Part shown: positions 1 through 64,000 of the stretch, piece after piece
How the letters are laid out: each line of letters starts with the position of its first letter
Position numbering within the stretch: the stretch's first letter is position 1
Assembly: GCA_910584085.1 (NCBI GenBank)
Contig: CAJTZY010000002.1
Span: 61,043 to 125,042, forward strand
DNA: 64,000 nucleotides
Source of the DNA: an uncultured Bacilli bacterium
GTDB lineage: Bacteria; Bacillota_I; Bacilli_A; RF39; UBA660
Reading direction: 5' to 3'
Translations under genes and position numbers: made by a program
Notes under the pieces: model-generated
What the model was told of the DNA's origin: nothing
The model's input: the letters and a program-made list of their open reading frames with translations, nothing else
Database searches by the model: none

Positions 1-1
1 A

Positions 2-1324
2 AGTGGAGGGTTAGATAATATAATTGAATATATTAATAACTTTAGATTTAGTGATGAAGATATAGAATATTTAAGAAGTTTAGGAAACTTTAGTGAAGAA
101 TTTTTAAGATACTTAAGAGATTTAAGATTTACTGGTGATATATACGCTATACCTGATGGAACACCAGTGTTTCCAAATGAACCAGTAATAACAGTAAAAG
201 CAAATGTAATAGAGGCACAATTACTTGAGACTGCACTCTTAGCTTATTTCAATCATGGCACACTTGTAACAACAGCTTCTAAAAGAATAACAAATGCCGC
301 AAAAGGTAGACCAGTATCTGAATTTGGTCCTAGACGTGCTCCAGGAGCTCCTTCAGCAATTGAGGTAAGTAAATATGCATATATAGGTGGATGTGTTGGT
401 ACAAGTAATGTAATGAGTGGTAAAAAATATGGTATACCTGTAATGGGAACAATGGCACACAGTATGATTTGTGATGATGATAGTGAATATGATGCATTCC
501 TAAATTATGCTGAAAGTAATCCGGATAACTGTGTATTCTTAGTAGATACATTTGATACTTTAAGAAGTGGAATTCCTAATGCAATTCGAGTTATCAAAAA
601 AACTGGTTATAAGTTTAAAGGAATTAGAATTGACAGTGGAAATCTTGTATCACTTTCAAAAAAAGCAAGAATTATGCTAGATGAAGCAGGATTCGCTGAT
701 ACAAAAATATGTGTATCGAATGGTTTAGATGAAAGAAAAGTTATGGATTTACTTAGTCAAGGCGCTCCTATAGATTCATTTGGTATAGGTGATAATATCG
801 CTTCTCCTAAAGAACTTGTAGGTGGAGTTTATAAATTAGTTGCTATAGAAAAAAACGGAGAATTAATACCTAAAATAAAAGTAAGTGAGGATACTATTAA
901 AACTATTAATCCAGGGTATAAAAAGGTATATAGATTTTATGATAAAACTACTGGTTATGCACTTGGTGATGTAATCGCTTTAGCAGAAGAAAAAATACCA
1001 AAAGATAAATATACATTAATCTCACCAACAGATGAATGGAAGATGACAACTATTACTAATTATGAAGTAAGAGAACTACAAGTACCAATATTTAAAGATG
1101 GAAAACAAGTTTATAATGTTCCTACAGTGCGTGTTAGTCGTGATTATTGCTTTAAAGAATTTGAAACTTTATATCCAGAAATTAAAAGATCAGAAAATCC
1201 ACATGGATACTATGTAGATTTAACTAAAAAGTTGTTGAACTTAAAGAAGGAATTAATTTTATCAATTAGAGAACAAATAGATGAAGATTCAAAAAATCCT
1301 GAACTAAGTCTAAGGAGAAAATAA
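2..1324 (+). CDS. pncB: nicotinate phosphoribosyltransferase, 5' end truncated by window edge
   Basis: Open in frame from nt 2 with no stop before the ORF-track ATG at 167. Upstream translation ...FTGDIYAIPDGTPVFPNEP continues the NAPRTase N-domain, and the sequence matches the NAPRTase family along its length. Confidence 0.85.
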   Translation, partial: SGGLDNIIEYINNFRFSDEDIEYLRSLGNFSEEFLRYLRDLRFTGDIYAIPDGTPVFPNEPVITVKANVIEAQLLETALLAYFNHGTLVTTASKRITNAAKGRPVSEFGPRRAPGAPSAIEVSKYAYIGGCVGTSNVMSGKKYGIPVMGTMAHSMICDDDSEYDAFLNYAESNPDNCVFLVDTFDTLRSGIPNAIRVIKKTGYKFKGIRIDSGNLVSLSKKARIMLDEAGFADTKICVSNGLDERKVMDLLSQGAPIDSFGIGDNIASPKELVGGVYKLVAIEKNGELIPKIKVSEDTIKTINPGYKKVYRFYDKTTGYALGDVIALAEEKIPKDKYTLISPTDEWKMTTITNYEVRELQVPIFKDGKQVYNVPTVRVSRDYCFKEFETLYPEIKRSENPHGYYVDLTKKLLNLKKELILSIREQIDEDSKNPELSLRRK

Positions 1325-1326
1325 GC

Positions 1327-1932
1327 ATGATAAGAAAAGAAAAATTAGAAGAATTAAAATCTATTATAGAAAACTTGAAAACAATTGAGGTTATAAAAAG
1401 GGATATAGATCAGGAAGATAAATTTATCCAAAGTGATGCATATTATTTTAAATTAAATAATGGTATAACAATTCCAAGAGAAAAATTAACAAAAGGTAAA
1501 GATAAGAAAGATGGAAGTGCAGCTATTATAATGCCTATTGTTGGAGATGAAGTTTTAACAGTTATAGAACCTAGAGTTTTTACGGAACTTACGGTCGGAA
1601 TAGGATTTCCTGCAGGTTATATTGAAAATGGTGAGAAAGCTCGTGTAGGTGCTTTAAGAGAATTAAAAGAAGAAACAGGATATGCACCATCCGATATGAT
1701 AGAAATGGATTCATTTTACCAAGATGAGGGATGTAGTAGTGCTTTAAACCGTATATATTTAGCTCTAGACTGTAAAAAAGTAAGTGGCCAAAAGCTTGAT
1801 AAAGATGAAGTAGTTAAATATATGTTATTTAAATATGATGAATTATTTGAATTAGAACGCCTTGGATATATAAAAGGTAGTAATTCAAAACTTGCTTTAG
1901 AAAAATCTAAAGTATATATGAAAGGAAGATAA
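1327..1932 (+). CDS. NUDIX hydrolase, likely ADP-ribose pyrophosphatase
   Basis: Nudix box GYIENGEKARVGALRELKEETGY (Gx5Ex7REUxEExGU). Only 2 nt from the pncB stop, in the NAD operon. Confidence 0.8.
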   Translation: MIRKEKLEELKSIIENLKTIEVIKRDIDQEDKFIQSDAYYFKLNNGITIPREKLTKGKDKKDGSAAIIMPIVGDEVLTVIEPRVFTELTVGIGFPAGYIENGEKARVGALRELKEETGYAPSDMIEMDSFYQDEGCSSALNRIYLALDCKKVSGQKLDKDEVVKYMLFKYDELFELERLGYIKGSNSKLALEKSKVYMKGR

Positions 1933-1933
1933 T

Positions 1934-2695
1934 ATGAAAAATTTTAATGCTGAAAAAGAGGCAAATAATGTTATAGAATTTATTAGAGATTACTATAAAA
2001 AAAATAATTTAGGGGGAGCAATTATTGGTATATCTGGTGGTAAAGATTCTGGCGTAGTTGCAGGTCTTTTCGCTAAAGCTTTAGGGCCAGATAATTTAAT
2101 AGGTGTAACACTTCCATGCCACTCTAAAACTGAAGATAAGTGTGATGCTAAACTTGTAAGTGATTATTATGGATTTGAATTAATCAACTTTGATATTACA
2201 AATACATTTGATACATTTAAAGATGAATTAAAAAAATTAGGTGAATACGATGATGAACAAACAAAAAATAGTGATATAAATTTAAAACCAAGACTTAGAA
2301 TGGCAACACTTTATTACTTAGCTGCTTTATATTCTAGTTTAAAAGGAAAAACTTATTTAGTTGCAGGTACAAGTAATAAATGTGAACTATATGTTGGATA
2401 TTTTACAAAAGGTGGAGATTCAGTACATGATATCTCACCAATAGCTGATTTCACAGTTGAAGAAGTAATTAAAATAGGAGAATATTTGGGCGTTCCAGAA
2501 CAAGTTTTATATAAAAAACCAAATGATGGACTTTCTAATCAAACAGATGAAGAAAAGTTGGGTGTTAAATATAGTGAGATAGCAGATTATATGGAAGATG
2601 AAAATTTAGTAGATGAAAATGTAAGAGAAAAAATTAGAAAATTACACAAAAATAATTTACACAAATTTAATATTCCAACTTACAGAAGGGATTAA
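1934..2695 (+). CDS. nadE: NH3-dependent NAD+ synthetase
   Basis: PP-loop SGGxDS (GISGGKDSGVV). Length and overall similarity fit NadE. Confidence 0.9.
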   Translation: MKNFNAEKEANNVIEFIRDYYKKNNLGGAIIGISGGKDSGVVAGLFAKALGPDNLIGVTLPCHSKTEDKCDAKLVSDYYGFELINFDITNTFDTFKDELKKLGEYDDEQTKNSDINLKPRLRMATLYYLAALYSSLKGKTYLVAGTSNKCELYVGYFTKGGDSVHDISPIADFTVEEVIKIGEYLGVPEQVLYKKPNDGLSNQTDEEKLGVKYSEIADYMEDENLVDENVREKIRKLHKNNLHKFNIPTYRRD

Positions 2696-2696
2696 T

Positions 2697-3063
2697 ATGG
2701 TTGAAAATATAGAAATTAAATCAAGAGAATTAAAACAATTATTAATAGATTATTATAAAAATAAAACTAAAAGATGAAAGTGCTAAAATAACTTTTACAA
2801 CTCGCGAAGAACTTGTAGGATTTTATGAAAGTAAGAGTATAGTCACAAGAATAAAATTAAAACAAAATATGAGTTTGGGAAGTCAAGTTATTAGTAAAGA
2901 AAGAGAAATAAATGAAGAAGAACTAAAAGATGTATTAAATGAATTGTTAATGGAAAAGGATTATGAAGTTATAAATTTATTTCTTGATAATGAAAAACAA
3001 TATGTAGGTTACTATGGAGATGTTAGCTATTCTTTTTCTGGAGTAAACTTAGATGTTAAATAA
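2697..3063 (+). pseudogene. small conserved-hypothetical gene split by a +1 frameshift in an A4 run near nt 2769-2777
   Basis: The ATG at 2697 overlaps the nadE stop and reads MVENIEIKSRELKQLLIDYYKNKTKR then stops. The +1 frame continues without a gap: KDESAKITFTTREELVGFYESKSIVTRIKLKQNMSLGSQVISKERE...VNLDVK, the latter part being the track ORF 2869-3063. Deleting one A restores a roughly 121-aa ORF. Confidence 0.45.
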
Positions 3064-3096
3064 AGACAAAAACAAAAAGTAAGATAGGAGTGTAGT

Positions 3097-3678
3097 ATGA
3101 AGATAGGTATATTTGGAGGTTGTTTTAACCCACCACATAAAATGCATAAAAATATTCCACTTGAATTAATCAATAATGAATATTTAGATAAGGTCATTTA
3201 TGTACCAACAGGGGATAGTTATAACAAGAAAGATTTAACTTCTTTTGAAACTAGATATAATATGGTACGTTTAATGATTTCAGATAATAAAAATTTATTA
3301 GTATCAGATATTGGAAATAAATCTTATGGATATACCTATCAAGTACTAGATTACTTTAAGGGTATATATAAACAAGATGATATATATTTTATATGTGGAA
3401 GTGATAATTTAAAATCATTTGATACATGGAAAAATTATGAATATATATTAGAGAATTATAAATTACTTGTTATTAAAAGAAATAATGATAATATAGATCA
3501 TATTATGAAAAAATATGATAAGTATAAGGAAAATATTATTATAAGTAATATAAAAGAAAAGTATTTATCATCTACAATTATTCGTAATAATATTAAAAAT
3601 AATAAAAAAGAAATAGCAAAAAGAGAATTAGATGATAGTGTTTATGAATATATAGAAAGTAAAAATTTATATATTTAG
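3097..3678 (+). CDS. nadD: nicotinate-nucleotide adenylyltransferase
   Basis: N-terminal GGCFNPPHKMH (GxFxPxHxxH nucleotidyltransferase motif). About 190 aa. Confidence 0.85.
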   Translation: MKIGIFGGCFNPPHKMHKNIPLELINNEYLDKVIYVPTGDSYNKKDLTSFETRYNMVRLMISDNKNLLVSDIGNKSYGYTYQVLDYFKGIYKQDDIYFICGSDNLKSFDTWKNYEYILENYKLLVIKRNNDNIDHIMKKYDKYKENIIISNIKEKYLSSTIIRNNIKNNKKEIAKRELDDSVYEYIESKNLYI

Positions 3679-3727
3679 AAAATAGGGGGAATAATTTATG
3701 AATTATAAAGTATTTGAAGGAAATTAA

Positions 3728-4581
3728 GGAAATGTATGGAAATATGTCTTTACTAAAGAAGATATGGTGGCAGAAGCAGTACTATATAAATATGGGAATT
3801 TTTATAAGAGAACTGTAATTTGTTGTAGTGTGATGAGTGGATGTCCTGTTGGATGTAAATTCTGTGGTACAGGTTCTAAGTTTGTTAGAAATCTTACATG
3901 TGAAGAAATAGTTGAACAAATTAATATAGTTTTAAATGATAAAAATTTAATAAATGATATAAATGAAAAATGTGAAAAATTACAATTTATGTTTATGAGT
4001 ATGGGTGAACCTATGCTAAACTGAGATGAGGTTGAAAAAGCAATAGTTGAATTAAATAGAAAGTTTAGTAATGCACAATTACTTTTATCTACTATTGGGT
4101 GTGATAATGATGAAACTTTTTCTAAAATAATTGATTTATCTAAGCGAATAGATAAAATAGGATTACAATTTTCTATTTATAAATCAAATGATGAAGAAAG
4201 AAATGAACTTATACCATTTAAAAAGAAAATGAATTTACAAAACTTAGAGCTGCAGGTATAATATGGTGGAAAGAAACAGGTAGACATCCATTTTTAAATT
4301 ATTGTGTTTATGGAACAAATAACTCAGAAGAAAATTTTATGGAACTAACAAATTTATTCTCACCAGATATATTTAATTTTACATTTAGTGTTGTTTGTTC
4401 ATCTGATGAAAATATGAAAGAAGCTTCATTTAGAAATTTAGAAGTTATTAGAAATTTTCAAAATAAATTTTTAGAAAAGGGATATAATGTAAGAATGTTT
4501 GATCCATCAGGACAAGATGATATAGGTGGTGGATGCGGACAACTTTGGTATGTTCAAAATTGGCTTAAAAAGATGAAGTAG
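3728..4581 (+). pseudogene. decayed RlmN/Cfr-family radical-SAM rRNA methyltransferase, N-terminally truncated with several frameshifts and stops
   Basis: Fragments across three frames: ...AVLYKYGNFYKRTVICCSVMSGCPVGCKFCGTGS (the CxxxCxxC of RlmN/Cfr); ...LLSTIGCDNDETFSKIIDLS; and a C-terminal ...MFDPSGQDDIGGGCGQLWY matching the RlmN/Cfr GxDIxAACGQL end. An intact rlmN lies at 56924-57946. Confidence 0.6.
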
Positions 4582-4595
4582 ATTGGTGAAATTAT

Positions 4596-5162
4596 ATGAG
4601 AGAAAAAATAGCAAATTTTAAAGAAATTATAGAAAGTTACTATAAGAAAACAAATAATAATGATGTAGTATTTGATTTTATGCATATAGTAGTTCATTAT
4701 ACTTATATACATTTAGATAAGCCTATAATAATGTTAAATAAAGATGGAGGCTTTAAGATTGAGAATCGAGATGAAAGGGAATATACTACAGATACTATCT
4801 TTATTCCATTTATAACAAATCCAAAATATTATGAAGAAAACTTTTCGGATGATTTATATCAACAAAAAAGAACGCTATATATACATGATACTATAGATGT
4901 TGGAATAAGTTGTAATTTTAATTATGATGGACTAATTAAAAAAATATATGAAGTAATGCCAAAAGAATGCGAAATAATTAGTGAAAATAAATTAGAAGAA
5001 ATTGCCAGTGAAAATGGTTATGATAGATTTGAATGGAAAATATATGATAAATCTGTTGGACTTCCTGGAGTTGCTTATGGTGGGCCAATGTGGGTTTATG
5101 AAATATATGGTGTGAAGATAAAAGACTATGAATTAAATGAGGATTCAAAAAGATTTAGATAA
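4596..5162 (+). CDS. hypothetical protein
   Basis: 188-aa ORF with an RBS; no recognisable motifs. Confidence 0.5.
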   Translation: MREKIANFKEIIESYYKKTNNNDVVFDFMHIVVHYTYIHLDKPIIMLNKDGGFKIENRDEREYTTDTIFIPFITNPKYYEENFSDDLYQQKRTLYIHDTIDVGISCNFNYDGLIKKIYEVMPKECEIISENKLEEIASENGYDRFEWKIYDKSVGLPGVAYGGPMWVYEIYGVKIKDYELNEDSKRFR

Positions 5163-5175
5163 AAGAAGCTACTAA

Positions 5176-5204
5176 TTGACATTAATGTTTAAAAGCAATA
5201 TAAT
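5176..5204 (+). promoter_or_regulatory. near-consensus sigma-A promoter: TTGACA, 17-nt spacer, TATAAT
   Basis: TTGACA at 5176-5181, an exact 17-nt spacer, TATAAT at 5199-5204. It lies 30 nt upstream of the AAGGAGG RBS and ATG of the 5235 ORF. Confidence 0.7.
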
Positions 5205-5234
5205 AGACATTACGAATTTATTAAGGAGGTTTTT

Positions 5235-5729
5235 ATGGAAAATTGTGAAATATATAAATTTGTAAAAAAAATAATAACGAATGGTGTACAAAAAAATTTA
5301 TCACATAATAAAATTATAGAAGGAATTGATAAATATATTGATTTACTACAGGAACAGGGATTAATAGATAGTGAATATTATAAGTTTATAAAAGTATTTG
5401 AAAGATATCTTGAATTAATTACTGAAAAGAGAATGAGTGTAGATTATGTGTATAATCTTGTTAAAAAGGCAGGTTCTACTGAATTTACTTCAAACAAAAA
5501 TGTTAATATAAGTAATAATACAAGTAACAATACAACTGATAATATAAATACTCGTTCACCAATTATGGGGAGCTGTCCTAGAGAAGCTTCTTTACCTAAT
5601 CCATGTCATAGTTCAAGTTATTCAACTAGTTCATGTCATAGTGACAACTATTCGTCAAATGCCTGTTCAAGAGAAATTCAAAAAACTTATGGTGGATGTT
5701 CTTCTAGCCGTGGTAGTAGTAGATGTTAA
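5235..5729 (+). CDS. Cys/Ser-rich tail protein, candidate radical-SAM substrate (precursor-like)
   Basis: About 85 aa of helical N-domain, then an Asn/Ser/Thr-rich linker (NKNVNISNNTSNNTTDNINT), then the C-terminal tail SPIMGSCPREASLPNPCHSSSYSTSSCHSDNYSSNACSREIQKTYGGCSSSRGSSRC with 6 Cys. Two radical-SAM genes follow immediately. Confidence 0.55.
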   Translation: MENCEIYKFVKKIITNGVQKNLSHNKIIEGIDKYIDLLQEQGLIDSEYYKFIKVFERYLELITEKRMSVDYVYNLVKKAGSTEFTSNKNVNISNNTSNNTTDNINTRSPIMGSCPREASLPNPCHSSSYSTSSCHSDNYSSNACSREIQKTYGGCSSSRGSSRC

Positions 5730-5753
5730 AATATTATAAATGAGGTCTTAATA

Positions 5754-7034
5754 TTGGATAAAATATTTAATAAGGCAGAAAATAGTTTATATGCAAATAC
5801 ATCTTATCCTCTTGATAAAAGTAATTGGGAAGAATATAGGATAAAAGATGATACTTTATTTAAAGATGAATCTGATTTAAGTTTATATATTCATATTCCG
5901 TTTTGTAATAAATTGTGTTCGTTTTGCGAGTACATTAAATTTAAAAAGGAAGATAATGAATATGAGAATAAATATCTTGATATATTAGAAGATGATGTAA
6001 ATAATTTTTTAAATACTAATGCATTTAGATTATATGGATTTGATATAGGAGGAGGAACTCCAACATCACTGAGTTTATATAATTTTAAAAGATTAATGTC
6101 TATAGCCACAAAAATAAATAATATAAAAAATAAAGTTGATGATTATGAACCAAGTATAGAAGCTACATTTGATACTATTGATGAGGAAAAAGTTAAATTA
6201 ATAAAAAATGCTGGTTTTAAAAGAATTTCATTTGGTATTCAAACAACCAATACTAAAATACTTACATGTCAAAATAGAAATGTAGTAACACTTGATAAAA
6301 TGATTTCAGTGTTTAAAATGTTAAGAGAAAATAATATTGAAAAAATAAATGTAGATTTTATGTATGGAATAGTTGGGCAAACATTAGATGATATTAAAAC
6401 ATCACTTGAATGTTTAGAAATTTTAAAGCCTGAGCATGTTACTTTATATGAAATGAGATATAATTTAATTAAAAATAAAACATTTATTTCTAAGGATGAT
6501 TTATTTAATCAATATAATCTTATATACATGAGATTAAAGGAATTAGGATATATAGGAAATTTTGGTAGTAATACATTTAGTAAAAAAAATGGTGACTTAG
6601 GTCTATCCTCATACCTAAGATACCGAATGATAAAAAATATATCATATAAGGGATTCGGCATATCTGCGCAATCTAAATCAAAAATTGGTATAAGTTATAA
6701 TATAGGTAAAAATCATGAAAGTATAGAAGATTGTTTCAAGGAAAATACATTTTATGCAGATGATATATATTTACTTCCAAAAGAAGAATTAGTGGCTAAG
6801 TATGTTATGATTAGTTTATATTATGGTCAATTTGATTTAGATATAATGAGTGAAATATTAGACTGTGATGCATTTAACTATTATAAAAATGAGTTTTATT
6901 ATTTAATTAATAATAATTATATAAAAGTGGATAAAAATAAAGTAAATGTTACACAAAAAGGGTTTAAGTATTATGGCGCTATAGGTTCACTATTTTATTC
7001 TAAAAAAGTAAGAAAATGGTTTATGGGGGATTAA
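5754..7034 (+). CDS. HemN/HemW-like (class C-type) radical SAM enzyme
   Basis: LYIHIPFCNKLCSFCEY (CxxxCxxC in the HemN-type context) plus the FDIGGGTPT motif. TTG start 7 nt after a GAGGT RBS. 426 aa. Confidence 0.7.
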   Translation: MDKIFNKAENSLYANTSYPLDKSNWEEYRIKDDTLFKDESDLSLYIHIPFCNKLCSFCEYIKFKKEDNEYENKYLDILEDDVNNFLNTNAFRLYGFDIGGGTPTSLSLYNFKRLMSIATKINNIKNKVDDYEPSIEATFDTIDEEKVKLIKNAGFKRISFGIQTTNTKILTCQNRNVVTLDKMISVFKMLRENNIEKINVDFMYGIVGQTLDDIKTSLECLEILKPEHVTLYEMRYNLIKNKTFISKDDLFNQYNLIYMRLKELGYIGNFGSNTFSKKNGDLGLSSYLRYRMIKNISYKGFGISAQSKSKIGISYNIGKNHESIEDCFKENTFYADDIYLLPKEELVAKYVMISLYYGQFDLDIMSEILDCDAFNYYKNEFYYLINNNYIKVDKNKVNVTQKGFKYYGAIGSLFYSKKVRKWFMGD

Positions 7035-7035
7035 T

Positions 7036-7938
7036 ATGTATGAAACAATAGAAATATTTGGTCAAAAGGTAGATATACGAAATAATAATTGTACTAGATG
7101 TGGTGAAATTCCTACTAGAACTCCAATGAAATTAAACTTATATATTAAATTAACTGATATGTGTAATGCAAAGTGTGAAATGTGTAGCAATAGAGGAAAT
7201 GAAAAAACAAGTAAATTAGATTTAGAAAAATTAAAAATGGTAGTAAAATACTTGGATAATAGAAATTTAATAAATCGAATCGGAATAACAGGTGGAGAGC
7301 CAATGTTAAATATGAGTAAATTAAATGATTTACTTAATATTATATTTGATGTAAAAAAAGATGCTATGGTTACAATTAATACTAATGGATTTAATATAAA
7401 AAATATTTTATATTTAGATAGTATAGATAAAGTAAATGGTATTCATATAAGTAGACATCATTACGATGATGAAATAAATAATGATTTCTTTGGAATATCA
7501 ACAGTAACTAATAGTGATATTGAATATATGATGAATAAATTAGATAATAAAAAATTGTTAAGATTAAATTGTTTATTAATGAAAAACTATATTAATAATA
7601 TTAAGGAGGTTTCTAATTATTTGGAAACAGCTGCTAACTTAGGTATTTTTAGGGTAGGTTTTGTTTCATTAATGAGGGTAAATGATTTTTCAAAAGAAAA
7701 CTTTATAAATTTTAATGATATATTTAGAGACTTACCATCAAATTACTGTAAGACAGATAAATTAAATGATTTAAATATATGTGAGTGTGAAAATGGTGTT
7801 TACTTATCTAATAATGGAGATATTGTTGAATACTATGCTAGGATGACAAAGGAATTAAACTGTGAGTATGCAAGACAATTTGTCTATACATCAGATAATA
7901 AATTAACAGTTGGTTTTAATAAAAAATCATTAATATAA
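7036..7938 (+). CDS. small radical SAM enzyme (about 300 aa, no evident SPASM domain)
   Basis: LTDMCNAKCEMC (CxxxCxxC) and GITGGEPML. Its start is 1 nt after the preceding stop, which suggests translational coupling. Confidence 0.7.
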   Translation: MYETIEIFGQKVDIRNNNCTRCGEIPTRTPMKLNLYIKLTDMCNAKCEMCSNRGNEKTSKLDLEKLKMVVKYLDNRNLINRIGITGGEPMLNMSKLNDLLNIIFDVKKDAMVTINTNGFNIKNILYLDSIDKVNGIHISRHHYDDEINNDFFGISTVTNSDIEYMMNKLDNKKLLRLNCLLMKNYINNIKEVSNYLETAANLGIFRVGFVSLMRVNDFSKENFINFNDIFRDLPSNYCKTDKLNDLNICECENGVYLSNNGDIVEYYARMTKELNCEYARQFVYTSDNKLTVGFNKKSLI

Positions 7939-8063
7939 GGATAGTGTGAAATATGAAAAGAGTAATAGAAAAATTAAGGGAAATCTATTGCAAAATAATA
8001 AATTTGTAGTATAATATTTGAAATTCAATTGATTTGAATTAAGTATATATAAGGAGGCATACT

Positions 8064-8711
8064 ATGCAAGATAAATTTTTAGAGAGTATAAAAAGAGGGT
8101 TTATAAGTCAAATAGAAGAAATAATTAGTGAATCATCTACAAAAGCTAAAACAGATAATTTAAATGCAATAGATACATTAATATTAATTAATACTAGCAT
8201 TGAAGAATGGATAAAATCAGTAAATGTAAGTTTTAATGTTGATGATGAATTATTAAATGAAGTTGCTAAGCTTAAGATTCCATATGTAACTGCTGCAAAG
8301 AAAGAGGCAGCTCAAAATATTTCAAAAATTATAACAGAATCATCAGGAAATGTGACTGAAGAAATTAGTAATTATATTAACGGTTTAAAAGGTAAAGGAA
8401 TTGATTTAGATAATCAAAAATTAAATATTTCAATGAATAAAACAAATAATGATTCAAATAAAAGTTCTAAGTTAGAAAACGATAAAATAACATCAATGCC
8501 ATTAGTACACACTCATCAAGGATTTGGACTAACGAATTCTGATGATGATTATGATGATTATGATGATACATTATTTGGAAGAAGAACATTTGGAAGAAAT
8601 AGTTATAATGATGAAACGGAATCTAGACAAAAACAAAAGAGAAAAGAACCTGAATATGAGGATTTCTATTCTTGTGGTGGCGGCGGTGGAGGCTGCGAAG
8701 GCGGTAGATAA
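8064..8711 (+). CDS. hypothetical protein with an acidic low-complexity region and a C-terminal CGGGGGGC tail
   Basis: Its own TTGCAA-N16-TATAAT promoter (about 7990-8017) and a strong RBS. The tail ...EYEDFYSCGGGGGGCEGGR uses GC-rich Gly codons that are atypical for this genome. Confidence 0.55.
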   Translation: MQDKFLESIKRGFISQIEEIISESSTKAKTDNLNAIDTLILINTSIEEWIKSVNVSFNVDDELLNEVAKLKIPYVTAAKKEAAQNISKIITESSGNVTEEISNYINGLKGKGIDLDNQKLNISMNKTNNDSNKSSKLENDKITSMPLVHTHQGFGLTNSDDDYDDYDDTLFGRRTFGRNSYNDETESRQKQKRKEPEYEDFYSCGGGGGGCEGGR

Positions 8712-8743
8712 TCGCCTTTTAATTTAAAGGGGGCATATTTATA

Positions 8744-9283
8744 ATGAATGAAAAACTAATTGAAAAATCTATTTATGAATTATTAATAGCGTTAGGAGAA
8801 AATCCAAATAGAGATGGTTTAAAAGAAACACCTAAAAGGGTTGCTAAAATGTATTCTGAAATTTTAAATTATCCAGAATTTAACTATACTGCATTTGAGA
8901 ATAAATATGATGATTTGGTTATTGTAAAGAATATTGAATTTTGTTCAATGTGTGAACATCACTTAATGCCATTTTATGGTGTTGCGCATATAGCATACAT
9001 TCCAAATCATAAAATTATAGGGTTAAGCAAACTTGCAAGAGTTGTTGAGAAACATGCAAGAAGACTACAAGTTCAAGAGAGAATGACAGAAGATATTTTT
9101 AATGACTTAAAGGAAAATCTTAATACTGCAAATATTGCAATTTATATTGAGGCCAAGCATATGTGTATGATTGCCAGAGGCGTAAAAAAGGAACTAACTA
9201 GTACAGTTACTGTAAAATTAGATGGTGAATTTAAAAGTAACAAAAAAAACGATTTTTACTTTCTGATTGGCAAGGGGATTTAA
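8744..9283 (+). CDS. folE: GTP cyclohydrolase I
   Basis: FCSMCEHHLMPFYG...GLSKLARVVE, the FolE zinc-site and active-site signature. 179 aa. Confidence 0.9.
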   Translation: MNEKLIEKSIYELLIALGENPNRDGLKETPKRVAKMYSEILNYPEFNYTAFENKYDDLVIVKNIEFCSMCEHHLMPFYGVAHIAYIPNHKIIGLSKLARVVEKHARRLQVQERMTEDIFNDLKENLNTANIAIYIEAKHMCMIARGVKKELTSTVTVKLDGEFKSNKKNDFYFLIGKGI

Positions 9284-9284
9284 A

Positions 9285-10262
9285 ATGAATTATGAACAAT
9301 ATATGGAAATTGCTTTAAAAGAAGCAGAAAAAGGTGTTCAATTAGGGGAACAACCATATGGGGCTGTATTAGTTGCTGATGGTAAAATTGTTTCTGCCGC
9401 ACACAATGAAGTAATATCATCAAGAAATTATTTAAATCATTCAGAGATAGTAGCAATAAACAAGTATTTAGGGACTATGCAAAGTAAACCAAAAGATTTA
9501 ACTTTGGTTACTACTTGTGAACCTTGTGTAAAGTGCTTTGGAACTGCAATCAAATTAGGTGTAAATAGATTTGTTTATGGCTCAAGTCTAGAAACAGCGA
9601 TTGGTTATGGTTCAAACGACATTAATCTATGTCTTGATGATTTTAAATCAATATATAATATTGAAATTATTGGTGGTGTTCTTAAAGATAAATGTGATAT
9701 GTTGCTAGAACGCTTTTATTTAAGAGATAATATTGTTACATACTCTAGTGGAAATAATGAAGAAATTTTTTGGATGAATAAGGCCTTAGAAATAGGAAAA
9801 AGTGGTATGATTGAAAAAGGAGAATTACCAATAGGTGTTATTTTAGTAGCGGGTAAAAGGATATTAAGTAAGACTTGTACAATGACATATACACTTAATT
9901 CTCCTATTACGCATGGCGATTTTATGGCATTATATGATGCCCAAAGAGAAGTATATTCGGTAAATTGTGAAAGACCCCTAGTTTTATATAGTACACTTGA
10001 ACCGCATTTATTAGGTTTTGGAGCAGCAATAAAATGTAAAGTTGATAAGGTTGTTTTCGGTCTTGAAGCAATACCTGATGGAGGTTCTTGCTATTTACCA
10101 TATATAGTTGGAATTAAGGAAAGAATACCAAAAGTAGTTGGTGGTGTTTTAAGAGAAAATCAATATAAATTGATGAAAGAATTTTTAGCTACACATGATG
10201 AAAATCGCGTTGGATATGCATATGCAAAAAAGCTTGTTAAGTTATATGAAAGTGAGAAATAG
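9285..10262 (+). CDS. tandem cytidine/deoxycytidylate-deaminase-fold protein (active TadA/GuaD-like N-domain plus degenerate second domain)
   Basis: N-domain carries HSE...CEPCVKC (H[AS]E and PCxxC zinc motifs). The C-domain has TLEPH...AAIKC in place of the zinc ligands. Start moved to ATG 9285, which has a GGGGA RBS; the ORF-track start at 9267 lies inside folE. Confidence 0.7.
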   Translation: MNYEQYMEIALKEAEKGVQLGEQPYGAVLVADGKIVSAAHNEVISSRNYLNHSEIVAINKYLGTMQSKPKDLTLVTTCEPCVKCFGTAIKLGVNRFVYGSSLETAIGYGSNDINLCLDDFKSIYNIEIIGGVLKDKCDMLLERFYLRDNIVTYSSGNNEEIFWMNKALEIGKSGMIEKGELPIGVILVAGKRILSKTCTMTYTLNSPITHGDFMALYDAQREVYSVNCERPLVLYSTLEPHLLGFGAAIKCKVDKVVFGLEAIPDGGSCYLPYIVGIKERIPKVVGGVLRENQYKLMKEFLATHDENRVGYAYAKKLVKLYESEK

Positions 10263-10267
10263 GTACT

Positions 10268-10882
10268 ATGGATTTTGATTATTTTTATTCTAAACAGAAA
10301 AATTATTTTGGTGAAGAGCCATCTGATGGACTTGTTGAAATGATAGAGAAATATAATGTAAATATTGGTAGTGCGTTAGATATTGGTGCTGGTGAAGGAA
10401 GAAATTCAATTTATCTTGCAAAGCTTGGTTTTAATGTAACTTCCATAGAGCCAACGAAAGATGGATCTAATAAAATTATAGAAAAATCAAAAAAATTAGG
10501 TTTGAATATTAATGTATTAAACTGTGATTATCTTTCAGAAAGTTTAAATAAGGAATATGATTTTATTATTGCTGGAACCTCTCTTGATCATATGGAGAAG
10601 GAATATCTAGATTTAGCAATAAATAAATTGAAAAATAGTCTAAAGGATAAGGGCGTAGTATATATTGTTGTATTTACTAAGGATGATCCTGGTTATTTAA
10701 AACAATATAATACTGCTAGTGAATGTTCAACATTTATTAATCATTATTTTTCACATAATGAGTTAAAAAATTATTTTAATGATTTTGAAATTCTATTTTA
10801 TAATGAATATATAAAACCAGATAACACACATGGAACGCCACATGTTCATGGTAAAGCAAAATTAATAGCAAGGAAAAAATAA
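10268..10882 (+). CDS. class I SAM-dependent methyltransferase (TehB-like)
   Basis: LDIGAGEGRNSIYLAKLG (motif I). About 200 aa. Confidence 0.7.
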   Translation: MDFDYFYSKQKNYFGEEPSDGLVEMIEKYNVNIGSALDIGAGEGRNSIYLAKLGFNVTSIEPTKDGSNKIIEKSKKLGLNINVLNCDYLSESLNKEYDFIIAGTSLDHMEKEYLDLAINKLKNSLKDKGVVYIVVFTKDDPGYLKQYNTASECSTFINHYFSHNELKNYFNDFEILFYNEYIKPDNTHGTPHVHGKAKLIARKK

Positions 10883-10883
10883 T

Positions 10884-11351
10884 ATGGAATATGAAATATT
10901 GCATCAAAAAATTATAGAATTACTTTCTAAAACTAATTATGTTGTACTTGCAACATCAAGCTTAGATGGAGTAGTATCTGCAAGTAAAATGTGTATGATA
11001 TCTAAGGGAACAACTGTTTATTTTCAAACAAGTTTAGGTTTTGAAAAAACAAAAAATATTATGGAAAATCCTAATGTTGCTATTACAATAAACAATATTT
11101 ATTTTAAAGGACAAGCAGCAATTGTAGGCACTCCATCAAGTAATGAATATTTTGTTAATCAAATGAAAATTAAACATTATAAAACATATGAAAATTATAC
11201 TAATCTCCCTAATCAGATTTTAATTGAAGTTAAACTTACTGAATGTAGATTATGGGGAATATGGAATGGTGAAGAGTCAATAAAAATACTAGATTTAAAT
11301 AATAAACAATTAACTAAAATAAAATGTGATAACTTAAAGGGTGGTTATTAA
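10884..11351 (+). CDS. pyridoxamine-5'-phosphate-oxidase-like FMN-binding protein
   Basis: 155 aa with a PNPOx-like split-barrel pattern (YVVLATSSLDGVVSASKM...). Confidence 0.55.
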   Translation: MEYEILHQKIIELLSKTNYVVLATSSLDGVVSASKMCMISKGTTVYFQTSLGFEKTKNIMENPNVAITINNIYFKGQAAIVGTPSSNEYFVNQMKIKHYKTYENYTNLPNQILIEVKLTECRLWGIWNGEESIKILDLNNKQLTKIKCDNLKGGY

Positions 11352-11378
11352 TTTGAAATTAATAAAGGGGATAATAAT

Positions 11379-11843
11379 ATGAAAAGTGTAATAGAAAAAT
11401 TAAAAGAAAAAAATAAAACAATAAGTACAATGGAATCTTGTACTGGTGGGGGTGTTGCAAATAGTATTACTAATATAGAAGGGGCTAGTGAAGTACTTAA
11501 ATTTAGTGCTGTTACATACTCTAATGAATTTAAAATTAAAATGGGTGTAAGTAGTGATATTATTGATAAATATAGTGTTTATAGTATGGAAACTGCAATG
11601 GAAATGAGCAAAAATATAAGTAAATTTACAGGTTCTAATTATGGAGTAGGTATCACTGGTAAATTAAATAGAGTGGATATTAATAACTTATATGGTAGTG
11701 ATAATACTGTTTATATAAGTATATATGATAGAGATTCTGATAAATTTTATAATAATAAAATAGATGTAGATAAATCAAGCAGAAAAGAAAATAAAGAAAT
11801 AGTAATTAATTTAATTATAGAAAAATTATTAGAAATAGTATAG
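11379..11843 (+). CDS. pncC: CinA C-terminal-domain protein, NMN amidohydrolase (PncC-like)
   Basis: TMESCTGGGVANSIT, the ESCTGG signature of the CinA/PncC deamidase domain. Confidence 0.75.
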   Translation: MKSVIEKLKEKNKTISTMESCTGGGVANSITNIEGASEVLKFSAVTYSNEFKIKMGVSSDIIDKYSVYSMETAMEMSKNISKFTGSNYGVGITGKLNRVDINNLYGSDNTVYISIYDRDSDKFYNNKIDVDKSSRKENKEIVINLIIEKLLEIV

Positions 11844-11852
11844 GAGAATAAT

Positions 11853-13391
11853 ATGGGAAATGAAATGTTGTCACTTAAAAGAATATTAAATAGATATGAA
11901 TACTTGAAAGATAGGAAAATAGGATTTCCTTATATTGGTTCTAGGAGTGATGGTGAGTCATTTTCTAAAGAAGTAAAAAAGGTTGCAGATGGATTTGAAC
12001 TTTATGATAGTTTAATCTCTACTTTAAATAATGATTATACAAGTGAGATAAATTTAACAAGTGGAAATCCTATGAAATATAAACCTTTTCCACCTGCTAT
12101 AAAGCAAATTTATAATGTTTTAAATGGAACAAAACTTAATAAATATCCTTATTCAGAGGGTGATGATAGGGTAAGAATAGAACTTTTAAAATATATTGAA
12201 CAGGAAGGGTTTATAAACACAAATCCATATAAGTATGACGATATAGATGAAAAAGGATTATCAATTCATAATTTAACATTTACTGTTTCAACTTCACATG
12301 CTTTTGGTCTTGTTCTTGATATAATTGCTAGACCACACGATGTTGTACTTATGACTGGTCCAAATTATGGTTTATTTGGATTCAAACCTGAAAGAATAAA
12401 TGCTAAAGTTGAAGTTATTGCTTTAGAAGAAGAGGATAATTATTTAGTAAATCCTAAAAAGTTAGAAAATAGGATAATGGAAATAAATTTAAATCTTGAA
12501 AAAAGTTATAAGGGTAAACTTGATTATACACCTCAAGTTGTTGCATTTGTAAATAGTAATCCTTGTAATCCAACTGGTAAAGTAATGGGTCAAAATGAAA
12601 CAAATATTTTAACTGGAATAGGTAATGTTTGTGCAAAATTAGGTGTATTTGTCATAGATGATTTAGTTTATAGAGATTTAACATATAATAAAGACAATAT
12701 TGCAAAACCAATAGCTACGATAGACGGAATGTTTAAAAATACAATATCTTTATTTGGATTATCAAAAGCATATGGTCTTGCAGGACTTAGAGCAGGATTT
12801 GTGGTTGCTGATGAAGTAATAATAAGAGAAATGATAAATAGGATATTTCAGGAGATAGATGCTGTACCATCTATAATAGGAGAAGCATTAAAAGGGGCTT
12901 TTAACGTCTCTAATAAAAGAAATATAGAATATAATAAATACTTTACCAAATTAAATAAAGAGTATGAATTTAGATATAATATTTTGAAAGCTTTTGTTAA
13001 TGGAATAGATAGTATAAAGAATAGTAGTTTAAGGAATGAAGTTTATAAATATATTAAAAAGAATATATTAGATAAAAAAGACTTATATATTTTAAAAAAT
13101 GGAATAGATAATATAGAAATAAGGAGTTCTTTAGAACCACAATCAGGATTTTTTGCCATAATTGATTTTACTAAAATTAAGGGTAAAAAATATCATGATA
13201 GGGTAATTTTAACAGAAGAAGATTTAATTAAATTTTTCTATAATGAAATAAAACTTAGATTTATAATTGGAAAGTCTATGTTGTGGCCAAATGAGGAGGA
13301 TCTTATTGGAAGAGTTACATTTGCTAAGGAAAGAAAAGATATTATTAAATACTGTTTAGCAATTAATGATGCCTTAAAAAAATTAAATTAA
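11853..13391 (+). CDS. PLP-dependent aminotransferase class I/II with extended termini
   Basis: NPCNPTG and SKAYGLAGLRAGF (lysine-PLP region SKxxxxxGxRxG). 512 aa. Confidence 0.75.
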   Translation: MGNEMLSLKRILNRYEYLKDRKIGFPYIGSRSDGESFSKEVKKVADGFELYDSLISTLNNDYTSEINLTSGNPMKYKPFPPAIKQIYNVLNGTKLNKYPYSEGDDRVRIELLKYIEQEGFINTNPYKYDDIDEKGLSIHNLTFTVSTSHAFGLVLDIIARPHDVVLMTGPNYGLFGFKPERINAKVEVIALEEEDNYLVNPKKLENRIMEINLNLEKSYKGKLDYTPQVVAFVNSNPCNPTGKVMGQNETNILTGIGNVCAKLGVFVIDDLVYRDLTYNKDNIAKPIATIDGMFKNTISLFGLSKAYGLAGLRAGFVVADEVIIREMINRIFQEIDAVPSIIGEALKGAFNVSNKRNIEYNKYFTKLNKEYEFRYNILKAFVNGIDSIKNSSLRNEVYKYIKKNILDKKDLYILKNGIDNIEIRSSLEPQSGFFAIIDFTKIKGKKYHDRVILTEEDLIKFFYNEIKLRFIIGKSMLWPNEEDLIGRVTFAKERKDIIKYCLAINDALKKLN

Positions 13392-13409
13392 AGAAAAGAA
13401 GGTAGTTTT

Positions 13410-14207
13410 ATGATAAAAAATATAAAGTTATTTATAAATAATAATGATGAATCTATTAAAACAGGAAAACTTATAAGAGATAAGTTTATTAAAAATGGAT
13501 TTATGATATCAGATAAAGTATGTGATTTAGCAGTTGCAATAGGTGGAGATGGAGCATTCCTTAGAATGATAAAAAATACTAATTTTAATAGTGATACATA
13601 TTATGTAGGAATTAATTCTGGAACTCTCGGATTTTTACAAGAGGTTAAAGTAGATGAAATAGATAATTTTATAAATGAATTAAAAAATGAAGATTATAAA
13701 ATAGAAGAAATAGGTATACAAGAGACAACTATTAATCATGAAAATAGTTCATCTAAATTTTATTCATTAAATGAAATTTTAATAAGAGATAAAAATTTAA
13801 AAACGGTTAAATTAGATATAAAAATAGATGGCGATTTACTTGAAAAATTTATAGGAGATGGAATACTTATAGCAAGTTCATCTGGTTCAACTGCTCATAA
13901 TTTAAGTTATGGAGGTAGTATCGTTTATAATACTTTTTCATCACTTCAAATAACTCCAATTGGTCCAATAAATTCTAAAGTATATAGATCACTTTTAAAT
14001 TCAGTAATAATACCAGATAAAAAAGTTATCGATATTATACCTGAGTTAGATAAAAAAGATTTACTAGTAACAATAGATGGTGAAAATAATTATTATGATA
14101 ATGTTAGTAGTATTTCTACTAAAATAGATTCAAAAAAGATAAAATGTTTACGATTAAAACACTATAATTTTCCACAAAAGATAAATGAGAAATTGTTAAC
14201 TGATTAA
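13410..14207 (+). CDS. nadK: NAD+ kinase
   Basis: GGDGAFLRM, NSGTLGFL and DGILIASSSGSTAHNLSYGG, the NAD kinase motifs. Confidence 0.9.
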   Translation: MIKNIKLFINNNDESIKTGKLIRDKFIKNGFMISDKVCDLAVAIGGDGAFLRMIKNTNFNSDTYYVGINSGTLGFLQEVKVDEIDNFINELKNEDYKIEEIGIQETTINHENSSSKFYSLNEILIRDKNLKTVKLDIKIDGDLLEKFIGDGILIASSSGSTAHNLSYGGSIVYNTFSSLQITPIGPINSKVYRSLLNSVIIPDKKVIDIIPELDKKDLLVTIDGENNYYDNVSSISTKIDSKKIKCLRLKHYNFPQKINEKLLTD

Positions 14208-14223
14208 ATGTTATAATTAATTT

Positions 14224-14256
14224 GACATTTTTTTTAAATGTGGTATTATAGTATGC
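14224..14256 (+). promoter_or_regulatory. sigma-A promoter with extended -10 (TTGACA ... TGgTATTAT)
   Basis: TTGACA, 16-17-nt spacer, TGGTATTAT, about 25 nt upstream of the J-domain gene start. Confidence 0.55.
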
Positions 14257-14278
14257 AAAAAAAGGGGGGGGAATAGCA

Positions 14279-15607
14279 ATGACGAATGGTACTAGAAATT
14301 TTACTTATGATGGTAAAATGAATTATGAAAGGGCTAAAAAGGAATTAGAATTAAGCGACTCATTTACTGATAATGAATTAAAAAAAGCATATCATAAATT
14401 ATCATATAAGTATCACCCTGATTTAAATGGTATAACTGATGAAGAAAAATACTCTTTTTCTGAACATATGAAAGCAATCAATGATGCTTATAAATATTTA
14501 AAAAATCAAACTATTGAAAAATACAAAGAAGAAAAATTTGAACAGTTTGTTCATTCAATACACTGTCAATCATTAAAAGAAACAATTAAAATTAAATATT
14601 TAGGAAGTAAAGTAGCAAGTTTAATAATTGACTTAAGTACTTCATTTTCAATTGTAAAAAGTAAAGAAGAAGTAGATACTTTAATTAATAAAGCGTATAA
14701 AGATTTTGATGATATACTAGTATCTTTTGTAGATGAATTTTGTGAAAAAAATGGAATAACAAAACAAGATTTAAATATATGCTTTAATTTAACCTTGGAA
14801 TTGAAAAATAGAGATCCAAAACAATTATGTTTCAAATTAGATGATGCATTAAAAAAAATCAAAGAAATTAAAATAGAACAAATTATTCAAGGATATATAG
14901 GATATGCTGGATATGCAGATATTAAGGATAAAATTGATATATTAAAAAACCAAGCAATTAATTCGAAAGATAAAATAAATGAAATATTAAAAAAACTTAA
15001 ATGTAGTATTGATAAAACTTTTGAAAATTACTTTAATAATATTAAATTAAAAGATGAATTATCTAAAACTTATAAATCAGTTAATGGAGAGGAAGTATTA
15101 GGTTCATCAATTTTATCAGATTTAAGTAATATATATATTTCAAAAAGTGCTTTTATTAATGGTAGATCATTTTTTGTACAAAAAGGTAGTAAAATAAATG
15201 GTAAAATATATAGAGTAAATGGTAGTGATGTTTCATTACAAGGTGTTTTTATATATAAAGATTATATTTCATTAGCGGATGCTTTTGTTAATTTTAAAGA
15301 AGAAGACAAAATAACTTTTCATAGATTTTTAGAACATGGACCTATTTATGTAATATATAGTTTCGGTGATAGATATATTTGTTTTGAAGAAGATTCAAAT
15401 GGAGAAATTAGAGTAAAAATATATAGGTCTGATGAATTATCATTAGAAGATAGAAAAAACGAATTCATTAAAGATTTGTATAAAATTCAATATGAAAAAT
15501 ATACTAAAAATAAAATTAAATCTATATCAGAAATATTAAATAAAACTATAGATGAATATGAATTTGAAAATAAATCTATGGGGAAAAGAAAAATTTTAAG
15601 AAGATGA
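14279..15607 (+). CDS. J-domain (DnaJ-like) protein with a large C-terminal extension
   Basis: N-terminal KKAYHKLSYKYHPDLNG (HPD tripeptide). 442 aa. Confidence 0.7.
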   Translation: MTNGTRNFTYDGKMNYERAKKELELSDSFTDNELKKAYHKLSYKYHPDLNGITDEEKYSFSEHMKAINDAYKYLKNQTIEKYKEEKFEQFVHSIHCQSLKETIKIKYLGSKVASLIIDLSTSFSIVKSKEEVDTLINKAYKDFDDILVSFVDEFCEKNGITKQDLNICFNLTLELKNRDPKQLCFKLDDALKKIKEIKIEQIIQGYIGYAGYADIKDKIDILKNQAINSKDKINEILKKLKCSIDKTFENYFNNIKLKDELSKTYKSVNGEEVLGSSILSDLSNIYISKSAFINGRSFFVQKGSKINGKIYRVNGSDVSLQGVFIYKDYISLADAFVNFKEEDKITFHRFLEHGPIYVIYSFGDRYICFEEDSNGEIRVKIYRSDELSLEDRKNEFIKDLYKIQYEKYTKNKIKSISEILNKTIDEYEFENKSMGKRKILRR

Positions 15608-15620
15608 AAAACATTATAAT

Positions 15621-16193
15621 ATGTTGAAATTGGGGGAAAAAATGTTTATGGAAAAAATTATAAGATTAGATAATCCAAGTTATAAAAAAATTGATTATTC
15701 GGATTATGTGGGAGAAACTAAAAAAGAAATTTTAAAGCTAAAAAAGGAAATTATAAAAAAAATACCTAAGGAAAATATAGTAGGGTTATGCTGTACTTCT
15801 GGCTATGCTATGGGATACCTGGAAAATGATAAATCAGAAATACTTGATGAAGTACGTGAATATGTTGTTATAAGTGTCAAAGGTCTTTTAGTTGAAGGAT
15901 TTGCATTAGATAAATGTGCACACGTAGTTAATCAAGAATATCCAACATGCAGTGAGAATAATATATTGTTATTTCTACCACTTATTTGTATCGATAATAT
16001 GAAATATGAACAAAGAAAAAAGTATATTTCTAATTTGGAAAAATTGGGTTATATTGAATTACCACCATTTTTTGCTGAAAAAACAGAAAATGAATTAATA
16101 GAATTATTTGAAAATAATAAGTTCAAATCATTAGAAGAAGAAACACCTGAAAAAGTATCTACTGTTAAAGTTTCAAAAATACATTCTTTATAA
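15621..16193 (+). CDS. hypothetical protein (alternative start at 15642 has the better RBS)
   Basis: ORF with a GGGGGAA RBS before the ATG at 15642. Confidence 0.45.
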   Translation: MLKLGEKMFMEKIIRLDNPSYKKIDYSDYVGETKKEILKLKKEIIKKIPKENIVGLCCTSGYAMGYLENDKSEILDEVREYVVISVKGLLVEGFALDKCAHVVNQEYPTCSENNILLFLPLICIDNMKYEQRKKYISNLEKLGYIELPPFFAEKTENELIELFENNKFKSLEEETPEKVSTVKVSKIHSL

Positions 16194-16442
16194 TAATAAA
16201 ATTGAGAATGGAAAAAATTTTATGTCAAAATTAATTGAAAATACTAAATCTAGTATTAAGAAAAAATAGAGTAATCTATTTTTTTAATTATTGAAAAATA
16301 TAGATAATTTAAGAAATCGCCTTATTTAAAGGTATATTTGTAATATTTCTAGTTTAATTTACTACTAATTTACTACTTTACAAAAAAGAGCTTTGATATG
16401 TTTTGAAATAATTACAAGTTAAATAAAAACAATTAGCGAATA

Positions 16443-16637
16443 CTAATTGCTTTTTTTGTTTGATTTAACCTCTTTAAAATCTATATTCTTTATAGCAAAG
16501 TCTAGGCACTGACTTATGAGTTCATTTCTACTAATATTGATTTTGTTTGCAATTTTATCGAGTTCTTCTACTCTATAATCTTCAATTCTTATAGTAATGA
16601 CAATTTTATCACTTTTAACAGGTTGAAATCTTTTCAT
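16443..16637 (-). CDS. ribbon-helix-helix (CopG/Arc-like) DNA-binding protein
   Basis: MKRFQPVKSDKIVITIRIEDYRVEELDKIANKINISRNELISQCLDFAI, an RHH pattern. AAGGAGAGAGAGG RBS. A hairpin plus T-tract terminator lies at 16420-16450. Confidence 0.6.
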   Translation of the reverse strand: MKRFQPVKSDKIVITIRIEDYRVEELDKIANKINISRNELISQCLDFAIKNIDFKEVKSNKKSN

Positions 16638-16691
16638 TTGTCGCACCTCTCTCTCCTTACATATATATTGTAATCTTTTTATACTAGTAAT

Positions 16692-16708
16692 AATATGTTC
16701 AAAATTTG
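16692..16708. promoter_or_regulatory. perfect palindrome TGTTCAAAATTTGAACA in a divergent promoter region, putative RHH operator
   Basis: 8-bp inverted arms around a central A, sitting between the RHH gene (-) and the 16770 gene (+). Confidence 0.5.
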
Positions 16709-16769
16709 AACACAAATGCATTGCTGTTATCGGTATTTTGTGATAAAATTAGATATAAGGAGTGAGAAA

Positions 16770-17636
16770 ATGAAGTTTTTAGGTATTGAAATAAGCAAAA
16801 AATTGCTTATAGGAATTATTGCAAGTGTAGTTGTCGTAGGTGGTGGAGTTACGACGGGAATTATTTTAATGAATAATAAAGATAATCAGAGGCAAGAAGA
16901 AAAACAAAAAGATACTATATCATTGAAAGACGATTTAAAATTTGAAATCAATAGCGAAGTTAATTTATTATCTTTAGTTAGCGAAGATAACAAAGTAAAA
17001 ATATTAAGTGAAGACGAAACAATAGATACTTCTACTTTAGGCGAAAAAGAAATCACTATCAAATATGAAGTAGAAGAAAAAGAAGAAACAAAAACTTTTA
17101 AAATAACTATTGAAGATACACAAGCCCCTACTATTGAATATCAAAAAGAATTAAGCACAAATGTCGGAAGTAAAATTGATTTATTAAAAGGTGTTAAAGT
17201 TATTGATAATTCAAAAGAAGAAATTAAAGCCACTATTGAGGGCGATTATAATTTTGATAGCGAGGGAACATATAATCTGAAATATGTTGCAGTTGATAGT
17301 AGTAACAACAAGAAAGAAGAAGAATTTATTTTAAAAGTAAATAAACCCACTTGTAATCAAAAAAGTGGTAGTTGGAGTACATCAAAACCAAGTTCATTAT
17401 GTGAATATACTACAAAAAAATTAGTATGGCGTTGGCAATTATACGAAGATATGGACGGCAATTCTAATTGGGTATGGACAATAGATGTTAATTATAATGG
17501 TATGGTAGGAAGTGCCTTACCAAATCAAGTAAATAGTAGTTATGAAGAATATAAATATTTATCTACACAACCAAAAGAAACATACAACGATAACCAAGAA
17601 CACGAAAAATATATAACTGTTTATATTATTAAATAA
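16770..17636 (+). CDS. membrane-anchored protein with two Ig-like (DUF5011-type) repeats
   Basis: N-terminal TM segment IGIIASVVVVGGGVTTGIIL. Two roughly 70-aa repeats (ISLKDD...KITIEDTQAPTIEY / ...KATIEGDYNFDSEGTYNLKYVAVDSSNN). Confidence 0.6.
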   Translation: MKFLGIEISKKLLIGIIASVVVVGGGVTTGIILMNNKDNQRQEEKQKDTISLKDDLKFEINSEVNLLSLVSEDNKVKILSEDETIDTSTLGEKEITIKYEVEEKEETKTFKITIEDTQAPTIEYQKELSTNVGSKIDLLKGVKVIDNSKEEIKATIEGDYNFDSEGTYNLKYVAVDSSNNKKEEEFILKVNKPTCNQKSGSWSTSKPSSLCEYTTKKLVWRWQLYEDMDGNSNWVWTIDVNYNGMVGSALPNQVNSSYEEYKYLSTQPKETYNDNQEHEKYITVYIIK

Positions 17637-17716
17637 GTTAAAACAAGAAGTAGTATTTATAAATGTTTTAATAATAGATACTACTTTTATTTTGCAGAAT
17701 AGAAAGGAAAGTTTTT

Positions 17717-17932
17717 ATGTTAGAAAATATTTTTAAAATTTTAGGTGTTATAGGTTTTATTGCTATTTGCATGATGGCATTTGTTATTCCTAGTAACCCT
17801 TATGAAATTATCCCTAGTTATACTTATATGGGTTTTGATAAGCCTTTATGGCTATGTATTATACTTGGAGGAGGCTTTTTATACTTAATCATTTTGTATA
17901 GCATATATGATTTTATAAATAAGAGAATATGA
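17717..17932 (+). CDS. small membrane protein (2 TM)
   Basis: 71-aa hydrophobic ORF with an RBS. Confidence 0.5.
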   Translation: MLENIFKILGVIGFIAICMMAFVIPSNPYEIIPSYTYMGFDKPLWLCIILGGGFLYLIILYSIYDFINKRI

Positions 17933-18159
17933 AAATTATAGAAAAAGAAGTTAAACAAGAGGAAAATATTTATATATTTTATAATATTATTGAATTGTTA
18001 TATTTGCACTACCGTGATAAATTATCAAAAAAAATTATTACACAGTTATATAAATTATATAAAGAAGCTTTAAAAGAAATTGAAAAAGATTATGTAGATT
18101 TAGACATAATACAATGTGATTTAGTTGAAAAATTAAAATTTGAGGATACTAAAAAATAG
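17929..18159 (+). CDS. hypothetical protein
   Basis: 76-aa ORF overlapping the previous stop. Followed by the hairpin AAAAAATAGTGG...CCACTATTTTTTT (18149-18188). Confidence 0.45.
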   Translation: MKIIEKEVKQEENIYIFYNIIELLYLHYRDKLSKKIITQLYKLYKEALKEIEKDYVDLDIIQCDLVEKLKFEDTKK

Positions 18160-18240
18160 TGGATCATAACAAAGCCCACTATTTTTTTGTTAAATTATTT
18201 ATTTTTCCCCAAAACTTTTATATTTATGCGAAAATTTTTA

Positions 18241-18300
18241 AAAAAATGTCATTTTTTGGAAAAAATTGTCAATTTTTATGAATAGGGTCAAATTTTGTAG
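18241..18300. repeat. three 20-bp phased direct repeats, each centred on a (T)GTCA palindrome (iteron/operator-like)
   Basis: aaaaaATGTCAtttttt / aaaaaTTGTCAattttt / agGGTCAaatttt, with GTCA at 18248, 18268 and 18288, an exact 20-bp period. Units 1 and 2 are themselves 8-bp-arm palindromes. Confidence 0.55.
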
Positions 18301-18441
18301 TGATAATATGTAATGTAAGATAGAAAAAGTCTTACTAAAATGAGAGAAAATATAACGAAAAAGTCATTTAACTTATATTAACCTCTATCCGAACAAAGTA
18401 GGACGTTCTCTCTAGGGTAAGTTAAGTGTTAGAAAGGTAAA

Positions 18442-18774
18442 TTGTGTATGAACGATAATAAGAATATTCCAAAGGTTAAAGATTTAAAATTCGATACTAA
18501 AGCTATGTTTGGTGAAACGTTTGGACTATCCGATATTGACGAAGTTGCAATTTGGAAAGACAATGTTAAAACTAACGAATTTGAATACATATACGATTTA
18601 GTGTGTGTCGATAAGAAAATGAAACATATCTACGTAAAATATCCTCGTAAAATAATGGATACTCCAGAAGATATTGTTCCAGTTGAAGTTAATGATTTAG
18701 AAGTTAGTCCATATGTAAGAGACGGAAGACTATATCTAAACATAAAAGCCTCAAATATTAAATTAATGAAATAA
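18442..18774 (+). CDS. hypothetical protein
   Basis: 110-aa ORF. Confidence 0.45.
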   Translation: MCMNDNKNIPKVKDLKFDTKAMFGETFGLSDIDEVAIWKDNVKTNEFEYIYDLVCVDKKMKHIYVKYPRKIMDTPEDIVPVEVNDLEVSPYVRDGRLYLNIKASNIKLMK

Positions 18775-18833
18775 TAAGAGAGCTTAAATGCTCTCCCCTC
18801 TTAAGAGAGGGAGAATAGGAGAAACAATAAATA

Positions 18834-19325
18834 ATGATAAATAATATAAAGGAGCTTCAAAAAAAAGAAGCTATTAAACGATTACAAATATTAACTGAAA
18901 AATTTGATTTAAAATCAAATATACTAGAAGATTTTAAAAAGGATAAAATAAGTTTATCTATTGAAAAATATCTTACTAGTATAGATAGTAAATCTACATT
19001 TGGAGAAATAGTTAAACTACACGAGCAACATAACAATTCACTAGCTTATTACGGTATTGTATTTAAGGCTTTTGATATGCTTATGTTTGCTATTTTAACA
19101 GTTAGTCCATATATAGAGGACTGGGAAAAAGAAAGAGAACTTTTATATAAATATGATAATTTAATATGTTTAAGTGGATATGCTTACAATTTAGATATTC
19201 CAAATAAATGTACTGAATTTATAAATATGATTATAACAAGTGTAAATGGAGCTTTAACTTTTGAAAATGGAACAGTTAAACTTCCAGTTTTACAAGAAAT
19301 TAAGATATATAAGGAGAATGTTTAA
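18834..19325 (+). CDS. hypothetical protein
   Basis: 163-aa ORF. Preceded by an imperfect hairpin CTCCCCTCTTAAGAGAGGGAG. Confidence 0.45.
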   Translation: MINNIKELQKKEAIKRLQILTEKFDLKSNILEDFKKDKISLSIEKYLTSIDSKSTFGEIVKLHEQHNNSLAYYGIVFKAFDMLMFAILTVSPYIEDWEKERELLYKYDNLICLSGYAYNLDIPNKCTEFINMIITSVNGALTFENGTVKLPVLQEIKIYKENV

Positions 19326-19699
19326 TGATAAAAATAATAAATGAAATAATTGATATTGAAAATATCAAAAATGAAGAAATAAAGTATCTATTTATAGAAG
19401 CTAACAATTATATGAATAGTGATAATGTAGAAAATTATATGAAAGCATTATTAAATTATGACAAAATAATAGCACTTGCTGAAAAAATAGGAGATTATGC
19501 AATATGGCCTAAAGCATATTTTGGCTTATATCTAGTATGGGCTAATTATTGTAAAAAAAGTAAAATGCAAGAAAGAAGTAGCTTATTACTTCATTTCATA
19601 GATTTTGCTACTTCTTATGCTGAAAGCTTTAATCAAAAAGAATTAGCAGATAAAATATGGCAAGTATCCGAAGAGTATATAGAAAAGGAGAAAGAATAA
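19325..19699 (+). CDS. hypothetical protein, paralog of the next ORF
   Basis: ALLNYDKIIALAEKIGDYAIWPKAYFGLYLVWANYC compared with ALSNYNEFLNIGERFKDYSRHHEGYWGMYLTWYNHC in the next gene. Confidence 0.45.
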   Translation: MIKIINEIIDIENIKNEEIKYLFIEANNYMNSDNVENYMKALLNYDKIIALAEKIGDYAIWPKAYFGLYLVWANYCKKSKMQERSSLLLHFIDFATSYAESFNQKELADKIWQVSEEYIEKEKE

Positions 19700-20049
19700 T
19701 GGAAGAAAAATTTGTACCTATTATTGATTTAGGGAAAAAAAGAGAGAGGCTTTTAAAGGAAGCCGAAATTTATAGAAAAAATGGTGAAATAGCAAAAGCA
19801 CTATCAAACTATAATGAATTTTTAAATATTGGAGAGAGATTTAAAGATTATTCTAGACATCACGAGGGATATTGGGGTATGTATCTTACTTGGTATAATC
19901 ATTGCCTATTATGTAAGGACTGGAGTACTTTAGTTGAAGATTTATACAATGTAGCTCTAGTATATGCACCCAGTGAAAAGCAAGAAGAATATAAAAAAAT
20001 TTACGAGAAAAATCTAAAATCTTTTAATCAAGAAATTTCTAATAAGTAA
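19700..20049 (+). CDS. hypothetical protein, paralog of the previous ORF
   Basis: ATG 19700 with a GGAGAAAG RBS. Terminator hairpins AGAGAGATATGTTCTCTCT and TCCCTACCATTAGGGA follow at 20053-20095. Confidence 0.45.
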
Positions 20050-20099
20050 TTAAAGAGAGATATGTTCTCTCTTCCCTACCATTAGGGAAAAAAGGAGTA

Positions 20100-21323
20100 A
20101 TGATTTTAATGATACATAATTTACTGAAAAAAATTAATTATATTAAAAGCTATATCGTTCTATTATATATAATATTTGCTCAATTAATGTGGCATTGTAA
20201 AGAGTACGTTTTAATTGAATTAATGAACGTGAAACAAAACTCTATACTATATTATATTTATGTGTTAAGTCTAGGTGGAGTTCTAACCTTTATTTTACTA
20301 GCAATAATCATAACTTTAAAACCACTTAATTTAAAAAAAGAAAACAATAAAAAAGATACTAAAATTATGTCAGATATAGGAATAAAAAATAAAAATGGAG
20401 AAATACCAGTAAAATATAAAATATTTAAAAGCGATTTTAAAGAAAATGGACTTATAATTAGATTCATAAGCAAGAATATTCCTCAAGCAAAATTCGAAGA
20501 ATATAAACCAAATTTAGAAAGAGCTTACGATATAAATATATATAGATTTAAAGAAATACCAAGTAAACAAAAATATATAGATATATATTGTGTACCTAAA
20601 GAATATGACACCATTAGAGATTTTGTCTTATCAAATGAAGATACATTTAAAAATAATTTCATACACGAATTAGTAATTGGAGGTACAAGAAGTGGTAAAA
20701 CATACTACACTAAAGGCGAAGTCGCTAAAGTAATAATGAATTTAGAAAATATAAATAAAGATGAAAAAATTGAACTTTTTATAGCCGATTTTAAAAATGA
20801 GGATTTTATACAATTTAAAAATTGTACTAATTATTATGGCTATCTTAATGCTGTTGACGGTATAAACAAAGTTTATGACATTATGAATAAAAGAGCCGAA
20901 AGTGGCGAAAATAATTCTAATTATAGTACTATAATTTTACTTATTGACGAATATAGTTCTTTACTTGATTATTTAAGTATAATAAATAAAACTCAAGCAA
21001 ACACTTTAAAAGGTAATGTAGCTAGTTTACTAAAAATGGGAGCTAGTAAAAAAATTAAATTATTAGTCGTAGACCAAGGTGGATATTCGGAAATATTTTC
21101 TGGGGCTAGGCTGAATTTCAAAAGTATAGTGGGTTTTTCTCAATTAAATGAAAGTCATATAAATATGTTTTTTAAAGACTATGATATTAAAGAAATAAAT
21201 TCACAAGGAGAAGCTTATTTATGGGAAGAAGGTAAATCGGAGTTAACTAGATTTAGGGTTATTAAATATAGTGAAGAGGAAGAAAAACTAATTGATAAAA
21301 TTTTAGGGAGTAAGCTATCTTAA
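20100..21323 (+). CDS. FtsK/SpoIIIE/TcpA-like DNA-translocase ATPase (coupling-protein-like)
   Basis: N-terminal TM region. Walker A GGTRSGKT and Walker B LLIDEYSS. In the position of Tn916 orf21. Confidence 0.65.
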   Translation: MILMIHNLLKKINYIKSYIVLLYIIFAQLMWHCKEYVLIELMNVKQNSILYYIYVLSLGGVLTFILLAIIITLKPLNLKKENNKKDTKIMSDIGIKNKNGEIPVKYKIFKSDFKENGLIIRFISKNIPQAKFEEYKPNLERAYDINIYRFKEIPSKQKYIDIYCVPKEYDTIRDFVLSNEDTFKNNFIHELVIGGTRSGKTYYTKGEVAKVIMNLENINKDEKIELFIADFKNEDFIQFKNCTNYYGYLNAVDGINKVYDIMNKRAESGENNSNYSTIILLIDEYSSLLDYLSIINKTQANTLKGNVASLLKMGASKKIKLLVVDQGGYSEIFSGARLNFKSIVGFSQLNESHINMFFKDYDIKEINSQGEAYLWEEGKSELTRFRVIKYSEEEEKLIDKILGSKLS

Positions 21324-21334
21324 TAGCAAGTTAG

Positions 21335-21400
21335 GTTTAATCGTGGCCGTACGGCGACACGAAGTGAGAGCCAGTACGATCCACGAGGCCACCGTAGGTG
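21335..21400. promoter_or_regulatory. GC-rich (about 60%) palindrome cluster, putative oriT / nick site / double-strand origin
   Basis: cgtgGCCGTACGGCgacacg contains the perfect 10-bp palindrome GCCGTACGGC; aGGCCACCgtaGGTGGCt forms a 6-bp stem. The region is embedded in roughly 28% GC DNA between the ATPase and Rep genes, the same position as oriT in Tn916 (orf21/orf20 intergenic). Confidence 0.5.
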
Positions 21401-21450
21401 GCTATTGACTTGACTTATGAAACACAAAAGAAAGTATCATAATTATTTTT

Positions 21451-22356
21451 ATGAAGATAGAAGTATTAAAAAATAACCCTATACGTTTAACAGACGAAAG
21501 CCAAGTTATTTACAAAGAAGCTAATCAAAAAGTGGAAATTAAGCACGTAGCAAAAAATACTGGTGGATATATCCGAAGAATTGACAAAGACCACTATTAT
21601 ACTGTACGTGATGGCGAAGTACATACTTTTAATCATAAAGCAAAGTCTAGAAAAGATACAATTAACTCACTAAAGAGAAGTTTTTCAAAACTTAAAGAAC
21701 TTATTGATATTAACTGTACCGAGCCTAAAAAAGTGCAATTTATTACTTTTACTTTCCGTGAAGTAGTTCGAGATACAAAGGTTGTCTATGATAGTTTTAA
21801 AAAATTTAATTATAGATACAAAAGATATTTAAAAAAACATAATCTACCGAGTGAATATTCCTATATTGTGGTTTTAGAGGCACAGGGGCCGAAACACGGC
21901 TACTGTTGGCACTTGCATTGCTTATACATTTTCAAAAATTGTAAAAAAGCTCCATACGTTCCGAACGAAACGATACAAACTAATATATGGAAGCTCGGAC
22001 ACACAAGTACAAGTTCCTTAAAAGGAATAAAAAGCATATCCAACTATTTAGTATCTTACTTAACCGACGTTTGTCTTGATGAAGAGAATATGAAAAAATT
22101 AAAGGGAAAAAAAGGAGATAAAGCCGTGGTAAAAAATGAGAGGCTTAAGTATTATCCAGTTGGTGTTAGATTATTTCGTACAAGCCGTAATATTGTACGA
22201 GCTAGTATAACAAAAATGACGGAAGCAGAAGCACAAAGAAAGCTAGGAGATAATTCTATTTTAACTTATGAAAAAACTCTACGTATATCTAACTATGAGA
22301 ATACAACTATAAATATTGTAAATTATAGACACTATAATAAAATAAATAAAAAATAA
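21451..22356 (+). CDS. HUH-type rolling-circle Rep/relaxase (Rep_trans-like)
   Basis: HGYCWHLHCLYIF (HUH motif H-L-H) with downstream Tyr candidates. 301 aa. Adjacent to the putative oriT. Confidence 0.6.
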   Translation: MKIEVLKNNPIRLTDESQVIYKEANQKVEIKHVAKNTGGYIRRIDKDHYYTVRDGEVHTFNHKAKSRKDTINSLKRSFSKLKELIDINCTEPKKVQFITFTFREVVRDTKVVYDSFKKFNYRYKRYLKKHNLPSEYSYIVVLEAQGPKHGYCWHLHCLYIFKNCKKAPYVPNETIQTNIWKLGHTSTSSLKGIKSISNYLVSYLTDVCLDEENMKKLKGKKGDKAVVKNERLKYYPVGVRLFRTSRNIVRASITKMTEAEAQRKLGDNSILTYEKTLRISNYENTTINIVNYRHYNKINKK

Positions 22357-22419
22357 ATATTTATTCATTACTGAGGAAAGGAAAAGGTGTCATTTTTAAT
22401 TATAAGGAGATGATGTCTT

Positions 22420-22683
22420 TTGAATAAAGAAGAAACAAAATATATACGTCCTAGTAATCAAGAGTTAAATAAGAATTATAATAGCAGTATTGACGTACCT
22501 ATTTGGGAAAAATACACACTTACTATTGAAGAAGCTTCTAAATACTTCCGTATAGGCGAAAATAAGCTCCGTAAACTTGCAGAAGAAAATATCACGTCAA
22601 ATTGGGTTATTTTAAACGGTAATCGTATCCAAATCAAACGAAAACAGTTTGAAAGCCTAATTGATAAGCAAAACACAATTTAA
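22420..22683 (+). CDS. xis: excisionase, Tn916 Xis-like
   Basis: [31 protein letters not shown]...[13 protein letters not shown] closely matches the Tn916 Xis sequence as recalled. TTG start with a TAAGGAGA RBS. Confidence 0.8.
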
Positions 22684-22761
22684 GTGAAAATGAGCCTAAA
22701 AATGTGTTATAATGAATATGCATATCAAGGCTCTTTCTTAATTGAGAGGAGCTAATAAAAT

Positions 22762-24054
22762 ATGACTAAAAGACGTGATAATAGACAACGTTTATTACAT
22801 AATGGAGAGAGCCAAAGAAAAGACGGAAGATATGCTTTTAAATATATTGATACTTTTGGAAAACCACAATTTATATATTCGTGGCGACTTGTACCAACGG
22901 ATAAGACACCAGTAGGTAAGCGAAATGACTTATCTTTACGAGAAAAAGAAAAGATTTTACAAAGAGATATTGACGACGGAATAGACACGATAGGTAAAAA
23001 AATGACAGTATGTCAATTGTATTCAAAACATACACGACAACGTGGAAATGTTAAGGATAATACTGAAATAGGACGTAATAGACTTATGAAGCTATTAGAA
23101 GAAGATAAGCTCGGTCATTGTGCTATTGAAAAGGTAAATATATCCGATGCAATAGATTTTGTAATTCGTATGAAAGAAAAAGGAATAGCTTATAAAACTA
23201 TAAGTAATGATAAAAGGTCTTTAAAGGCCACTTTTTATACAGCTATACGAAATAATTGTATAAGAACTAACCCTTTTGATTTCCAAATCAGTGAGGTACT
23301 AAAAGACGATACAAAGCCAAAAGTACCACTTACACAAGAACAAGAGGATAGTTTGTTATTATTTATTCAAAGTGATAATGTTTACTATAAATACTATGAC
23401 GATGTTATTCTCCTTTTAGAAACTGGACTACGTATTTCTGAATTTTGTGGACTAACTGAAAAAGACATTGATTTTGAAAACCGACTAATCAATGTAGACC
23501 ACCAACTATTAAGAAACAAGAAGCGAGGCTACTATATTGAAGAGCCTAAAACTGAAAAAGGAAAGCGAAAAATACCTATGAGCGAAAAGGCTTATATAGT
23601 ATTTAAACGTGTAATAGAAAGAAGCAAGAAATATGATAAGTCAATAACTATTGACGGATATAGTGGCTTTATATTTATAAAAAATAATGGTTATCCTAAA
23701 GTATGTTGTGATTATGATAGTGTATTTCGTGGTATAAAGAAGAAGTATAATAAAAAAAGCAATAGTATAGCTCTACCCAATGTTATGACACCTCATACAC
23801 TACGTCATACATTTTGTACGAACTGGGCTAATGCAGGTATGAACCCTCATACTCTACAATACATAATGGGTCATGCAAATATTCTTATTACACTAAGTTA
23901 TTATACACACCCTACCTATATGTCGGCTCAAGCTGAAATGGAGAGAATACGAAAACAACAACAAATTTACTACTCTTGTACTACTTTTGAAAGCGAAAAT
24001 ATAAAAAGTAATAACAATTTATGTGAATATCTTCCACAATTAAAAATGTCTTAA
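22762..24054 (+). CDS. int: tyrosine integrase, Tn916 Int-Tn family
   Basis: N-terminal MTKRRDNRQRLLHNGESQRKDGRYAFKYIDTFGKPQFIYSWRL and C-terminal HTLRHTFCTNWANAGMNPHTLQYIMGHANI...YYTH (R-H-R-Y catalytic region) align along the whole length to Int-Tn as recalled. Confidence 0.9.
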   Translation: MTKRRDNRQRLLHNGESQRKDGRYAFKYIDTFGKPQFIYSWRLVPTDKTPVGKRNDLSLREKEKILQRDIDDGIDTIGKKMTVCQLYSKHTRQRGNVKDNTEIGRNRLMKLLEEDKLGHCAIEKVNISDAIDFVIRMKEKGIAYKTISNDKRSLKATFYTAIRNNCIRTNPFDFQISEVLKDDTKPKVPLTQEQEDSLLLFIQSDNVYYKYYDDVILLLETGLRISEFCGLTEKDIDFENRLINVDHQLLRNKKRGYYIEEPKTEKGKRKIPMSEKAYIVFKRVIERSKKYDKSITIDGYSGFIFIKNNGYPKVCCDYDSVFRGIKKKYNKKSNSIALPNVMTPHTLRHTFCTNWANAGMNPHTLQYIMGHANILITLSYYTHPTYMSAQAEMERIRKQQQIYYSCTTFESENIKSNNNLCEYLPQLKMS

Positions 24055-24196
24055 AACCTTATAAATAAAGGATATAAAGACATTTAAGAATATTTAAAAA
24101 AATAGTTAAAAATTATATATTATTTTCATACTAAAAATAAATAAATTAAAAATTGCTAATAGATTAAAAATAATGTATAATTAGATTGGTGATTGT

Positions 24197-25027
24197 ATGA
24201 ATAATGTATATAAATCAGAAGAAGAATTTTTAAAAAATTACAATTCAGATGATTTTGAAAAATTATCTATGACAGCTGATATATTAATATTTAGTGTATC
24301 TAGTGAAGAAAGTGATAATTACAGGAAGACTGATAAAAAGAAAATGAGTATATTACTTGTAAAGAGAAATAATTATCCTTTTAAGGATAAATGGTGCTTG
24401 CCAGGTGGTTTCGTAGATATAAACGAGGATTTAGATGATGCACCTGTTAGAATACTTAAAAGGGAAACTAATATAGATAATATATATCTTGAACAATTAT
24501 ATACATTTGGTGATACTAAAAGGGATCCACGTATGAGAGTTGTATCTACTTCTTATATTGCTCTTATAGATAAAAATAGATTGGATAAGAATATAAGTGG
24601 TGATTCTTCATGGTTTGATATAGCGCTTTTAGAAGAAAAGGATAATATCGTTGATATAGTTTTAGATAATGGCCGTGAAACAATTAAGTTTACTATAGAG
24701 AAGATATTAAGGGAAAAAACTACTGATAGATATTCATTTAAAGTACTTGAAAATAAATCTTTGGCTTTTGATCATCCTATTGTTATATTATCTGGAATAG
24801 AAAGACTAAAGAATAAAATAGAGTATACTGATATAGTATTTAATATGATGCCAGAGTTATTTACTTTAGGTGAACTTCAACAGGTTTATGAAGTAATTCT
24901 TGGTAAAAAATTATTAGATCCAGCTTTTAGAAGAATAATTGCAAATAAAGTTGAGAAAACTAAGAAAATGAAAACAGGTGGAGGACATCGGCCATCCGCA
25001 CTCTTTAAATATAAAAATAATTTATGA
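24197..25027 (+). CDS. nrtR: NrtR-like regulator: degenerate Nudix domain fused to a C-terminal winged helix
   Basis: GGFVDINEDLDDAPVRILKRETN has Gx5E but lacks the canonical RE spacing. C-terminal ...ELFTLGELQQVYEVILGKKLLDPAFRRII resembles the NrtR wHTH. 276 aa. Confidence 0.6.
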   Translation: MNNVYKSEEEFLKNYNSDDFEKLSMTADILIFSVSSEESDNYRKTDKKKMSILLVKRNNYPFKDKWCLPGGFVDINEDLDDAPVRILKRETNIDNIYLEQLYTFGDTKRDPRMRVVSTSYIALIDKNRLDKNISGDSSWFDIALLEEKDNIVDIVLDNGRETIKFTIEKILREKTTDRYSFKVLENKSLAFDHPIVILSGIERLKNKIEYTDIVFNMMPELFTLGELQQVYEVILGKKLLDPAFRRIIANKVEKTKKMKTGGGHRPSALFKYKNNL

Positions 25028-25061
25028 GAGATTAACTTTTCTTTTGATTGTGGGTGAAAGC

Positions 25062-25541
25062 ATGAAAGTAACACATGAATTTGGCCCCTTTTATGATGAA
25101 CATTCTAAAATATTAATATTAGGTAGTATTCCATCACCAAAATCTAGAGAACTTGGGTTTTATTATATGCACCCTCAAAACAGATTTTGGAGTGTTTTAT
25201 CTCATATATTTGGTGAGGATATTCCAGTTACAATAATAGATAAGAAGAAATTTTTAAAAAGACATAATATTGCTTTATGGGATGTTTTAGAGTCTTGTGA
25301 AATAGAAGGTGCGAGTGATAGTAGTATAAAGGATCCAATACCTAATGATATTGAAAAAATATTAAAATCATCAAAGATAGAAAAAATTTATACAACAGGC
25401 ATGACTGCTTATAAACTTTATAATAAATATATATTTAAAAGTGTAGGAATTGATGCAATTTGTTTACCTTCTACTTCAAGTGCGAACGCTAAAATGAATT
25501 TTGATTCATTAGTTTACGAATATAAAAAAATATTAGATTGA
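25062..25541 (+). CDS. uracil-DNA-glycosylase-superfamily DNA glycosylase (family 6/HDG- or Mug-like)
   Basis: ILILGSIPSPKSRELGFYYMHPQNRFW (G-S-x-P-S motif A). Start moved to ATG 25062, which has a GGGTGA RBS; the ORF-track start at 24978 overlaps the nrtR-like gene. Confidence 0.6.
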   Translation: MKVTHEFGPFYDEHSKILILGSIPSPKSRELGFYYMHPQNRFWSVLSHIFGEDIPVTIIDKKKFLKRHNIALWDVLESCEIEGASDSSIKDPIPNDIEKILKSSKIEKIYTTGMTAYKLYNKYIFKSVGIDAICLPSTSSANAKMNFDSLVYEYKKILD

Positions 25542-25566
25542 ATTCTAATATTTTTAGTATGTTCGC

Positions 25567-25595
25567 TTGTATATCACTTGCACCTATAGTATAAT
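25567..25595 (+). promoter_or_regulatory. promoter of toxin-like ORF copy 1 (TTGTAT, 17 nt, TATAAT); the copy-2 equivalent is at 25954-25982
   Basis: TTGTAT at 25567-72, 17-nt spacer, TATAAT at 25590-95. The same arrangement is offset 387 bp in copy 2. Confidence 0.6.
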
Positions 25596-25656
25596 GTATA
25601 TGGAATATCAGTTGTTGAGTGTCTGCCTTCCAACTTAAATGTTAGGAGGTGATAAG

Positions 25657-25749
25657 ATGAAAAAAAGAATTTTCATTATAAAAATTCTAAGATACATCGC
25701 TATCATTTTACTACTTCTTATCACAATGATAATAGTAATAAAAAAATGA
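25657..25749 (+). CDS. 30-aa hydrophobic peptide, type I toxin-like (copy 1), not in the ORF track
   Basis: AGGAGGTGA RBS 7 nt upstream. MKKRIFIIKILRYIAIILLLLITMIIVIKK: a single TM helix with Lys at both ends. Followed by the hairpins TTAATCTTtgcaAAGATTAA and ACATTCA-N12-TGAATGT plus a T-run. Confidence 0.6.
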   Translation: MKKRIFIIKILRYIAIILLLLITMIIVIKK

Positions 25750-25868
25750 CACTTAATCTTTGCATTAAGATTAAATGTCTGAACAAATTAATTTTTGAGT
25801 AGACATTCAACATTGCAAAACTGAATGTTCCACTTTTTTATTTTATGCAGATTTCTCTTGACATATTC

Positions 25869-25897
25869 ATCTTAACATAATTTGTACTATTTGTCAA
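25869..25897 (-). promoter_or_regulatory. convergent antisense promoter (copy 1): TTGACA, 17 nt, TAAGAT on the minus strand; copy 2 at 26252-26280
   Basis: Minus-strand TTGACA is the reverse complement of 25892-25897; the -10 TAAGAT is the reverse complement of 25869-25874. The predicted antisense transcript of about 120 nt ends at the T-run overlapping the peptide stop codon (around 25742). Confidence 0.5.
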
Positions 25898-26044
25898 ACA
25901 TAATATAAACAAAAAAATATTGGATTGAAGTCTAATATTTTTAGTATGTTCGCTTGTATATCACTTGCACCTATAGTATAATGTATATGGAATATCAGTT
26001 GTTGAGTGTCTACCAAATCTCTTATAGGGAGGAGGTTGATAAAA

Positions 26045-26137
26045 ATGAAAGCTAAGACTTTTATTGTGAAAGTTTTAAAGCTCATTGCTATCATTTTATT
26101 TCTCCTAATCATTATGATAGTAGTAATAAAAAAATGA
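26045..26137 (+). CDS. 30-aa hydrophobic peptide, type I toxin-like (copy 2), not in the ORF track
   Basis: GGGAGGAGG RBS. MKAKTFIVKVLKLIAIILFLLIIMIVVIKK. Same downstream hairpins and T-run as copy 1. Confidence 0.6.
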   Translation: MKAKTFIVKVLKLIAIILFLLIIMIVVIKK

Positions 26138-26366
26138 CACTTAATTCAATATTGAATTAAATGTCTCTTTGATTAATCATGGTAGACATTCAACATTGCA
26201 AAACTGAATGTTCCACTTTTTTATTATATGCAAGTTTTCCTTGACATATTCATCTTAACATAATTTGTACTATTTGTCAAACATAATATGCAAACAAAAA
26301 AATAAGATTTTGCCATAAATTTTTCATATATTTGATAATTATGATATAATAATCCTGGTGATGTTT

Positions 26367-28508
26367 ATGCCAGAGTTACTTGCTCCAGTTGGAAATATGG
26401 AATGTTTAAGAGCAGCAATAAATGCAGGTTGTGATGCAGTTTATATGGCTGGTAGGAATTTTGGTGCTAGAAGTTTTGCTGGTAATTTTTCACATGATGA
26501 GTTAATAACTGCTGTAAATACTTGTCATTTATACGGTGTAAAAGTGTATATAACTGTAAATACACTAATACTTGACACAGAAGTTGATAGATTTATGGAT
26601 TATATCGATTTTATACATAAGATAGGTGTAGATGCCGTTATAATGCAGGACATTGGAATGATAGATTTAGTTAGAAAAACTTATCCTAATTTAGAAATAC
26701 ATGCCTCAACACAGATGCACATTCATAATTTAGAAGGTGTTAAATTATGTGAGAAGCTTGGAATAAAGAGAGTAGTTCTTGCACGTGAAACTCCTATAGA
26801 GCTAGTTAATGAAATAAAAAAGAATACTAATCTAGAAATTGAAATATTTATTCATGGTGCCCTTTGTATGAGTTATTCTGGTGAGTGTTTGATGAGCGCA
26901 CTTATAGGAAATAGAAGTGGAAATCGTGGAACATGTGCCCAAAGTTGTAGACAATCTTATAGTTTAGAAATAGATGGAAAACTTGTAGAAAAGGATAAAT
27001 ATTTACTTAGTACTAAGGATTTAAATACACTAGAAAATATCCATGAATTAATAGATATGGGTATTCATAGTTTAAAAATTGAGGGTAGAATGAAAAGGTC
27101 AGAATATGTGTATTTAGTTACAAGTATATATAGAAGAGCAATTGATAATTATAAAAATTATGGCGAAACTAAAATAACTGATACAGATATTAAAAATATA
27201 AAGAAAATATTTAATAGGCAATTTACTAAAGGGTTTCTATTTAATGAAGAAAATGATTTATATGTAAATACTTATAGACCAAATCATATGGGAATTAATA
27301 TAGGAGAGGTAATAGATTATAAAAATGGAAAAGTTACTATTAAACTTAGTGATGATTTAAATATAAATGATGGAATTAGAATAATAGGGTGTAAGGATTT
27401 TGGTTTTAATGTAACAGTAATGTATAAAAATGGTAACATGATTGAGTTTGCTAGAAAGAGTGATATAGTAACTATACCTATAAAAGAAAAAGTAGATTGT
27501 AAAAGTGAGGTAGTAAAAACTACTGATTTTAGAGAGTTAAAAGATATAGCAGAAAAAATTAGGATTAATAAAAGAATTAATATAAATATTAAATGCGTAC
27601 TTAAAATAGGTGAACCTATAAAATTAATATTAGATGATGGCGTAAATGTTATAGAAGATATTAGTGACTATATTGTAGAGGGCGCTATTAAAAATGAAAC
27701 AACAGCTGATATGGTTTATGAGCAAATCAATAGATTAGGAGATACAATTTATAAACTTGATAATTTTGAGATAATAAAAGATGAGTGCATATTTATTCCA
27801 ATATCTAAGTTAAATGAGTTAAGAAGAAAAGTTATACACACTTTAAATGAAAAAAGAATGTACAAAACAAATTATAAAAAGTCTAATTATGAGATATGTG
27901 TGGATAACTTTAAAAGGGAATGCAAAAAGACTGTACAAATAAGTACTTATGAACAATATTTAAATATTTTAGATAAGTTTGACACAATATATGTGGATAA
28001 CTACTCTTTATTTAATAAATTAGATGACAAAAGGTGTGTATTAAAACTAAATAGAGTAATCGAACATTTAAAAGATTATGATATGAGGCTATTAGTTAGT
28101 GAGCTTGGTAGTGTTTATAAATATAAAGATATAGATACTGATTTCTCACTTAACGTTACTAATTCATATAGTGTTGCTTTTTTGCACAGTATTGGTGTAA
28201 ATAAGGTTACATTATCTTGTGAATTAAATTACAAACAAATAAAAAAATTAGTAAGTGCTTATGAAAATAGATATAATAAGCATCCAAATCTGGAAGTTAT
28301 AGTAGAAGCTAATGTAGAAGCTATGATTTCTAAATATAATATGTTAAAAAAATATAATAAAAAAAGTGGATATTTAATTGATAGATTTGGTAATAAGTAT
28401 AAAATTGTAGTTTGCGATGGACTTATGCACATATATGACTATAAAAGAAGAAAATTAGAAGAAAACTACTTTGAAATAGGCATTAATAATACTCGTATAA
28501 ATTTATAA
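26367..28508 (+). CDS. peptidase U32 family protein (collagenase-like, long form with C-terminal extension)
   Basis: MPELLAPVGNMECLRAAINAGCDAVYMAG and GRMKRSEY, typical of U32. About 714 aa. A hairpin terminator ATAGAGTTAAATCTCTATTTTT follows at 28512-28535. Confidence 0.8.
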   Translation: MPELLAPVGNMECLRAAINAGCDAVYMAGRNFGARSFAGNFSHDELITAVNTCHLYGVKVYITVNTLILDTEVDRFMDYIDFIHKIGVDAVIMQDIGMIDLVRKTYPNLEIHASTQMHIHNLEGVKLCEKLGIKRVVLARETPIELVNEIKKNTNLEIEIFIHGALCMSYSGECLMSALIGNRSGNRGTCAQSCRQSYSLEIDGKLVEKDKYLLSTKDLNTLENIHELIDMGIHSLKIEGRMKRSEYVYLVTSIYRRAIDNYKNYGETKITDTDIKNIKKIFNRQFTKGFLFNEENDLYVNTYRPNHMGINIGEVIDYKNGKVTIKLSDDLNINDGIRIIGCKDFGFNVTVMYKNGNMIEFARKSDIVTIPIKEKVDCKSEVVKTTDFRELKDIAEKIRINKRININIKCVLKIGEPIKLILDDGVNVIEDISDYIVEGAIKNETTADMVYEQINRLGDTIYKLDNFEIIKDECIFIPISKLNELRRKVIHTLNEKRMYKTNYKKSNYEICVDNFKRECKKTVQISTYEQYLNILDKFDTIYVDNYSLFNKLDDKRCVLKLNRVIEHLKDYDMRLLVSELGSVYKYKDIDTDFSLNVTNSYSVAFLHSIGVNKVTLSCELNYKQIKKLVSAYENRYNKHPNLEVIVEANVEAMISKYNMLKKYNKKSGYLIDRFGNKYKIVVCDGLMHIYDYKRRKLEENYFEIGINNTRINL

Positions 28509-28601
28509 GGATAGAGTTAAATCTCTATTTTTCTTAATATGTATTGAATTATAAAAGAATCTAGTGTATTCTTATATCAGTGGATGAAACGTAGGTGAAT
28601 T

Positions 28602-30461
28602 ATGTATTATAAAATAAGTAATGGTAGTGTTACCCTAAATGGAAACACTATATTAGAAGACATTAATTTTTACATAAAGGATAATGATAAAATAGGTATA
28701 GTGGGTAGAAATGGTAGTGGTAAAACTACACTTCTTAAAGCAATAACTGGTGAAATAGAGTTAGAAGATGGGTATTCTGATTTAAAAATAGAAAGTGTTG
28801 GAAGCTATAAATTAGGCTATGTTAAACAACAAATAGAGGATAATCTAAATGTAACAATGCTTGATTTCATAAAAGATGCTTATACTGAGATATTAAATAC
28901 AGAGGAAAAATTAAAAAGAATAGAAGATTTAATGTCTAAAGAATATGCTGAAAAAGAAATAAATAAATATAATTCTTTACTTAGTTATTATGAATTTATT
29001 GGTGGATATACATATAAAAAAGAATATGAAACTGCTATAAAAAAATTTGGGTTTAGTGAGGAAGATAAAAATAAATCTTTAAGTGAATTTTCAGGTGGTG
29101 AGTTAACCAAAATATCACTAATTAAATTACTTTTAAGTAAACCTGATTTACTTATTCTTGATGAGCCTACTAATCATCTTGATATAACGACTATTGAATG
29201 GCTAGAAGAATATTTGAAAAATTATAGTAAAAATATAATTATAGTCAGTCACGATAGGATGTTTTTAGATAATATTTGTAATGTTATATATGATATAGAA
29301 TATGGAACATTAAAAAGATATAGTGGTAATTATACCTATTTTGTTAAGAAAAAAGAGGAAGACTATTTAAAACAAGTAAAAGATTATGAGATGCAACAAA
29401 GTGAAATAAAGAGGTTGCAGATGATTGCAGATAGATTTAGATACAAACCTAGTAAAGCAAAATCCGCAATGTCAAAATTAAAACAAATAGAGAGAATGGT
29501 CAAAATTGATAAACCAGTTAAATCTAATACAAAAACATTTAAAGTTAATTTTAATCCTAAAGTAGATAGTTATAAAGAGGTTTTAAAAGTTAAAAATTTA
29601 TCTATTGGTTATGATAAAGTATTAAGTCAAATGTCCTTTAATGTAGAACGCGGCGATAAATTAGGCATTATTGGTATGAATGGAATAGGTAAAAGTACAT
29701 TACTTAAAACTATTGTTGGAATTAATAAGCCATTAGGTGGTAAATATGTATATGGAGATAGGGTAAATATAGGATATTTTTCTCAAAATTTAGATAATTT
29801 AAATTCTGATAATACGATATATGAAGAAATAGATAAAGAGTTTCCTAGTATGACACCAAACGAAATTAGAAATCTTCTTGGATCATTTGAATTTGGTGGG
29901 GATGATGTATTTAAGAAAATTAGTGACTTATCTGGTGGAGAGAAAGTTAGGGTAAGTTTAGCTAAAATACTAAATAATAAACCTAATGTTTTAATACTAG
30001 ATGAACCTACCAATCATTTAGATATAATAAGTAAAGATACTATAGAAAAACTTTTAATTGATTTTAAGGGAACAGTAATCATGGTAAGCCACGATAGATA
30101 TTTGATAAAAAATGTATGTGATAAATTATTAGTATTTAATGAATCTTCAGTTGATTATTATAATTATGGTTATGAGGAATACTTAAGAGGAAATAATCAA
30201 AATAAAGTAAAAGATAATAATATAGTTAACATAAAAAGTGAAGGAAATATTTCTTATAGAGGAAAAAGTGACACTAAAAAAAATAGAAAAAAAATAGAAA
30301 ATGAAATAGAAAAACTTGAAAATAGAGTACGTCTTTTAAATGATGAATTATTAAAAGAAGAAATATATATGGATATAAATAAATATGCACAAATACAAAA
30401 AGAAATAGAAAAATTAAATGAAGAAATAGAAACAAAAATGGAAGAGTGGTTAGGATACTGA
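28602..30461 (+). CDS. ABC-F family ATPase (Uup/YfmR-like, C-terminal coiled coil)
   Basis: Two ABC cassettes (GRNGSGKTT...LSGGE...LILDEPTNHLD, twice) and no TM domain. Lys/Glu-rich C-terminal coiled coil. Confidence 0.8.
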   Translation: MYYKISNGSVTLNGNTILEDINFYIKDNDKIGIVGRNGSGKTTLLKAITGEIELEDGYSDLKIESVGSYKLGYVKQQIEDNLNVTMLDFIKDAYTEILNTEEKLKRIEDLMSKEYAEKEINKYNSLLSYYEFIGGYTYKKEYETAIKKFGFSEEDKNKSLSEFSGGELTKISLIKLLLSKPDLLILDEPTNHLDITTIEWLEEYLKNYSKNIIIVSHDRMFLDNICNVIYDIEYGTLKRYSGNYTYFVKKKEEDYLKQVKDYEMQQSEIKRLQMIADRFRYKPSKAKSAMSKLKQIERMVKIDKPVKSNTKTFKVNFNPKVDSYKEVLKVKNLSIGYDKVLSQMSFNVERGDKLGIIGMNGIGKSTLLKTIVGINKPLGGKYVYGDRVNIGYFSQNLDNLNSDNTIYEEIDKEFPSMTPNEIRNLLGSFEFGGDDVFKKISDLSGGEKVRVSLAKILNNKPNVLILDEPTNHLDIISKDTIEKLLIDFKGTVIMVSHDRYLIKNVCDKLLVFNESSVDYYNYGYEEYLRGNNQNKVKDNNIVNIKSEGNISYRGKSDTKKNRKKIENEIEKLENRVRLLNDELLKEEIYMDINKYAQIQKEIEKLNEEIETKMEEWLGY

Positions 30462-30551
30462 TAGTTATTGTTAATTAAATTAAGATGTTTTTTGTTATAT
30501 GTGATATAATAAGTTTATAAATATAATATTATTTGGAGTGTGATTATTTTT

Positions 30552-30983
30552 ATGAAAGAATTATTAATTAAATACAAAGAAATAATTAATTATTTAATAT
30601 TTGGCGTTTTAACTACATTAATTAGTTTAATTACTTATTATGCTTTAACTTTTACAATGTTAAATCCAAATTCAAGTATTGAACTACAAATAGCCAATAT
30701 TATTTCATGGTGTGTGGGAGTATTATTTGCATATTTTACAAATAGAAAATTTGTATTTAATAGTAAAAATAATGATAGATTAAAAGAATTTATTACCTTT
30801 ACTGGTGCTAGAGTAACAACATTAATTTTAGATATGTTAATTATGTTTATATTTGTAACTACTCTTAAATTTAACGATAAAATATTTAAGTTAATAAGTC
30901 AAGTACTTGTAGTTATTGGAAATTATATACTAAGTAAGTTAATTGTATTTAAAAGGAGTAATCATGAAAAAAATAATAGATAA
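30552..30983 (+). CDS. GtrA-family small membrane protein (polyprenyl-phosphate-sugar flippase-like)
   Basis: 143 aa with 4 predicted TM segments and the GtrA-like pattern; sits at the head of the GT-C/GT2 genes. Confidence 0.6.
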   Translation: MKELLIKYKEIINYLIFGVLTTLISLITYYALTFTMLNPNSSIELQIANIISWCVGVLFAYFTNRKFVFNSKNNDRLKEFITFTGARVTTLILDMLIMFIFVTTLKFNDKIFKLISQVLVVIGNYILSKLIVFKRSNHEKNNR

Positions 30984-33036
30984 AATAGTAAGTATTGGAT
31001 ATAAAATAATGTTAGTATTTATGATTGTTTGTTTTTCTATATCACTCATAGGTGCGGTATTTTTTTATGTAAATAGAAGCCATAATTATTTGAATCCAGT
31101 GGCACTTATAATTGGCTCTATAATTTATTTACTTTTAATAATTAAACTATATAGATTTATTATAAAACTTAACAGCAGAACAAAAAGAATAGTATTTATA
31201 GTTTTATTAATACTACAGTTTATACTTTTGTTTTTAAGTTCACAGATAATAAGCAGTGTGCCTAAAGTAGACTTAATACATGTTTTAACTGAGATTAATA
31301 ATTTAAATGATAATGGTAAAATATTAAATAATAATTACTTTTCAGTATACCCAAATAATAGATTTTTAGTAATAATTTTATATATAATTCAAAAAATACC
31401 TATAGATAATCATATATTATTTGGAATATTTAGTAGTTTATGTATTACAGTTATGTCACTTTTTACATATAAGACTGTCCTTAGAATATCTGATGATTCA
31501 AAAGCATTATTAAGCTTATTTATATGTGTATTTTCCCCAATATTTTATCTTTATGTATCCTATTATTATACAGATATTTTGATGCTTCCACTAGCTAGTA
31601 TTTTAATTTATTTAATGATTAAAGTTAAAGATAGTGATAATACAAAGACTAATATTATATATGGAATTTTAATTGGTATAATTGCTGTTTTAGGCTATAA
31701 AATAAGAGCCGTATGTATATTTATTTTATTTGCTTATATAATTTATATTTTTATTCAAAAAAGAGGTAGTATTTTTAAAAAACTTACTCCAATATTAATG
31801 GGTTTGATAATATCCCTTGTATGTATTAAATTTATAGATAGTAGTTTTTTTCCACATATAAACAAAAATAAAGAATTTCCTATGACACACTGGATTATGA
31901 TGGGAGTAAATGAAAAGACTAATGGCTATTATAATCACTCTGATTATAAACTAAGTGCAGCAGAAAAAACAGTTGGTGATAGAACTAAACTAAATATAGA
32001 AATTATAAAAGATAGGTTAAGTGATCAAGGTGTACTTAAAACAGGAAAATTATTAATTTCTAAACTTGTAACAGTTTGGGGAAAAGGAGATTATAGTTAT
32101 CAAAAGTATTTAGATTTAGTTAAAGATTATAATATATCCTATAGGTATTTGGTTGAAGATAAAAATATAGTTATTAATTATGTATTACAGTTTTCTAAAA
32201 TTACAATTTTAGTATTATGTATTATTTCTTTTGTTAAATTATATAAAACAAAAAAAATATCATTTATGGCTATTTCAATATTTGGAGCAATTATTTTTTA
32301 TCTAATTTGGGAAGTATGTCCAAGATATGGATTATCATTTCTTCCATGGCTTATACTTTTGTCTTCATATTCATATGACTCCATAAATATAAACTTTAGT
32401 AAATTTAAAATTTATAAGTATATTAAATATTTACTTGTAATACTTACTATTATTTTATTTGGAGTGGGATTTAATAAATATACAAGTGTTGATTTAAAAA
32501 ATAGTATAGTATCAAAATCTACTGCTAATAAGGTTAGATATATTAATTTAAATGAAAATATTATTATTAATCAAGGTTTAAAATTAAATAGCAAATTTAA
32601 TGAGATAAAATTAAAATTTAAAATAAATGAAAGTGATACTAGTGAAGATAGAATATTTAAATTAGAACTAAGGGATGAAAAAAATAATGTAGTATATGAA
32701 AGAGATTTTGCTGTAAATGATATAAAAAATGATAAATATACAACATTTAAGTTAGATAAGTATTATAATAAAGGTAATTACAGTATTAGGCTTAGTTCAA
32801 ATATAAATAGTAAAGTAGATGCATATGTATCATATAAAAAAGAATATGATTACTACCCAAGCGGGGTATTAAAAGTAAATGGAAATATTGAAACTGGGGA
32901 CTTAATGTTTGAAGTAAGTAACCATGAACTTCGTTCAATTTATAGTTATTTTGAATATATAATTATATTTATTTTAACAATAGGAATAGAGTATGTAGTG
33001 TTATTTAGGGGAAAGGAAGAAGTATATGAAAAATAA
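30964..33036 (+). CDS. polytopic GT-C-fold glycosyltransferase (ArnT/PMT/YfhO-like) with a C-terminal extracytoplasmic domain
   Basis: About 12 TM helices over roughly 450 aa, then a soluble domain. AAGGAGT RBS at the ATG at 30964. Overlaps its neighbours. Confidence 0.6.
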   Translation: MKKIIDKIVSIGYKIMLVFMIVCFSISLIGAVFFYVNRSHNYLNPVALIIGSIIYLLLIIKLYRFIIKLNSRTKRIVFIVLLILQFILLFLSSQIISSVPKVDLIHVLTEINNLNDNGKILNNNYFSVYPNNRFLVIILYIIQKIPIDNHILFGIFSSLCITVMSLFTYKTVLRISDDSKALLSLFICVFSPIFYLYVSYYYTDILMLPLASILIYLMIKVKDSDNTKTNIIYGILIGIIAVLGYKIRAVCIFILFAYIIYIFIQKRGSIFKKLTPILMGLIISLVCIKFIDSSFFPHINKNKEFPMTHWIMMGVNEKTNGYYNHSDYKLSAAEKTVGDRTKLNIEIIKDRLSDQGVLKTGKLLISKLVTVWGKGDYSYQKYLDLVKDYNISYRYLVEDKNIVINYVLQFSKITILVLCIISFVKLYKTKKISFMAISIFGAIIFYLIWEVCPRYGLSFLPWLILLSSYSYDSININFSKFKIYKYIKYLLVILTIILFGVGFNKYTSVDLKNSIVSKSTANKVRYINLNENIIINQGLKLNSKFNEIKLKFKINESDTSEDRIFKLELRDEKNNVVYERDFAVNDIKNDKYTTFKLDKYYNKGNYSIRLSSNINSKVDAYVSYKKEYDYYPSGVLKVNGNIETGDLMFEVSNHELRSIYSYFEYIIIFILTIGIEYVVLFRGKEEVYEK

Positions 33037-33976
33037 ACCAATATTAAATTTAGTTATACCATGTTATAACGAAGAAGAGGCCTTACCAATAACTCGTAGT
33101 GAGTTAGATAGAAAGATGAATGAATTAATTGATAATGGACTTATTAGTAAACATAGTAAAGTTGTTTTAGTAAATGATGGTTCTCGTGATAAGACATGGG
33201 AAATTATAGAAAAACTACACAAAGAAAATGATATGTATGTTGGAATCAATTTGTCTAGAAATAGGGGCCATCAAAATGCGCTACTTGCGGGACTTATGTA
33301 TGCTAAGGAGCACTCTCATATAAGTATTAGTATGGATGCAGATCTTCAAGATGATATTAATGTAATGGATGATATGATTAAAAAATATAATGAAGGTGCA
33401 GATATAGTTTACGGTGTACGCAACTCAAGAAAGAAAGATACCTTTTTTAAAAAATTTACTGCCGAGGGATTTTATAAGTTCATGGGTGTTATGGGTGTTG
33501 AAATAGTATTTAACCATGCTGATTGTAGACTTATGAGTAAACGTGCACTTGAGGGACTTAGCGAGTATAATGAAGTAAATTTATTTTTAAGGGGTATAGT
33601 GCCTCAAGTTGGGTATAAAACAGATATTGCTTACTATGAGAGGAATGAGAGAGTTGCAGGTACTTCAAAATATCCATTAAAAAAAATGTTATCATTTGCA
33701 ATAGATGGAATAACATCTTGCAGTATTAAACCACTTAGAATGATTACATCTATAGGCTTTATAATCTTATTATTAAGCTTTATTGTTCTAATTTATTCAT
33801 GTATTATGAAAATAATAGGCAATACAGTATCTGGTTGGACTTTTATAGTTTGTTCAATTTGGCTAATCGGTGCTATTCAAACTTTATGTTTAGGAGTAAT
33901 TGGCGAATATATTGGGAAAATATATAATGAAACAAAGAAGAGACCTAGATACATTATTGAAAGTATATTGGATTAA
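33026..33976 (+). CDS. GT2 polyprenyl-phosphate glycosyltransferase (GtrB/CsbB-like)
   Basis: LVIPCYNEEEALP...VNDGSRDKTWEI...DADLQDD with two C-terminal TM helices. Confidence 0.8.
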   Translation: MKNKPILNLVIPCYNEEEALPITRSELDRKMNELIDNGLISKHSKVVLVNDGSRDKTWEIIEKLHKENDMYVGINLSRNRGHQNALLAGLMYAKEHSHISISMDADLQDDINVMDDMIKKYNEGADIVYGVRNSRKKDTFFKKFTAEGFYKFMGVMGVEIVFNHADCRLMSKRALEGLSEYNEVNLFLRGIVPQVGYKTDIAYYERNERVAGTSKYPLKKMLSFAIDGITSCSIKPLRMITSIGFIILLLSFIVLIYSCIMKIIGNTVSGWTFIVCSIWLIGAIQTLCLGVIGEYIGKIYNETKKRPRYIIESILD

Positions 33977-33987
33977 GTAGAGATTAT

Positions 33988-34911
33988 ATGATACAAGAAG
34001 AATTTGAAATAAAGGATAATGTACTTGTAAAATATCATGAACAAAAAGGAAAAACAAAGGTAGTTATACCAGATGGTGTTATTGAAATAAAGAATGGTGC
34101 ATTCTCTAATTGTATAAATTTAATTGATATAACAATACCAAATAGTGTAAAAGAAATAGGTATGCATTGTTTTTATAACTGTAGTAATTTAAGGAATATA
34201 AAATTACCAGATAAGTTAGAATTTATTTGGAATGGATTATTCCATGGGTGTACAAGTTTAAGTACCATAACACTTCCAAAAAGTGTAACATATATAGGAG
34301 ATCAAGCATTTGACGGTTGTGAAAATTTAACAAGTATAGTAATACCAGATACAGTAACAGATATAAGGGATTTTGCGTTTTGGGATTGTAAAAAACTCGT
34401 AGAGATAACCCTACCAAATAGTATATCAAATATGGGGTGCATGGTATTTGATGGTTGTGAAAATTTAAAAAAGATTAATATATCTTCATATAAGACATTT
34501 TATTTGATTGATCGTAACTTAGATGCAATCGCACTAAATACTATAATAAAAAATAAGCAACAATTTAGTGAAGAAGAGATAACTAAATTTAAAGAATATA
34601 TAATAGAAAATAAAATGTATCTTATAAAGCATATTTTAAAAAATGATGACCTACTAGATTTACTAAACTATATGCTAAATAATATGGGACTAGTTTATAC
34701 TAAGGAAGAAGTAGATTCAATATTAAATGAAGTTATTAATTTGAATGAAGTCAATAATAAAGCAGAAATCACTGGTATGTTCCTTGAATATAAAAAGAGA
34801 AATTTTGGATTTGAAAATCCATTAGATGAATTTGATTTGGGTGAGCTTAATAATGAAGAAATAAACTTGAACAATGATGAAGACGAAAATAAAAAAGGAA
34901 GGTTGATATAA
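33988..34911 (+). CDS. BspA-type leucine-rich-repeat protein (no signal peptide evident)
   Basis: Repeated IPNSVKEIGxxCFxNCxNLxxIxLP units, about 6 of them. Confidence 0.7.
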   Translation: MIQEEFEIKDNVLVKYHEQKGKTKVVIPDGVIEIKNGAFSNCINLIDITIPNSVKEIGMHCFYNCSNLRNIKLPDKLEFIWNGLFHGCTSLSTITLPKSVTYIGDQAFDGCENLTSIVIPDTVTDIRDFAFWDCKKLVEITLPNSISNMGCMVFDGCENLKKINISSYKTFYLIDRNLDAIALNTIIKNKQQFSEEEITKFKEYIIENKMYLIKHILKNDDLLDLLNYMLNNMGLVYTKEEVDSILNEVINLNEVNNKAEITGMFLEYKKRNFGFENPLDEFDLGELNNEEINLNNDEDENKKGRLI

Positions 34912-34913
34912 AA

Positions 34914-35330
34914 ATGAATAGTGAAGTTGAGGTTTTAAGAAAAAAGGATATAAGTAGTTATATAGATTTTATTAAAGATACATTTGAGTATGAGGCTTTA
35001 AGTGAAGTTATAGAAAAACTTATTAGAAAAAATAAGGTATTAATAATCAAAAAAGAAAAAAGAGTAATTGCTTCAGTAACTTTAGAAGAAAGAATAGATT
35101 ATGTTAAGAATCAAAAATATTATTTTTTAAGTTATTTTGGAGTACTTGCAGAATATAGAAGACAGGGGTATGCATCAAAATTATTTGAAAAAGTTGAAGA
35201 GATGGTTCGTGAAAATGGAATCAATTATATCGAACTTACTTCTGGTAACCAAAGAAGAGGTGCACATTACTTCTATAAAAGTAAAGAATTTAAAATAAAA
35301 GATACAACTGTATTTGTAAAATTGTATTAA
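34914..35330 (+). CDS. GNAT family N-acetyltransferase
   Basis: RRQGYASKLFEKVEEMVRENG, the acetyl-CoA-binding motif A region. Confidence 0.7.
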   Translation: MNSEVEVLRKKDISSYIDFIKDTFEYEALSEVIEKLIRKNKVLIIKKEKRVIASVTLEERIDYVKNQKYYFLSYFGVLAEYRRQGYASKLFEKVEEMVRENGINYIELTSGNQRRGAHYFYKSKEFKIKDTTVFVKLY

Positions 35331-35445
35331 AAATTAGTTAAAAATGTGGAATTTTGAAAGAAATTTCATTTTTTTTCATTTTTTTTCCGAAAAAAAAAGG
35401 AAATCGGAAACTTTTGTCGAATAATATAAGTAAGGAGGTGATAAT

Positions 35446-37524
35446 ATAAAAAAATATCCACACGTTGTACAGGACGAAATAAAAGATTGTGGAGTATCAT
35501 GCTTACAGATGATAATTAATTATTATGGTGGGTATGTAAGAAAAAATATTTTACTTGATATGACAAAAACAAGTAAAGATGGAACTACTGCATATCACTT
35601 AAAGGAAACCTTAATTAATTTGGGATTTGAAGCAAAAGGGATAAGTTGCAATTTAGAGGACATTAATCAGGAGAATATAGTTCTTCCTTGTATTGCAAAT
35701 GTTATAATAGATAACTCCTATAAACACTTTATAGTTATATATGAAATAAATTTTAGGAAAAAATATTTAATTATAGGAGATCCTGCAGATAAAATAAAGA
35801 AAATAACATATCAAGAATTCGACAAAATATTTAACAATGTATTAATTACTTGTTACCCTATAAAAACTTTGCCGGTGAGCAAAGATATTTCAATTATACA
35901 ATTCATGTTTCATTCATTAAATCCTTATAAAAAACTTCTATTAAACATCTTTGTTTTATCTATCTTTATAACCATCTTTTCTATACTTACAAGTTTTTAT
36001 ACAGAATATATGATTAATGGGATAAATACATATTCTAAAAATTATCTATTATTAATTTTTTGTATCTTCTTTTCTATATATGCCTTGAAACTTTTATCAG
36101 ATTACTTTAGAAATAAAACATTATCATATATCAATCAAAAACTCGATCTTGTACTTACTTTAGATATTTATAATAAAATTATAAAACTTCCTTATTGCTA
36201 TTACAAAAATAGGACAACCGGTGATGTATTATCTAGAATAAATGATTTAGATAATGTAAGAGAAATGATTAGTAAAGTATCTCTTTCGCTTTTTGTTGAT
36301 TTACCACTTACAATAATATCTTTAATAGTTTTATACTTAATAAATTCTACATTATTTATGATTGGACTAGCTATATTATTTCTATATTTTATAATAATTA
36401 TTTTATTTAGGGGATTATTTAATGATTATATTAAAAAAATACAGACTAAAAAAAGCGAATCTACATCATATATGATAGAGTCTATTAGTGGGTTTGAAAC
36501 AGTAAAAGGTATCCATTTAGAAAATAGTGTTATAGATAAGTTTGAGAAAAAATATGTTAAATTATTAAAAGATATTTTTAATTATCAAAATTTATATTTT
36601 CTTCAAAATTTATTTAAAGAAATAATAAATAATATTGGTTTTATTTTAATTACATTTGTTGGATGTGTTTTAGTTATTGAAGATAAAATTCAAGTTGGGA
36701 CATTATTTACATTTAACGCACTTCTTGTATATTTTTTAGAACCTATAAAAAATATTATTAATTTAGATAATACTATAAAAGAAGCAAAAAATTCCTTAAA
36801 AAGAGTTTTAGATATGGTTACTTATAATAAAGAAGATATCGGAGTAATTAGTGAATTTAAAAATGGGAATATTGACGTGAAAAATTTAGACTTTTCATTT
36901 AATGATAGAGATTATATTTTAAAAAATGTAAATTTATCTATTAATATGGGTTCAAGAGTTATGGTAGTTGGTAAAAGTGGAAGTGGTAAAAGTACATTAT
37001 TTAAAATTTTGATGAAGTACTATAATATTAAAAATAATAGTATATTTATTAATAATGTAGATATAAATGATTATGAAATGCGTGCTATAAAAGATAATAT
37101 TTTATATTTAAGTCAAAATGAGATTTTATTTAATGATACCTTATACAATAATTTAATTTTTGATAATAGTGATTGTTCTAAACTTAATATGGTTTCAGAT
37201 ATGTGTTGTTTGAGAGAAGTTATGGATAGTAATCTTGGATTTAATATGCTTATAGAAGAGAACGGATTTAACTTATCTGGTGGGGAAAAGCAGAGAATCG
37301 TACTTGCTAGAACATTACTTAAGCCTTTTGAAATTTTAATAATTGATGAGGGTCTTAGTCAGGTAGATGTTAGTTTAGAAAGAAAAATATTAAAAAATAT
37401 TTTTAAAAATTTTAGTGATAAAACTATAATTATGATTTCTCATAGGCTAGAAAATTTAGATTTGTTTGATAGTTTAGTTAGAATAGAGAATGGAGTTGTT
37501 AAAGATGTATGCAAAAATGGATAA
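35446..37524 (+). CDS. bacteriocin-type ABC exporter with an N-terminal C39 peptidase domain; start codon uncertain
   Basis: The frame is open from 35434. KYPHVVQDEIKDCGVSCLQMIINYYGG (C39 catalytic Cys region) lies upstream of the first ATG at 35509. TM domain; Walker A GKSGSGKST, LSGGEKQR, Walker B ILIIDE. The only in-frame candidate after the AAGGAGGTGA RBS is ATA at 35446. Confidence 0.75.
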   Translation: MKKYPHVVQDEIKDCGVSCLQMIINYYGGYVRKNILLDMTKTSKDGTTAYHLKETLINLGFEAKGISCNLEDINQENIVLPCIANVIIDNSYKHFIVIYEINFRKKYLIIGDPADKIKKITYQEFDKIFNNVLITCYPIKTLPVSKDISIIQFMFHSLNPYKKLLLNIFVLSIFITIFSILTSFYTEYMINGINTYSKNYLLLIFCIFFSIYALKLLSDYFRNKTLSYINQKLDLVLTLDIYNKIIKLPYCYYKNRTTGDVLSRINDLDNVREMISKVSLSLFVDLPLTIISLIVLYLINSTLFMIGLAILFLYFIIIILFRGLFNDYIKKIQTKKSESTSYMIESISGFETVKGIHLENSVIDKFEKKYVKLLKDIFNYQNLYFLQNLFKEIINNIGFILITFVGCVLVIEDKIQVGTLFTFNALLVYFLEPIKNIINLDNTIKEAKNSLKRVLDMVTYNKEDIGVISEFKNGNIDVKNLDFSFNDRDYILKNVNLSINMGSRVMVVGKSGSGKSTLFKILMKYYNIKNNSIFINNVDINDYEMRAIKDNILYLSQNEILFNDTLYNNLIFDNSDCSKLNMVSDMCCLREVMDSNLGFNMLIEENGFNLSGGEKQRIVLARTLLKPFEILIIDEGLSQVDVSLERKILKNIFKNFSDKTIIMISHRLENLDLFDSLVRIENGVVKDVCKNG

Positions 37525-37942
37525 TTTAGATATTTATAATAATTCGAGAGTAATATTAGAAAAAAATGCTCCTAAATCTATAGTGTCTTGGATTACAATT
37601 CTTTGTATACTATTAATATTATTAATTATTTTCTTTTCTATACCTTTTAATGTTTATAAAAGTTACGGAGGGTATATTAGTGTCTACAATCACAATTCCT
37701 ATTTAAATTTATTTATAACAAAAGGTGATTTTCCAATACATAAAAATAGTAAATTATATATAAAAAATGATAAATACAATTATGAGGTAATTGAAATAGA
37801 GGATGATAAAGTGATATTAAAGGTAAATTTGAAAGATGAAATAAATATTGATAACAATGTAGTACTGGTTAATATATTAAGTAATAGAACTACTGTATTT
37901 GAAATACTGAAAAATAAAATAAAGAAAGGACTAGATATATGA
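37508..37942 (+). CDS. short single-TM accessory protein (bacteriocin-secretion accessory / HlyD-like, truncated form)
   Basis: One N-terminal TM segment (IVSWITILCILLILLIIFF), about 145 aa. Overlaps the ABC gene end and the next ATG. Confidence 0.5.
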   Translation, partial: YAKMDNLDIYNNSRVILEKNAPKSIVSWITILCILLILLIIFFSIPFNVYKSYGGYISVYNHNSYLNLFITKGDFPIHKNSKLYIKNDKYNYEVIEIEDDKVILKVNLKDEINIDNNVVLVNILSNRTTVFEILKNKIKKGLDI

Positions 37943-38079
37943 AGAATTTAACAAATGACGAATTAAAAAATGTAGATGGAGGAGGATTTAAATTAGGAAT
38001 TGGGCTTGGAATCGCTGCAGGTGTAACATTTATAATAGGTTTTATAGATGGTTTAATTAGACCACTTAAGTGTAATTAG
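37939..38079 (+). CDS. double-glycine-leader bacteriocin peptide A (46 aa), not in the ORF track
   Basis: MKNLTNDELKNVDGG | GFKLGIGLGIAAGVTFIIGFIDGLIRPLKCN. The leader fits LxxxELxxVxGG and the core has GxxxG motifs (GIGLG, GIAAG). Its ATG overlaps the upstream stop (ATGA). Confidence 0.7.
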   Translation: MKNLTNDELKNVDGGGFKLGIGLGIAAGVTFIIGFIDGLIRPLKCN

Positions 38080-38087
38080 GAGGGCAT

Positions 38088-38258
38088 ATGAAAGAATTAG
38101 ATAGTAAAGAATTATTAAATATAGATGGAGGGGCCTCTTGGCTTACCGCATCATGGTTAAATGCAGCATCTAGAATTTTATCAACTATTATGGATTTAGG
38201 AAGAAGTTTAGGTACTGCTGTTAGAAGAACTATACATGGTTCAATTTGCCCAGTTTAA
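38088..38258 (+). CDS. double-glycine-leader bacteriocin peptide B (56 aa), not in the ORF track
   Basis: AGGAGGG RBS. MKELDSKELLNIDGG | ASWLTASWLNAASRILSTIMDLGRSLGTAVRRTIHGSICPV. Confidence 0.7.
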   Translation: MKELDSKELLNIDGGASWLTASWLNAASRILSTIMDLGRSLGTAVRRTIHGSICPV

Positions 38259-38406
38259 AAAATATATAATACCTATTATTTTAATAGTTACAATTCCTTT
38301 TTGGCTACCGCTTTTAAACTATATATTTGATTTTATAATTCAAGCAGGAAGAATTACAGGAACTTATGTAAGAGTTATTGGAAGTGGAACCACTTGTACA
38401 TTTTAG
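38236..38406 (+). CDS. 56-aa hydrophobic peptide, putative immunity protein
   Basis: MVQFAQFKKYIIPIILIVTIPFWLPLLNYIFDFIIQAGRITGTYVRVIGSGTTCTF in the +1 frame, overlapping the end of peptide B. Weak RBS. The terminator AGAGAGTTTCTCTCTCTTTTT follows at 38404-38430. Confidence 0.4.
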   Translation: MVQFAQFKKYIIPIILIVTIPFWLPLLNYIFDFIIQAGRITGTYVRVIGSGTTCTF

Positions 38407-38723
38407 AGAGTTTCTCTCTCTTTTTCTTTCTGAATATTAAAAAATTTTCTTGTGAACTAGAAAAAATAATTTAAATATTAAAGTGTAAGTAGGGTAGCGA
38501 CTATCCGAAATTGGTCTATGGAGAAGTAAAGGCTTCTGTGAAGTAGAAAAAGTTATGCAAGGTAAATTTTATTTGTTTCTATATTAAAAAAACTAATATA
38601 ATATATTAAAAACAATAAAAAATGTAATAAATTGTCTAAAAATGATTTAAAACAAAAAGTTTTTCTTGTATAATTTAGATTCTAGTGTTATAATACTGGT
38701 AGATTTGTGAAAGGAGGGATTAT

Positions 38724-38918
38724 ATGTCAAAGGTAGTAGTAAGAAATGGTAATGTTGATGGTGCGTTACGTACTATGAAACAAAAAAATGCAAGAGACGG
38801 CCTCCTAAAAAAAGTTAGAGAAAGACAAGAAGGTTATAAAAAACCGGGAGTTAAACGTAGAGAAAAAAGAGAAGAAGGCATCAAGAATACAAGAAAAAGA
38901 CAAAGAGATAATTATTAG
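38724..38918 (+). CDS. rpsU: 30S ribosomal protein S21
   Basis: Basic 64-aa protein matching the S21 pattern (ALRTMKQK...GVKRREKRE). Own promoter TTGTAT-17-TGtTATAAT at about 38666-38694. Confidence 0.85.
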   Translation: MSKVVVRNGNVDGALRTMKQKNARDGLLKKVRERQEGYKKPGVKRREKREEGIKNTRKRQRDNY

Positions 38919-38957
38919 GAGCTTAAATAAGCTCTTTAATTTTAGAAAGGGAATAAT

Positions 38958-39401
38958 ATGAAAAATAAATTATTAAGTGATTTAACTATAGCTATGAAAA
39001 GCCAAGATAAAGAAACATTAAGTGTTCTTAGAATGGTTAAAGGTGCGATTCAACTAGAGGAGATAAATAATAAACATGAGTTAACTGATGATGAATTCAT
39101 TGGAATAGTTAGCAAACAAATTAAAACTAGAAAAGAATCTATATCAGAATTTGAAAAAGCAAATCGTACTGATCTAATAGAACAAACAAGTAAAGAAATA
39201 GAAATTTTAAATAAGTATATGCCTGAACAATTAAGTGGTGAAGAAATATTAAAAATAATTGAAGAAGCATTTAATATAGTAAATCCTAAATCATCTTCTG
39301 ATATGGGTAAATTAATGGGATATGTAAATCCTTTAGTTAAAGGTAAGGCAGATATGAGTTTTGTAAGTAAGACAATTAAAGAAAGATTAGAAAGTTTATA
39401 G
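38958..39401 (+). CDS. yqeY: GatB/YqeY-domain protein
   Basis: 147 aa in the conserved position after rpsU; YqeY-like pattern. Confidence 0.75.
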   Translation: MKNKLLSDLTIAMKSQDKETLSVLRMVKGAIQLEEINNKHELTDDEFIGIVSKQIKTRKESISEFEKANRTDLIEQTSKEIEILNKYMPEQLSGEEILKIIEEAFNIVNPKSSSDMGKLMGYVNPLVKGKADMSFVSKTIKERLESL

Positions 39402-39491
39402 GAAAAATATTAATTTATTTTTTCTTTTTATTTATAAAAATCTATATTTATTTAACAATTTATGGTATTATAATTACATTGAGGTGATTAA

Positions 39492-40976
39492 ATGAGAACA
39501 CTTTCTGATCAAGAGTTAGTTAGAAGAGAAAAAGCAGAAAATATAAGGAATTTAGGAATAGATCCATTTGGACAGAAATTTGAGAGAAAAGATTATGCGC
39601 GTGATATAAAAGAAAAATATAAAGATATAAATCATGATGCATTTGAAACTATGGATGATACAGCAACAGTTGCAGGTAGAATTATGTTTATTAGAAAAAT
39701 GGGCAAGGCATCATTCTTTTCAATTCAAGATAAAACTGATAAAATACAAATATATATATCTATAAATGATATAGGAGAAGATGACTATTCATTATTTAAA
39801 ACAGCGGACATAGGTGACATAGTTGGAGTTTATGGAAAGATTATGAAAACTCAAACAGGTGAAGTAACTATTAAATGTTTAAAATATACTCATCTTGTTA
39901 AAGCACTTAGACCACTTCCAGAAAAGTTTCATGGACTTACAGATATAGAAGAAAGGTATAGAAGACGATATGTTGACTTAATTATGAATGAAGAATCTCG
40001 TAAAGTTGCATTTATGAGGCCTAAGATAATACGCGCAATTCAAAAATTTTTAGATAAAAAAGGTTTTGTTGAAGTAGAGACACCAATTTTAACAACACTT
40101 TTAACTGGTGCTAGTGCGAGACCATTTACAACACATCACAATACACAAGATCTTGATATGTATCTTCGTATCGCACTTGAACTTAATTTAAAAAGACTAC
40201 TTGTTGGTGGTATGGAAAAAGTTTATGAAATAGGTAGAACTTTTAGAAATGAAGGAATGGATCCACAACACAACCCAGAGTTTACAATGATGGAAGTGTA
40301 TGAAGCATATTCAGACTTAGATGGAATGATGGATTTAACTGAGGAAATGTATCAAACTATTGCTAGGGATGTATGTGGTAAGATGGTATTTAATTACTTA
40401 GGTCATGAGGTAAACTTAGATGGAAAATGGAAAAGAATTAGTATGGTTGATGCAATAAAAGAAAAAACTGGTATTGATTTTAATAAAGAAATGACAGTTG
40501 ATGAGGCACTTTCTTTAGCCTTAGAACATCAAATTGAAGTACAAGAGCATGAGCATACAGTTGGGCATATCATTAATTTATTCTTTGAAAAATATGTTGA
40601 AGAGACTTTAATAGAACCAACATTTCTTTATGGGCATCCAGTAGAAATTAGCCCTTTAACAAAGAGAAATCCAGAGGATCCAAGATTCGTAGATAGATTT
40701 GAATTATTTATATCAGGTCATGAGTGTGCAAATGCATATACAGAATTGAATGACCCAATAGATCAACTTAAAAGATTTGAGGAGCAATTAAAAGAAAAGG
40801 CTCTTGGAAACGATGAAGCAAACGATATAGATATGGATTTTATAGAATCACTTGAATATGGAATGCCTCCAGCAGGCGGTATAGGATATGGAATAGATAG
40901 ATTATGTATGTTATTTACGGAAAGTGAATCTATTCGTGATGTAATATTATTCCCTACAATGAAAGAGAGAAAATAA
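39492..40976 (+). CDS. lysS: lysine--tRNA ligase (class II)
   Basis: 494 aa with an OB-fold N-domain and class II motifs (FRNEG, GGIGYGIDRL). Confidence 0.9.
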   Translation: MRTLSDQELVRREKAENIRNLGIDPFGQKFERKDYARDIKEKYKDINHDAFETMDDTATVAGRIMFIRKMGKASFFSIQDKTDKIQIYISINDIGEDDYSLFKTADIGDIVGVYGKIMKTQTGEVTIKCLKYTHLVKALRPLPEKFHGLTDIEERYRRRYVDLIMNEESRKVAFMRPKIIRAIQKFLDKKGFVEVETPILTTLLTGASARPFTTHHNTQDLDMYLRIALELNLKRLLVGGMEKVYEIGRTFRNEGMDPQHNPEFTMMEVYEAYSDLDGMMDLTEEMYQTIARDVCGKMVFNYLGHEVNLDGKWKRISMVDAIKEKTGIDFNKEMTVDEALSLALEHQIEVQEHEHTVGHIINLFFEKYVEETLIEPTFLYGHPVEISPLTKRNPEDPRFVDRFELFISGHECANAYTELNDPIDQLKRFEEQLKEKALGNDEANDIDMDFIESLEYGMPPAGGIGYGIDRLCMLFTESESIRDVILFPTMKERK

Positions 40977-41510
40977 ATGAATTTATATGTTGTAAGACAT
41001 GGTGAAACTATTTGGAATAGGGAACGCAAAGTACAAGGTATAACAGATATTCCTCTTACTGATGAAGGTAGAGGTGAAGCAAAAGGGTTACAAAAATTAA
41101 TTAGTTCATTAAATATAGATATAGTAATATCGAGTCCTCTCGTGAGAGCACGTGAAACAGCTAAAATACTTGTTGATTCTAAAATTCCCATAAATGTAGA
41201 TGATAGAATAAAAGAAAGAGATTGGGGAATGAATGAGGGTGCAAATATAGATACTGTAGATAAATGGGATTGTTGGGATGTAATTTTAAATACTAAGGTC
41301 CAAAATATAGAGTGTATACAGGATTTTATGTATAGGGTATCTGATTTTATTGAAGATATCAAAATTAAATATAAAGATAAAAATGTACTTGTTGTAACTC
41401 ATAGTGCGGTTAGCCGTGTAATACATTATTTGCTAGGAAATATTCCTGAGGATGCAAATTTATCAAGAATAAATATTCCTAATTTAAGAATAATAGAATA
41501 TAAAATATAG
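40977..41510 (+). CDS. histidine phosphatase family protein (phosphoglycerate-mutase-like, CobC-type)
   Basis: LYVVRHGETIWN (RHG motif) and TH at position 132. Confidence 0.75.
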   Translation: MNLYVVRHGETIWNRERKVQGITDIPLTDEGRGEAKGLQKLISSLNIDIVISSPLVRARETAKILVDSKIPINVDDRIKERDWGMNEGANIDTVDKWDCWDVILNTKVQNIECIQDFMYRVSDFIEDIKIKYKDKNVLVVTHSAVSRVIHYLLGNIPEDANLSRINIPNLRIIEYKI

Positions 41511-41521
41511 AAGGAGAGTTT

Positions 41522-42721
41522 ATGAAAATATTATGTGTAAATGCAGGTAGTTCATCATTAAAATTTCAAGTTTACGAAATGCCTGAAGAAAAAGTTTTAA
41601 TTAGTGGATATATAGAAAAAATAGGACAAGAAGATTGCTTTTGGAATGTAAAGGTAAATGGAGAAAAAATAAAAAGTGAGAAATACTTAAAAAATCATGG
41701 AGAAGCAGCAGAGATTTTAATAGAAGAATTATTAAAAAATAATATAGTTGAAGATTTAGCTGAAATAAAAGCAGTAGGGCATAGAGTATTACATGGTGGT
41801 GAAAAATATTCCGATTCTGTATTAATTACAAATGAGGTAATTAAAGATATAGAAGATTTAACTAAATTAGGACCACTTCATCATCCAGGTAATTTAGCTG
41901 GTATAAGAGCTATGATGAAAGCATTTAAGGATGTACCACAAGTCGCTGTATTTGATACTGCCTTTCATCAGACAATGCCAAGTCAAAATTATATTTACCC
42001 AGTACCATATGAATGGTATAAAAAATATGGAGTTCGTAAATATGGATTTCATGGAACAAGTCATAAATATATAACTGCTGAAATGAAAAAAAGATTAAAT
42101 AAAGATGATGTTAATTTAATAATATGCCATGTTGGTAGCGGAGCTAGTATTGCTTGTATAAAGGATGGTAAGTGTTACGACACAACGATGGGACTTACGC
42201 CTTTGGATGGACTTATGATGGGAACTCGTTCAGGATCTATAGATCCATCAATAATTGAATACGTAATGCAAGAATCAGGAATGTCTATAAATGAAGTTAC
42301 AAACGAATTAAATAAAAAGAGTGGATTTTTTGGAATGTGTGGCTTTGCAGATTGTAGAGATGTTGAAAAACTTGCAAGTGAAGACAATGAAAATGCTACC
42401 CTTGCAATTGAAATGTATACAGATAGAATAGTTAAATATATAGCAAGTTATTATATGGAATTACAAGGTAAAGTGGATTCTATAGTATTTACTGCAGGAG
42501 TGCTTGAAAATGGATCTTATATGAGAAAATTAATTATTGATAAACTTGCTCCACTAGGTATTACTTTAAATGAAGAAATGAATGATAAAATAGCAAGTTT
42601 TAAAGAGATACATGAGGGAATCATAAGTGATCCATATTCAAAAATAAATGTTATGGTACTTCCAACAGATGAAGAAATTATGATTGTAAAAGATACATTT
42701 AATATAGCGATAAATAATTAA
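41522..42721 (+). CDS. ackA: acetate/propionate kinase family
   Basis: MKILCVNAGSSSLKFQVY. 399 aa, ASKHA fold. A terminator AAACCGGGTGACCGGTTTTT follows at 42728-42748. Confidence 0.8.
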   Translation: MKILCVNAGSSSLKFQVYEMPEEKVLISGYIEKIGQEDCFWNVKVNGEKIKSEKYLKNHGEAAEILIEELLKNNIVEDLAEIKAVGHRVLHGGEKYSDSVLITNEVIKDIEDLTKLGPLHHPGNLAGIRAMMKAFKDVPQVAVFDTAFHQTMPSQNYIYPVPYEWYKKYGVRKYGFHGTSHKYITAEMKKRLNKDDVNLIICHVGSGASIACIKDGKCYDTTMGLTPLDGLMMGTRSGSIDPSIIEYVMQESGMSINEVTNELNKKSGFFGMCGFADCRDVEKLASEDNENATLAIEMYTDRIVKYIASYYMELQGKVDSIVFTAGVLENGSYMRKLIIDKLAPLGITLNEEMNDKIASFKEIHEGIISDPYSKINVMVLPTDEEIMIVKDTFNIAINN

Positions 42722-42859
42722 TAGGACAAAACCGGGTGACCGGTTTTTATGTTTATGGTAAAAAATTTAGGTTCATAATTAGTAATTTTATAAATTGATT
42801 AATATTTGTAACACAACTATAAAAAAATAGTGTATAATTATATTGATAGTAGGTGAGTC

Positions 42860-43822
42860 ATGAAAATATATAATCAAATTTACAAGCAAATTAAAAAGTA
42901 CAATAAAATAGTAATTGCAAGGCATATTGGGCCAGATCCTGATGCTTTAGGAAGTACCTTAGGGTTAAAGGAAGCTATTTTAAATACATTTCCTAAAAAA
43001 CAAGTATATGTAGTGGGAGCTCCAGCTTCTAGGCATAAGTATTTAGGTGAATTAGATAGATTTACAGATGATATGTATGAAAATTCATTACTCATTGTGC
43101 TTGATACTCCAAATATTAAGAGAATCGATGGTGTAGATATAAGTAAATTTGAAGTAAGAATAAAAATAGATCACCATCCATTTATAGAAAAATTTGCAGA
43201 TATAGAATGGGTAGATGATACAGCTAGTAGTGCCTCACAATTAGTTATAGAATTAATTAAAAATACAAAACTTAAAGCAAATAAGTTATGTGCCGAGAAA
43301 CTTTATATAGGTATTATTGGAGATACCAATAGATTTTTACACAGTTATACAACACCTAAAACATTTGAACTTGTTGCCTACATTATAAAGAAAACTGGAA
43401 TTAATTTTACAGATCTTTATGAAAATATGTATTTAAGATCTATTCATGATTTAAAATTTCAATGTTATGTAATAAATAATTTAACAATTACAGATAACGG
43501 ATTTGGGTATATAAAATTAAATCAAGACATATTAGACGAGTTTGGAATAGACTCATCTACTGCTACTAATGTGGTAAATGAATTAACGTTTATAGAAGGG
43601 ATGTATTCATGGGCTATATTTGCCTATGATAAAATTAATAATAATATAAGGGGTTCTATAAGGTCTAGAGGACCAATTGTAAATACGATTGCTTCAAATT
43701 ATAATGGCGGTGGACATGCACTCGCATCAGGAGTTAGAGTAGAAAATTTTGATGTAATTGATAATTTAATAAATGACTTGGATAGTGTGTGCAAAAAATA
43801 TAAAAATGAAAATAATTTATAG
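42860..43822 (+). CDS. nrnA: DHH-family phosphoesterase, NrnA-like nanoRNase / pAp phosphatase
   Basis: DHH region and the DHHA1 GGGH motif (NYNGGGHALASG). Confidence 0.8.
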   Translation: MKIYNQIYKQIKKYNKIVIARHIGPDPDALGSTLGLKEAILNTFPKKQVYVVGAPASRHKYLGELDRFTDDMYENSLLIVLDTPNIKRIDGVDISKFEVRIKIDHHPFIEKFADIEWVDDTASSASQLVIELIKNTKLKANKLCAEKLYIGIIGDTNRFLHSYTTPKTFELVAYIIKKTGINFTDLYENMYLRSIHDLKFQCYVINNLTITDNGFGYIKLNQDILDEFGIDSSTATNVVNELTFIEGMYSWAIFAYDKINNNIRGSIRSRGPIVNTIASNYNGGGHALASGVRVENFDVIDNLINDLDSVCKKYKNENNL

Positions 43823-43830
43823 GTGATTAT

Positions 43831-45306
43831 ATGAATAAAAAGGGTTTTACTTTAATAGAACTATTAGGTGTTATTATAATACTTTCATTAATTATGATAT
43901 TTGCTGTTCCTAAAATTTCTGATTCAGTAAAAAATCAAACTCAAAAGACTGATAAATTAACCGAAGATATTATATATAAAGCTACAAATTTATATATTGA
44001 AGATAATAAAGATGAGTATAGAAATAAAAATGGTGCAATTTATTGTATTTCATTAAATGAGTTATCTAAACTAGAATATTTAAGCAATACAGTTAATAAT
44101 GATATTATAAACACAAAAACTGTTAAAGTTATTAGTAAGAAAAATTTTAACTATGAATTAGTAGATAATGATAAATGTGTAGAAAATTTTCCACCACTTG
44201 AACCTAATTTACATAATAATAGTTTAATTCCTGTAGTATATAAAAATGAAAATTGGGTGGTAGTTGATAAGACAGACAAAAGTTGGTATGACTATGAAAA
44301 TCAAGAATGGGCAAATGCTGTAATACTAAAAAGTGGAGTAAATAAAAATATTGGAGATACTATAGATGTATCAAATGAGGTCCAGGGAATGTTTGTATGG
44401 ATACCAAGATACGAATATAAAATAGAGGGTACTTATGGAACACACTTAGATGGTACAGTTGGAACGCAGTCACTTCCGGGAGAGATAAAGGTTAACTTTA
44501 TAGGTACATCTAAGACTCAATCAAGTGATGGTTACATAATTCATCCAGCATTTACATTTGGAGATGAAATACTATCTGGAATATGGGTAGGTAAATTTGA
44601 AACAACTGGAACGGCTGAAAGTCCAACAATACTTCCAAGTGTAACATCACTTAGAAATCAAAATATAAGTACGCAGTTTGCAACTGCACAAAAATTTAAT
44701 CAGTATCTGTCAAATGGAGATAGCCATATGTCTAAAAATAGTGAATGGGGAGCTGTTGCATACCTATCACAGAGTATTTATGGAAAATATGGTAATCCAA
44801 ATTATACTGGTGAAGAAAAGGAAGTAGCAATCAACAATTGTTCTAGTTATATAACAGGTGTCGGCGGAGACACTGTAAGTGCAGAAGCATCAGCAGATAC
44901 ATGTGGGACGAATACATATGAAACCGAAAAAGGACAATCAGCTAGTACAACTGGAAATATAACTGGTGTATATGATATGAGTGGGGGAGCTTATGAAAGG
45001 GTAATGGGAGTATATAATAGACTTTTAAAAGATAGTGGTTTTGTAGAACTTCCAGAACCAAAGTATTACAACAATTATTTAACAGATAATATACAAATAG
45101 CATGCGATGGGAAACCTTGTTATGGATGTGCTTTATCTGAAACAAGCAAATGGTATAATGATTATTCAACATTTTTAGTAACTAACTATCCATGGATTAA
45201 TAGAAGTGGATGCACAACAGATACTAAAAATGCTGGAATATTTATGTATCATTATAATAGCGGGGCAGGATATAATAGAGACTCATTCCGTATTGTAATT
45301 TCTTAA
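43831..45306 (+). CDS. type IV pilin-like protein with prepilin N-terminus and a large C-terminal domain
   Basis: MNKKG|FTLIELLGVIIILSLIMIF: cleavage after Gly, Glu at +5, hydrophobic helix. 491 aa. A terminator GAAACACTTATGTGTTTC follows at 45325-45345. Confidence 0.7.
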   Translation: MNKKGFTLIELLGVIIILSLIMIFAVPKISDSVKNQTQKTDKLTEDIIYKATNLYIEDNKDEYRNKNGAIYCISLNELSKLEYLSNTVNNDIINTKTVKVISKKNFNYELVDNDKCVENFPPLEPNLHNNSLIPVVYKNENWVVVDKTDKSWYDYENQEWANAVILKSGVNKNIGDTIDVSNEVQGMFVWIPRYEYKIEGTYGTHLDGTVGTQSLPGEIKVNFIGTSKTQSSDGYIIHPAFTFGDEILSGIWVGKFETTGTAESPTILPSVTSLRNQNISTQFATAQKFNQYLSNGDSHMSKNSEWGAVAYLSQSIYGKYGNPNYTGEEKEVAINNCSSYITGVGGDTVSAEASADTCGTNTYETEKGQSASTTGNITGVYDMSGGAYERVMGVYNRLLKDSGFVELPEPKYYNNYLTDNIQIACDGKPCYGCALSETSKWYNDYSTFLVTNYPWINRSGCTTDTKNAGIFMYHYNSGAGYNRDSFRIVIS

Positions 45307-45396
45307 GAATTTATTAAATTTGAAACACTTATGTGTTTCTTTTCTTTATTTATAGATTTAATAAAATAAATATGATAAAATATTAATGGTGATACG

Positions 45397-46572
45397 ATGA
45401 AAAAGAGTATTAGGGAAATAGATTTAAATAATAAAAAAGTAATAATAAGAGTAGATTTTAATGTACCTATAAAAGATGGAATAATACTTGATGATAATAG
45501 AATAATTGCAAGTTTAAAAACAATAAACTATGCAATAAAAAATGGTGCAAAAGTAATACTTATGAGTCACTTAGGTAGAATTAAAGAAGAAAAGGATAAA
45601 GATAAAAATACTTTAAAACCTGTTTCTATAAGACTTAGTGTGCTTTTAGGAAAACCTGTTTTATTTATAAATAAAACTAGAGGGGAAGAATTAGAAAACG
45701 CTATTAACAACTTAAAAAGTGGAGAGGTTCTTTTAATGGAAAATACTAGATTCGAAGATTTGGAAGGTAAAAAAGAATCCCTAAATGATAGTGAACTTGG
45801 TAGGTATTGGGCATCTTTAGGAGATATATTTATTAATGATGCATTTGGGACAAGCCATAGGTCTCATGCATCTAATGTAGGAATATCAAAATTTTTGCCA
45901 AGTGGGATGGGTTTTTTAATAGAAGAGGAATTAAGTAATTTTGATGTACTTGAAAATCCTAAAAGACCTTATACGGTAATACTTGGTGGGGCTAAAGTAA
46001 AAGACAAAATAGGCGTTATAGAAAATTTAGCAAAAAAATGTGATTATTTATTAATAGGTGGGGGAATGGCTTATACTTTTTTAAGTTCCTTAGGATATAA
46101 TGTAGGTGCTTCACTTTTGGATAAAAATTCAATAGAATTTTGTAAAAACATGTTAGAACAGTATAAAGATAAAATAGTATTACCAGTTGATTCCACTACT
46201 TCAAAAGTATTAGATGGAGATATTGAACTTAAAAATAATGATGAGTTTAAGGATGATGATATAGGACTTGATATAGGAAGTAATACTATAGATAAGTTTA
46301 AAGAAATTTTAAAAAAATCAGAAACTATAGTATGGAATGGCCCTTTGGGATATTTTGAACTTGAAAAGTATTCAGATGGTACTAAACAAATTTTGGATAC
46401 ACTTTCTAAAGAAAAAAAGATTGTAATTATAGGCGGGGGAGATACTGCAAGTGCAGCTATTAACTTTGGCTATAAAGATAAATTTACACATATTTCAACA
46501 GGAGGAGGAGCATCTTTAGAACTTCTAGAAGGTAAAACTTTACCTGGAATAGATGTTATAGATGATAAATGA
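45397..46572 (+). CDS. pgk: phosphoglycerate kinase
   Basis: 391 aa with PGK signatures (RVDFNVP..., GGGDTA...GGGAS). Confidence 0.9.
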   Translation: MKKSIREIDLNNKKVIIRVDFNVPIKDGIILDDNRIIASLKTINYAIKNGAKVILMSHLGRIKEEKDKDKNTLKPVSIRLSVLLGKPVLFINKTRGEELENAINNLKSGEVLLMENTRFEDLEGKKESLNDSELGRYWASLGDIFINDAFGTSHRSHASNVGISKFLPSGMGFLIEEELSNFDVLENPKRPYTVILGGAKVKDKIGVIENLAKKCDYLLIGGGMAYTFLSSLGYNVGASLLDKNSIEFCKNMLEQYKDKIVLPVDSTTSKVLDGDIELKNNDEFKDDDIGLDIGSNTIDKFKEILKKSETIVWNGPLGYFELEKYSDGTKQILDTLSKEKKIVIIGGGDTASAAINFGYKDKFTHISTGGGASLELLEGKTLPGIDVIDDK

Positions 46573-47572
46573 TATGAAAAAGAAGTTAAATATAGTTATA
46601 CTAGTAGCTATAACAGGTTTAGTATTATATTTTTCACTTAGAAATGATTTTAGTGCTATAGTAAATCAAATATTTAATATGAATATATGGTTTCTTCTTA
46701 TAGCCTTTATTTTCTTAATTTTATTTTGGATATTTAGAAGTTATCCTATGTATTCTTTTTGCAAAAAGATAAATAAAGATTTTAAATATGGCCAGGCAAT
46801 GCAGCTTACCCTTAGAACACAGTTTTTTAATGCAGTAACGCCTTTTGCAACAGGGGGACAACCATATCAAATATATTATTTAAAAAAGTGTGGTATAGAT
46901 TATGCAAGTTCTACTGGAGTTGTACTGGAAAATTTTATTGTTTATCAAATAGCTTTAGTAATTCTTGGATTAATATCCTTAGTAACTAATCAAGTATTAC
47001 ATATATTTAATCGTGTTTATTTACTTCAGAAACTTATCGCACTAGGTTTTGTAATAAATACATTAGTAATAGTTTTAATGTTTGTTTTAGCTTTTTCAAC
47101 TAAAATAAATAGATTTTTAATAAACTTAGGAATAAATATTTTGACAAAATTTCATATAGTAAAAAATAGGCAAGAGAAACAGGAAGAATGGGATAAAAAT
47201 ATAAATAAGTTTCATGCAAGTGTGATGTCACTGTTAAAAGATAAAAAAACTTTTATATTTAATATTATTTATAATTTTATAGCTTTATGTTGTCTATATT
47301 TAATACCTTTATTAGTTATATATGCGATGGGAGAATTTAATGCATTTTCACCCGGTATTTCAGTTGTTACAAGTGCATATATAATGATTATTGGTTCATT
47401 TGTGCCAATTCCTGGTGGGACTGGAGGTCTCGAATATGGATTTATCGCATTTTATGGAAATTTTGTTACAGGAAGTAAATTATCTGCTATGATGCTAGTT
47501 TGGAGATTTATTACGTATTATTTTGGCATGATAGTTGGTGCAATCGCACTTAATATAAAGAAGGTGAAATAA
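46562..47572 (+). CDS. polytopic membrane protein, lysylphosphatidylglycerol-synthase-TM / flippase-like (UPF0104)
   Basis: About 8 TM helices. Overlaps the pgk end and abuts the GT4 start. Confidence 0.55.
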   Translation: MINDMKKKLNIVILVAITGLVLYFSLRNDFSAIVNQIFNMNIWFLLIAFIFLILFWIFRSYPMYSFCKKINKDFKYGQAMQLTLRTQFFNAVTPFATGGQPYQIYYLKKCGIDYASSTGVVLENFIVYQIALVILGLISLVTNQVLHIFNRVYLLQKLIALGFVINTLVIVLMFVLAFSTKINRFLINLGINILTKFHIVKNRQEKQEEWDKNINKFHASVMSLLKDKKTFIFNIIYNFIALCCLYLIPLLVIYAMGEFNAFSPGISVVTSAYIMIIGSFVPIPGGTGGLEYGFIAFYGNFVTGSKLSAMMLVWRFITYYFGMIVGAIALNIKKVK

Positions 47573-48813
47573 TGAGAATAGGTATATTTACAGATACATA
47601 TCCTCCTTTTATAAATGGGGTATCAACAAGCATAAAAATGCTTGAAAATGCATTAAGGAAAAAGGGCCACAAAGTATTTATTGTAACTGTTAATCCAGAG
47701 GATATGTCATATCACTTCGATGATAATGGAAGAATTATAAGGATACCAGGTATACCAACCGGAATATATGATTATAGACTTACAACTTTTTATCCAATAA
47801 GAGCAGTAAAAAGAATAAAGAAGTGGAATTTGGATGTTATTCATACCCATACAGAGTTTGGAATAGGTACATTTGCTCGTGTAATAGGTAAACAATTTGA
47901 TATACCTGTTGTACATACATATCACACAATGTATGAGGATTACGTTCATTATATTACTAAAGGATATTTTGATGGACCAAGTAAAAAAATAGTTGAATAT
48001 TTAACAAAGTTTTATTGTGATAAAACAATTGAAGAACTAATAGTTCCAACTAAAAAAACTTATGATTTATTTAAGGAAAAATATAAGTATGATAGAAATG
48101 TTCATATAATTCCTACTGGAATAGAAATAGAAAGATTCTATAAAGAGAATATAAAAACTGATATGTTAGATATTTTGAGAAAAAAATTAAATATAAAAAC
48201 TGATGATATAGTAGTTTTATTTGTTGGTAGAATAGCCTCTGAAAAAAGTGTAGATTTTTTAATAAATAATCAAAAAGATTTAGTTAAAAAGAATAAAAAA
48301 TGTAAATTACTTATTGTAGGAGATGGACCAGATTTAGAAAAATATAAAAAATTAGCTATTAAAAACAAAATAGAGGAAAATGTTATATTTACTGGTAAAG
48401 TCCCATGGGATGAGGTACCACTTTATTATAATTTGTCTAATATATTTGTAACCGCATCTCATACAGAAACACAAGGTTTAACTGTAATAGAGGCTATGGC
48501 ATCTACACTTCCTGTAGTCGCACTTGATGATGAGAGTTTCAGAAACACAGTTGTAGATGAACTTACTGGTTATTTATTTAAAAATAAAAAAGAGTATTTA
48601 AATAGAATGTTGAAATTAATAGAATGTGAATCCTTAAGAGTAAAAATGGGAAATCAGGCAAGGATTAATTCAGAAACTTATTCATCAAAATATTTTGCTG
48701 AAAGAGTATTGGAAGTATATAGATTATCTTTAAAAGGTAAGGAAAGAGGTAAAAATAAATCTTATATTTCTAGAGTAAAAAATACTATTACAAGAGGATT
48801 ACATGGCAAATAA
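47572..48813 (+). CDS. GT4 glycosyltransferase (diacylglycerol glycosyltransferase-like)
   Basis: MRIGIFTDTYPPFINGVS... and the E-x7-E region; GT-B fold, family 4 pattern. Confidence 0.75.
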   Translation: MRIGIFTDTYPPFINGVSTSIKMLENALRKKGHKVFIVTVNPEDMSYHFDDNGRIIRIPGIPTGIYDYRLTTFYPIRAVKRIKKWNLDVIHTHTEFGIGTFARVIGKQFDIPVVHTYHTMYEDYVHYITKGYFDGPSKKIVEYLTKFYCDKTIEELIVPTKKTYDLFKEKYKYDRNVHIIPTGIEIERFYKENIKTDMLDILRKKLNIKTDDIVVLFVGRIASEKSVDFLINNQKDLVKKNKKCKLLIVGDGPDLEKYKKLAIKNKIEENVIFTGKVPWDEVPLYYNLSNIFVTASHTETQGLTVIEAMASTLPVVALDDESFRNTVVDELTGYLFKNKKEYLNRMLKLIECESLRVKMGNQARINSETYSSKYFAERVLEVYRLSLKGKERGKNKSYISRVKNTITRGLHGK

Positions 48814-49516
48814 ACTAATAGTTGGCAATATAAAAATGAATATGAAGTTTGAAGAACTTTCTAGTTACCTTGCCTTTTTTAAAAATATTAATTCAAAAAA
48901 TCTTATTATATGTCCAAGTTATATATACATACCATACTTTTTAAAATATAATTTTGAAGTAGGAAGTCAGAATGTATGTGCATATAATGATGGAACTTAT
49001 ACAGGTGAGGTATCTGCTAGTCAGTTATATTCACTTGGGGTTAGATATACTATAGTTGGACATAGTGAGCGTAAACTTAAATTAAATGAATCTGATTTGG
49101 ATATAAATAAAAAAGTAATAAGTTCAATAAATTCTAAATTAAATGTTATTTTATGTATTGGAGAACCATTAGAAGAAATGGATATATTAGAAAAAAATAA
49201 AATATTAAAAAATCAAATTGTAAATGCTTTAATTAACGTAGATGATTTAAATAACGTGATAATAGCCTATGAACCTGTATGGTCTGTTGGAACAAATAGA
49301 TTACCAGATAATGTAGAAATAGAAAGGACTATAAAATATATAAAACAATTAGTTTTTGATATGTATAATCAAAATACTCGTGTAATATATGGTGGCAGTA
49401 TTAATGAAAAAAACATATTGAAACTAAATGATATAGATGTATTAGATGGATTTTTAATAGGTTCAGCTAGTGTAGATCCATCTAAATTTATACAAATAAT
49501 TAATGAAGTAATGTGA
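48803..49516 (+). CDS. tpiA: triosephosphate isomerase (divergent)
   Basis: Catalytic residues conserved: GNIKMN (Lys), GHSERK (His) and AYEPVWSVGTN (Glu). 237 aa. Confidence 0.75.
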   Translation: MANKLIVGNIKMNMKFEELSSYLAFFKNINSKNLIICPSYIYIPYFLKYNFEVGSQNVCAYNDGTYTGEVSASQLYSLGVRYTIVGHSERKLKLNESDLDINKKVISSINSKLNVILCIGEPLEEMDILEKNKILKNQIVNALINVDDLNNVIIAYEPVWSVGTNRLPDNVEIERTIKYIKQLVFDMYNQNTRVIYGGSINEKNILKLNDIDVLDGFLIGSASVDPSKFIQIINEVM

Positions 49517-49535
49517 GTTTCAAAAATTGATAATA

Positions 49536-49542
49536 TTCGACA
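49536..49542. promoter_or_regulatory. perfect Spo0A box (TTCGACA = reverse complement of TGTCGAA) upstream of spo0A
   Basis: Exact 0A-box heptamer about 90 nt upstream of the spo0A ATG. A TGTCATA-like half follows 8 nt later. Confidence 0.45.
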
Positions 49543-49629
49543 AAGTATGACAAAACTAGATAAAATAATCTCTAGAAGCTTTAAGCAGTATGTAGTATAA
49601 TCTAAATAGAATAGAAAAGGGAGATAATT

Positions 49630-50388
49630 ATGAACAAAATAAAAGTTCTTATGATAGACGATAACATACAATTAATTGAGGCAGTAAAGGAGTATTTTGA
49701 AAGTAGTAAAATGATTGAAATATCATCAACAGCAAATGATGGAATAGATGGATTTTCTAAGATTCAAAGTGAAACATATGATGTAATAATTTTAGATCTT
49801 ATAATGCCTAAAAAGGATGGATTATATGTTCTTGAAGAAATGAAAAAGAAAAATATGGAAAAAAGAGTAATAGTTACAACTAGTTATAATGCACAAGAAA
49901 TAATTAGAGAAGTATCTGATTATGGAGTTAATTATTATATATTAAAACCATTTGATTTTGATGATTTAGAAAAGAGAATATTAGATTTATGTAATAGAAA
50001 GACAACAAGAAAAAATTTAGATCTTCATTATAATAATCTTCAAATTGCTATTACTAAAATTTTACATGAATTAGGAATACCATCTCATATAAAGGGTTAT
50101 CAATATATAAGAGAAGGTGTAAGTTTAATATTTGATAATCCAGAGATGATAGGTGGAATAACTAAAGAGTTATATCCAGAACTTGCAAATAAATTTGATA
50201 CAACTGTATCAAGAGTAGAAAGAGCTATAAGACATGCTATAGAAGTTAGCTGGAATAGAGGTAATTGGGATTTAATGGAGGAAATATTTGGCAATAGTGT
50301 AGATATTGATAGAGCAAAACCAACTAATTCTGAATTTATAGTAACAGTGGCTGATAAACTTAGATTAGATTATCACAAAGTAGGATAG
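49630..50388 (+). CDS. spo0A: stage 0 sporulation protein A
   Basis: Receiver domain with the phospho-acceptor D in ILDLIMP. C-domain IAITKILHELGIPSHIKGYQYIREGV...SRVERAIRHAIEVSWNRGN...KPTNSEFI, the Spo0A_C signature. A terminator at 50386-50420 follows. Confidence 0.85.
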   Translation: MNKIKVLMIDDNIQLIEAVKEYFESSKMIEISSTANDGIDGFSKIQSETYDVIILDLIMPKKDGLYVLEEMKKKNMEKRVIVTTSYNAQEIIREVSDYGVNYYILKPFDFDDLEKRILDLCNRKTTRKNLDLHYNNLQIAITKILHELGIPSHIKGYQYIREGVSLIFDNPEMIGGITKELYPELANKFDTTVSRVERAIRHAIEVSWNRGNWDLMEEIFGNSVDIDRAKPTNSEFIVTVADKLRLDYHKVG

Positions 50389-50419
50389 TGAATAAGTCAC
50401 TATTTTATTTTTAATTTTT

Positions 50420-50448
50420 TTCTAAACCTTGACCCAATTCTAAACTTA
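50420..50448 (+). promoter_or_regulatory. sigma-A promoter TTGACC, 17 nt, TATAAT for the PFOR gene
   Basis: TTGACC at 50420-25, 17-nt spacer, TATAAT at 50443-48. Confidence 0.6.
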
Positions 50449-50482
50449 ATATATAATTAAAATATAAAGAAAAGGTGATGTT

Positions 50483-53400
50483 ATGAAACTAATAAAAACT
50501 ATGGATGCTAATGAAGCATGTGCTAGAACATCTTATATGTTTACAGAACTTGCTGGTATTTATCCAATTACTCCCTCAAGCCCCATGGCAGAACATATGG
50601 ATGAATGGAGTAGTAATACGTTAAATATATTTAATGACAAAGTAAAAGTAGTAGAAATGCAAAGTGAAGCAGGTGCTAGTGGATTTGTACATGGTGCTCT
50701 TCAGAACGGTGTGCTTAGTACAACATTCACGGCTAGCCAAGGGTTACTTTTAATGATTCCAAATATGTATAAAATGGCTGGAGAAATGTTGCCATGTGTC
50801 ATGCACGTTGCAGCACGCAGTTTATCTACTCATGCATTAAGTATATTTGGAGATCATCAAGATATATACGCTGCTCGTATGACTGGTTTTTGTATGTTAG
50901 CTTCTTCTTCAGTACAGGACGCATCATTTTTAAGTGGTGTTGCTCATTTAAGTGCAATAGAAGCAAGTTTACCTTTTATGCACTTTTTTGATGGATTTAG
51001 AACAAGTCATGAAATTCAAAAAATTGAAACGTTAGAACTTGAAGATTATAAAAAATTAGTAAATGTGGAAGCACTCAATAAATTTAGAAGTAAAGCTTTA
51101 AATCCAAGAAAACCTGATACACGTGGTGTAGCTGAAAACGATGACATATATTTTCAAGCAACAGAGGTTAGAAATAAGTTTTATGATGAGATACCCGATA
51201 TAGTAAATAGTTATATGGAAAAAATAAATGAAATGGCAGGAACTAGTTATAAGCCATTTGAGTTTTATGGAAGTAAAAATGCTAGTAAAGTAATAGTAGC
51301 TATGGGCTCTGTTTGTGAAACTATAAAAGAAGTAATTGATTCATTAGATAGTGATGTTGGACTTATAGAAGTACATCTATATAGGCCATTTAGTGCGAAG
51401 TATTTACTAAATGTACTTCCTAGTTCCGTTAAAAAAATAGCAGTACTTGATAGAACTAAAGAATTTGGATCATCTGGTGAACCATTATATTTAGATATAT
51501 TATCTGCACTTAAAGATAAAGATATTGAAATTGTTGGTGGAAGATATGGATTATCTAGTAAAAATACAACACCTAAAGATATAAAAGCAGTATATGATAT
51601 GTTAGATAATCCAAAAAATAATTTTACTATAGGGATAACAGACGATGTAACTAATTTAAGTTTAGACACTACTGATTTTGATATTAAAACGAGTAAAGAA
51701 ATACTTATATACGGATATGGTTCTGATGGTATGGTAAGTGCTTCTAAATCTATAATAAAATTAGTTGGTGATAATACTTCAAAATATGTTCAAGGATACT
51801 TTGAATATGACTCTAAAAAATCTGGTGGTGTAACAAAATCACATTTAAGAATAAGTGATAAAAAAATAAGATCTACATATTATGTAGAAAATCCTGATAT
51901 AGTAGTAGTATCTAAGGATAGTTATTTTAATGAATTTGAGATATTAAATAAAATTGATAAAAATTCTATAATGATTATAAATACTAGTAAGAGTGAAAGT
52001 GAATTATTAGATAGTTTTTCACCTAAATTAAGAGATTTATTATCTAGTAGTAATACTAAAATATATACTCTAAATGCCTATGATATCGCACAAAAGCGAG
52101 GACTTGGAAGTAAGATAAGTATGATTATGGAATGTGCTATTTTATATATTACAAATTTAGTAGATTATAATTTTTCTAAGCAAGAACTTATTAAATATAT
52201 TAAAGATAAATTTAGTAAAAAGGGTGATGAGATAGTAAATGCTAATATATCTGCTCTTGATATTACTGAATCTAATATAAAAGAAATAAAGTTAAATAAT
52301 AGTGATAGAAAAGAGAAAAAGCAAAATTTTGGTTTATATGAATCTATGTTTAATAGACTTGGAAATAGTTTACCTACATCGGCCTTTTTAACAATGCCAG
52401 GTGGTATATTTAAATCTGGAACTAGTAAATTAGAAGGAAAAGCAACAAGTGAGTTAGTACCACATTATATAAATGAAAATTGTATAAATTGTAATAATTG
52501 TGCGTATGTATGCCCTCATTCAGTAATAAGACCTTATTTATTATCTATTGATGAATATAATAGTGCTCCAGATTATGTAAAAACAAGATGTGTTAAGGCA
52601 ATAGGGATGGAAGATTATTACTTTGTAATAGGAATCTCCATAAAGAATTGTACAGGTTGTGGCCTTTGCATTAAAGCTTGTCCTGGAAAGAAAGGAAATA
52701 AAGCTTTAACCTTTAAATCACTTAGTGACGAAATTAAAGATAGAGAACAAGAAGTATTTGATTATTTAGATAATAATATAACTGATAAAAAGAAATTTAA
52801 TGAACTTACGGTAAAGGGAATTGGATTTAAAAAGCCAAAATTTGAATATTGTGGCGCATGTGCAGGATGTGGTGAAACAGCATATATAAGAATACTTACC
52901 CAACTTTTTGGAGATAACCTGGTAGTAGCAAATGCAACTGGATGCTCATCAATATATGGTGGATCCGCACCATCTACTCCATATAGTATTCCATGGGCAA
53001 GTTCACTATTTGAGGACAATGCTGAGTATGGATATGGTATGCTTATTTCAAATAATTTGATTAGAAATAGAATTAAAAATATTATGGAAAGTAATATGAA
53101 TAATTCAAATAAAGAGTTATTTAATGAATGGTTAAATAATTATGATGATTATGAAAAAACATTTAATGTTTATAATAGTTTAAATGATGATATACCACAA
53201 GAGTTAAAAGATTTAAAAGAATATATCCCATCAAGAAATTACTGGTGTATTGGCGGTGATGGCTGGGCATATGATATTGGATATGGAGGAATTGACCATA
53301 TACTAGCAAGTGGGGATAATATAAATATATTAGTACTTGATACAGAAGTTTATTCAAATACTGGTGGGCAATCTAGTAAATCTAGTAAAATAGGTTCTAT

Positions 53401-53872
53401 TGCATCCTTTGCAACATCTGGTAAAAAAATTAATAAAAAGGATTTAGCTCGTTTAGCTCTTTCTTATAAAAATGTATATGTTGCCCAAATCTCACTTGGT
53501 GCGAATATGATGCAAGTAATTAAGACACTTAAAGAGGCAAATGATTATCCAGGACCTTCAATAGTAATTGCTTATGCACCTTGTATATCACATGGTATAA
53601 AGGGAGGTATGTCAAATAGCGTTAATATGGAAAAAATGGCTGTAGATTGTGGATATTTTCCTACATTTAGAAGAGATCCAATAAAGGGATTTACACTAGA
53701 TAGTAAAAAAGTAGATTTTGATAAATATGAAGAATTTTTAAACCTTCAAACTAGATATTCAATGTTAAATAAAGTAAATAAAGAAAATTCAAAGGAACTA
53801 TTAGAACAAAATAAACAAGATGCAATAGAAAGATATGAATATTATAGTAGTTTACAAAGAGTTGACAATTAG
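50483..53872 (+). CDS. nifJ: pyruvate:ferredoxin (flavodoxin) oxidoreductase
   Basis: 1129-aa single polypeptide with two ferredoxin-type CxxCxxCxxxCP motifs and a TPP-binding domain (GDGW...). Confidence 0.9.
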   Translation: MKLIKTMDANEACARTSYMFTELAGIYPITPSSPMAEHMDEWSSNTLNIFNDKVKVVEMQSEAGASGFVHGALQNGVLSTTFTASQGLLLMIPNMYKMAGEMLPCVMHVAARSLSTHALSIFGDHQDIYAARMTGFCMLASSSVQDASFLSGVAHLSAIEASLPFMHFFDGFRTSHEIQKIETLELEDYKKLVNVEALNKFRSKALNPRKPDTRGVAENDDIYFQATEVRNKFYDEIPDIVNSYMEKINEMAGTSYKPFEFYGSKNASKVIVAMGSVCETIKEVIDSLDSDVGLIEVHLYRPFSAKYLLNVLPSSVKKIAVLDRTKEFGSSGEPLYLDILSALKDKDIEIVGGRYGLSSKNTTPKDIKAVYDMLDNPKNNFTIGITDDVTNLSLDTTDFDIKTSKEILIYGYGSDGMVSASKSIIKLVGDNTSKYVQGYFEYDSKKSGGVTKSHLRISDKKIRSTYYVENPDIVVVSKDSYFNEFEILNKIDKNSIMIINTSKSESELLDSFSPKLRDLLSSSNTKIYTLNAYDIAQKRGLGSKISMIMECAILYITNLVDYNFSKQELIKYIKDKFSKKGDEIVNANISALDITESNIKEIKLNNSDRKEKKQNFGLYESMFNRLGNSLPTSAFLTMPGGIFKSGTSKLEGKATSELVPHYINENCINCNNCAYVCPHSVIRPYLLSIDEYNSAPDYVKTRCVKAIGMEDYYFVIGISIKNCTGCGLCIKACPGKKGNKALTFKSLSDEIKDREQEVFDYLDNNITDKKKFNELTVKGIGFKKPKFEYCGACAGCGETAYIRILTQLFGDNLVVANATGCSSIYGGSAPSTPYSIPWASSLFEDNAEYGYGMLISNNLIRNRIKNIMESNMNNSNKELFNEWLNNYDDYEKTFNVYNSLNDDIPQELKDLKEYIPSRNYWCIGGDGWAYDIGYGGIDHILASGDNINILVLDTEVYSNTGGQSSKSSKIGSIASFATSGKKINKKDLARLALSYKNVYVAQISLGANMMQVIKTLKEANDYPGPSIVIAYAPCISHGIKGGMSNSVNMEKMAVDCGYFPTFRRDPIKGFTLDSKKVDFDKYEEFLNLQTRYSMLNKVNKENSKELLEQNKQDAIERYEYYSSLQRVDN

Positions 53873-53928
53873 TCAACTCTTTTTCTTGGATAAATATTTA
53901 TATTTATGGTACAATAAAATTGGTGATA

Positions 53929-54080
53929 GTATGAAGATAGATAAATTTAAATTTAGAGATGAAGAAGTTAATTTGGCAATATTTGATGATGATGAAATAG
54001 AAACAAATGAAGTACTAGAAGAAGAGTTAGATAAGACTATTAATATAAGTGAATTAATTGAAGGTGAAAAACATGAATAA
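53929..54080 (+). CDS. small acidic hypothetical protein (50 aa)
   Basis: MKIDKFKFRDEEVNLAIFDDDEIETNEVLEEELDKTINISELIEGEKHE with an RBS. The ORF-track start at 53835 looks too early. Confidence 0.4.
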
Positions 54081-55476
54081 TTATGAATTGATGCAAGTGT
54101 TTTTAGATATTGTTAAAGAGCTTTCAATTTCAAATCCACTAAATAAAATAGCAGAAAATACTATCTATTCCATTCTTATGGGATTTAATATAAGAGCAGA
54201 ACAATATCCATATCAAGACGTAACTGATATTTGGGATAGTGTTATAAAATACTATGATAATAATCAAAATATAAAAGTATATATACCAGAAAAAATGCAA
54301 AAATTCTTAGTATTAAGTAATGGTTCACTTAAAGGAAATGAGATAAAATTATATATTCCTCTTGATAAAAAGCATTTAGAGAAGGGATCTAAAGAAATAT
54401 TCAATTTTATATCTGGAAAAAATATTCCCCATCAATCTAAAATAGCAGGTAAAGTAAGAAATGATAATATAGTAATTAGAGTAAATACATTAGATGATGC
54501 AAAAGAAATAATAAATTTTGTAAATAGTAATGATTATATAAAGGAAGGGTTACTTAAACCAAATCCATTTTTGCCAAGTATTTATGGAGTAGGTGTAACT
54601 ATGGATAATAATTATTCATATAATTCAATTTTATCTAATTTAATCTACTCTTTCATACATGAATTAAAAGATAAAAATAGATTAGATCTATTTACAGTAG
54701 ATAATTTAAATATGTATATAAAAGGTAAAATAGATTTTGTAGATGATTTAGATTTAAAGGATATATTTACATTGCTTTCAAAAGTTATGGCTAAAGATTT
54801 TAAATTTGAAGATTTCTCTAGTTTTGCTAATATGAAAGTATTAGATAAATATGACAGTAATAGAAATAGAATAACTGATAGCAAATTTTATTTTGAAAGA
54901 GCAGTCGAACTTACTAATAAAAGCTATCCTAAAAAAGTAAGACAGGCTATAGAAGCCTATATAGACGGTAATGCAAAGGGTTTTACAAATAAAGATGATG
55001 TACGTTTTAGTTTAATGAAATATGTTGATTCTAGAAATGTAGTTAATATAATGAGATCTAAGTTAATAGAGCATAATAAGCCAGTTCCAACAGATATTCA
55101 TGCTTTAATAGATAGTTATGTTAATGTTTTGGAAAATAAAGAACTAAAAAGTAATATAAACTATATAATAGTATATAATTCAATAAAGTTTGCATATGTA
55201 GATACATTAAATAAATATGGATATGAACAAGTAAGTGGAGCTTTAAAATCACTTATATTAAGTGGTGATACTAAAAATTTCACTGATGATAATGGTTATA
55301 GAACAGAATTACAAAGAGTATTAAAATCTGTAGATTATAGAGAAATAAAAAAAATAGTATTAAGCGAGATAGATTTAGACAATTTAGATGTTAATGATAT
55401 AGATGAGATAGTAAATAGATTTAGTCAAAAAATGGTAAATGAATTATCAGTGAATGAAAATAATATAACAATGTAA
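54073..55476 (+). CDS. hypothetical protein (about 467 aa)
   Basis: ATG 54073 with an AGGTGA RBS; the alternative TTG at 54058 also possible. No recognisable motifs. A bidirectional terminator AAAAAGTTAGAAATCTAACTTTTTT follows at 55477-55503. Confidence 0.5.
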   Translation: MNNYELMQVFLDIVKELSISNPLNKIAENTIYSILMGFNIRAEQYPYQDVTDIWDSVIKYYDNNQNIKVYIPEKMQKFLVLSNGSLKGNEIKLYIPLDKKHLEKGSKEIFNFISGKNIPHQSKIAGKVRNDNIVIRVNTLDDAKEIINFVNSNDYIKEGLLKPNPFLPSIYGVGVTMDNNYSYNSILSNLIYSFIHELKDKNRLDLFTVDNLNMYIKGKIDFVDDLDLKDIFTLLSKVMAKDFKFEDFSSFANMKVLDKYDSNRNRITDSKFYFERAVELTNKSYPKKVRQAIEAYIDGNAKGFTNKDDVRFSLMKYVDSRNVVNIMRSKLIEHNKPVPTDIHALIDSYVNVLENKELKSNINYIIVYNSIKFAYVDTLNKYGYEQVSGALKSLILSGDTKNFTDDNGYRTELQRVLKSVDYREIKKIVLSEIDLDNLDVNDIDEIVNRFSQKMVNELSVNENNITM

Positions 55477-55524
55477 AAAAGTTAGAAATCTAACTTTTTT
55501 GATTATATTAAGATAAATAAAAAT

Positions 55525-56430
55525 TTAATTGATTAATTCTTCTATTTCGTTATTACTAAGTTTTGTTGCTTCTAAAATTATATTTTTATCTAATCCCATT
55601 TTTAACATATTTTTAGCAATTTCAAGTTCCTTTTCTTTAGCACCTTCAATTTTGCCTTCAGCAATTCCTTCAGCTTTGCCCTCGGCCCTACCTTCAGCCA
55701 TGGCCTTAATTTTAGCTCCATCAATTTGTGTTCTTCTAATTTTCTCTGCTTCTACTTCTGCATCGTATAATCCCATTATTTCTTCATCATTACTTAACTC
55801 TTCTAATCTTTTAGACACTTTTTTCATAATCTTATCATCTCCTGCAATAGTTCTTGCAAATTCTTTTGTTTCTGCCATTAATAGTAAACAGTATCTTTCG
55901 AATTTACTTAAACTTTTTACAGACTTATTATAGCACGTATCATGGATATATGCTAGATTAACATGATATTTTATTTCACTTTCCTTAAGTATTTCATTTG
56001 TTGTATCCTCCTTATATACAAATTTATATATCTCTTGATTATTTTCAAAATAATAAAAATCATTAAAATTTATTTGTATAATTTTTCCACTTTCTAAATA
56101 ACTTTTACCTCTTTTATAAAGATTATCAGATAATCTATAAAAGTAAGCATTACTTTTATCAAATACTCCGTCATAATATTCTTTATTTAGTTCTATATTT
56201 ATATATTTATTCCCAATACTTACTATAATATCACTTCTCATATTTTTATCATTTTTATTATTTATAATATATTCTGAGTTTTCTATTTTCATATTTTCTA
56301 ATTCACTTACAGATATACCTGTAATACAACTGATTAAATCTTTTAAGTAATCCTCATTATTTGGGTCTAACATTATTCCTTTGAACATACAGTCATATAC
56401 TCCAAGTAGTAGTTTTTCATCATCTTTCAT
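55525..56430 (-). CDS. Rpn-family recombination-promoting nuclease / putative transposase (YhgA-like)
   Basis: PD-(D/E)xK-like N-region. C-terminal AEGRAEGKAEGIAEGKIEG repeats and a tail NMLKMGLDKNIILEATKLSNNEIEEL typical of Rpn/DUF4351. Start set at the internal Met, which has a GGAGGA RBS. Confidence 0.65.
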   Translation of the reverse strand: MKDDEKLLLGVYDCMFKGIMLDPNNEDYLKDLISCITGISVSELENMKIENSEYIINNKNDKNMRSDIIVSIGNKYINIELNKEYYDGVFDKSNAYFYRLSDNLYKRGKSYLESGKIIQINFNDFYYFENNQEIYKFVYKEDTTNEILKESEIKYHVNLAYIHDTCYNKSVKSLSKFERYCLLLMAETKEFARTIAGDDKIMKKVSKRLEELSNDEEIMGLYDAEVEAEKIRRTQIDGAKIKAMAEGRAEGKAEGIAEGKIEGAKEKELEIAKNMLKMGLDKNIILEATKLSNNEIEELIN

Positions 56431-56923
56431 ATTATTCCTCCAATCATTAGTACCCCTTTTTATTCTAAATTTAGTGATTTTCCTATATATATTATACGAG
56501 AAAACTTTCCCATTTCCTTTTTTATTTTGTAAGAAGTTAAAAAAATTCAATGTAAATTTAAAAGAACAATATCCTATATTTATTAGATTTTAAATTTTAT
56601 ATTCAAGGAACGAAAACATTAGTGGCTTATTATGAATTTATATCAGATGTAAATCTAGAGATGGTGTTTATGATGAAAAATATGTTACAGTACTTGGGCA
56701 GTATATATTGAGACTATAGGTGTATTACCTTCTATAACTAGTGAGTAATCATGAATTTATATAAAACTTTAACAATTGAATAATAAAAATAGCTATAATA
56801 TTACCTTTATTATTAGTGGTTAGATCTTTGTATATTTACTATTACCCTCTTATTTATTAAGTTTTTTAAATAATATTCTATTATTTTTTTTAAGAGTTTG
56901 ATATAATTAATATAGGTGTAGAT

Positions 56924-57946
56924 ATGAGAAATATATATGGAATAACATTTGAAGAATTGGAAAAATATTTTTTAGATAAAAATGACAAAAAGTTTAAAGC
57001 AGTTCAAGTATTTGACTGGGTATATAAAAAAAGAATTAATAGTTTTGATGAAATGAGAAATATATCAAAGGATACTATTAATGATATGATGAATAATTTT
57101 TATTTTCAAAAACTAGAAATAATTAGGAAACAAGAAGATATTGATGTTGCTAAATACTTATTTAAACTAAGTGATAATGAGTTAGTTGAGGCTGTTGTTA
57201 TGTATCATGATTATGGAACTAGTATATGTATTTCAACACAAGTTGGGTGCAACATTGGATGCAAATTTTGTGAAAGTGGTAGACTAAAAAAAGTAAGAAA
57301 CCTTGAAGTATATGAAATGGTATCTCAAATACTTATGGTCGAGGAAGATATAGATAAAAGATTATCTCATATAGTTTTAATGGGAATTGGAGAACCATTT
57401 GATAATTATGATAATGTTATTAAATTTATAGATATTGTAAATTCTGGTAAAGGAATTGATATAGGAAGTCGTCATATAACAGTGTCTACATGTGGAATTG
57501 TACCAAAAATAATAGAATTTTCGAATTATGATAAACAAGTAAATTTGGCAATTAGTTTGCACGCACCTACTAATGAAATTAGAGATAAAATTATGAATAT
57601 TAATAAGGTATATAAAATAGAGGATATAATAGAATCTATAAAATATTATATTTCTAAAACAAATAGAAGGGTAACTTTTGAATATATAATGTTAGACGGT
57701 ATTAATGACAGTAGTGAATGTGCGGTATCTTTAAGTAAACTACTTAAAGGAATAAATTGCTATGTAAATATAATACCTTATAATGAAACTAGTCATATAG
57801 AATATAAAAAAAGTAATAAAGAAAAACTTATGAATTTTTATGATATATTAAAAAAGAATAATATTGGAGTTACAATAAGAAGAGAGTTTGGCAGTAAGGT
57901 TAATGCTGCATGTGGACAGTTACGTTCACACTATGAGGAGGAATAA
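56924..57946 (+). CDS. rlmN: dual-specificity 23S rRNA/tRNA adenine-C2 methyltransferase
   Basis: STQVGCNIGCKFCESG (radical SAM motif) and C-terminal NAACGQL. 340 aa. Confidence 0.9.
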   Translation: MRNIYGITFEELEKYFLDKNDKKFKAVQVFDWVYKKRINSFDEMRNISKDTINDMMNNFYFQKLEIIRKQEDIDVAKYLFKLSDNELVEAVVMYHDYGTSICISTQVGCNIGCKFCESGRLKKVRNLEVYEMVSQILMVEEDIDKRLSHIVLMGIGEPFDNYDNVIKFIDIVNSGKGIDIGSRHITVSTCGIVPKIIEFSNYDKQVNLAISLHAPTNEIRDKIMNINKVYKIEDIIESIKYYISKTNRRVTFEYIMLDGINDSSECAVSLSKLLKGINCYVNIIPYNETSHIEYKKSNKEKLMNFYDILKKNNIGVTIRREFGSKVNAACGQLRSHYEEE

Positions 57947-57947
57947 T

Positions 57948-58691
57948 ATGAATTATTATTATATAACTGATCCTGGAAAAATAAGAGAAAGAAATGAAGA
58001 TAGTGTATGTATTTGTGAAAATGCATCAGGTGAGATTTTACTTATAGTTGCTGATGGTATGGGAGGACATAAAGATGGTGAGGTAGCGTCTTCTATCGCA
58101 CTTCAACTTATTTGTGAAAGGTTTAAGAGTATTAGTAGTGTTGGAAATAGAGAAGATGCGATTAATTGGATTCAAAGTACTGTAAGTGAAGCAAATATGG
58201 CCATATTTAAATATGTTGCAGATCATCCAGAAAGTCAAGGGATGGGAACTACAGTAGTTCTATCAATTCTTACTCCATCATTTTTACTTATAGGAAATAT
58301 TGGAGATTCATCTGGTTATATCTATAAAAATAATAAAATGCATAAAATAACTGTGGATCATACATTAGTTAATTTACTTGTAAAAAGTGGAGAATTAACA
58401 GAGGAAGAAGCTAAAAATCATCCTAAAAAAAATGTACTTATGAAGGCACTTGGCTCAAGTACAAATGTTGAGATGGATATATTTAATGTTGAACTAAATA
58501 TAGATGGAATATTCTTATGTAGTGATGGACTTACAAATATGTTAGATGATACACAAATTGCTAAAGTATTAGGTGAAGAAAGTTCACTAAGGCAAAAATT
58601 AGAAAAATTAATATTTAAAGCTAATAATCGTGGAGGTAATGATAATATATCAATTGCTTGTTTAATTAAGGAGGAATCACATGATAACTAA
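57948..58691 (+). CDS. stp: PP2C-family Ser/Thr phosphatase
   Basis: DGMGGH and the PPM motifs. Start at ATG 57948 with a GGAGGAA RBS. Confidence 0.85.
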   Translation: MNYYYITDPGKIRERNEDSVCICENASGEILLIVADGMGGHKDGEVASSIALQLICERFKSISSVGNREDAINWIQSTVSEANMAIFKYVADHPESQGMGTTVVLSILTPSFLLIGNIGDSSGYIYKNNKMHKITVDHTLVNLLVKSGELTEEEAKNHPKKNVLMKALGSSTNVEMDIFNVELNIDGIFLCSDGLTNMLDDTQIAKVLGEESSLRQKLEKLIFKANNRGGNDNISIACLIKEESHDN

Positions 58692-60438
58692 GGGAGAACT
58701 TATTGACAATCGTTATAAAATTATCAAATCTATTGGTGAAGGTGGAATGGCCAATGTTTACCTAGCATGGGACACTATACTTGAAAGAGAAGTAGCGGTA
58801 AAAGTTTTAAGGGGTGATTTATCGGGTGATGAAAAGTTTGTAAGAAGATTTCAAAGAGAGGCGAATTCTGCAAGTTCATTAAGACACCCAAATATAGTTG
58901 AAATGTATGATGTTGGCGAAGATAATGGCAAATATTTTATCGTTATGGAATATGTTGATGGTAAAACATTAAAAAATTTAATAAAAAAACGTGGTCCACT
59001 TAATTTAACTGAGTCTATTGATATTATGTTACAACTTTCAAGTGGAATAGCATGCGCCCATGATAGCTATATAATTCATAGAGATATTAAACCGCAGAAT
59101 GTACTTATTTTGGAAGATGGAAGAGTTAAAATTACTGATTTTGGTATTGCTATGGCACTTAATAGTAACGAACTTACTCAAACTAATTCTGTTATGGGGT
59201 CTGTTCACTATTTACCACCAGAACAGGCAAGTGGAAGCGGTTCTACTATAAAAAGTGATATATATTCACTTGGTATTTTAATGTATGAACTTTTAACAGG
59301 CAAGGTACCTTTTAAAGGTGATAATGCAGTTGAAATTGCAATAAAACATATGAAGGATCCAATTCCAAGTGTATGTGAGTTTAACTCATCAATACCTCAA
59401 AGTGTTGAAAATATTGTTTTAAAAGCATGCGCGAAAAATCCAAAAAATAGATATGAATCAGTATCCCTAATGTATCAGGATTTAAAAACTTGTTTAGATG
59501 AAACAAGAAAGGATGAAGCAAGATTAGTATACAAATATCCAGAACACAATGTTGAAGATACAAAAACTATTTCTAAATTAGAGTCAAGAGAAATAAAAAA
59601 TAAGTCTTTAGGTGACGAAGATAATACTTTTGTTGATAAGGCAGATAAAAGAATAAACATCGCTTTAATAATTGTTGGGGTAGTATGTGTTAGTATAGTG
59701 TTTATAGGACTTTTATTTATATTGATATTTAGTGCAGATAAGACAAAAGATGTTTATGTACCAAATAATTTAACAGGATTGTCCGAAAAAGAAGCATGTG
59801 CAAAAATAGAAAAGCAAGGTTTAATATGTTCTGTAAGATATACATATGAAGAAGAGTATGACAATGATTATGTTATAAAGGTAAGTCCAAAGTCCTCATC
59901 TAAAATAAAACAAGGAAATACAGTAACCATAACTGTTTCAACTTTTGATGAAACTATTGAAGTAGATGATTATACTGGTGAGGCATTAGATGTTATAAAG
60001 GCAGAACTTGAGGAAGAAGGTATAAGGGTAGTTGCAACTCCTAAAAAGGTTTCATCGGAAGAAGAAATAGAGGAAAAAGCTATTATTTCTCAAAGCGTTG
60101 AGAAAGGTAAAAGGTTATCTAAAAATAGTGGAATTATTGAACTTACTTATGCTACCCTTATAACAGTTTATCCTGATTTTACAGATGGAACTTATAATAG
60201 AGATTTAATACAACAATTCTGTGATGATAATAAGATTACTTGTATTTTTAAAGAAGAAGAAGATAATAATTTTAAAGAGGGAGCAATAATATTACAATCA
60301 AGAGATGTTGGTGATGAAGTTAGAGTAAATACATCTATTACCATTACTATTGCTAAAAATAAAAAAATTGAGATTCCTGTTGAACCAGAAAATTCGAATA
60401 GTGAAGATAATAAAGATAATGAACAAATAGAAGGATAA
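58681..60438 (+). CDS. prkC: Ser/Thr protein kinase with PASTA repeats
   Basis: Hanks kinase motifs (GEGGMANVY, HRDIKPQN, DFGIA), a TM segment, and PASTA-like C-terminal repeats. Confidence 0.9.
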   Translation: MITKGELIDNRYKIIKSIGEGGMANVYLAWDTILEREVAVKVLRGDLSGDEKFVRRFQREANSASSLRHPNIVEMYDVGEDNGKYFIVMEYVDGKTLKNLIKKRGPLNLTESIDIMLQLSSGIACAHDSYIIHRDIKPQNVLILEDGRVKITDFGIAMALNSNELTQTNSVMGSVHYLPPEQASGSGSTIKSDIYSLGILMYELLTGKVPFKGDNAVEIAIKHMKDPIPSVCEFNSSIPQSVENIVLKACAKNPKNRYESVSLMYQDLKTCLDETRKDEARLVYKYPEHNVEDTKTISKLESREIKNKSLGDEDNTFVDKADKRINIALIIVGVVCVSIVFIGLLFILIFSADKTKDVYVPNNLTGLSEKEACAKIEKQGLICSVRYTYEEEYDNDYVIKVSPKSSSKIKQGNTVTITVSTFDETIEVDDYTGEALDVIKAELEEEGIRVVATPKKVSSEEEIEEKAIISQSVEKGKRLSKNSGIIELTYATLITVYPDFTDGTYNRDLIQQFCDDNKITCIFKEEEDNNFKEGAIILQSRDVGDEVRVNTSITITIAKNKKIEIPVEPENSNSEDNKDNEQIEG

Positions 60439-60442
60439 GTTA

Positions 60443-61273
60443 ATGGTTGGAAAAATAATTAAACAGATAAGTAATGATTATACTGTAAAAGTGGATAATA
60501 ATTTATATGTGTGTAAAGCGAGAGGTAAATTTCGTAATTTATGTATAACACCTCTTGTTGGTGATAATGTAGAAATTGATGAAAAAAATAATTATATATT
60601 AAACATATTAGAAAGAAAAAATGAATTAGTTAGACCTAGTATATCTAATATAGATCAAGCAGTTATTGTCACAAGTGTAAAAATACCGGATTTTTCGTCT
60701 AATTTACTTGATAAGTTACTTAATATAATAGAATTTAATAATATTAAGCCAATTATATGTTTTACAAAGTTAGATTTATTAAATACAGATGAATTAAAGT
60801 ATATTGAGGTTATACAAAAATATTACAAAAAAATAGGCTATGAGGTCTATAATAATGCAGATTCTTCTTTAAAAGAAATATTTAAAAATAAAATAACAGT
60901 ATTTGCAGGGCAAAGTGGAGCTGGGAAAAGTTCCTTACTTAATAGATTAGATAGTAATTTAAATCTTGAAATAGGTGAGGTGTCTATTGCTTTGGGTAGG
61001 GGAAGACATACTACAAGGCATACTGAATTAATAGAGGTCCTAGGAGGTTTGATAGCTGATACACCAGGTTTTTCTGCACTTGACTTTAAAGATATGAAAA
61101 ATACTGATATTAGGGATAATTTTATAGAATTTAATTATTATAAAAGTGCTTGTGAATATAAAGATTGTATGCATGTTAATGAAACAAAATGTGGTGTTAA
61201 AGAAAATGTAAAAAATAAAAATATATTAAAAAGTAGATATGATAATTATTTAAAATTTATAGAAAAAAGGTGA
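60443..61273 (+). CDS. rsgA: ribosome small-subunit-dependent GTPase A
   Basis: Circularly permuted GTPase with GQSGAGKSSLLN and a C-terminal zinc-finger region with Cys/His. Confidence 0.85.
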   Translation: MVGKIIKQISNDYTVKVDNNLYVCKARGKFRNLCITPLVGDNVEIDEKNNYILNILERKNELVRPSISNIDQAVIVTSVKIPDFSSNLLDKLLNIIEFNNIKPIICFTKLDLLNTDELKYIEVIQKYYKKIGYEVYNNADSSLKEIFKNKITVFAGQSGAGKSSLLNRLDSNLNLEIGEVSIALGRGRHTTRHTELIEVLGGLIADTPGFSALDFKDMKNTDIRDNFIEFNYYKSACEYKDCMHVNETKCGVKENVKNKNILKSRYDNYLKFIEKR

Positions 61274-61276
61274 ATT

Positions 61277-61906
61277 ATGAAGATTGCGGCATCTTTCTTA
61301 GATATAAAAGAGCCTAAATTCAGAGAAGTTACAAAACTAAGTAATTTAGATGTTGATTATTTACATTTAGATGTTATGGATGGAATATTTGTAGAAAATA
61401 AAACTTATAGTTATGATGAGTTTAGGGAAATAGTTAAATATACAACAAAACCTAAAGATATACATTTAATGGTAAGTAATGTAAAAAAATATATAGATGA
61501 GTTTTCTAAGTTTAATCCCGAATTTATAACATTTCATCTAGAAGCAGTTGATGAAGTTAATGGTGTTATAAGGTATATTCATGAAAAAGGTATTAAAGCT
61601 GGAATATCGATTAAACCGTCTACTGATATTATAGAAATAATTAATTATTTGGATTGTGTTGATTTAGTACTTGTCATGAGCGTTGAACCTGGTCGTGGTG
61701 GGCAAAGTTTTATTCCCGACAGTGTAAAGAAAATTGAACAACTATATAATATAAGAAGTCAACAAAATTATCAGTTTTTAATAGAAGTTGATGGCGGAAT
61801 AAACGATGAGACTATTAAGAAATGTGATAAGGCTGATATATGTGTTGTAGGTAGTTATATAACTAAACAAGATTATAGTGAAGCAATAAAAAAATTAAGA
61901 GATTAA
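61277..61906 (+). CDS. rpe: ribulose-phosphate 3-epimerase
   Basis: HLDVMDG and VMSVEPGRGGQSF motifs. Confidence 0.9.
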   Translation: MKIAASFLDIKEPKFREVTKLSNLDVDYLHLDVMDGIFVENKTYSYDEFREIVKYTTKPKDIHLMVSNVKKYIDEFSKFNPEFITFHLEAVDEVNGVIRYIHEKGIKAGISIKPSTDIIEIINYLDCVDLVLVMSVEPGRGGQSFIPDSVKKIEQLYNIRSQQNYQFLIEVDGGINDETIKKCDKADICVVGSYITKQDYSEAIKKLRD

Positions 61907-61962
61907 AATTTTATTAAAAATATATCATTTTTAATAAAAATAGTGTATATTAGTTAAAAGGA

Positions 61963-62391
61963 GTGAGTGTTATGGATTTTATAAAGAGTAATAAAAAATG
62001 GATTGGTATAGGTGCATGTATAGTTGCCTTACTTGGAACATTTTTTAACTTTGTTACTGCTAAAGTGCTTTTTATGTCTAAATCAGTTACATATTTTAGT
62101 ACAAATGATGGAAAGATTGCTGTAGTTGCTATAATAGTTTCTGCTGTATTGATTTATTTAAAAAAGGAAAAGGTTTCATTAATTACTTTAGTAGGTAGTT
62201 TAGGGCTTACCATTTATGATGGAATAGATGGAATACAAAAGTTAAAAGAAGCAGCTAGTGTTTATGGAACTGCATCATTATCTATTGGTTTTTATATAAT
62301 TGTAATAGGCCTTGCTATAGCAATTGCCATTCAATTTATAAAAAGCGATAAAACTTCTAATAAAAAACAAGAAGTAAGTAGTAATCAATAA
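61963..62391 (+). CDS. hypothetical membrane protein
   Basis: 142 aa with 3-4 TM helices. Confidence 0.45.
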   Translation: MSVMDFIKSNKKWIGIGACIVALLGTFFNFVTAKVLFMSKSVTYFSTNDGKIAVVAIIVSAVLIYLKKEKVSLITLVGSLGLTIYDGIDGIQKLKEAASVYGTASLSIGFYIIVIGLAIAIAIQFIKSDKTSNKKQEVSSNQ

Positions 62392-62514
62392 AATAAAAAA
62401 AGTATATTATATAAATTTAGGTAATAAAATAATATATTATCTTTTTTTATTTGCCTAAAATCTTGCTAAAAAATTAATTTTATTATATACTATATAGGTA
62501 CTGGAGGAAGATTT

Positions 62515-63777
62515 ATGGAAAAAAATAAAAATTTAAAAGAAATAGTTATAAAAGTAGAAGGAGAAAAGTGGGAACAAGCATTAGATAAGGCATTTAAAAA
62601 AGCAAATGCTAAGGCTAAAATAGATGGATTTAGACCAGGTAAAGCACCTAAGGATATATTTTTAAAACATTATGGTATTGAATCTTTATTTATGGATGCT
62701 TCAGAATATTGTGTGGAAGATGCATATAGCAAGATGCTAGAAGAAAATAAAGATTTAGAAATAGCTGCACAGCCTATGTTAGATATTAGATCAATTGATA
62801 AAGATTATATTGAGTATGTATTTACACTAACATTAAAGCCAGAAGTTAAATTAGGTAAATATACAGGGTTAAATGTAAAAAAAGATGTTGTTAAAGTAAC
62901 TAAGAAGGAAATAGAAGAAGCTATTGACCATATGAGAGAACATTATAAAGAAAATGTCATTAAAGATGGTGCTGTAGAAAATGGTAATATTGCTATAATA
63001 GATTTTGAAGGATTTAAGGATGGAGTAGCTTTTGAAGGTGGAAAAGGTGAAAATTATTCACTTGAAATAGGTTCAAATACTTTTATTCCAGGTTTCGAGG
63101 AACAAATTATTGGTATGAAAGTTGGAGATGAAAAGGATATTAACGTTACTTTCCCAGAAGATTATCATGTTGAAGATTTGAAGGGATCACCTGTTGTATT
63201 TAAAGTAAAAGTAAATGAAGTAAAAGAAGTTAAAATACCAGAAATAGATAAAGAATTTTTTGAAGATTTAGGTATGGAAGGTATTGATACTAAAGAGGCT
63301 TTAGAAAATCAAGTAAAAGAAAATATAACTGCTAGTAAAGAAGCAAAGGCAGAGGATAAATATATAAATGATTTACTTTCTGAAATTTCTAAGAATACTG
63401 AAATTGATATACCAGATACAATGATTAATGATGAAACTGATAGAATGGTTAATGAATTTGCTGAACATATTAGAATGCAAGGCATTTCTATAGAACAATT
63501 TTATCAATATACGAATTCAAGTAAAGAAGCTCTAAAAGAGCAATATAAAGAAGAAGCTTTGAAAAGAATCAAGTATAGATTAATTATAGAACAAATTATA
63601 AAAACAGAAAAAATAAGTGTAACAGATAAAGAAGTGGACGAAAAAATAGACGAACTTGCTAAAAAATATAATATGACTAAGGAAGAAGTAAAGAAACAAT
63701 ATGGCGAAAATATAGATTATATTAAATATGATTTAGAAGTTCAAAAGGCATTTGATATTATTAAAGGTGATAAATAA
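62515..63777 (+). CDS. tig: trigger factor
   Basis: N-terminal ribosome-binding GFRPGKAPK motif; PPIase middle domain. Confidence 0.9.
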   Translation: MEKNKNLKEIVIKVEGEKWEQALDKAFKKANAKAKIDGFRPGKAPKDIFLKHYGIESLFMDASEYCVEDAYSKMLEENKDLEIAAQPMLDIRSIDKDYIEYVFTLTLKPEVKLGKYTGLNVKKDVVKVTKKEIEEAIDHMREHYKENVIKDGAVENGNIAIIDFEGFKDGVAFEGGKGENYSLEIGSNTFIPGFEEQIIGMKVGDEKDINVTFPEDYHVEDLKGSPVVFKVKVNEVKEVKIPEIDKEFFEDLGMEGIDTKEALENQVKENITASKEAKAEDKYINDLLSEISKNTEIDIPDTMINDETDRMVNEFAEHIRMQGISIEQFYQYTNSSKEALKEQYKEEALKRIKYRLIIEQIIKTEKISVTDKEVDEKIDELAKKYNMTKEEVKKQYGENIDYIKYDLEVQKAFDIIKGDK

Positions 63778-63835
63778 TCATCTTTTTTTCTTGCTTTATA
63801 ATATTAATTAATATATAATTTAAATAGGTGGTTTT

Positions 63836-64000
63836 ATGGAACAAATAGTAGAATTATTAAAGAGTAATAATTACCAAATATCTAAAGAATTATTATTTAA
63901 TTATAAGAGGTTAAATATCACAGATAGTGAGTTGATTATAATAATTTATTTAATAAATCAGTGTAGTAATATTTATAATCCTAAACAGATAAGTAATGAT
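63836..64000 (+). CDS. hypothetical protein, 3' end truncated by window edge
   Basis: ATG at 63836 and an open frame to the window end. Not ClpP-like. Confidence 0.3.
   Translation, partial: MEQIVELLKSNNYQISKELLFNYKRLNITDSELIIIIYLINQCSNIYNPKQISND

Follow-up and report, generated by a model that had tools for sequence, protein, structure and literature searches.

A radical-SAM cassette with a cysteine-ended partner protein, probably linked to NAD metabolism in gut and rumen Bacillota

Introduction

The mycofactocin (MftA/MftB/MftC) and PQQ (PqqA/PqqD/PqqE) systems encode a small ribosomal precursor beside a radical-SAM enzyme. The chemistry targets just one or two residues close to the C-terminal end of the precursor, peptidases free the product, and the products function in primary redox metabolism, not antibiosis. 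Other radical-SAM enzymes relevant here are TbtI, a class C HemN-like enzyme of a RiPP pathway, and MoaA, in which an auxiliary cluster held by three cysteines binds the substrate. Bacterial NAD biosynthesis and salvage are, to our knowledge, regarded as fully mapped.

Here we describe a cassette located in a 64 kb window (the whole stretch of DNA that was analysed), in which a small protein with a C-terminal cysteine is encoded together with two radical-SAM enzymes. In many uncultured Bacillota from gut and rumen, related cassettes have a conserved radical-SAM gene, with the gene of its Cys-ended partner, inside NAD operons. From this placement, the cassette probably serves the maturation of a protein or peptide in connection with NAD metabolism, rather than being an inserted antibiotic cluster.

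Organization of the locus

The cassette comprises the gene of the RC protein (named after its commonest ending, ..R-C), a HemN-like radical-SAM gene and the gene of a compact radical-SAM enzyme, RS300. An earlier note on this DNA had described the promoter, the ribosome-binding site (RBS), the 164-aa protein with a Cys/Ser tail and the two short intergenic spacings (24 nt between the first two genes, and RS300 starting 1 nt past the HemN-like stop), and all of them are present at the coordinates it gave:

5176-5204, + strand: sigma-70 promoter, TTGACA-N17-TATAAT (consensus match 12/12)
5223-5229, + strand: RBS AAGGAGG, 5 nt upstream of the ATG at 5235 (read from the sequence)
5235-5729, + strand: RC protein gene, 164 aa, TAA stop (ORF list and homologue HMM)
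5754-7034, + strand: HemN-like radical-SAM gene, 426 aa, TTG start (Pfam, NCBIfam and PDB matches)
7036-7938, + strand: RS300 gene, compact radical-SAM enzyme of 300 aa (Radical_SAM and Fer4_12 matches)

The promoter is the sole exact consensus match across the 64 kb window, with 0.07 expected from shuffles; promoter-like sites overall are not enriched in the window (53 found versus 57 expected). In a related strain (L088), the stretch from promoter to RBS is identical and all six tail cysteines of the RC protein are kept.

The flanking genes include several of NAD metabolism and the decayed Cfr/RlmN-like neighbour that had been recognized previously:

ending at 1324, + strand: pncB, truncated by the window start, in the feature block 167-3678 (phmmer to annotated L002 and L004 genes)
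1327-1932, + strand: Nudix ADP-ribose pyrophosphatase-like gene (phmmer to annotated L002 and L004 genes)
1934-2695, + strand: nadE (phmmer to annotated L002 and L004 genes)
3097-3678, + strand: nadD (Pfam and NCBIfam)
3764-4581: RlmN/Cfr-like gene, broken by an in-frame TGA and a frameshift
8744-9283: folE (Pfam and NCBIfam)
11379-11843, + strand: cinA/pncC (phmmer labels, ORF coordinates)
within 11379-14207, + strand: aminotransferase gene, between cinA/pncC and the NAD kinase gene (phmmer labels)
13410-14207, + strand: NAD kinase gene (phmmer labels, ORF coordinates)
24197-25027: nrtR, further downstream (phmmer labels, ORF coordinates)

Distribution of the cassette

About 80 Bacillota genomes from gut and rumen carry the cassette, among them those of cultured rumen bacteria such as Butyrivibrio proteoclasticus and Eubacterium ruminantium. 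The loci fall into four classes, with 38 closer loci in classes A-C and 43 distant loci in class D, the class of these cultured carriers. In 77 of 82 loci, RS300 has a co-oriented RC homologue no more than 1.4 kb away, and RS300 identity across these loci ranges between 29% and 99%; the remaining five loci are cut by contig ends. RS300 thus adjoins the RC gene in all 77 assessable loci, a count based on RC homologues collected through their adjacency to RS300, which partnerless RC genes would escape; the earlier note had held that RC homologues lacking a radical-SAM partner would speak against its proposal. Overlapping or 1-nt gene junctions occur within the cassette.

The three genes of the window are supported as a functional unit and a conserved cassette, in agreement with the coupling that their spacing had suggested, and the core of this unit is the two-gene pair of RC protein and RS300. 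Further genes are attached in some classes: two Zn-peptidase genes (Zn_peptidase_2 twice) in class B, and genes for DUF2201 and a MoxR-like ATPase in class D. An ABC exporter pair lies upstream of the cassette in L013, and ORFs in L011 match it in size and order. No dedicated peptidase or exporter is present in the window, in class C or in most of the loci embedded among NAD genes.

The RC protein

The RC protein consists of a predicted folded domain and a tail:

5235-5486, + strand: N-terminal four-helix domain, residues 1-84 (AF2 model, cross-class homology)
5487-5726, + strand: Asn-rich linker and Cys/Ser-rich tail, residues 85-164, predicted disordered
5724-5726, + strand: TGT codon of the C-terminal Cys (..SSRC-COOH), followed by TAA; proposed modification site

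In the single-sequence AF2 model, the four helices span residues 3-19, 24-40, 46-63 and 69-84 with pLDDT values of 70-90, and residues 82-164 have a pLDDT below 50. An HMM of the class A-C proteins, run against 6638 ORFs, recovers the RC proteins of classes A-C at E-values of 1e-12 to 1e-39 and those of class D at 6e-5 to 0.02; false positives do not rank above any of them. Homology of the N-domain across classes A-D is given by hhalign with a probability of 96% and an E-value of 4e-9. Constraint on this domain is stronger than on the tail (N-domain dN/dS of 0.22 between the window and L088, from few substitutions). No curated family in Pfam, NCBIfam or PADLOC was matched, the only NCBIfam match being a spurious one to YtxC (16 bits versus a cut-off of 207).

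The conserved elements of the protein are the four-helix N-domain and the C-terminal Cys, usually with a preceding Arg or Lys. The terminal residue is Cys in 80 of 81 homologues, compared with approximately 0.8% of the other ORFs at those loci, and Arg or Lys is found within four residues ahead of it in 77 of the 80 Cys-ended proteins. The stop codons that follow are mixed (44 TAA, 29 TGA and 8 TAG), with no preference for TGA, and the Cys is therefore the true terminus. Length (87-202 aa) and cysteine content both vary, with one to seven Cys in classes A-C and mostly one in class D. The window protein has six Cys within its last 55 residues, the final residue included, and the earlier note had treated this six-Cys tail as the defining element; conservation is, however, limited to the C-terminal Cys, and the protein of L012 and 33 of 44 class D proteins contain a single Cys, which in class D sits at the tip of a charged helix.

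The architecture therefore combines a conserved four-helix part of the kind expected of a recognition element, a variable disordered part and an invariant terminal Cys, the latter a candidate modification site. As modelled, the N-domain is leader-like and a candidate docking domain.

The HemN-like enzyme

The HemN-like protein carries the motifs HIPFCNKLCSFC (CX3CX2C) and GGGTPT and matches Radical_SAM in Pfam, with no HemN_C domain detected by Pfam. It cannot be assigned as an equivalog of HemW, HemZ, HemN or ChuW, all of which score under their NCBIfam cut-offs (130 versus 205, 120 versus 321, 113 versus 325 and 110 versus 400 bits, respectively). The best NCBIfam match is STM4012 (NF006067; 166 bits versus 380), with a full-length alignment of residues 32-421 to 26-421, and the protein is only a distant relative of that family. 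In the PDB it matches HemN (1olt, 1e-20, over HemN residues 49-242) and NocN (9p2u, 3e-15), which has been published together with NosN as a class C HemN-like enzyme in thiopeptide RiPP pathways. Between the window and L088 the gene has a dN/dS of 0.08, from few substitutions.

The gene adjoins RS300 in classes A and B, is fused to it in P0239, and in another homologue (P0206) encodes a NADAR domain at the N-terminus. Neither class C nor class D has the gene, and the enzyme is thus an accessory, dispensable partner. Conservation of this gene away from a Cys-rich neighbour would, in the earlier note's view, have told against the proposal; the outcome does not refute it, the neighbour being always there, except at L004, where the HemN-like gene lies within an NAD operon without RS300 and without an RC protein. 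From this locus it follows that the substrate of the HemN-like enzyme does not have to derive from an RC protein. The pairing of such an enzyme with a Cys-rich protein had also been put forward as an undescribed class. No description of it was found, but since class C HemN-like enzymes (NosN/NocN, TbtI) are known from RiPP pathways, the pairing is less unprecedented than was stated.

One could suppose that the genes have no functional link, and that a low-complexity structural protein lies by chance beside a housekeeping HemW or HemN and an unrelated radical-SAM enzyme. The tail of the RC protein is of low complexity, HemW and HemN are among the best matches of the HemN-like enzyme, and a word-indexed search found a single RC homologue. 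Chance adjacency is nonetheless hardly credible: it is already contradicted by the co-occurrence in every locus where sequence exists, with overlapping or 1-nt junctions, and it sits badly with the gene fusion in P0239 and with HemW, HemN and HemZ scores that are far under cut-off.

The compact radical-SAM enzyme RS300

RS300 matches Radical_SAM and Fer4_12 in Pfam and belongs to a family of 212 clusters (E ≤ 1e-30). The cysteines C43, C47 and C50 of the CX3CX2C motif are invariant in 81 of 81 sequences, as are C19, C249 and C251, and an HISRHHY motif is near-invariant (78-81 of 81 at each position). The three additional cysteines suggest an auxiliary Fe-S site in which one position is left free. 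No SPASM and no RRE/PqqD domain was found with Pfam or NCBIfam. The description of this enzyme as lacking SPASM therefore stands, whereas the lack of an auxiliary cluster is made doubtful by the three invariant extra cysteines.

The nearest solved folds to the AF2 model (pLDDT of 92) are MoaA, viperin and the peptide-modifying enzymes SuiB, EpeE/YydG and SkfB. Identity to MoaA and viperin is 15-16%, and the Foldseek match to MoaA has an E-value of 1e-10 and a TM-score of about 0.65. The best NCBIfam match is HxsC (TIGR03977), at 61.5 bits versus a cut-off of 267.9; MoaA scores 54.7 bits versus 284, viperin 34 versus 180 and PqqE 24 versus 381. Assignment as MoaA was rejected on its score and on the differing arrangement of the cysteines, the likeness being limited to the fold. 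Assignment as HxsC was rejected on its score and on the partner genes hxsA, hxsB and hxsD, as no Hxs family was matched by the neighbouring proteins scanned with NCBIfam. The anti-phage defence models of PADLOC gave only a generic radical-SAM likeness to pVip (38-40 bits). Neither radical-SAM enzyme of the cassette reaches the cut-off of any curated family in Pfam, NCBIfam or PADLOC, and no description of the cassette was found in the literature, consistent with its having been called an uncharacterized system.

Because the nearest folds include the nucleotide enzymes MoaA and viperin, a nucleotide substrate is possible for RS300. The enzyme, with the HemN-like enzyme where present, would then modify a nucleotide, pyridine or purine, drawn from the NAD/ADP-ribose pool. 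The RC protein would assist in this reaction by donating a thiol or a hydrogen atom, by giving up sulfur sacrificially or as persulfide, or by carrying an intermediate on its terminal Cys, and long Cys/Ser tails would allow several turnovers. MoaA and viperin/pVip also appear among the NCBIfam matches, the three-Cys auxiliary site of MoaA binds a nucleotide, the neighbourhood is entirely one of nucleotide metabolism (nadR, nadD, cinA, Nudix, ARH and the NADAR fusion), a peptidase or exporter is missing at most loci, and the single Cys ending a charged helix in class D is unlike a typical RiPP core. However, the MoaA and viperin scores are far under cut-off and peptide-modifying radical-SAM enzymes match RS300 equally well; peptidase genes accompany the cassette in classes B and D, and the helical domain of the RC protein is conserved as leaders are. 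We regard a nucleotide substrate as a possible, rather unlikely, explanation.

NAD operon context and a candidate operator

Related cassettes lie inside operons of the type pncA-pncB-nadE/prs-nadD-pnuC-nadR-...-cinA-nrtR-nadK. Among the 38 closer loci (classes A-C), 22 are inside an NAD-salvage operon and have from 2 to 11 distinct NAD genes at most 10 kb away, and 14 have no NAD gene near the cassette; pnuC, nadR or nrtR is nearby in 22 of the 43 class D loci. In L002, L008 and the class C loci, the cassette is surrounded by 2-11 co-directional NAD genes, spaced at -6 to +25 nt, and an ARH-PncC gene directly follows the cassette on its 3' side in L002, L008, L016, L033, L039 and L040. This context recurs in distant lineages with differing gene orders, down to about 30% RS300 identity; the annotation of many carriers is uncultured Bacilli or 'Tenericutes' MAG, and in these the RC-RS300 pair lies between nadR and cinA. 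From its position between nadD and folE, the cassette had been taken for an insertion; its recurrence inside NAD operons shows that it is not one.

Promoters of cassette-bearing operons in related loci repeatedly contain a 21-bp palindrome, TTATTAAC-N5-GTTAATAA, which in L026 lies upstream of an operon consisting solely of pnuC, nadR and the RC-RS300 pair. NrtR sites have been reported with 21-bp palindromic symmetry, with a GT-N7-AC core in most motifs (PMC2330246). The cassette-operon palindrome agrees with these sites in its symmetry and differs from most of them in its core, and it is a candidate operator. It is absent from the promoter at 5176 in the window.

This context bears on whether the cassette makes an ordinary secreted antimicrobial or signalling RiPP, with the NAD neighbourhood reflecting incidental operon packing in small genomes. 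The layout of a precursor gene with a radical-SAM gene would suit such a product, as would the exporter pair 5' of the cassette in L013 (and perhaps L011), the two Zn-peptidases of class B, the strong promoter of the window operon without the NAD palindrome, and the variability of the tails, which is frequent in RiPP cores. Nevertheless, a secreted product seems improbable, given that the same context repeats in distant lineages with varied gene order, that the pair so often sits between nadR and cinA in uncultured Bacilli and 'Tenericutes' carriers, that the sole conserved 'core' is the terminal Cys, and that an exporter, immunity gene and leader peptidase are absent from the window and most loci.

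Proposed function

We propose that RS300 modifies the terminal Cys of the RC protein and that the product serves NAD/ADP-ribose metabolism, a reading we hold to be evenly poised between right and wrong on the sequence evidence. The assignment of the product to this metabolism is made because related cassettes share transcription units with NAD salvage genes, behind predicted NrtR-type operators. The substrate would be the RC protein itself, with its four-helix docking domain, disordered stretch and free C-terminal Cys; RS300, as maturase, would recognize the helical domain and act on the terminal residue. The terminal thiolate or carboxylate may bind to the unligated iron of an auxiliary [4Fe-4S] cluster for which C19, C249 and C251 would be the ligands, after which the 5'-deoxyadenosyl radical would take a hydrogen atom from this residue, leaving an oxidized, decarboxylated or cross-linked Cys-derived end group. 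The terminal Cys could equally be a donor, ligand or carrier.

In the class represented by the window, the HemN-like enzyme would carry out a further step, for which transfer of one carbon (as methyl or methylene), the reaction of class C enzymes, is the most plausible candidate. At the peptidase-bearing loci (classes B and D), the modified end would probably be released, and in long Cys/Ser tails the internal cysteines might serve as successive new C-termini or as extra cores. The product may act as a cofactor, a metabolite or a control element in NAD/ADP-ribose metabolism.

A bolder and more doubtful version is that the RC protein and RS300 form a new arm of NAD metabolism, templated on the ribosome, in the anaerobic Bacillota of the gut. 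Either the terminal Cys would be turned into a small cofactor or metabolite supplying or supplementing the pyridine-nucleotide pool, or the radical modification would be a switch governing how active the salvage machinery of NadR, PnuC and NadD is. If true, a peptide-derived molecule or protein switch for NAD homeostasis would be a new component of a central pathway, and a free C-terminal Cys combined with a non-SPASM three-Cys auxiliary site would be a new substrate logic for radical-SAM enzymes. The cofactor variant would be a 'vitamin from a protein' similar to PQQ or mycofactocin, and possibly the genetic basis of an anaerobic route that has no genes assigned to it. With two or three genes, a sharply defined target residue and cultured rumen carriers, the system is directly testable.

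Comparison with known systems

SCIFF/ranthipeptide systems and the window cassette both have a Cys-rich C-terminal region encoded beside a radical-SAM enzyme in anaerobic Firmicutes. However, the RC cassette lacks SPASM and a curated precursor match, and its multiple cysteines are not conserved; membership was rejected on the absence of a precursor-family match for the RC protein in NCBIfam and of a SPASM maturase.

The His-Xaa-Ser system (HxsA-D, with HxsB and HxsC) shares with the window cassette two radical-SAM genes, a low-complexity protein and a product that is unassigned. The partner radical-SAM enzyme in the window is HemN-like, rather than HxsB, and a terminal Cys takes the place of the His-Xaa-Ser repeats.

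The HemN-like enzyme has the CX3CX2C and GGGTP motifs in common with the class C methyltransferases (NosN/NocN, TbtI and ChuW/HutW). It differs from these enzymes in being paired with, or fused to, a MoaA-like compact radical-SAM enzyme and in being sited in NAD operons. RS300 resembles MoaA (GTP 3',8-cyclase) in its compactness, its similar size and its three extra cysteines as a candidate substrate-binding cluster. In RS300, however, these cysteines are at the N-terminal C19 and in a CxC at 249/251, and no molybdopterin genes are nearby.

Like the mycofactocin and PQQ systems, the RC cassette has a small precursor gene adjoining a radical-SAM gene, with a C-terminal target proposed. Unlike them, it has a radical-SAM enzyme without SPASM, which by its score is not PqqE, and no PqqD/RRE partner. 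The proposed RC precursor, with a folded four-helix domain ahead of the terminal Cys target and a length of 87-202 aa, is much longer than the mycofactocin and PQQ precursors.

Organization of the operon

The operon encodes a small cysteine-ended protein (the RC protein, often ending in ..R-C), a 426-residue HemN-like radical-SAM enzyme and a compact 300-residue radical-SAM enzyme (RS300).

Features of the operon and its flanks
3764-4581: broken RlmN/Cfr-like radical-SAM gene; N-terminal domain missing, in-frame TGA at 4022-4024, frameshift
4596-5162: orphan 188-aa protein, directly 5' of the RC promoter
5176-5204: sigma-70 promoter TTGACA-17-TATAAT, 12/12 positions matching
5223-5229: ribosome-binding site AAGGAGG, 5 nt 5' of the ATG at 5235
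5235-5729: RC protein gene, 164 aa, ending ..GGCSSSRGSSRC, then TAA
5754-7034: HemN-like radical-SAM gene, TTG start, 426 aa, 24 nt past the RC ORF
7036-7938: RS300 gene, 300 aa, beginning 1 nt past the HemN-like stop
8064-8711: orphan 215-aa protein; own promoter-like site at 7988-8015, terminator-like hairpin at 8714-8734
24197-25027: nrtR

The promoter, ribosome-binding site, 164-residue ORF and the gaps of 24 and 1 nt are all present as the earlier note described them. The promoter is the sole exact match in the 64 kb, with 0.07 expected from shuffles; the host is an uncultured Bacillota of 26% G+C in which standard stop codons are in use. A palindrome over the -35 box, ACATTAATGT, was considered as an operator and rejected, since its 10 matches against 8.9 expected are no enrichment.

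The neighbouring gene reported earlier as a decayed Cfr/RlmN relative is indeed one: besides the in-frame TGA, a poly-A run at about 4225-4240 contains a frameshift, and the repaired gene reaches 95 bits against RlmN (cut-off 290). It shows no similarity to, and is not the counterpart of, a minimal radical-SAM protein of 232-237 residues (CIFNCPFC) embedded in NAD operons of other genomes (L002 6210-6923, L004 7173-7871, L008 and L010; in the first three at the matching place of the operon), which is itself weakly similar to the TatD-linked and TIGR04100 radical-SAM families and to no other. The 188-residue orphan has no family match and was seen in the same species only (L001). The 215-residue orphan, with a helical N-terminal part, an Asn/Asp-rich middle and the end ..YSCGGGGGGCEGGR, lies outside the RC family and has no meaningful family match, its one NCBIfam match being far under cut-off.

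A protein family with a C-terminal cysteine

A word-indexed homologue search with the 164-residue protein returned a single match, 94% identical. Its apparent orphan status was refuted by reading gene neighbourhoods and by a hidden Markov model (HMM), which together recovered 81 homologues. At L002 and L006, loci of two other genomes, the ORF immediately 5' of the HemN-like gene encodes a protein that shares the N-terminal pattern of the window protein, contains an IGSC motif and finishes, after a Cys/Ser tail, in ..SGRC or ..GGRSC. A further 80 loci were collected by an RS300 profile scan, with one genome per species; ORFs were called in every locus and labelled by phmmer. The loci adopt four layouts.

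Layouts of the loci (classes A-C, closer; class D, distant)
Class A (window, L002, L006, L008-L014): RC, HemN-like, RS300
Class B (L015, L019-L021, L027, L035, L036; also L023, at a contig edge): RC, RS300, HemN-like
Class C (some 20 loci labelled uncultured Bacilli or 'Tenericutes'): RC and RS300, without a HemN-like gene
Class D (43 loci, Lachnospiraceae and relatives): no HemN-like gene; RS300 about 30% identical

Trained on the proteins encoded 5' in the closer loci and run on 6638 ORFs, the HMM recovered the class A-C proteins at E values of 1e-12 to 1e-39; for the small proteins of class D the values were 6e-5 to 0.02, with zero false positives ranked higher. Profile-profile comparison of the closer and distant groups gave a probability of 96% and an E value of 4e-9 across the N-terminal domain. 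No curated family in Pfam or NCBIfam covers the RC protein, and a spore-coat (YtxC) identity was rejected, YtxC scoring far under cut-off (20 versus 33 bits in Pfam, 16 versus 207 in NCBIfam).

Of the 82 RS300 loci, 77 carry an RC-family gene no more than 1.4 kb from RS300, and in the other five the contig stops where the RC gene would be. The pairing of this protein with radical-SAM enzymes, as proposed earlier, is thereby borne out across genomes, and these co-occurrence data exclude a chance adjacency of the genes.

The C-terminal residue is cysteine in 80 of 81 RC homologues, against about 0.8% of the other ORFs of the same loci. Arg or Lys lies at most four residues before it in 77/80, and most class D proteins end in ..G-R-C. 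The stop codons that follow are TAA (44), TGA (29) and TAG (8), so that a hidden selenocysteine read-through is rejected and the cysteine is the real terminus. The number of cysteines in the last 60 residues varies from one to seven in the closer classes and is one in 33 of the 44 distant proteins; in L012 the terminal cysteine is the only one. The six-cysteine tail singled out in the earlier note is therefore a lineage-specific elaboration. The signature of the family is a helical domain together with a free C-terminal cysteine near a basic residue.

AlphaFold, run on the single sequence of the window protein, predicts four helices (residues 3-84, pLDDT 70-90) and disorder in the rest; a fold search with the model yielded generic helical bundles only (best E value 0.45) and no specific solved fold. 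Between the window and a second, related strain (L088), dN/dS is 0.22 in the N-terminal domain, 0.79 in the tail and, across the HemN-like gene, 0.08 (from small counts); the promoter and all six tail cysteines are unchanged. Class C proteins (for example L022 9622-9996 and L028 9566-9997) share a conserved His/Tyr motif, KHYxHY, that immediately precedes the SSSCG stretch in the tail and is not in the window protein.

Core and accessory components

Because classes C and D have no HemN-like gene, the core of the system is the RC protein with RS300. The HemN-like enzyme is accessory, yet a physical partner where present, since it is fused to RS300 in a natural 737-residue protein (P0239). Two genes annotated at first in class C as a small radical-SAM protein and a truncated HemN are really PnuC and NadR.

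Two PF04298 Zn-peptidase genes lie 5' of most class B loci, although not of L035, and L023 is cut at a contig edge. In class D, the layout comprises an RC protein of 87-141 residues, an LRR_5 protein, RS300, a DUF2201 metallopeptidase/VWA protein and a MoxR-like ATPase. This set of genes occurs at L065 8682-15094 and in about 40 more class D loci; its LRR_5 protein has a conserved C-terminal domain (..YAKYRLLSIL), and pnuC and nadR often follow the MoxR-like AAA ATPase. Cultured class D carriers include Butyrivibrio proteoclasticus P6B7, Eubacterium ruminantium FB3002 and Butyrivibrio sp. VCB2006.

In L004 and L005 (8001-13493), a 65%-identical HemN-like gene stands in a NAD operon that has neither RS300 nor an RC protein; 3' of it are genes for a 958-residue APH-kinase-like protein, a 152-residue protein with SSPKA(P/S)SY repeats and zero cysteines, and a 270-residue protein.

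The two radical-SAM enzymes

The HemN-like protein matches Radical_SAM in Pfam. Its NCBIfam scores are under cut-off (STM4012, 166 bits versus 380; HemW, HemZ, HemN and ChuW likewise), and its matches in the PDB include HemN (1e-20) and NocN, a class C methylase (3e-15). In a second natural fusion (P0206, 548 residues), a HemN-like homologue follows an N-terminal NADAR domain (PF08719), of a superfamily linked to NAD and ADP-ribose processing.

RS300 matches Radical_SAM and Fer4_12 in Pfam; its best NCBIfam scores are 61 bits to HxsC (cut-off 268) and 55 bits to MoaA (cut-off 284). At an E value of at most 1e-30, the family comprises 212 clusters (50% identity) out of 1.84 billion representatives. 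When 81 sequences covering every class are aligned, cysteines 43, 47 and 50 (CX3CX2C) and cysteines 19, 249 and 251 are invariant; the HISRHHY motif at 137-143 is nearly so, each position being kept in 78-81 of the 81, and C276 is not conserved. Both radical-SAM assignments of the earlier note hold, and Pfam and NCBIfam scans gave no match to a SPASM domain in RS300, as it had stated; the three extra invariant cysteines are an addition to its picture. C19, C249 and C251 are compatible with a putative auxiliary [4Fe-4S] site in which one iron stays free; a cysteine or carboxylate of the substrate may bind there, if MoaA and the sactisynthases are a guide.

The AlphaFold model of RS300 calculated from the alignment (pLDDT 92) has as its nearest solved folds MoaA (E value 1e-10), SuiB, GDGT-MAS, EpeE/YydG, viperins and SkfB, and sequence-profile matches in the PDB agree. 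The relations to MoaA and viperin speak for the main rival reading, which we keep alive: a nucleotide would be the substrate, and the RC protein would assist by supplying a thiol or sulfur or by acting as a carrier. That most NAD-embedded loci are without peptidases favours it as well.

Location within NAD operons

For L002 and L008 the order of the genes is pncA, pncB, Nudix, prs, small radical-SAM gene, nadD, RC, HemN-like, RS300, ARH-PncC, nrtR, nadK. In class C it is pncA, pncB, Nudix, nadE/prs, nadD, pnuC, nadR, RC, RS300, (ARH), cinA, nrtR, nadK, with overlapping or nearly overlapping junctions and with NadR reaching its NCBIfam cut-off. Across classes A-C, 22 of 38 loci are accompanied within 10 kb by 2-11 different NAD genes; in class D, 22 of 43 have pnuC, nadR or nrtR, typically in the order RS300, DUF2201, MoxR, pnuC, nadR. 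The window has pncB, Nudix, nadE and nadD 5' of the RC operon and cinA and nadK 3' of it.

The cassette is thus no insertion between nadD and folE, as had been supposed, since in related loci it is part of the NAD operons. A species-specific block (8744-11351: folE, a double cytidine-deaminase-like protein, a TehB-like methyltransferase and a PNPOx-like protein) separates the RC operon from cinA and has no counterpart at this place in any related locus.

A 21-bp palindrome, TTATTAAC-N5-GTTAATAA, occurs in two to three copies in the promoters of cassette-bearing NAD operons (L002 2355-2431, L008 3100-3176, L029 52-167, L024 1449-1998, L026 7764-7826 and others); in L026 the operon behind it consists of just pnuC-nadR-RC-RS300. 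Most NrtR sites are reported to be 21-bp palindromes of lineage-specific consensus, with a core of GT-N7-AC (Rodionov et al. 2008, PMC2330246). Because its core differs from GT-N7-AC, the palindrome is assigned to NrtR provisionally, as a candidate operator in these uncultured Bacillota. A search of the window found no copy at the RC promoter, the operon there having its own strong promoter. A perfect palindrome 14 nt 5' of cinA, TTATTAATTTGAAATTAATAA (11345-11365), resembles this 21-bp box; such sites are no more numerous in the window than chance would give.

The NAD regulon is an unexpected home for the RC/RS300 pair. The recurrent NAD context and the conservation of a single residue make a conventional secreted RiPP less likely.

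Proposed function and comparison with known systems

In the best-supported reading, RS300 would be a maturase acting on the terminal cysteine of the RC protein. The helical domain would serve as the recognition element, and the terminal residue would be held at the auxiliary site of RS300. In classes A and B the HemN-like enzyme may add a one-carbon tailoring step, and peptidases, where present, may release the modified end; long Cys/Ser tails could conceivably supply several successive termini or cores. The product of the pair would be part of NAD/ADP-ribose metabolism. We rate the pair as a probable source of a radical-SAM-modified ribosomal product, with a new precursor family and a new maturase subfamily. 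Should the product prove to be a NAD-related cofactor or switch, it would form a new category.

Full-text literature searches found no description of such a system, and a scan for defence systems gave nothing specific, with no model fitting. The novelty claimed earlier for the pairing with a HemN-like enzyme is overstated, because such enzymes are already known from RiPP pathways (NosN/NocN). The pair lies outside mycofactocin, PQQ and His-Xaa-Ser as these are defined, with no SPASM domain or RRE and scores far under cut-off. In its proposed mode of working, it would nevertheless resemble all three: mycofactocin and PQQ as peptide-derived cofactor pathways, and His-Xaa-Ser as a system of paired radical-SAM enzymes.

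Follow-up and report, generated by a model that had tools for sequence, protein, structure and literature searches.

We analysed a 64-kb stretch of DNA (the window) from an uncultured gut bacterium and located in it an integrated element of ~7.8 kb, spanning positions ~16292-24126 (Table 1). The host belongs to an uncultured RF39-like gut Bacilli lineage. An earlier note on this DNA had described a compact element without pore genes, in which an ATPase, an origin, an HUH Rep, Xis and Int follow one another in that order; all of them are present and intact. The same note had placed the element at 18160-24196, and both limits have to be moved: the left end lies at ~16292, upstream of the RHH gene and ~1.9 kb left of 18160, and the right end at ~24126. 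Its doubt that the AT-rich repeats at 18178 and 24108 mark the ends was justified; they are not ends. The segment 18158-18190 was rejected as an element end, being an internal terminator hairpin.

Table 1. Features of the element and of its junctions, in positions of the window
Feature	Position	Strand	Details
Left junction	16279..16291	+	host T-run 16279-16285, then proposed 6-bp coupling sequence AATTAT 16286-16291; +/-3 bp
Left terminal imperfect inverted repeat	16292..16310	+	core AAAAATATAGATAATTT, 16294-16310
Left arm repeats	16356..16384	+	tandem pair of TTTACTACT half-sites, spacing 11 bp
RHH regulator, small	16443..16637	-	~64 aa from internal Met; PF01402 at 0.002; BrnA-like at 3e-5
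Perfect palindrome GTTCAAAATTTGAAC	16697..16711	.	divergent promoter region; identical in L002
Ig-like surface protein, membrane-anchored	16770..17636	+	288 aa from likely start; Bact_surface_Ig-like 4.4e-5; Big_3 0.0037
Two small ORFs	17717..18159	+	71-aa protein with two hydrophobic segments; 76-aa protein
Four small backbone ORFs	18448..20049	+	108, 163, 124, 116 aa; gene calls in L001; homologues in L002, L005
TcpA/FtsK-like P-loop ATPase	20109..21323	+	407 aa; N-terminal membrane helices; PHROG 1358 at 1.7e-11
Candidate origin (oriT / double-strand origin)	21344..21425	+	two GC-rich hairpins, then TTGACTTGAC
HUH rolling-circle Rep	21451..22356	+	301 aa; PHROG 3419 at 6.5e-9; PF23343 via homologues
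Xis, Tn916-type excisionase	22420..22683	+	PF09035 at 5.9e-19; Tn916 Xis structure 1Y6U, E=2.5e-30
Int, Tn916/Tn1549-type tyrosine integrase	22762..24054	+	PF02920 + PF00589
Right arm repeats	23964..23992	+	TTTACTACT ... TACTACTTT, within int 3' end; family D10
Right terminal inverted repeat	24110..24126	+	ends in T-run
Right junction	24127..24137	+	proposed 6-bp coupling sequence CATACT 24127-24132, then host A-run

Both ends follow the layout described for the Tn916 family (PMC12229494), that is, a T-run, a 6-bp coupling sequence and an AT-rich imperfect inverted repeat, and paired TACTAC repeats lie internal to each of them. The left terminal repeat matches the reverse complement of 24110-24126 at 14 of 17 positions (P~1e-4, one fixed register). 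The left arm repeats, to which the Int N-terminal domain presumably binds, belong to the direct-repeat family D10, share 83% identity with 23964-23992 and are kept in the sister element L090; the right ones are kept in L003, L087, L088 and L090. Homology with L090 fades at the left junction. On the right, identity between L003 and the window runs up to the terminal repeat, and L087 and L088, which hold the same element in different flanks, diverge at the position equivalent to the right end; the nrtR promoter (TTGCTA-17-TATAAT, 24153-24181) is intact 3' of the junction. The pattern of T-run, 6 bp and A-rich end is also found in L090, where it restores a split gene: this sister element interrupts an MvaI/BcnI gene, and removal of the predicted element together with one 6-bp coupling sequence yields a 249-aa ORF that reads through and covers positions 2-227 of the 227 of PF15515 in one stretch (E=7.5e-41). 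A search for an exact empty-site allele found none, hence the ends are precise only to about +/-3 bp; the AT-rich target, the 5-6 bp coupling sequences and the AT-rich imperfect terminal repeats are of Tn916 type, with predicted cut sites.

The recombination genes, like the ends, are of Tn916 type. Xis, rightly said in the earlier note to be close to Xis-Tn, is about 80% identical to Tn916 Xis. Int joins an N-terminal arm-binding domain (residues 3-72 match the Tn916 Int N-terminal domain, 1B69, at E~1e-27) to residues 81-396, which align with Tn1549 Int 6EN0 (E=2e-136, about 68% identity), and carries a 34-aa C-terminal extension. None of its catalytic residues (R, HxxR, H, Y) is missing, so that Int is not the pseudogene that the earlier note had wished to see excluded. 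The label 'Tn916 family' thus suits int-xis and the end architecture; it does not suit the Rep, which has no PF02486 match and whose homologues belong to PF23343. The locus might instead be what decay has left of a complete Tn916-like conjugative transposon after deletion of its conjugation genes, since Int, Xis, the ends and the relative gene order all resemble Tn916. However, Rep is not MobT and all genes are intact. Independent sister elements, whose integrases and Rep types differ, also repeat this compact layout, as expected of a stable design and not of a product of deletion. We give such a decay next to no credence.

The element sits between the NAD genes and NrtR, as first described, but it does not have the gap to itself: nadK is separated from it by a non-conserved segment of 2.1 kb, encoding a J-domain protein and a 190-aa ORF, so that the element is not the sole insert there. 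nadK is directly upstream of nrtR in ~29 of 80 related genomes, and none of the 80 carries any of the element genes, so the gene order is not the core-genome arrangement that the earlier note had asked to be checked for. Sister elements occupy other sites, one of them within a restriction-enzyme gene. The absence from 80 relatives and the sister elements elsewhere give comparative support to the mobility of the element.

The genes upstream of the ATPase had been taken for cargo, possibly together with the RHH regulator and the Ig-like protein. The latter two do lie inside the element and are common to L002, L005, L087 and L090, but together with the small genes they make up a conserved backbone of the sister elements, not loose cargo. 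The RHH gene is divergent from the main operon and its product shares 82-94% identity with its counterparts in L002 and L090 and is also found in L005; the palindrome is a candidate RHH operator. The Ig-like protein, with a hydrophobic segment at its N-terminus, is 59-83% identical in L002, L087, L088 and L090, and is kept across sister elements despite their differing replication modules. Of the smaller proteins, p71 is kept in L005, L087 and L088, and p76 in L002, while p110, p163 and p130 are kept beside the FtsK-Rep module in both L002 and L005; these three look like backbone, and the element appears to be without an obvious accessory trait. The four small backbone ORFs gave no family match in Pfam, NCBIfam and PHROGs scans, and the last two of them (19325 and 19699, the pair reported earlier at 19325/19700) are indeed paralogues (36% identity, E=1e-11).

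The second module comprises the ATPase, the candidate origin and the Rep, and the sequence features first sketched for them were confirmed. Firstly, in the ATPase both Walker A (GxTxSGKT) and Walker B (LLIDEY) are invariant. It falls below threshold for Pfam FtsK_SpoIIIE (E=0.11); the best Foldseek match of its AlphaFold model (pLDDT 77) is TcpA, the coupling protein of pCW3 (E=3e-13), the FtsK motor coming second, and the modelled fold suggests a putative coupling protein. Secondly, the GC-rich palindromic region proposed as an oriT forms structured hairpins (21344-21405, fold z=-5.56) that are near-identical in L002 and L003, although identity drops to 69% in the L003 Rep; they show 4 compensatory pairs, keep their architecture in L005 and are better conserved than the rep gene itself. 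Thirdly, the Rep displays three RCR motifs (FITLT, HxH and YLxxYL) that are invariant across homologues, and its AlphaFold model (pLDDT 84) is closest in fold to endonuclease domains of HUH Reps, though the matches are weak (E 0.05-0.15). A profile of the Rep family found 4642 cluster representatives. Rep itself is below the Pfam threshold for PF23343, which homologues at 39-50% identity match at 1e-17 to 1e-21; it gives no match to Rep_trans/MobT (PF02486) even at E<=10. Judged from these matches, Rep most likely belongs to PF23343 (REP_ORF2-G2P), not to Tn916 Orf20/MobT, and is thus analogous, not homologous, to orf20.

We propose that Rep acts as a putative relaxase and replication initiator. 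Full-length relatives (27-34% identity) occur as the lone gene of cryptic Firmicute plasmids of 1.5-1.8 kb, and MOB-suite types all but one of the 21 plasmid matches (20) as non-mobilizable; the context proves the family to be a replication initiator, and a relaxase role is not required to explain Rep. These plasmids, along with the lack of a helper T4SS within the window, favour a non-mobilized plasmid of the integrative rolling-circle type: Int and Xis would move it into and out of the chromosome, Rep would only copy the excised circle, the ATPase would work inside the cell, in segregation or otherwise, and spread between cells would occur via transformation or other means. Yet plasmid pRGI00142, in which an FtsK-family ATPase precedes a PF23343 Rep, has its own Rep_3 replicon initiator and still keeps this pair, which is there an add-on module, not the replicon. 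Moreover, the closest structural match of the ATPase is a conjugation coupling protein, its membrane anchors would be needless for a cytoplasmic partition ATPase, and in distant relatives from IMG/VR the ATPase and Rep stay paired, with tyrosine integrases close by. A plasmid of this kind is, in our judgement, unlikely.

The PF23343 family, also the sole gene of 1.5-kb cryptic plasmids, includes an inovirus initiator, and the domain is that of inovirus/plectrovirus initiators. The locus might accordingly be a filamentous, inovirus-like prophage with Rep as initiator, the ATPase in morphogenesis, and coat and adsorption roles for the Ig-like protein and the small hydrophobic ones. The Rep of Bajarodino virus 9 is 31% identical and directly follows a Zot gene, so that the order of ATPase then Rep is shared, and the 71-aa protein with its two hydrophobic segments and the membrane-anchored 288-aa protein would have their place. 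Against this, the ATPase fits TcpA/FtsK, with no Zot/pI among its top 50 fold matches and no PF05707; the small proteins have no phage coat, ssDNA-binding or adsorption match in PHROGs, and the arm-repeat DNA pattern has no IMG/VR match. A prophage is very improbable.

We read the whole as a ~7.8-kb integrative mobilizable element (IME) made of two modules of different origin, with a probability of roughly 0.6. It has its own Int and Xis, defined ends, and a TcpA-superfamily ATPase gene directly upstream of an RCR-initiator-related gene, and it has no complete mating-pore apparatus. No T4SS or conjugation module was matched in any of the element ORFs (Pfam, NCBIfam, PHROGs), a sample of 10 large ORFs from elsewhere in the window contained no T4SS genes either, and no helper conjugative element is visible within its 64 kb. 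In such an IME, the Int N-terminal domain would bind the paired arm repeats inside each end, and Int with Xis would make staggered cuts around the 6-bp coupling sequences, releasing a circle able to re-enter AT-rich T-run/N6/A-run targets with no fixed attachment site. The PF23343 HUH Rep would nick the conserved hairpin origin that immediately precedes its gene; the nick would start rolling-circle replication of the excised circle, and Rep, as relaxase, would stay on the single strand. The TcpA-like ATPase, anchored in the membrane, would then deliver the Rep-bound strand to a mating pore that is probably borrowed from a conjugative element in the same cell. The operon is probably silenced by the RHH repressor, whose gene diverges from it across the perfect palindrome.

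Integrative conjugative elements of actinomycetes (pSAM2/SLP1 type) are small and integrated, and carry Int, Xis, an RCR Rep and a membrane FtsK-like ATPase; their TraB-mediated transfer of double-stranded DNA is tied to mycelial growth. The gene set found here, with an FtsK-like translocase in the place of TraB, is alike, and the lineages are unrelated. The element could be minimally self-transmissible in the same style, the membrane ATPase forming a DNA-export channel and the Ig-like protein, kept in sister elements even with a different replication module, holding cells together; no helper is seen in the window, and TcpA is related to TraB (PMC5704250). If so, ~8-kb elements of RF39-like gut Bacilli would achieve T4SS-free transfer with a single membrane TcpA-like translocase, an RCR Rep and a conserved Ig-like adhesin, a Firmicute counterpart of actinomycete TraB-type conjugation. 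We hold this to be quite improbable: single-protein transfer of double-stranded DNA is known in mycelial actinomycetes only, the PASTA kinase of the host implies a normal wall, and comparable Firmicute elements are all read as helper-dependent (PMC5357655, PMC5704250).

The mobilizable element that we favour resembles Tn916/Tn1549 in Int, Xis, AT-rich target, ~6-bp coupling sequences, AT-rich imperfect terminal repeats and arm repeats, and in an FtsK-like ATPase, origin and RCR-type nickase ordered as orf21-oriT-orf20. It differs in having no conjugation module (FA-type T4SS, orf13-orf19 equivalents), no tetM or vanB and no orf7/8/9 regulation; its nickase is placed in PF23343 instead of Rep_trans/MobT, and its ATPase is only a distant relative. 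With small rolling-circle plasmids and pRGI00142 it shares full-length Rep homologues and, with the latter, the ATPase-Rep pair, but these are free circles without integrase, the 1.5-kb plasmids carrying Rep alone. For IMEs with an RCR-initiator-type relaxase, no excision, nicking or transfer had been shown for any according to a 2017 review (PMC5704250), and for the present one these steps are likewise predicted. Elements of its kind have been reported before from streptococci. It departs from the streptococcal IMEs in its host, an uncultured RF39-like gut Bacilli, in its conserved module of RHH and Ig-like surface protein, and in its low-specificity Tn916/Tn1549-type integrase, whereas 141 of 144 streptococcal IMEs have a site-specific one (PMC5357655); its PF23343 Rep may or may not overlap the PHA00330 relaxase class of Coluzzi et al. 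Streptococcal IMEs of classes 2, 3, 4 and 7 (Coluzzi et al. 2017; PMC5357655; PMC5704250) likewise carry tcpA immediately upstream of an RCR-type 'relaxase', and the small size, the tyrosine integrase, the lack of a T4SS, the PF02407- and PF00910-type Reps, borne here by sister loci, and the module swaps, including integrase replacement (here the serine recombinase on the same backbone in L002), are common to both (PMC5357655).

The recombination genes of the element between nadK and nrtR are of Tn916 type, and all the genes that the earlier note had named in 18160-24196 are real. Firstly, Xis matches PF09035 (5.9e-19) and the solved structure of the Tn916 Xis (E=2.5e-30). Secondly, Int combines PF02920, the Tn916 N-terminal DNA-binding domain, with PF00589, the catalytic domain; residues 3-72 align with the Tn916 N-terminal domain and residues 81-396 with the Tn1549 integrase (E=2e-136). 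Pseudogenisation of Int, which the earlier note had raised as a ground for rejecting the element, was not seen: none of the catalytic residues (Arg, His-x-x-Arg, His and Tyr) is missing, hence Int is not a pseudogene. The assignment to the Tn916 family thus stands for Int and Xis and falls for membership of the ICE family, outside which the element lies because two defining components are missing from it: a conjugation module and a relaxase of MobT type. A decayed Tn916 would share the Xis and Int; with an intact integrase and a Rep gene of another type in place, we consider this reading very improbable.

We delimited the element by comparison with loci carrying sister elements. In these loci the conserved backbone opens with a small minus-strand RHH gene, and the gene of an Ig-like membrane protein comes next. 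One of them, L002, retains the RHH and Ig-like genes, the small ORFs, the ATPase and Rep (91% identical). The theme recurs, with Reps of other types, in three further loci (L005, L087 and L090). Homology between L002 and the window sets in exactly at the RHH stop codon, and in L002 (5000-13140) a 631-aa serine recombinase replaces Xis-Int on the shared backbone. The palindrome between the RHH and Ig-like genes is likely an operator. At the right end, L087 and L088, which hold one element in different flanks, part at the equivalent of ~24126, and the window and L003, a further sister locus, are identical as far as ~24126; at the left end, homology with L090 fades at ~16293. A direct repeat lies inside both ends, and these arm repeats resemble the DR2 site of Tn916 as reported from NMR work on Int-DNA complexes. 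The last 17 bases at each end are inverted repeats of one another (14/17). Both junctions consist of a T-run, six bases and an A-rich sequence, as has been described for members of the Tn916 family (PMC12229494). An independent check comes from the L090 element, which splits an MvaI/BcnI restriction-enzyme gene (at 1145-1379 and 8843-9376); removal of the predicted element together with one 6-bp coupling sequence yields an ORF of 249 aa, which covers the full length of the Pfam model in a single uninterrupted match, and the L090 element inactivates this endonuclease gene. The L005 element, for its part, adjoins a DNA methylase and a BpuSI-type enzyme. Taken together, the backbone start, the end features, the homology breaks and the gene restored in L090 place the element at about 16292-24126 (+/-3 bp). 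Two candidate ends of the earlier note, which it had itself found unconvincing, were rejected: 18178 falls in an internal terminator and 24108 gives way to ~24126. A terminal-repeat pair at 16276-16299 and 24082-24105 was also rejected, homology with L003, L087 and L088 continuing ~20 bp past it. Base composition does not mark the whole element (27.2% GC versus 26% in the flanks and about 26% in the window), only its right half being raised.

Features of the element and of the rest of the window
Feature	Position	Remarks
Left segment	14208-16291	
J-domain protein	14279-15607	PF00226 at 1.3e-9
190-aa ORF	15621-16193	between J-domain gene and element
Direct repeat, 29-nt	16356-16384 and 23964-23992	two TACTAC half-sites; conserved in sister elements
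Perfect palindrome GTTCAAAATTTGAAC	16697-16711	RHH and Ig-like genes divergent; identical in L002
Internal terminator	18158-18190	
TcpA/FtsK-like ATPase	20109-21323	
Origin-like region	21344-21405	
Rep	21451-22356	301 aa
Xis	22420-22683	
Int	22762-24054	
nrtR promoter	24153-24181	TTGCTA-17-TATAAT
187-aa ORF	24978-25541	overlaps nrtR end
ABC exporter	35509-37524	C39 peptidase; bacteriocin-type
Same-strand ORF run	42860-49516	
Pilin-like ORF	43831-45306	N-terminal methylation motif; within ORF run

Through the NrtR gene we found related genomes; they come from uncultured gut bacteria recorded as 'Bacilli bacterium', of the kind formerly labelled Mycoplasma sp. CAG:776, and this puts the source in an RF39-like lineage. 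Element genes occur in none of their 80 NrtR loci, and the gene order is accordingly not core genome of all relatives, the other ground for rejection that had been named. nadK lies directly upstream of nrtR in about 29 of the 80, and a close relative (L010) has the aminotransferase-nadK-nrtR order of the window. The nadK-nrtR gap in the window measures 10 kb, made up of the 7.8-kb element and a 2.1-kb segment to its left. Homologues of the J-domain protein and the 190-aa ORF of this segment are absent from the NrtR loci of the 80 relatives; the segment is a second lineage-specific insert, separate from the element. An exact look-up of the 190-aa protein gave no match. Scanning JGI metagenomes did not recover the predicted empty site (...CTATTTTTTT-N6-AAAAATAAATAAATT...), and the left arm-repeat pattern had no match in JGI metagenomes and IMG/VR, which thus gave no same-species empty allele or further left ends. 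Since the nrtR promoter is left untouched, the insertion probably has little direct effect on the host, and the element carries no resistance or virulence cargo. The 187-aa ORF at the nrtR end is called as a 159-aa uracil-DNA glycosylase with a start further downstream in L001, the locus that supplies gene calls for the window.

The ATPase falls below threshold against Pfam FtsK_SpoIIIE (E=0.11) and matches an FtsK-like PHROG at 1.7e-11. Walker A and Walker B are invariant across its homologues (n=20), which share N-terminal membrane helices. Its sequence and that of Rep gave no useful match among PDB chains; the AlphaFold model of the ATPase (pLDDT 77) best matches the fold of TcpA, the coupling protein of pCW3 conjugation (E=3e-13), followed by the FtsK motor. 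Transfer by such a translocase alone would make the element self-transmissible, a reading that we hold to be improbable. Pore genes were seen neither in the element nor in 10 large ORFs sampled over the rest of the window, all of them housekeeping genes. Elsewhere in the window lie a bacteriocin-type exporter and, separately, a run of ORFs with one pilin-like member, which could represent a locus for competence or type IV pili.

Rep has no Pfam match of its own, its homologues carrying PF23343 (REP_ORF2-G2P). All three rolling-circle motifs (FITLT, H-x-H and Y-L-x-x-Y-L) are invariant in the family alignment, and the Rep model (pLDDT 84) gives weak fold matches, the top ones all to HUH Rep endonuclease domains. 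The Pfam search revealed no Rep_trans/MobT signal in Rep, which therefore lies outside the Tn916 orf20 family. The origin-like region upstream folds far better than shuffled sequences do (z=-5.56) and is near-identical in L002 and L003, though the L003 Rep is just 69% identical; four compensatory changes preserve the pairing in the hairpins. The layout, followed by TTGACTTGA, is also kept in L005, which is more distant. The Rep family is large, as a profile search returned 4642 cluster representatives, and in cryptic Firmicute plasmids of 1.5-1.8 kb a full-length relative is the sole gene. An integrative rolling-circle plasmid that is not mobilized is the strongest of the four rivals, albeit an unlikely one. 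The free 6.7-kb plasmid pRGI00142 (HG796265) has an FtsK_SpoIIIE ATPase immediately 5' of a PF23343 Rep (1076-4416) and a separate Rep_3 initiator, which suggests that the ATPase-Rep pair can serve as a module apart from the replicon. The inovirus Bajarodino virus 9 (PQ006132, 1-1566) likewise places its ATPase, there Zot, immediately before its initiator, a PF23343 Rep that shares 31% identity with Rep of the window; an inovirus-like prophage would account for this order, and with a TcpA-like fold for the ATPase there is little to recommend it.

We therefore regard a mobilizable element as the most likely reading. By analogy with Tn916, excision and integration would proceed by homology-independent recombination at AT-rich sites with heteroduplex coupling sequences. 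After excision, Rep would nick the conserved, putative origin, and the TcpA-like ATPase may couple the nicked DNA to the pore of a helper. We infer this transfer step; reviews describe transfer as undemonstrated for this element type (PMC5704250). Sister elements with a common backbone and swapped integrases and Rep types offer useful material for studies of module exchange. In the IMEs and ICEs of Coluzzi et al., a TcpA-like gene lies just upstream of the relaxase gene, as the window ATPase gene does of the Rep gene (PMC5357655, PMC5704250), and the element fits within the known IME class that combines a tyrosine integrase, TcpA and an RCR-type relaxase. New are the host lineage, the conserved RHH/Ig-like module and the use of a low-specificity Tn916/Tn1549-type recombination module, here recruited by a non-conjugative element; the class of mobilizable elements with TcpA and an RCR relaxase, described in streptococci, thereby gains a member in a gut lineage that is uncultured and has small genomes.

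Follow-up and report, generated by a model that had tools for sequence, protein, structure and literature searches.

Two tandem modules resembling type I toxin–antitoxin loci of the bsrG/SR4 kind, and their relatives in gut Bacilli

[quoted passage not shown] TxpA, of the txpA/RatA system, is 59 aa long. The regulatory pairing of Fst lies outside the overlap (T1TAdb), YonT is 58 aa long (PMC5848175), and txpA is silenced via RatA by RNase III (PMC3531473). In the bsrG mRNA, nucleotides 1–35 at the 5′ end pair with nucleotides 232–262 at the 3′ end, the Shine-Dalgarno (SD) sequence is part of a double-stranded region, and the antitoxin SR4 makes its initial contact through its terminator loop, which meets the loop of the stop-codon stem-loop in the mRNA (PMC3834814). 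The full-length toxin mRNAs of hok/Sok and aapA1/IsoA1 are kept translationally inert by 5′–3′ long-distance pairing, and their antisense pairing begins via kissing loops (PMC5416894). Known type I toxins occur as several paralogous copies per genome and in tandem arrays (PMC2887945).

Here we describe two adjacent 387-bp units in a window of 64,000 nucleotides (the whole stretch of DNA analysed) from an uncultured Bacilli bacterium. Each unit is probably (at roughly 75%) a chromosomal type I TA-like module of the 3′-overlap class, built like bsrG/SR4. Judged by its sequences the family is new, and the class to which it would belong, 3′-overlap type I TA, is already known. TRF reports a sole array, at 25524–26304 (period 387, 2.0 copies, 85% matches), and a repeat search of the window gives identities between the copies of 97% for promoter and leader, 77% for the ORF and 91% for the 3′ block; the 387-bp tandem duplication named in a preliminary description of this DNA is thereby borne out. 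In the 45 nt upstream of the predicted transcription start site (TSS) the two modules are 100% identical. The upstream glycosylase gene (deoxyinosine/uracil-type) ends at 25541, so that unit 1 starts within its final codons. The repeat had been placed after a Tn916-like element and this gene, and Xis and Int do lie upstream, with two genes between them and the repeat. All of the structural elements listed in the preliminary description were found where it had put them (Table 1), and neither nhmmer nor a general search for short hydrophobic ORFs gave further module copies in the window.

Table 1. Features of the two modules and of neighbouring genes, in window positions.
Feature	Position	Strand	Remarks
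Tn916-type Xis	22420–22683		upstream of repeat
Tn916-type Int	22762–24054		upstream of repeat
Toxin promoter 1	25567–25595	+	−35 TTGTAT 25567–25572, 17-nt spacer, −10 TATAAT 25590–25595; read from sequence
Predicted toxin mRNA 1	25602–25841	+	~240 nt; TSS G25602 to terminator U-tract
Long-distance helix, 5′ strand, module 1	25602–25627	+	GGAAUAUCAGUUGUUGAGUGUCUGCC
SD-sequestering hairpin, module 1	25626–25649	+	CCUUCC 25626–25631 with AGGAGG 25644–25649; MFE fold
RBS, module 1	25644–25649	+	AGGAGG
ORF 1, 30 aa	25657–25749	+	MKKRIFIIKILRYIAIILLLLITMIIVIKK, stop TGA
Predicted antisense RNA 1	25738–25862	−	~125 nt; ends inferred from promoter and terminator
Hairpin 1, module 1, at stop codon	25748–25779	either	minus: antisense terminator; plus: predicted kissing-loop target
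Long-distance helix, 3′ strand, module 1	25797–25839	+	overlaps plus-strand terminator hairpin ACAUUCA...UGAAUGU
Toxin mRNA U-tract, module 1	25834–25839	+	
Antisense promoter 1	25869–25897	−	−35 TTGACA 25897–25892, 17 nt, TG-extended −10 TAAGAT 25874–25869
Toxin promoter 2	25954–25982	+	TTGTAT-17-TATAAT; read from sequence
Predicted toxin mRNA 2	25989–26224	+	~236 nt; predicted start G25989
Long-distance helix, 5′ strand, module 2	25989–26014	+	
RBS, module 2	26027–26035	+	GGGAGGAGG
ORF 2, 30 aa	26045–26137	+	MKAKTFIVKVLKLIAIILFLLIIMIVVIKK, stop TGA
Predicted antisense RNA 2	26126–26245	−	~120 nt
Hairpin 1, module 2	26136–26165	either	minus: antisense terminator
3′ helix strand and terminator, module 2	26181–26214	+	U-tract 26217–26222
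Antisense promoter 2	26252–26280	−	TTGACA-17-TG-n-TAAGAT
U32-peptidase gene	26367–28508	same as modules	directly downstream

Relatives were collected from genome contigs with a pattern taken from the antisense 5′ region (the 3′ flank), which misses toxin genes that have no antisense partner. At least 120 loci were obtained, in MAGs labelled as gut Bacilli, “Tenericutes” and Erysipelotrichaceae, instead of the Clostridia in which relatives were to be sought according to the preliminary description. The same layout is seen in most loci, more than 100 of them independent, so the arrangement is not due to chance. At least five diverged peptide subfamilies are found on one conserved RNA chassis.

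The toxin promoter is present in both copies as first described, its −10 close to consensus and its −35 weak, and a TSS set 7 nt beyond the −10 gives the 55-nt leader that had been claimed. Across the family TATAAT is found in 59 of 77 modules and the spacer is 17 nt in 55 of 75; the −10 hexamer ends 6–8 nt before the first long-range-paired nucleotide in 65 of 77. Both copies have a GGAGG-type SD—the strong RBS of the preliminary description—and both 30-aa ORFs, whose peptides are identical to those quoted there. Among the matches listed, 112 modules have enough upstream context, and about 91 of these carry an intact ORF with a GGAGG-type SD, encoding a hydrophobic, Lys-flanked peptide of 24–34 aa. 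Synonymous changes make up 45–69% of the single-nucleotide codon differences versus 21–23% under random change, with a synonymous excess in the subfamily A ORF, and the family ORF is under purifying selection.

Both predicted toxin mRNAs are highly structured, mRNA 1 with an MFE of −69.3 kcal/mol (z = −8.7 versus shuffles) and mRNA 2 with −73.7 kcal/mol (z = −8.4), and both match the family alignment in nhmmer (E = 6e-43 and 2e-47, respectively). The RNA elements listed in the preliminary description are all there, but the dominant one was missing from it: a long-distance 5′–3′ helix of ~27 bp, with the inverted repeat I11 as its core, which pairs the predicted +1 nucleotide with the bases directly 5′ of the terminator U-tract. 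The helix is assigned to the plus-strand RNA because of its abundant G-U pairs. Leaders form duplexes with cognate 3′UTRs at a mean of −34.2 kcal/mol, compared with −21.5 kcal/mol for non-cognate 3′UTRs of other subfamilies (p = 2e-37) and −16.1 kcal/mol for shuffled 3′UTRs. The helix core is recovered by RNAalifold, with 11 of 12 pairs compensated. Paired cells amount to 83% (37–49% in slid controls) and double-change cells to 444 (60–106 in slid controls); none of 500 shuffles reached the observed value on four of five measures, and 19 of 500 did so on the fifth, the count of further pair types. Covariation was proposed earlier as a check on the 3′ overlap, and it is seen at 13 of 14 positions of the helix core and at 12 of 12 in hairpin 1, whose pairs all show compensatory changes.

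A CCUUC segment of the leader had been suggested to pair with the RBS, and the MFE fold does pair CCUUCC with the SD. In the family alignment this hairpin (helix 4) has 87% of its cells paired and changes only on one side, between U and C; these changes face invariant G residues, and SD sequestration is kept through them. Partition-function models give probabilities of 0.16, 0.14 and 0.17 that the SD is unpaired, about equal with or without the antisense target blocked. A translational switch at the SD like that of SR4 was considered and is unsupported by these models, the SD being equally sequestered in either state.

On the minus strand, both units have the TTGACA-17-TAAGAT promoter reported earlier, with a TG upstream of the −10. 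The family logo is TTGnnA-17-TGnTAnnAT, and its positions outside the search pattern (TTG, A, TG, TAT) carry 1.2–2.0 bits; conservation of the antisense 5′ region is partly by construction, because the search pattern for relatives was itself taken from there. Variation falls in the spacer and in the middle of the −10, and the pattern of conservation is a classical one. A terminator scan of 25000–26900 gave only two sites, both on the minus strand (25779–25748 and 26165–26136, then ATTTTTTTAT), compared with 0.4 on average in shuffles, and the hairpins and T-run described downstream of the ORF are present in both copies. The template of the antisense U-tract is formed by the Lys codons at the end of the ORF (25738–25747 in module 1), and subfamilies in which the A-run before hairpin 1 does not code retain it all the same. 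Predicted antisense RNA 1 has a GAAA-loop hairpin at its 5′ end and further contains an A-rich stretch, sequence complementary to the terminator region of the mRNA, and its own terminator; the folds of RNAs 1 and 2 have z = −3.7 and −4.0. By geometry the overlap is ~100 nt, in which the predicted antisense RNA is perfectly complementary to the 3′ UTR and last codons of the mRNA. There are thus a candidate promoter and terminator for an antisense RNA able to pair with the toxin mRNA, and the features predicted for a type I TA locus (ORF, antisense promoter, A-run with hairpin, SD sequestration) are all conserved.

By sequence and comparison, the sigma-A promoter would drive a ~240-nt mRNA encoding a single-helix peptide of 30 aa, Lys-rich at both ends; the ~27-bp helix closes the whole mRNA and the adjacent hairpin hides the SD, and the convergent extended −10 promoter would drive a ~120-nt antisense RNA ending at the ORF-end hairpin. 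The toxin mRNA would be stable and poorly translated, and the antisense RNA made in excess. First contact would be made by the antisense terminator loop with the exposed stop-codon hairpin of the mRNA; the antisense RNA would then displace the wobble-weakened leader from the 3′ region, and the long duplex would be cut by RNase III, blocking peptide synthesis. Were the antisense RNA to fall, the peptide would be made and the membrane damaged. These steps, from mRNA stability to membrane damage, are drawn from the architecture together with bsrG/SR4 and txpA/RatA.

The RNA layout closely matches the bsrG/SR4 arrangement, as had been suggested. Like bsrG/SR4 (and bsrE/SR5) of B. subtilis, the modules have a convergent cis-antisense RNA over the 3′ part of the toxin mRNA, and with bsrG/SR4 they share a long 5′–3′ helix (P1), the SD in a stem, a stop-codon stem-loop opposite the antitoxin terminator loop, and a small single-helix peptide with a Lys-rich C-terminus. 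They differ in having no similarity detectable with Pfam, NCBIfam or Rfam in peptide or RNA, in lying off prophage-like elements, in the length of the antisense RNA (~120 nt predicted versus 183 nt for SR4), and in models that give no antisense-induced change at the SD. Furthermore, P1 and the terminator SL4 coexist in bsrG, whereas the 3′ helix strand of the modules is the terminator hairpin region, so that helix and terminator are mutually exclusive. Toxin and antitoxin transcripts likewise overlap at the 3′ end in txpA/RatA and yonT/SR6 of B. subtilis, and by this likeness RNase III cleavage of the extended duplex would be the expected outcome; TxpA and YonT are about twice as long as the module peptides, are located on prophages and lack homology to the modules, and searches of Pfam, NCBIfam and Rfam, including any TxpA or RatA models held there, gave no match to that system. 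Fst/RNAII (par of pAD1) resembles the modules in its ~30-aa toxin, its occurrence in Firmicutes and its convergent transcription, but in the modules each of the two RNAs has a separate, unidirectional terminator and the complementarity lies in a true overlap of ~100 nt, and the peptides match nothing in Pfam, Fst toxin models included. With hok/Sok and AapA/IsoA only the principle of long-distance pairing is common: the antitoxins of these Proteobacteria and Campylobacterota act on the 5′ part of a 3′-processed mRNA, whereas in the Bacilli modules the antisense gene is at the 3′ end and its target is the 3′ partner of the helix.

That the modules represent a distinct design, and not just another type I family, is in our view rather doubtful. 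It would consist in a cis 5′–3′ helix set against a trans antisense RNA at one 3′ site: the leader is a wobble-weakened copy of the antitoxin binding domain, so the two would compete for that site, which is also the terminator, the plus-strand terminator hairpin and the long-distance helix drawing on identical nucleotides. If true, this competition could make the fate of the toxin mRNA switch-like in the antisense:mRNA ratio. To the same reading belongs the idea that the chassis, in settling again and again behind tRNA or tmRNA genes, perhaps spreads via recombination at their conserved trailers or gains extra antitoxin from tRNA read-through.

An unlikely reading, although one with several points in its favour, is that the encoded peptide is non-toxic, a small membrane protein that might for instance modulate a membrane complex, and that the cis-antisense RNA tunes its level, with no addiction or toxin module involved. 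Purifying selection on the peptide and its lack of homology to known toxins would fit, as would the position of the modules off mobile elements: across loci, various housekeeping genes make up their protein-coding neighbours and no mobile-element gene recurs among these, a blastn search with the repeat yielded short chance matches only in plasmids and phages, and a scan of IMG/VR viral contigs with the 3′-flank pattern gave 0 matches, so far as these searches reach placing the modules outside phages and plasmids, unlike many classical type I systems. Triple repression by a closed 5′–3′ helix, a hidden SD and a strong antisense promoter, however, fits a product that must stay off, and the layout mirrors bsrG/SR4. 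In about 19% of copies the ORF or its start codon is gone and the antisense part has persisted (~19 of the 112 are 5′-truncated remnants with the antisense part alone, and 2 more are start-codon mutants), which is the expectation if the peptide is harmful. Several paralogous copies per genome, also in tandem arrays, are likewise found in known type I toxins (PMC2887945).

It is very improbable that the units are a structured non-coding repeat—REP/MITE-like, or a tRNA-trailer-associated sRNA gene—in which the short ORF is incidental. The very strong RNA structure and the highly conserved non-coding segments are as such a repeat would have them, and in ~30% of copies the 3′ end of a tRNA lies a constant distance away, the modules recurring ~70 nt behind tRNA or tmRNA genes. 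Against it, the codon-position pattern and the synonymous excess point to translation, for which the GGAGG, invariant and correctly spaced, and the frame, intact in ~91 of 112 copies across five diverged subfamilies, also argue. Nor was a flanking target duplication found, or a tRNA 3′-end repeat upstream of the tRNA-adjacent modules; with no recurrent mobile-element gene either, an integrated island was rejected. The conserved tRNA trailer and its hairpin were considered as part of the module, but they are the terminator that tRNA genes in these genomes have in general.

It is scarcely credible that the units are leader-peptide or attenuator elements controlling the U32-peptidase gene, which they directly precede on the same strand, given that each unit ends in its own terminator, that the downstream genes differ in nearly all related loci, and that many modules face a convergent tRNA.

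That a single-copy locus was misassembled into a tandem repeat, a caveat of the preliminary description, can practically be dismissed: in an independent assembly of the same region (L001) the contig does break at the repeat start, 32 nt past the glycosylase gene, but a real repeat itself causes such a break, sequence differences between the copies amount to 15% over the whole and 23% within the ORF block, each of the two peptide variants is found in other species, and tandem arrays recur in six other loci (L013, L028, L049, L076, L080 and L089; pairs and one triple). Both ORF types stand in tandem in L080, and ORF 2 is 92% identical in DNA to ORFs in L080, L118 and L064. Recurrence of both types in other species makes their divergence older than this genome; the near-identical flanks and diverged ORFs of the preliminary description are real, but the flanks have the look of gene conversion or of a partial duplication and not of copies that simply diversified once duplicated. 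Under the type I TA-like reading the two copies would carry two old peptide variants between homogenised flanks.

Searches against known families gave only three chance snoRNA/snRNA matches in Rfam (cmscan, 24000–28000, E up to 10), no match in Pfam or NCBIfam to the window peptides (E up to 1) or to those of other subfamilies (E up to 10), and nothing meaningful in PADLOC and PHROGs for peptides of all subfamilies; in the literature we found no match to the family peptide strings, nor a type I TA system with Erysipelotrichaceae. The family, matched by no curated protein or RNA model, was invisible to annotation. It is nevertheless carried, often as several copies, by at least 120 species-level genomes from gut Bacilli that are little studied and have small genomes. 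Its covarying RNA structure offers a ready search model and natural compensatory mutants for the cooperation of 5′–3′ closure, SD hiding and 3′-antisense pairing. An exact look-up of ten representative peptides in a collection of 15 billion proteins gave none. A 43-aa extended ORF did match one protein, P0001, a gene call running past the TGA stop at a contig end, and this match led to a further locus, L002.

The two modules of the window belong to a new family within a known class, the bsrG/SR4-type type I toxin-antitoxin systems; they are putative members that have the architecture of bsrG/SR4 and not its sequence homology. Repeat analysis of the window confirms the 387-bp tandem duplication of the preliminary description, as an array at 25524–26304 (period 387 bp, 2.0 copies, 85% matches), and each promoter, SD, ORF, hairpin/T-run and antisense promoter described there is present in both copies; the peptides read as quoted, and unit 1 does start inside the glycosylase gene. 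Identity between copies 1 and 2 is 97% in the promoter and leader, 77% in the ORF and 91% in the 3′ block. A terminator scan of 25000–26900 recovers as terminator-like sites only the two minus-strand hairpins that overlap the stop codons (shuffle mean 0.4). The array is bracketed by a 33-nt AT-rich inverted repeat (25359–25391 and 26315–26347; 82% complementary), with one arm within the glycosylase gene and the other just past module 2, which may be due to chance. Farther upstream of the Tn916-type Xis/Int pair are genes for two adjacent radical-SAM proteins (5754–7938), a deaminase-domain protein (9267–10262) and an aminotransferase (11853–13391).

Features of the window modules and of related modules (L numbers denote related DNA stretches; other positions are those of the window)
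Feature	Position	Strand	Description
Tn916-type Xis and Int	22420–24054		
NrtR-like Nudix regulator			flanking gene, between Int and modules
Deoxyinosine/uracil-type DNA glycosylase			flanking gene, between Int and modules; final codons overlap unit 1
U32 peptidase			flanking gene
Toxin promoter, each copy		plus	TTGTAT-17-TATAAT
30-aa ORFs	25657–25749 and 26045–26137		preceded by strong SD
3′ of each ORF			two hairpins and T-run
Antisense promoter, each copy		minus	TTGACA-17-TAAGAT with TG extension
Hairpin then ATTTTTTTAT, each copy		minus	overlaps stop codon and Lys codons
Peptide subfamily A (window)			MK[TK][KR]TFI.KVL[KR][LY]IAIIL...; 30 aa
Peptide subfamily B			M.KKDFLI.SLIIIIFLL...; 24–27 aa
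Peptide subfamily C			MRKSEKYLCTIIILLIIVILIILIKIVPTV; 30 aa
Peptide subfamily D			MKKKDLLISFLILIIILLIVSLMILCIKK; 29 aa
Peptide subfamily E			MTKRE.SQFIIILLLFF...; 25 aa
tRNA-adjacent modules, examples	L034:1194–1374, L036:3412–3596, L081:3273–3750, L094:2776–2972		
Hairpins with −35 in loop, examples	L036:3448–3485, L094:2812–2850		
5′-truncated remnants	L009, L017, L020, L031, L036, L037, L039, L040, L042, L048, L065, L067, L070, L071, L077, L100, L110, L114, L121		

A homology search with a 43-aa extended form of ORF 2 returned one metagenomic gene call, P0001, on contig L002, which carries two tandem modules, one encoding an ORF 2 homologue and the other a different hydrophobic peptide with the same 3′ flank. 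A pattern built from this common flank (TTTTTTATT-N12-16-CTTGACATATTCAT) matches at least 120 DNA stretches in a one-genome-per-species collection; the matches listed are nearly all MAGs labelled uncultured Bacilli, Tenericutes, Mollicutes or Erysipelotrichaceae, or Coprobacillus sp. CAG:605 or Candidatus Ventrenecus, from the gut of rabbit, goat, chicken, mouse and human. The exact-pattern scan undercounts the family, because a module 3′ of the tRNA-Ala of L089 carries a single 14-mer mismatch (ATGGATATGTCAAGG), and with up to two mismatches allowed the count within the fetched loci rises to 132. The pattern is absent from the 2.9 million viral contigs searched, and blastn of the repeat against plasmids and phages gave no real match. 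The JGI gene call P0001 (L002:1866–1976) reads a TGA stop as Trp (…VIKKWHLIRIW) and runs to the contig end, apparently through use of genetic code 4 in gene calling; TGA acts as a stop codon in the window, for example in the glycosylase gene (25539–25541).

Among the matches listed, an intact ORF of 24–34 aa after a GGAGG-type SD is found in about 91 of the 112 modules with sufficient upstream sequence. At least five peptide subfamilies can be told apart; common to them all are a charged N-terminus (M-K/R-K-K/R-D/E) and some 20 hydrophobic residues, usually with a Lys-rich end. Within subfamilies, 45–69% of single-nucleotide codon differences are synonymous, against 21–23% expected, and the second codon position is the least variable, which makes translation of the ORF very probable. 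The peptides have no match in Pfam, NCBIfam, PADLOC or PHROGs, ten representatives are absent from a collection of 15 billion proteins, and the sequences were not found in the literature searched.

The main structural feature of the predicted toxin mRNA, absent from the preliminary description, is a long helix between the leader and the 3′ UTR, both halves of the plus-strand terminator hairpin region having their complement in the leader. Mean duplex energy is −34.2 kcal/mol for cognate pairs (n = 81), −21.5 kcal/mol for leaders with the 3′ UTR of another subfamily (n = 713; p = 2e-37, cognate versus non-cognate) and −16.1 kcal/mol with shuffled 3′ UTRs (n = 405). In 65 of 77 modules the helix starts at the predicted +1, 6–8 nt past a TATAAT-type hexamer; it ends 0–2 nt ahead of the U-tract, and since G-U pairs are frequent it is assigned to the plus-strand RNA. 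RNAalifold on a MAFFT alignment of 74 module mRNAs recovers a 12-bp core in which 11 pairs have compensatory changes. When the structure of window copy 2 was projected onto this alignment, with partners slid by 1–3 columns and 500 shuffles as controls, 83% of cells are paired (37–49% in slid controls), a measure favoured by taking the structure from a single member; the less biased count of double-change cells is 444 (60–106 in slid controls), with a covariation score of 0.376 versus about 0.10. None of the 500 shuffles attains the observed value for four of five measures, and 19 do so for the count of further pair types. The pairing of a leader segment with the SD, also proposed earlier, holds in 87% of cells; the changes there are all U/C and stand opposite invariant G residues. 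Predicted mRNA folds of the window copies have z = −8.7 and −8.4.

Covariation likewise extends to the 3′ overlap, where it had been suggested as a check: hairpin 1, the stop-codon hairpin, shows compensatory changes in 12 of 12 pairs. With modules anchored on the search pattern and only positions outside it scored, the minus-strand logo is TTGnnA, a variable 17-nt spacer and TG-n-TAT-n-AT; the convergent promoter described in the window is conserved across the family. Its conserved positions (1.2–2.0 bits) around a variable spacer (0.2–0.5 bits) are the hallmark of a genuine extended −10 sigma-A promoter. The predicted transcription start is some 7 nt further on, at about 25862 and 26245. The RNA would carry first a small hairpin, CAAG-GAAA-CUUG (stem and loop variants at some loci), then an A-rich stretch, and terminate at hairpin 1, whose U-tract has the A-run at or past the ORF end as its template. 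This A-run is kept even in subfamilies whose ORF stops upstream of it, which argues that it serves the antisense terminator. Predicted antisense folds of the window copies have z = −3.7 and −4.0. In about half of the modules, though in neither window copy, the antisense −35 (TTGTCA/TTGACA) lies in the loop of a perfect hairpin between A- and T-runs (AAAAACGACTTTTTGACAAGTCGTTTT), which looks like a bidirectional terminator insulating the module from the tRNA operon.

In bsrG mRNA, nt 1–35 pair with nt 232–262 (helix P1), the SD lies within a double-stranded stem and the stop codon is in SL3; SR4 promotes decay and also inhibits translation (PMC3834814). B. subtilis txpA is silenced by RNase III through RatA (PMC3531473). 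The predicted layout of the window modules matches the experimentally determined one of bsrG/SR4, including the 3′ overlap claimed previously; one difference from bsrG is that here the bases of the terminator hairpin are also those of the long helix. The mRNA 3′ region is fully complementary to the antisense RNA and pairs with the leader through several wobbles, so that the leader would amount to a weakened version of the antisense RNA's binding domain. By analogy with bsrG/SR4, the antisense RNA might first kiss hairpin 1, left exposed in the closed mRNA, and then displace the leader, and the resulting duplex of about 100 bp would be degraded. An SR4-like translational switch at the SD is not borne out by the model: blocking the antisense target leaves SD accessibility unchanged (mean P(unpaired) 0.16 in the full-length mRNA, 0.14 when the target is blocked and 0.17 in a 3′-truncated mRNA), and decay is therefore the favoured outcome over such a switch.

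About 19 of the 112 modules among the matches listed are 5′-truncated: promoter, SD and some or all of the ORF are gone, and the 3′ UTR, antisense promoter and both hairpins remain. L038 and L062 have lost the start codon (ATG to ATA, or a 1-nt deletion). Such modules resemble orphan antitoxin genes, and the retention of the antisense unit is indirect evidence that may point to peptide toxicity. As the modules were gathered through the antisense region, toxin genes without an antisense part are not visible in this collection.

The protein-coding neighbours of the modules are diverse housekeeping genes. Of 117 modules among the matches listed, 35 are followed by a tRNA or tmRNA gene no more than 126 nt downstream, in 29 of them at 67–83 nt (mode 70–72 nt). 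This gene is always convergent with the toxin gene, on the antisense-RNA strand, and is of one of eight kinds (Leu, Thr, Met, Arg, Ala, Lys, Phe and tmRNA); the window copies adjoin none. The conserved intervening sequence is mostly the tRNA trailer and terminator generic to these genomes, since the trailer hairpin (AAACTCGAAC..GTTCGAGTTTT) is also present behind module-free tRNAs. Recombination via this hairpin could move modules among tRNA loci. In L108, an antisense-body-like segment (AAAAAAGGACATTCAATAATGCATGTTGAGTGTTGCC) directly follows the trailer of a tRNA-Leu, lacking the usual antisense promoter region, and its antisense RNA may be made within the tRNA transcript.

Tandem arrays recur at six other loci, as pairs and one triple, and both peptide variants of the window are also encoded in L080. 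Between the window copies, identity is 100% over the 45 nt ahead of the TSS, against 73% to the best-matching locus elsewhere, and 91% over the 3′ tail (about 80% to other loci), whereas the leader, ORF and 3′ UTR are 77–82% identical and copy 2 is closer to modules in other species (ORF 92%, leader 93–95%). The copies are therefore read as old variants with homogenised flanks rather than as a recent duplication in the course of diversifying, against the earlier suggestion of diversifying copies. Nor is the repeat an assembly artefact; an independent assembly breaks at it, as happens with real repeats. That assembly of the same Xis-Int-NrtR-glycosylase region (L001, Logan ERR3199593) ends 32 nt past the glycosylase gene, and the break (L001:6480–6512) falls at the exact start of the repeat, consistent with a true repeat that breaks short-read assemblies.
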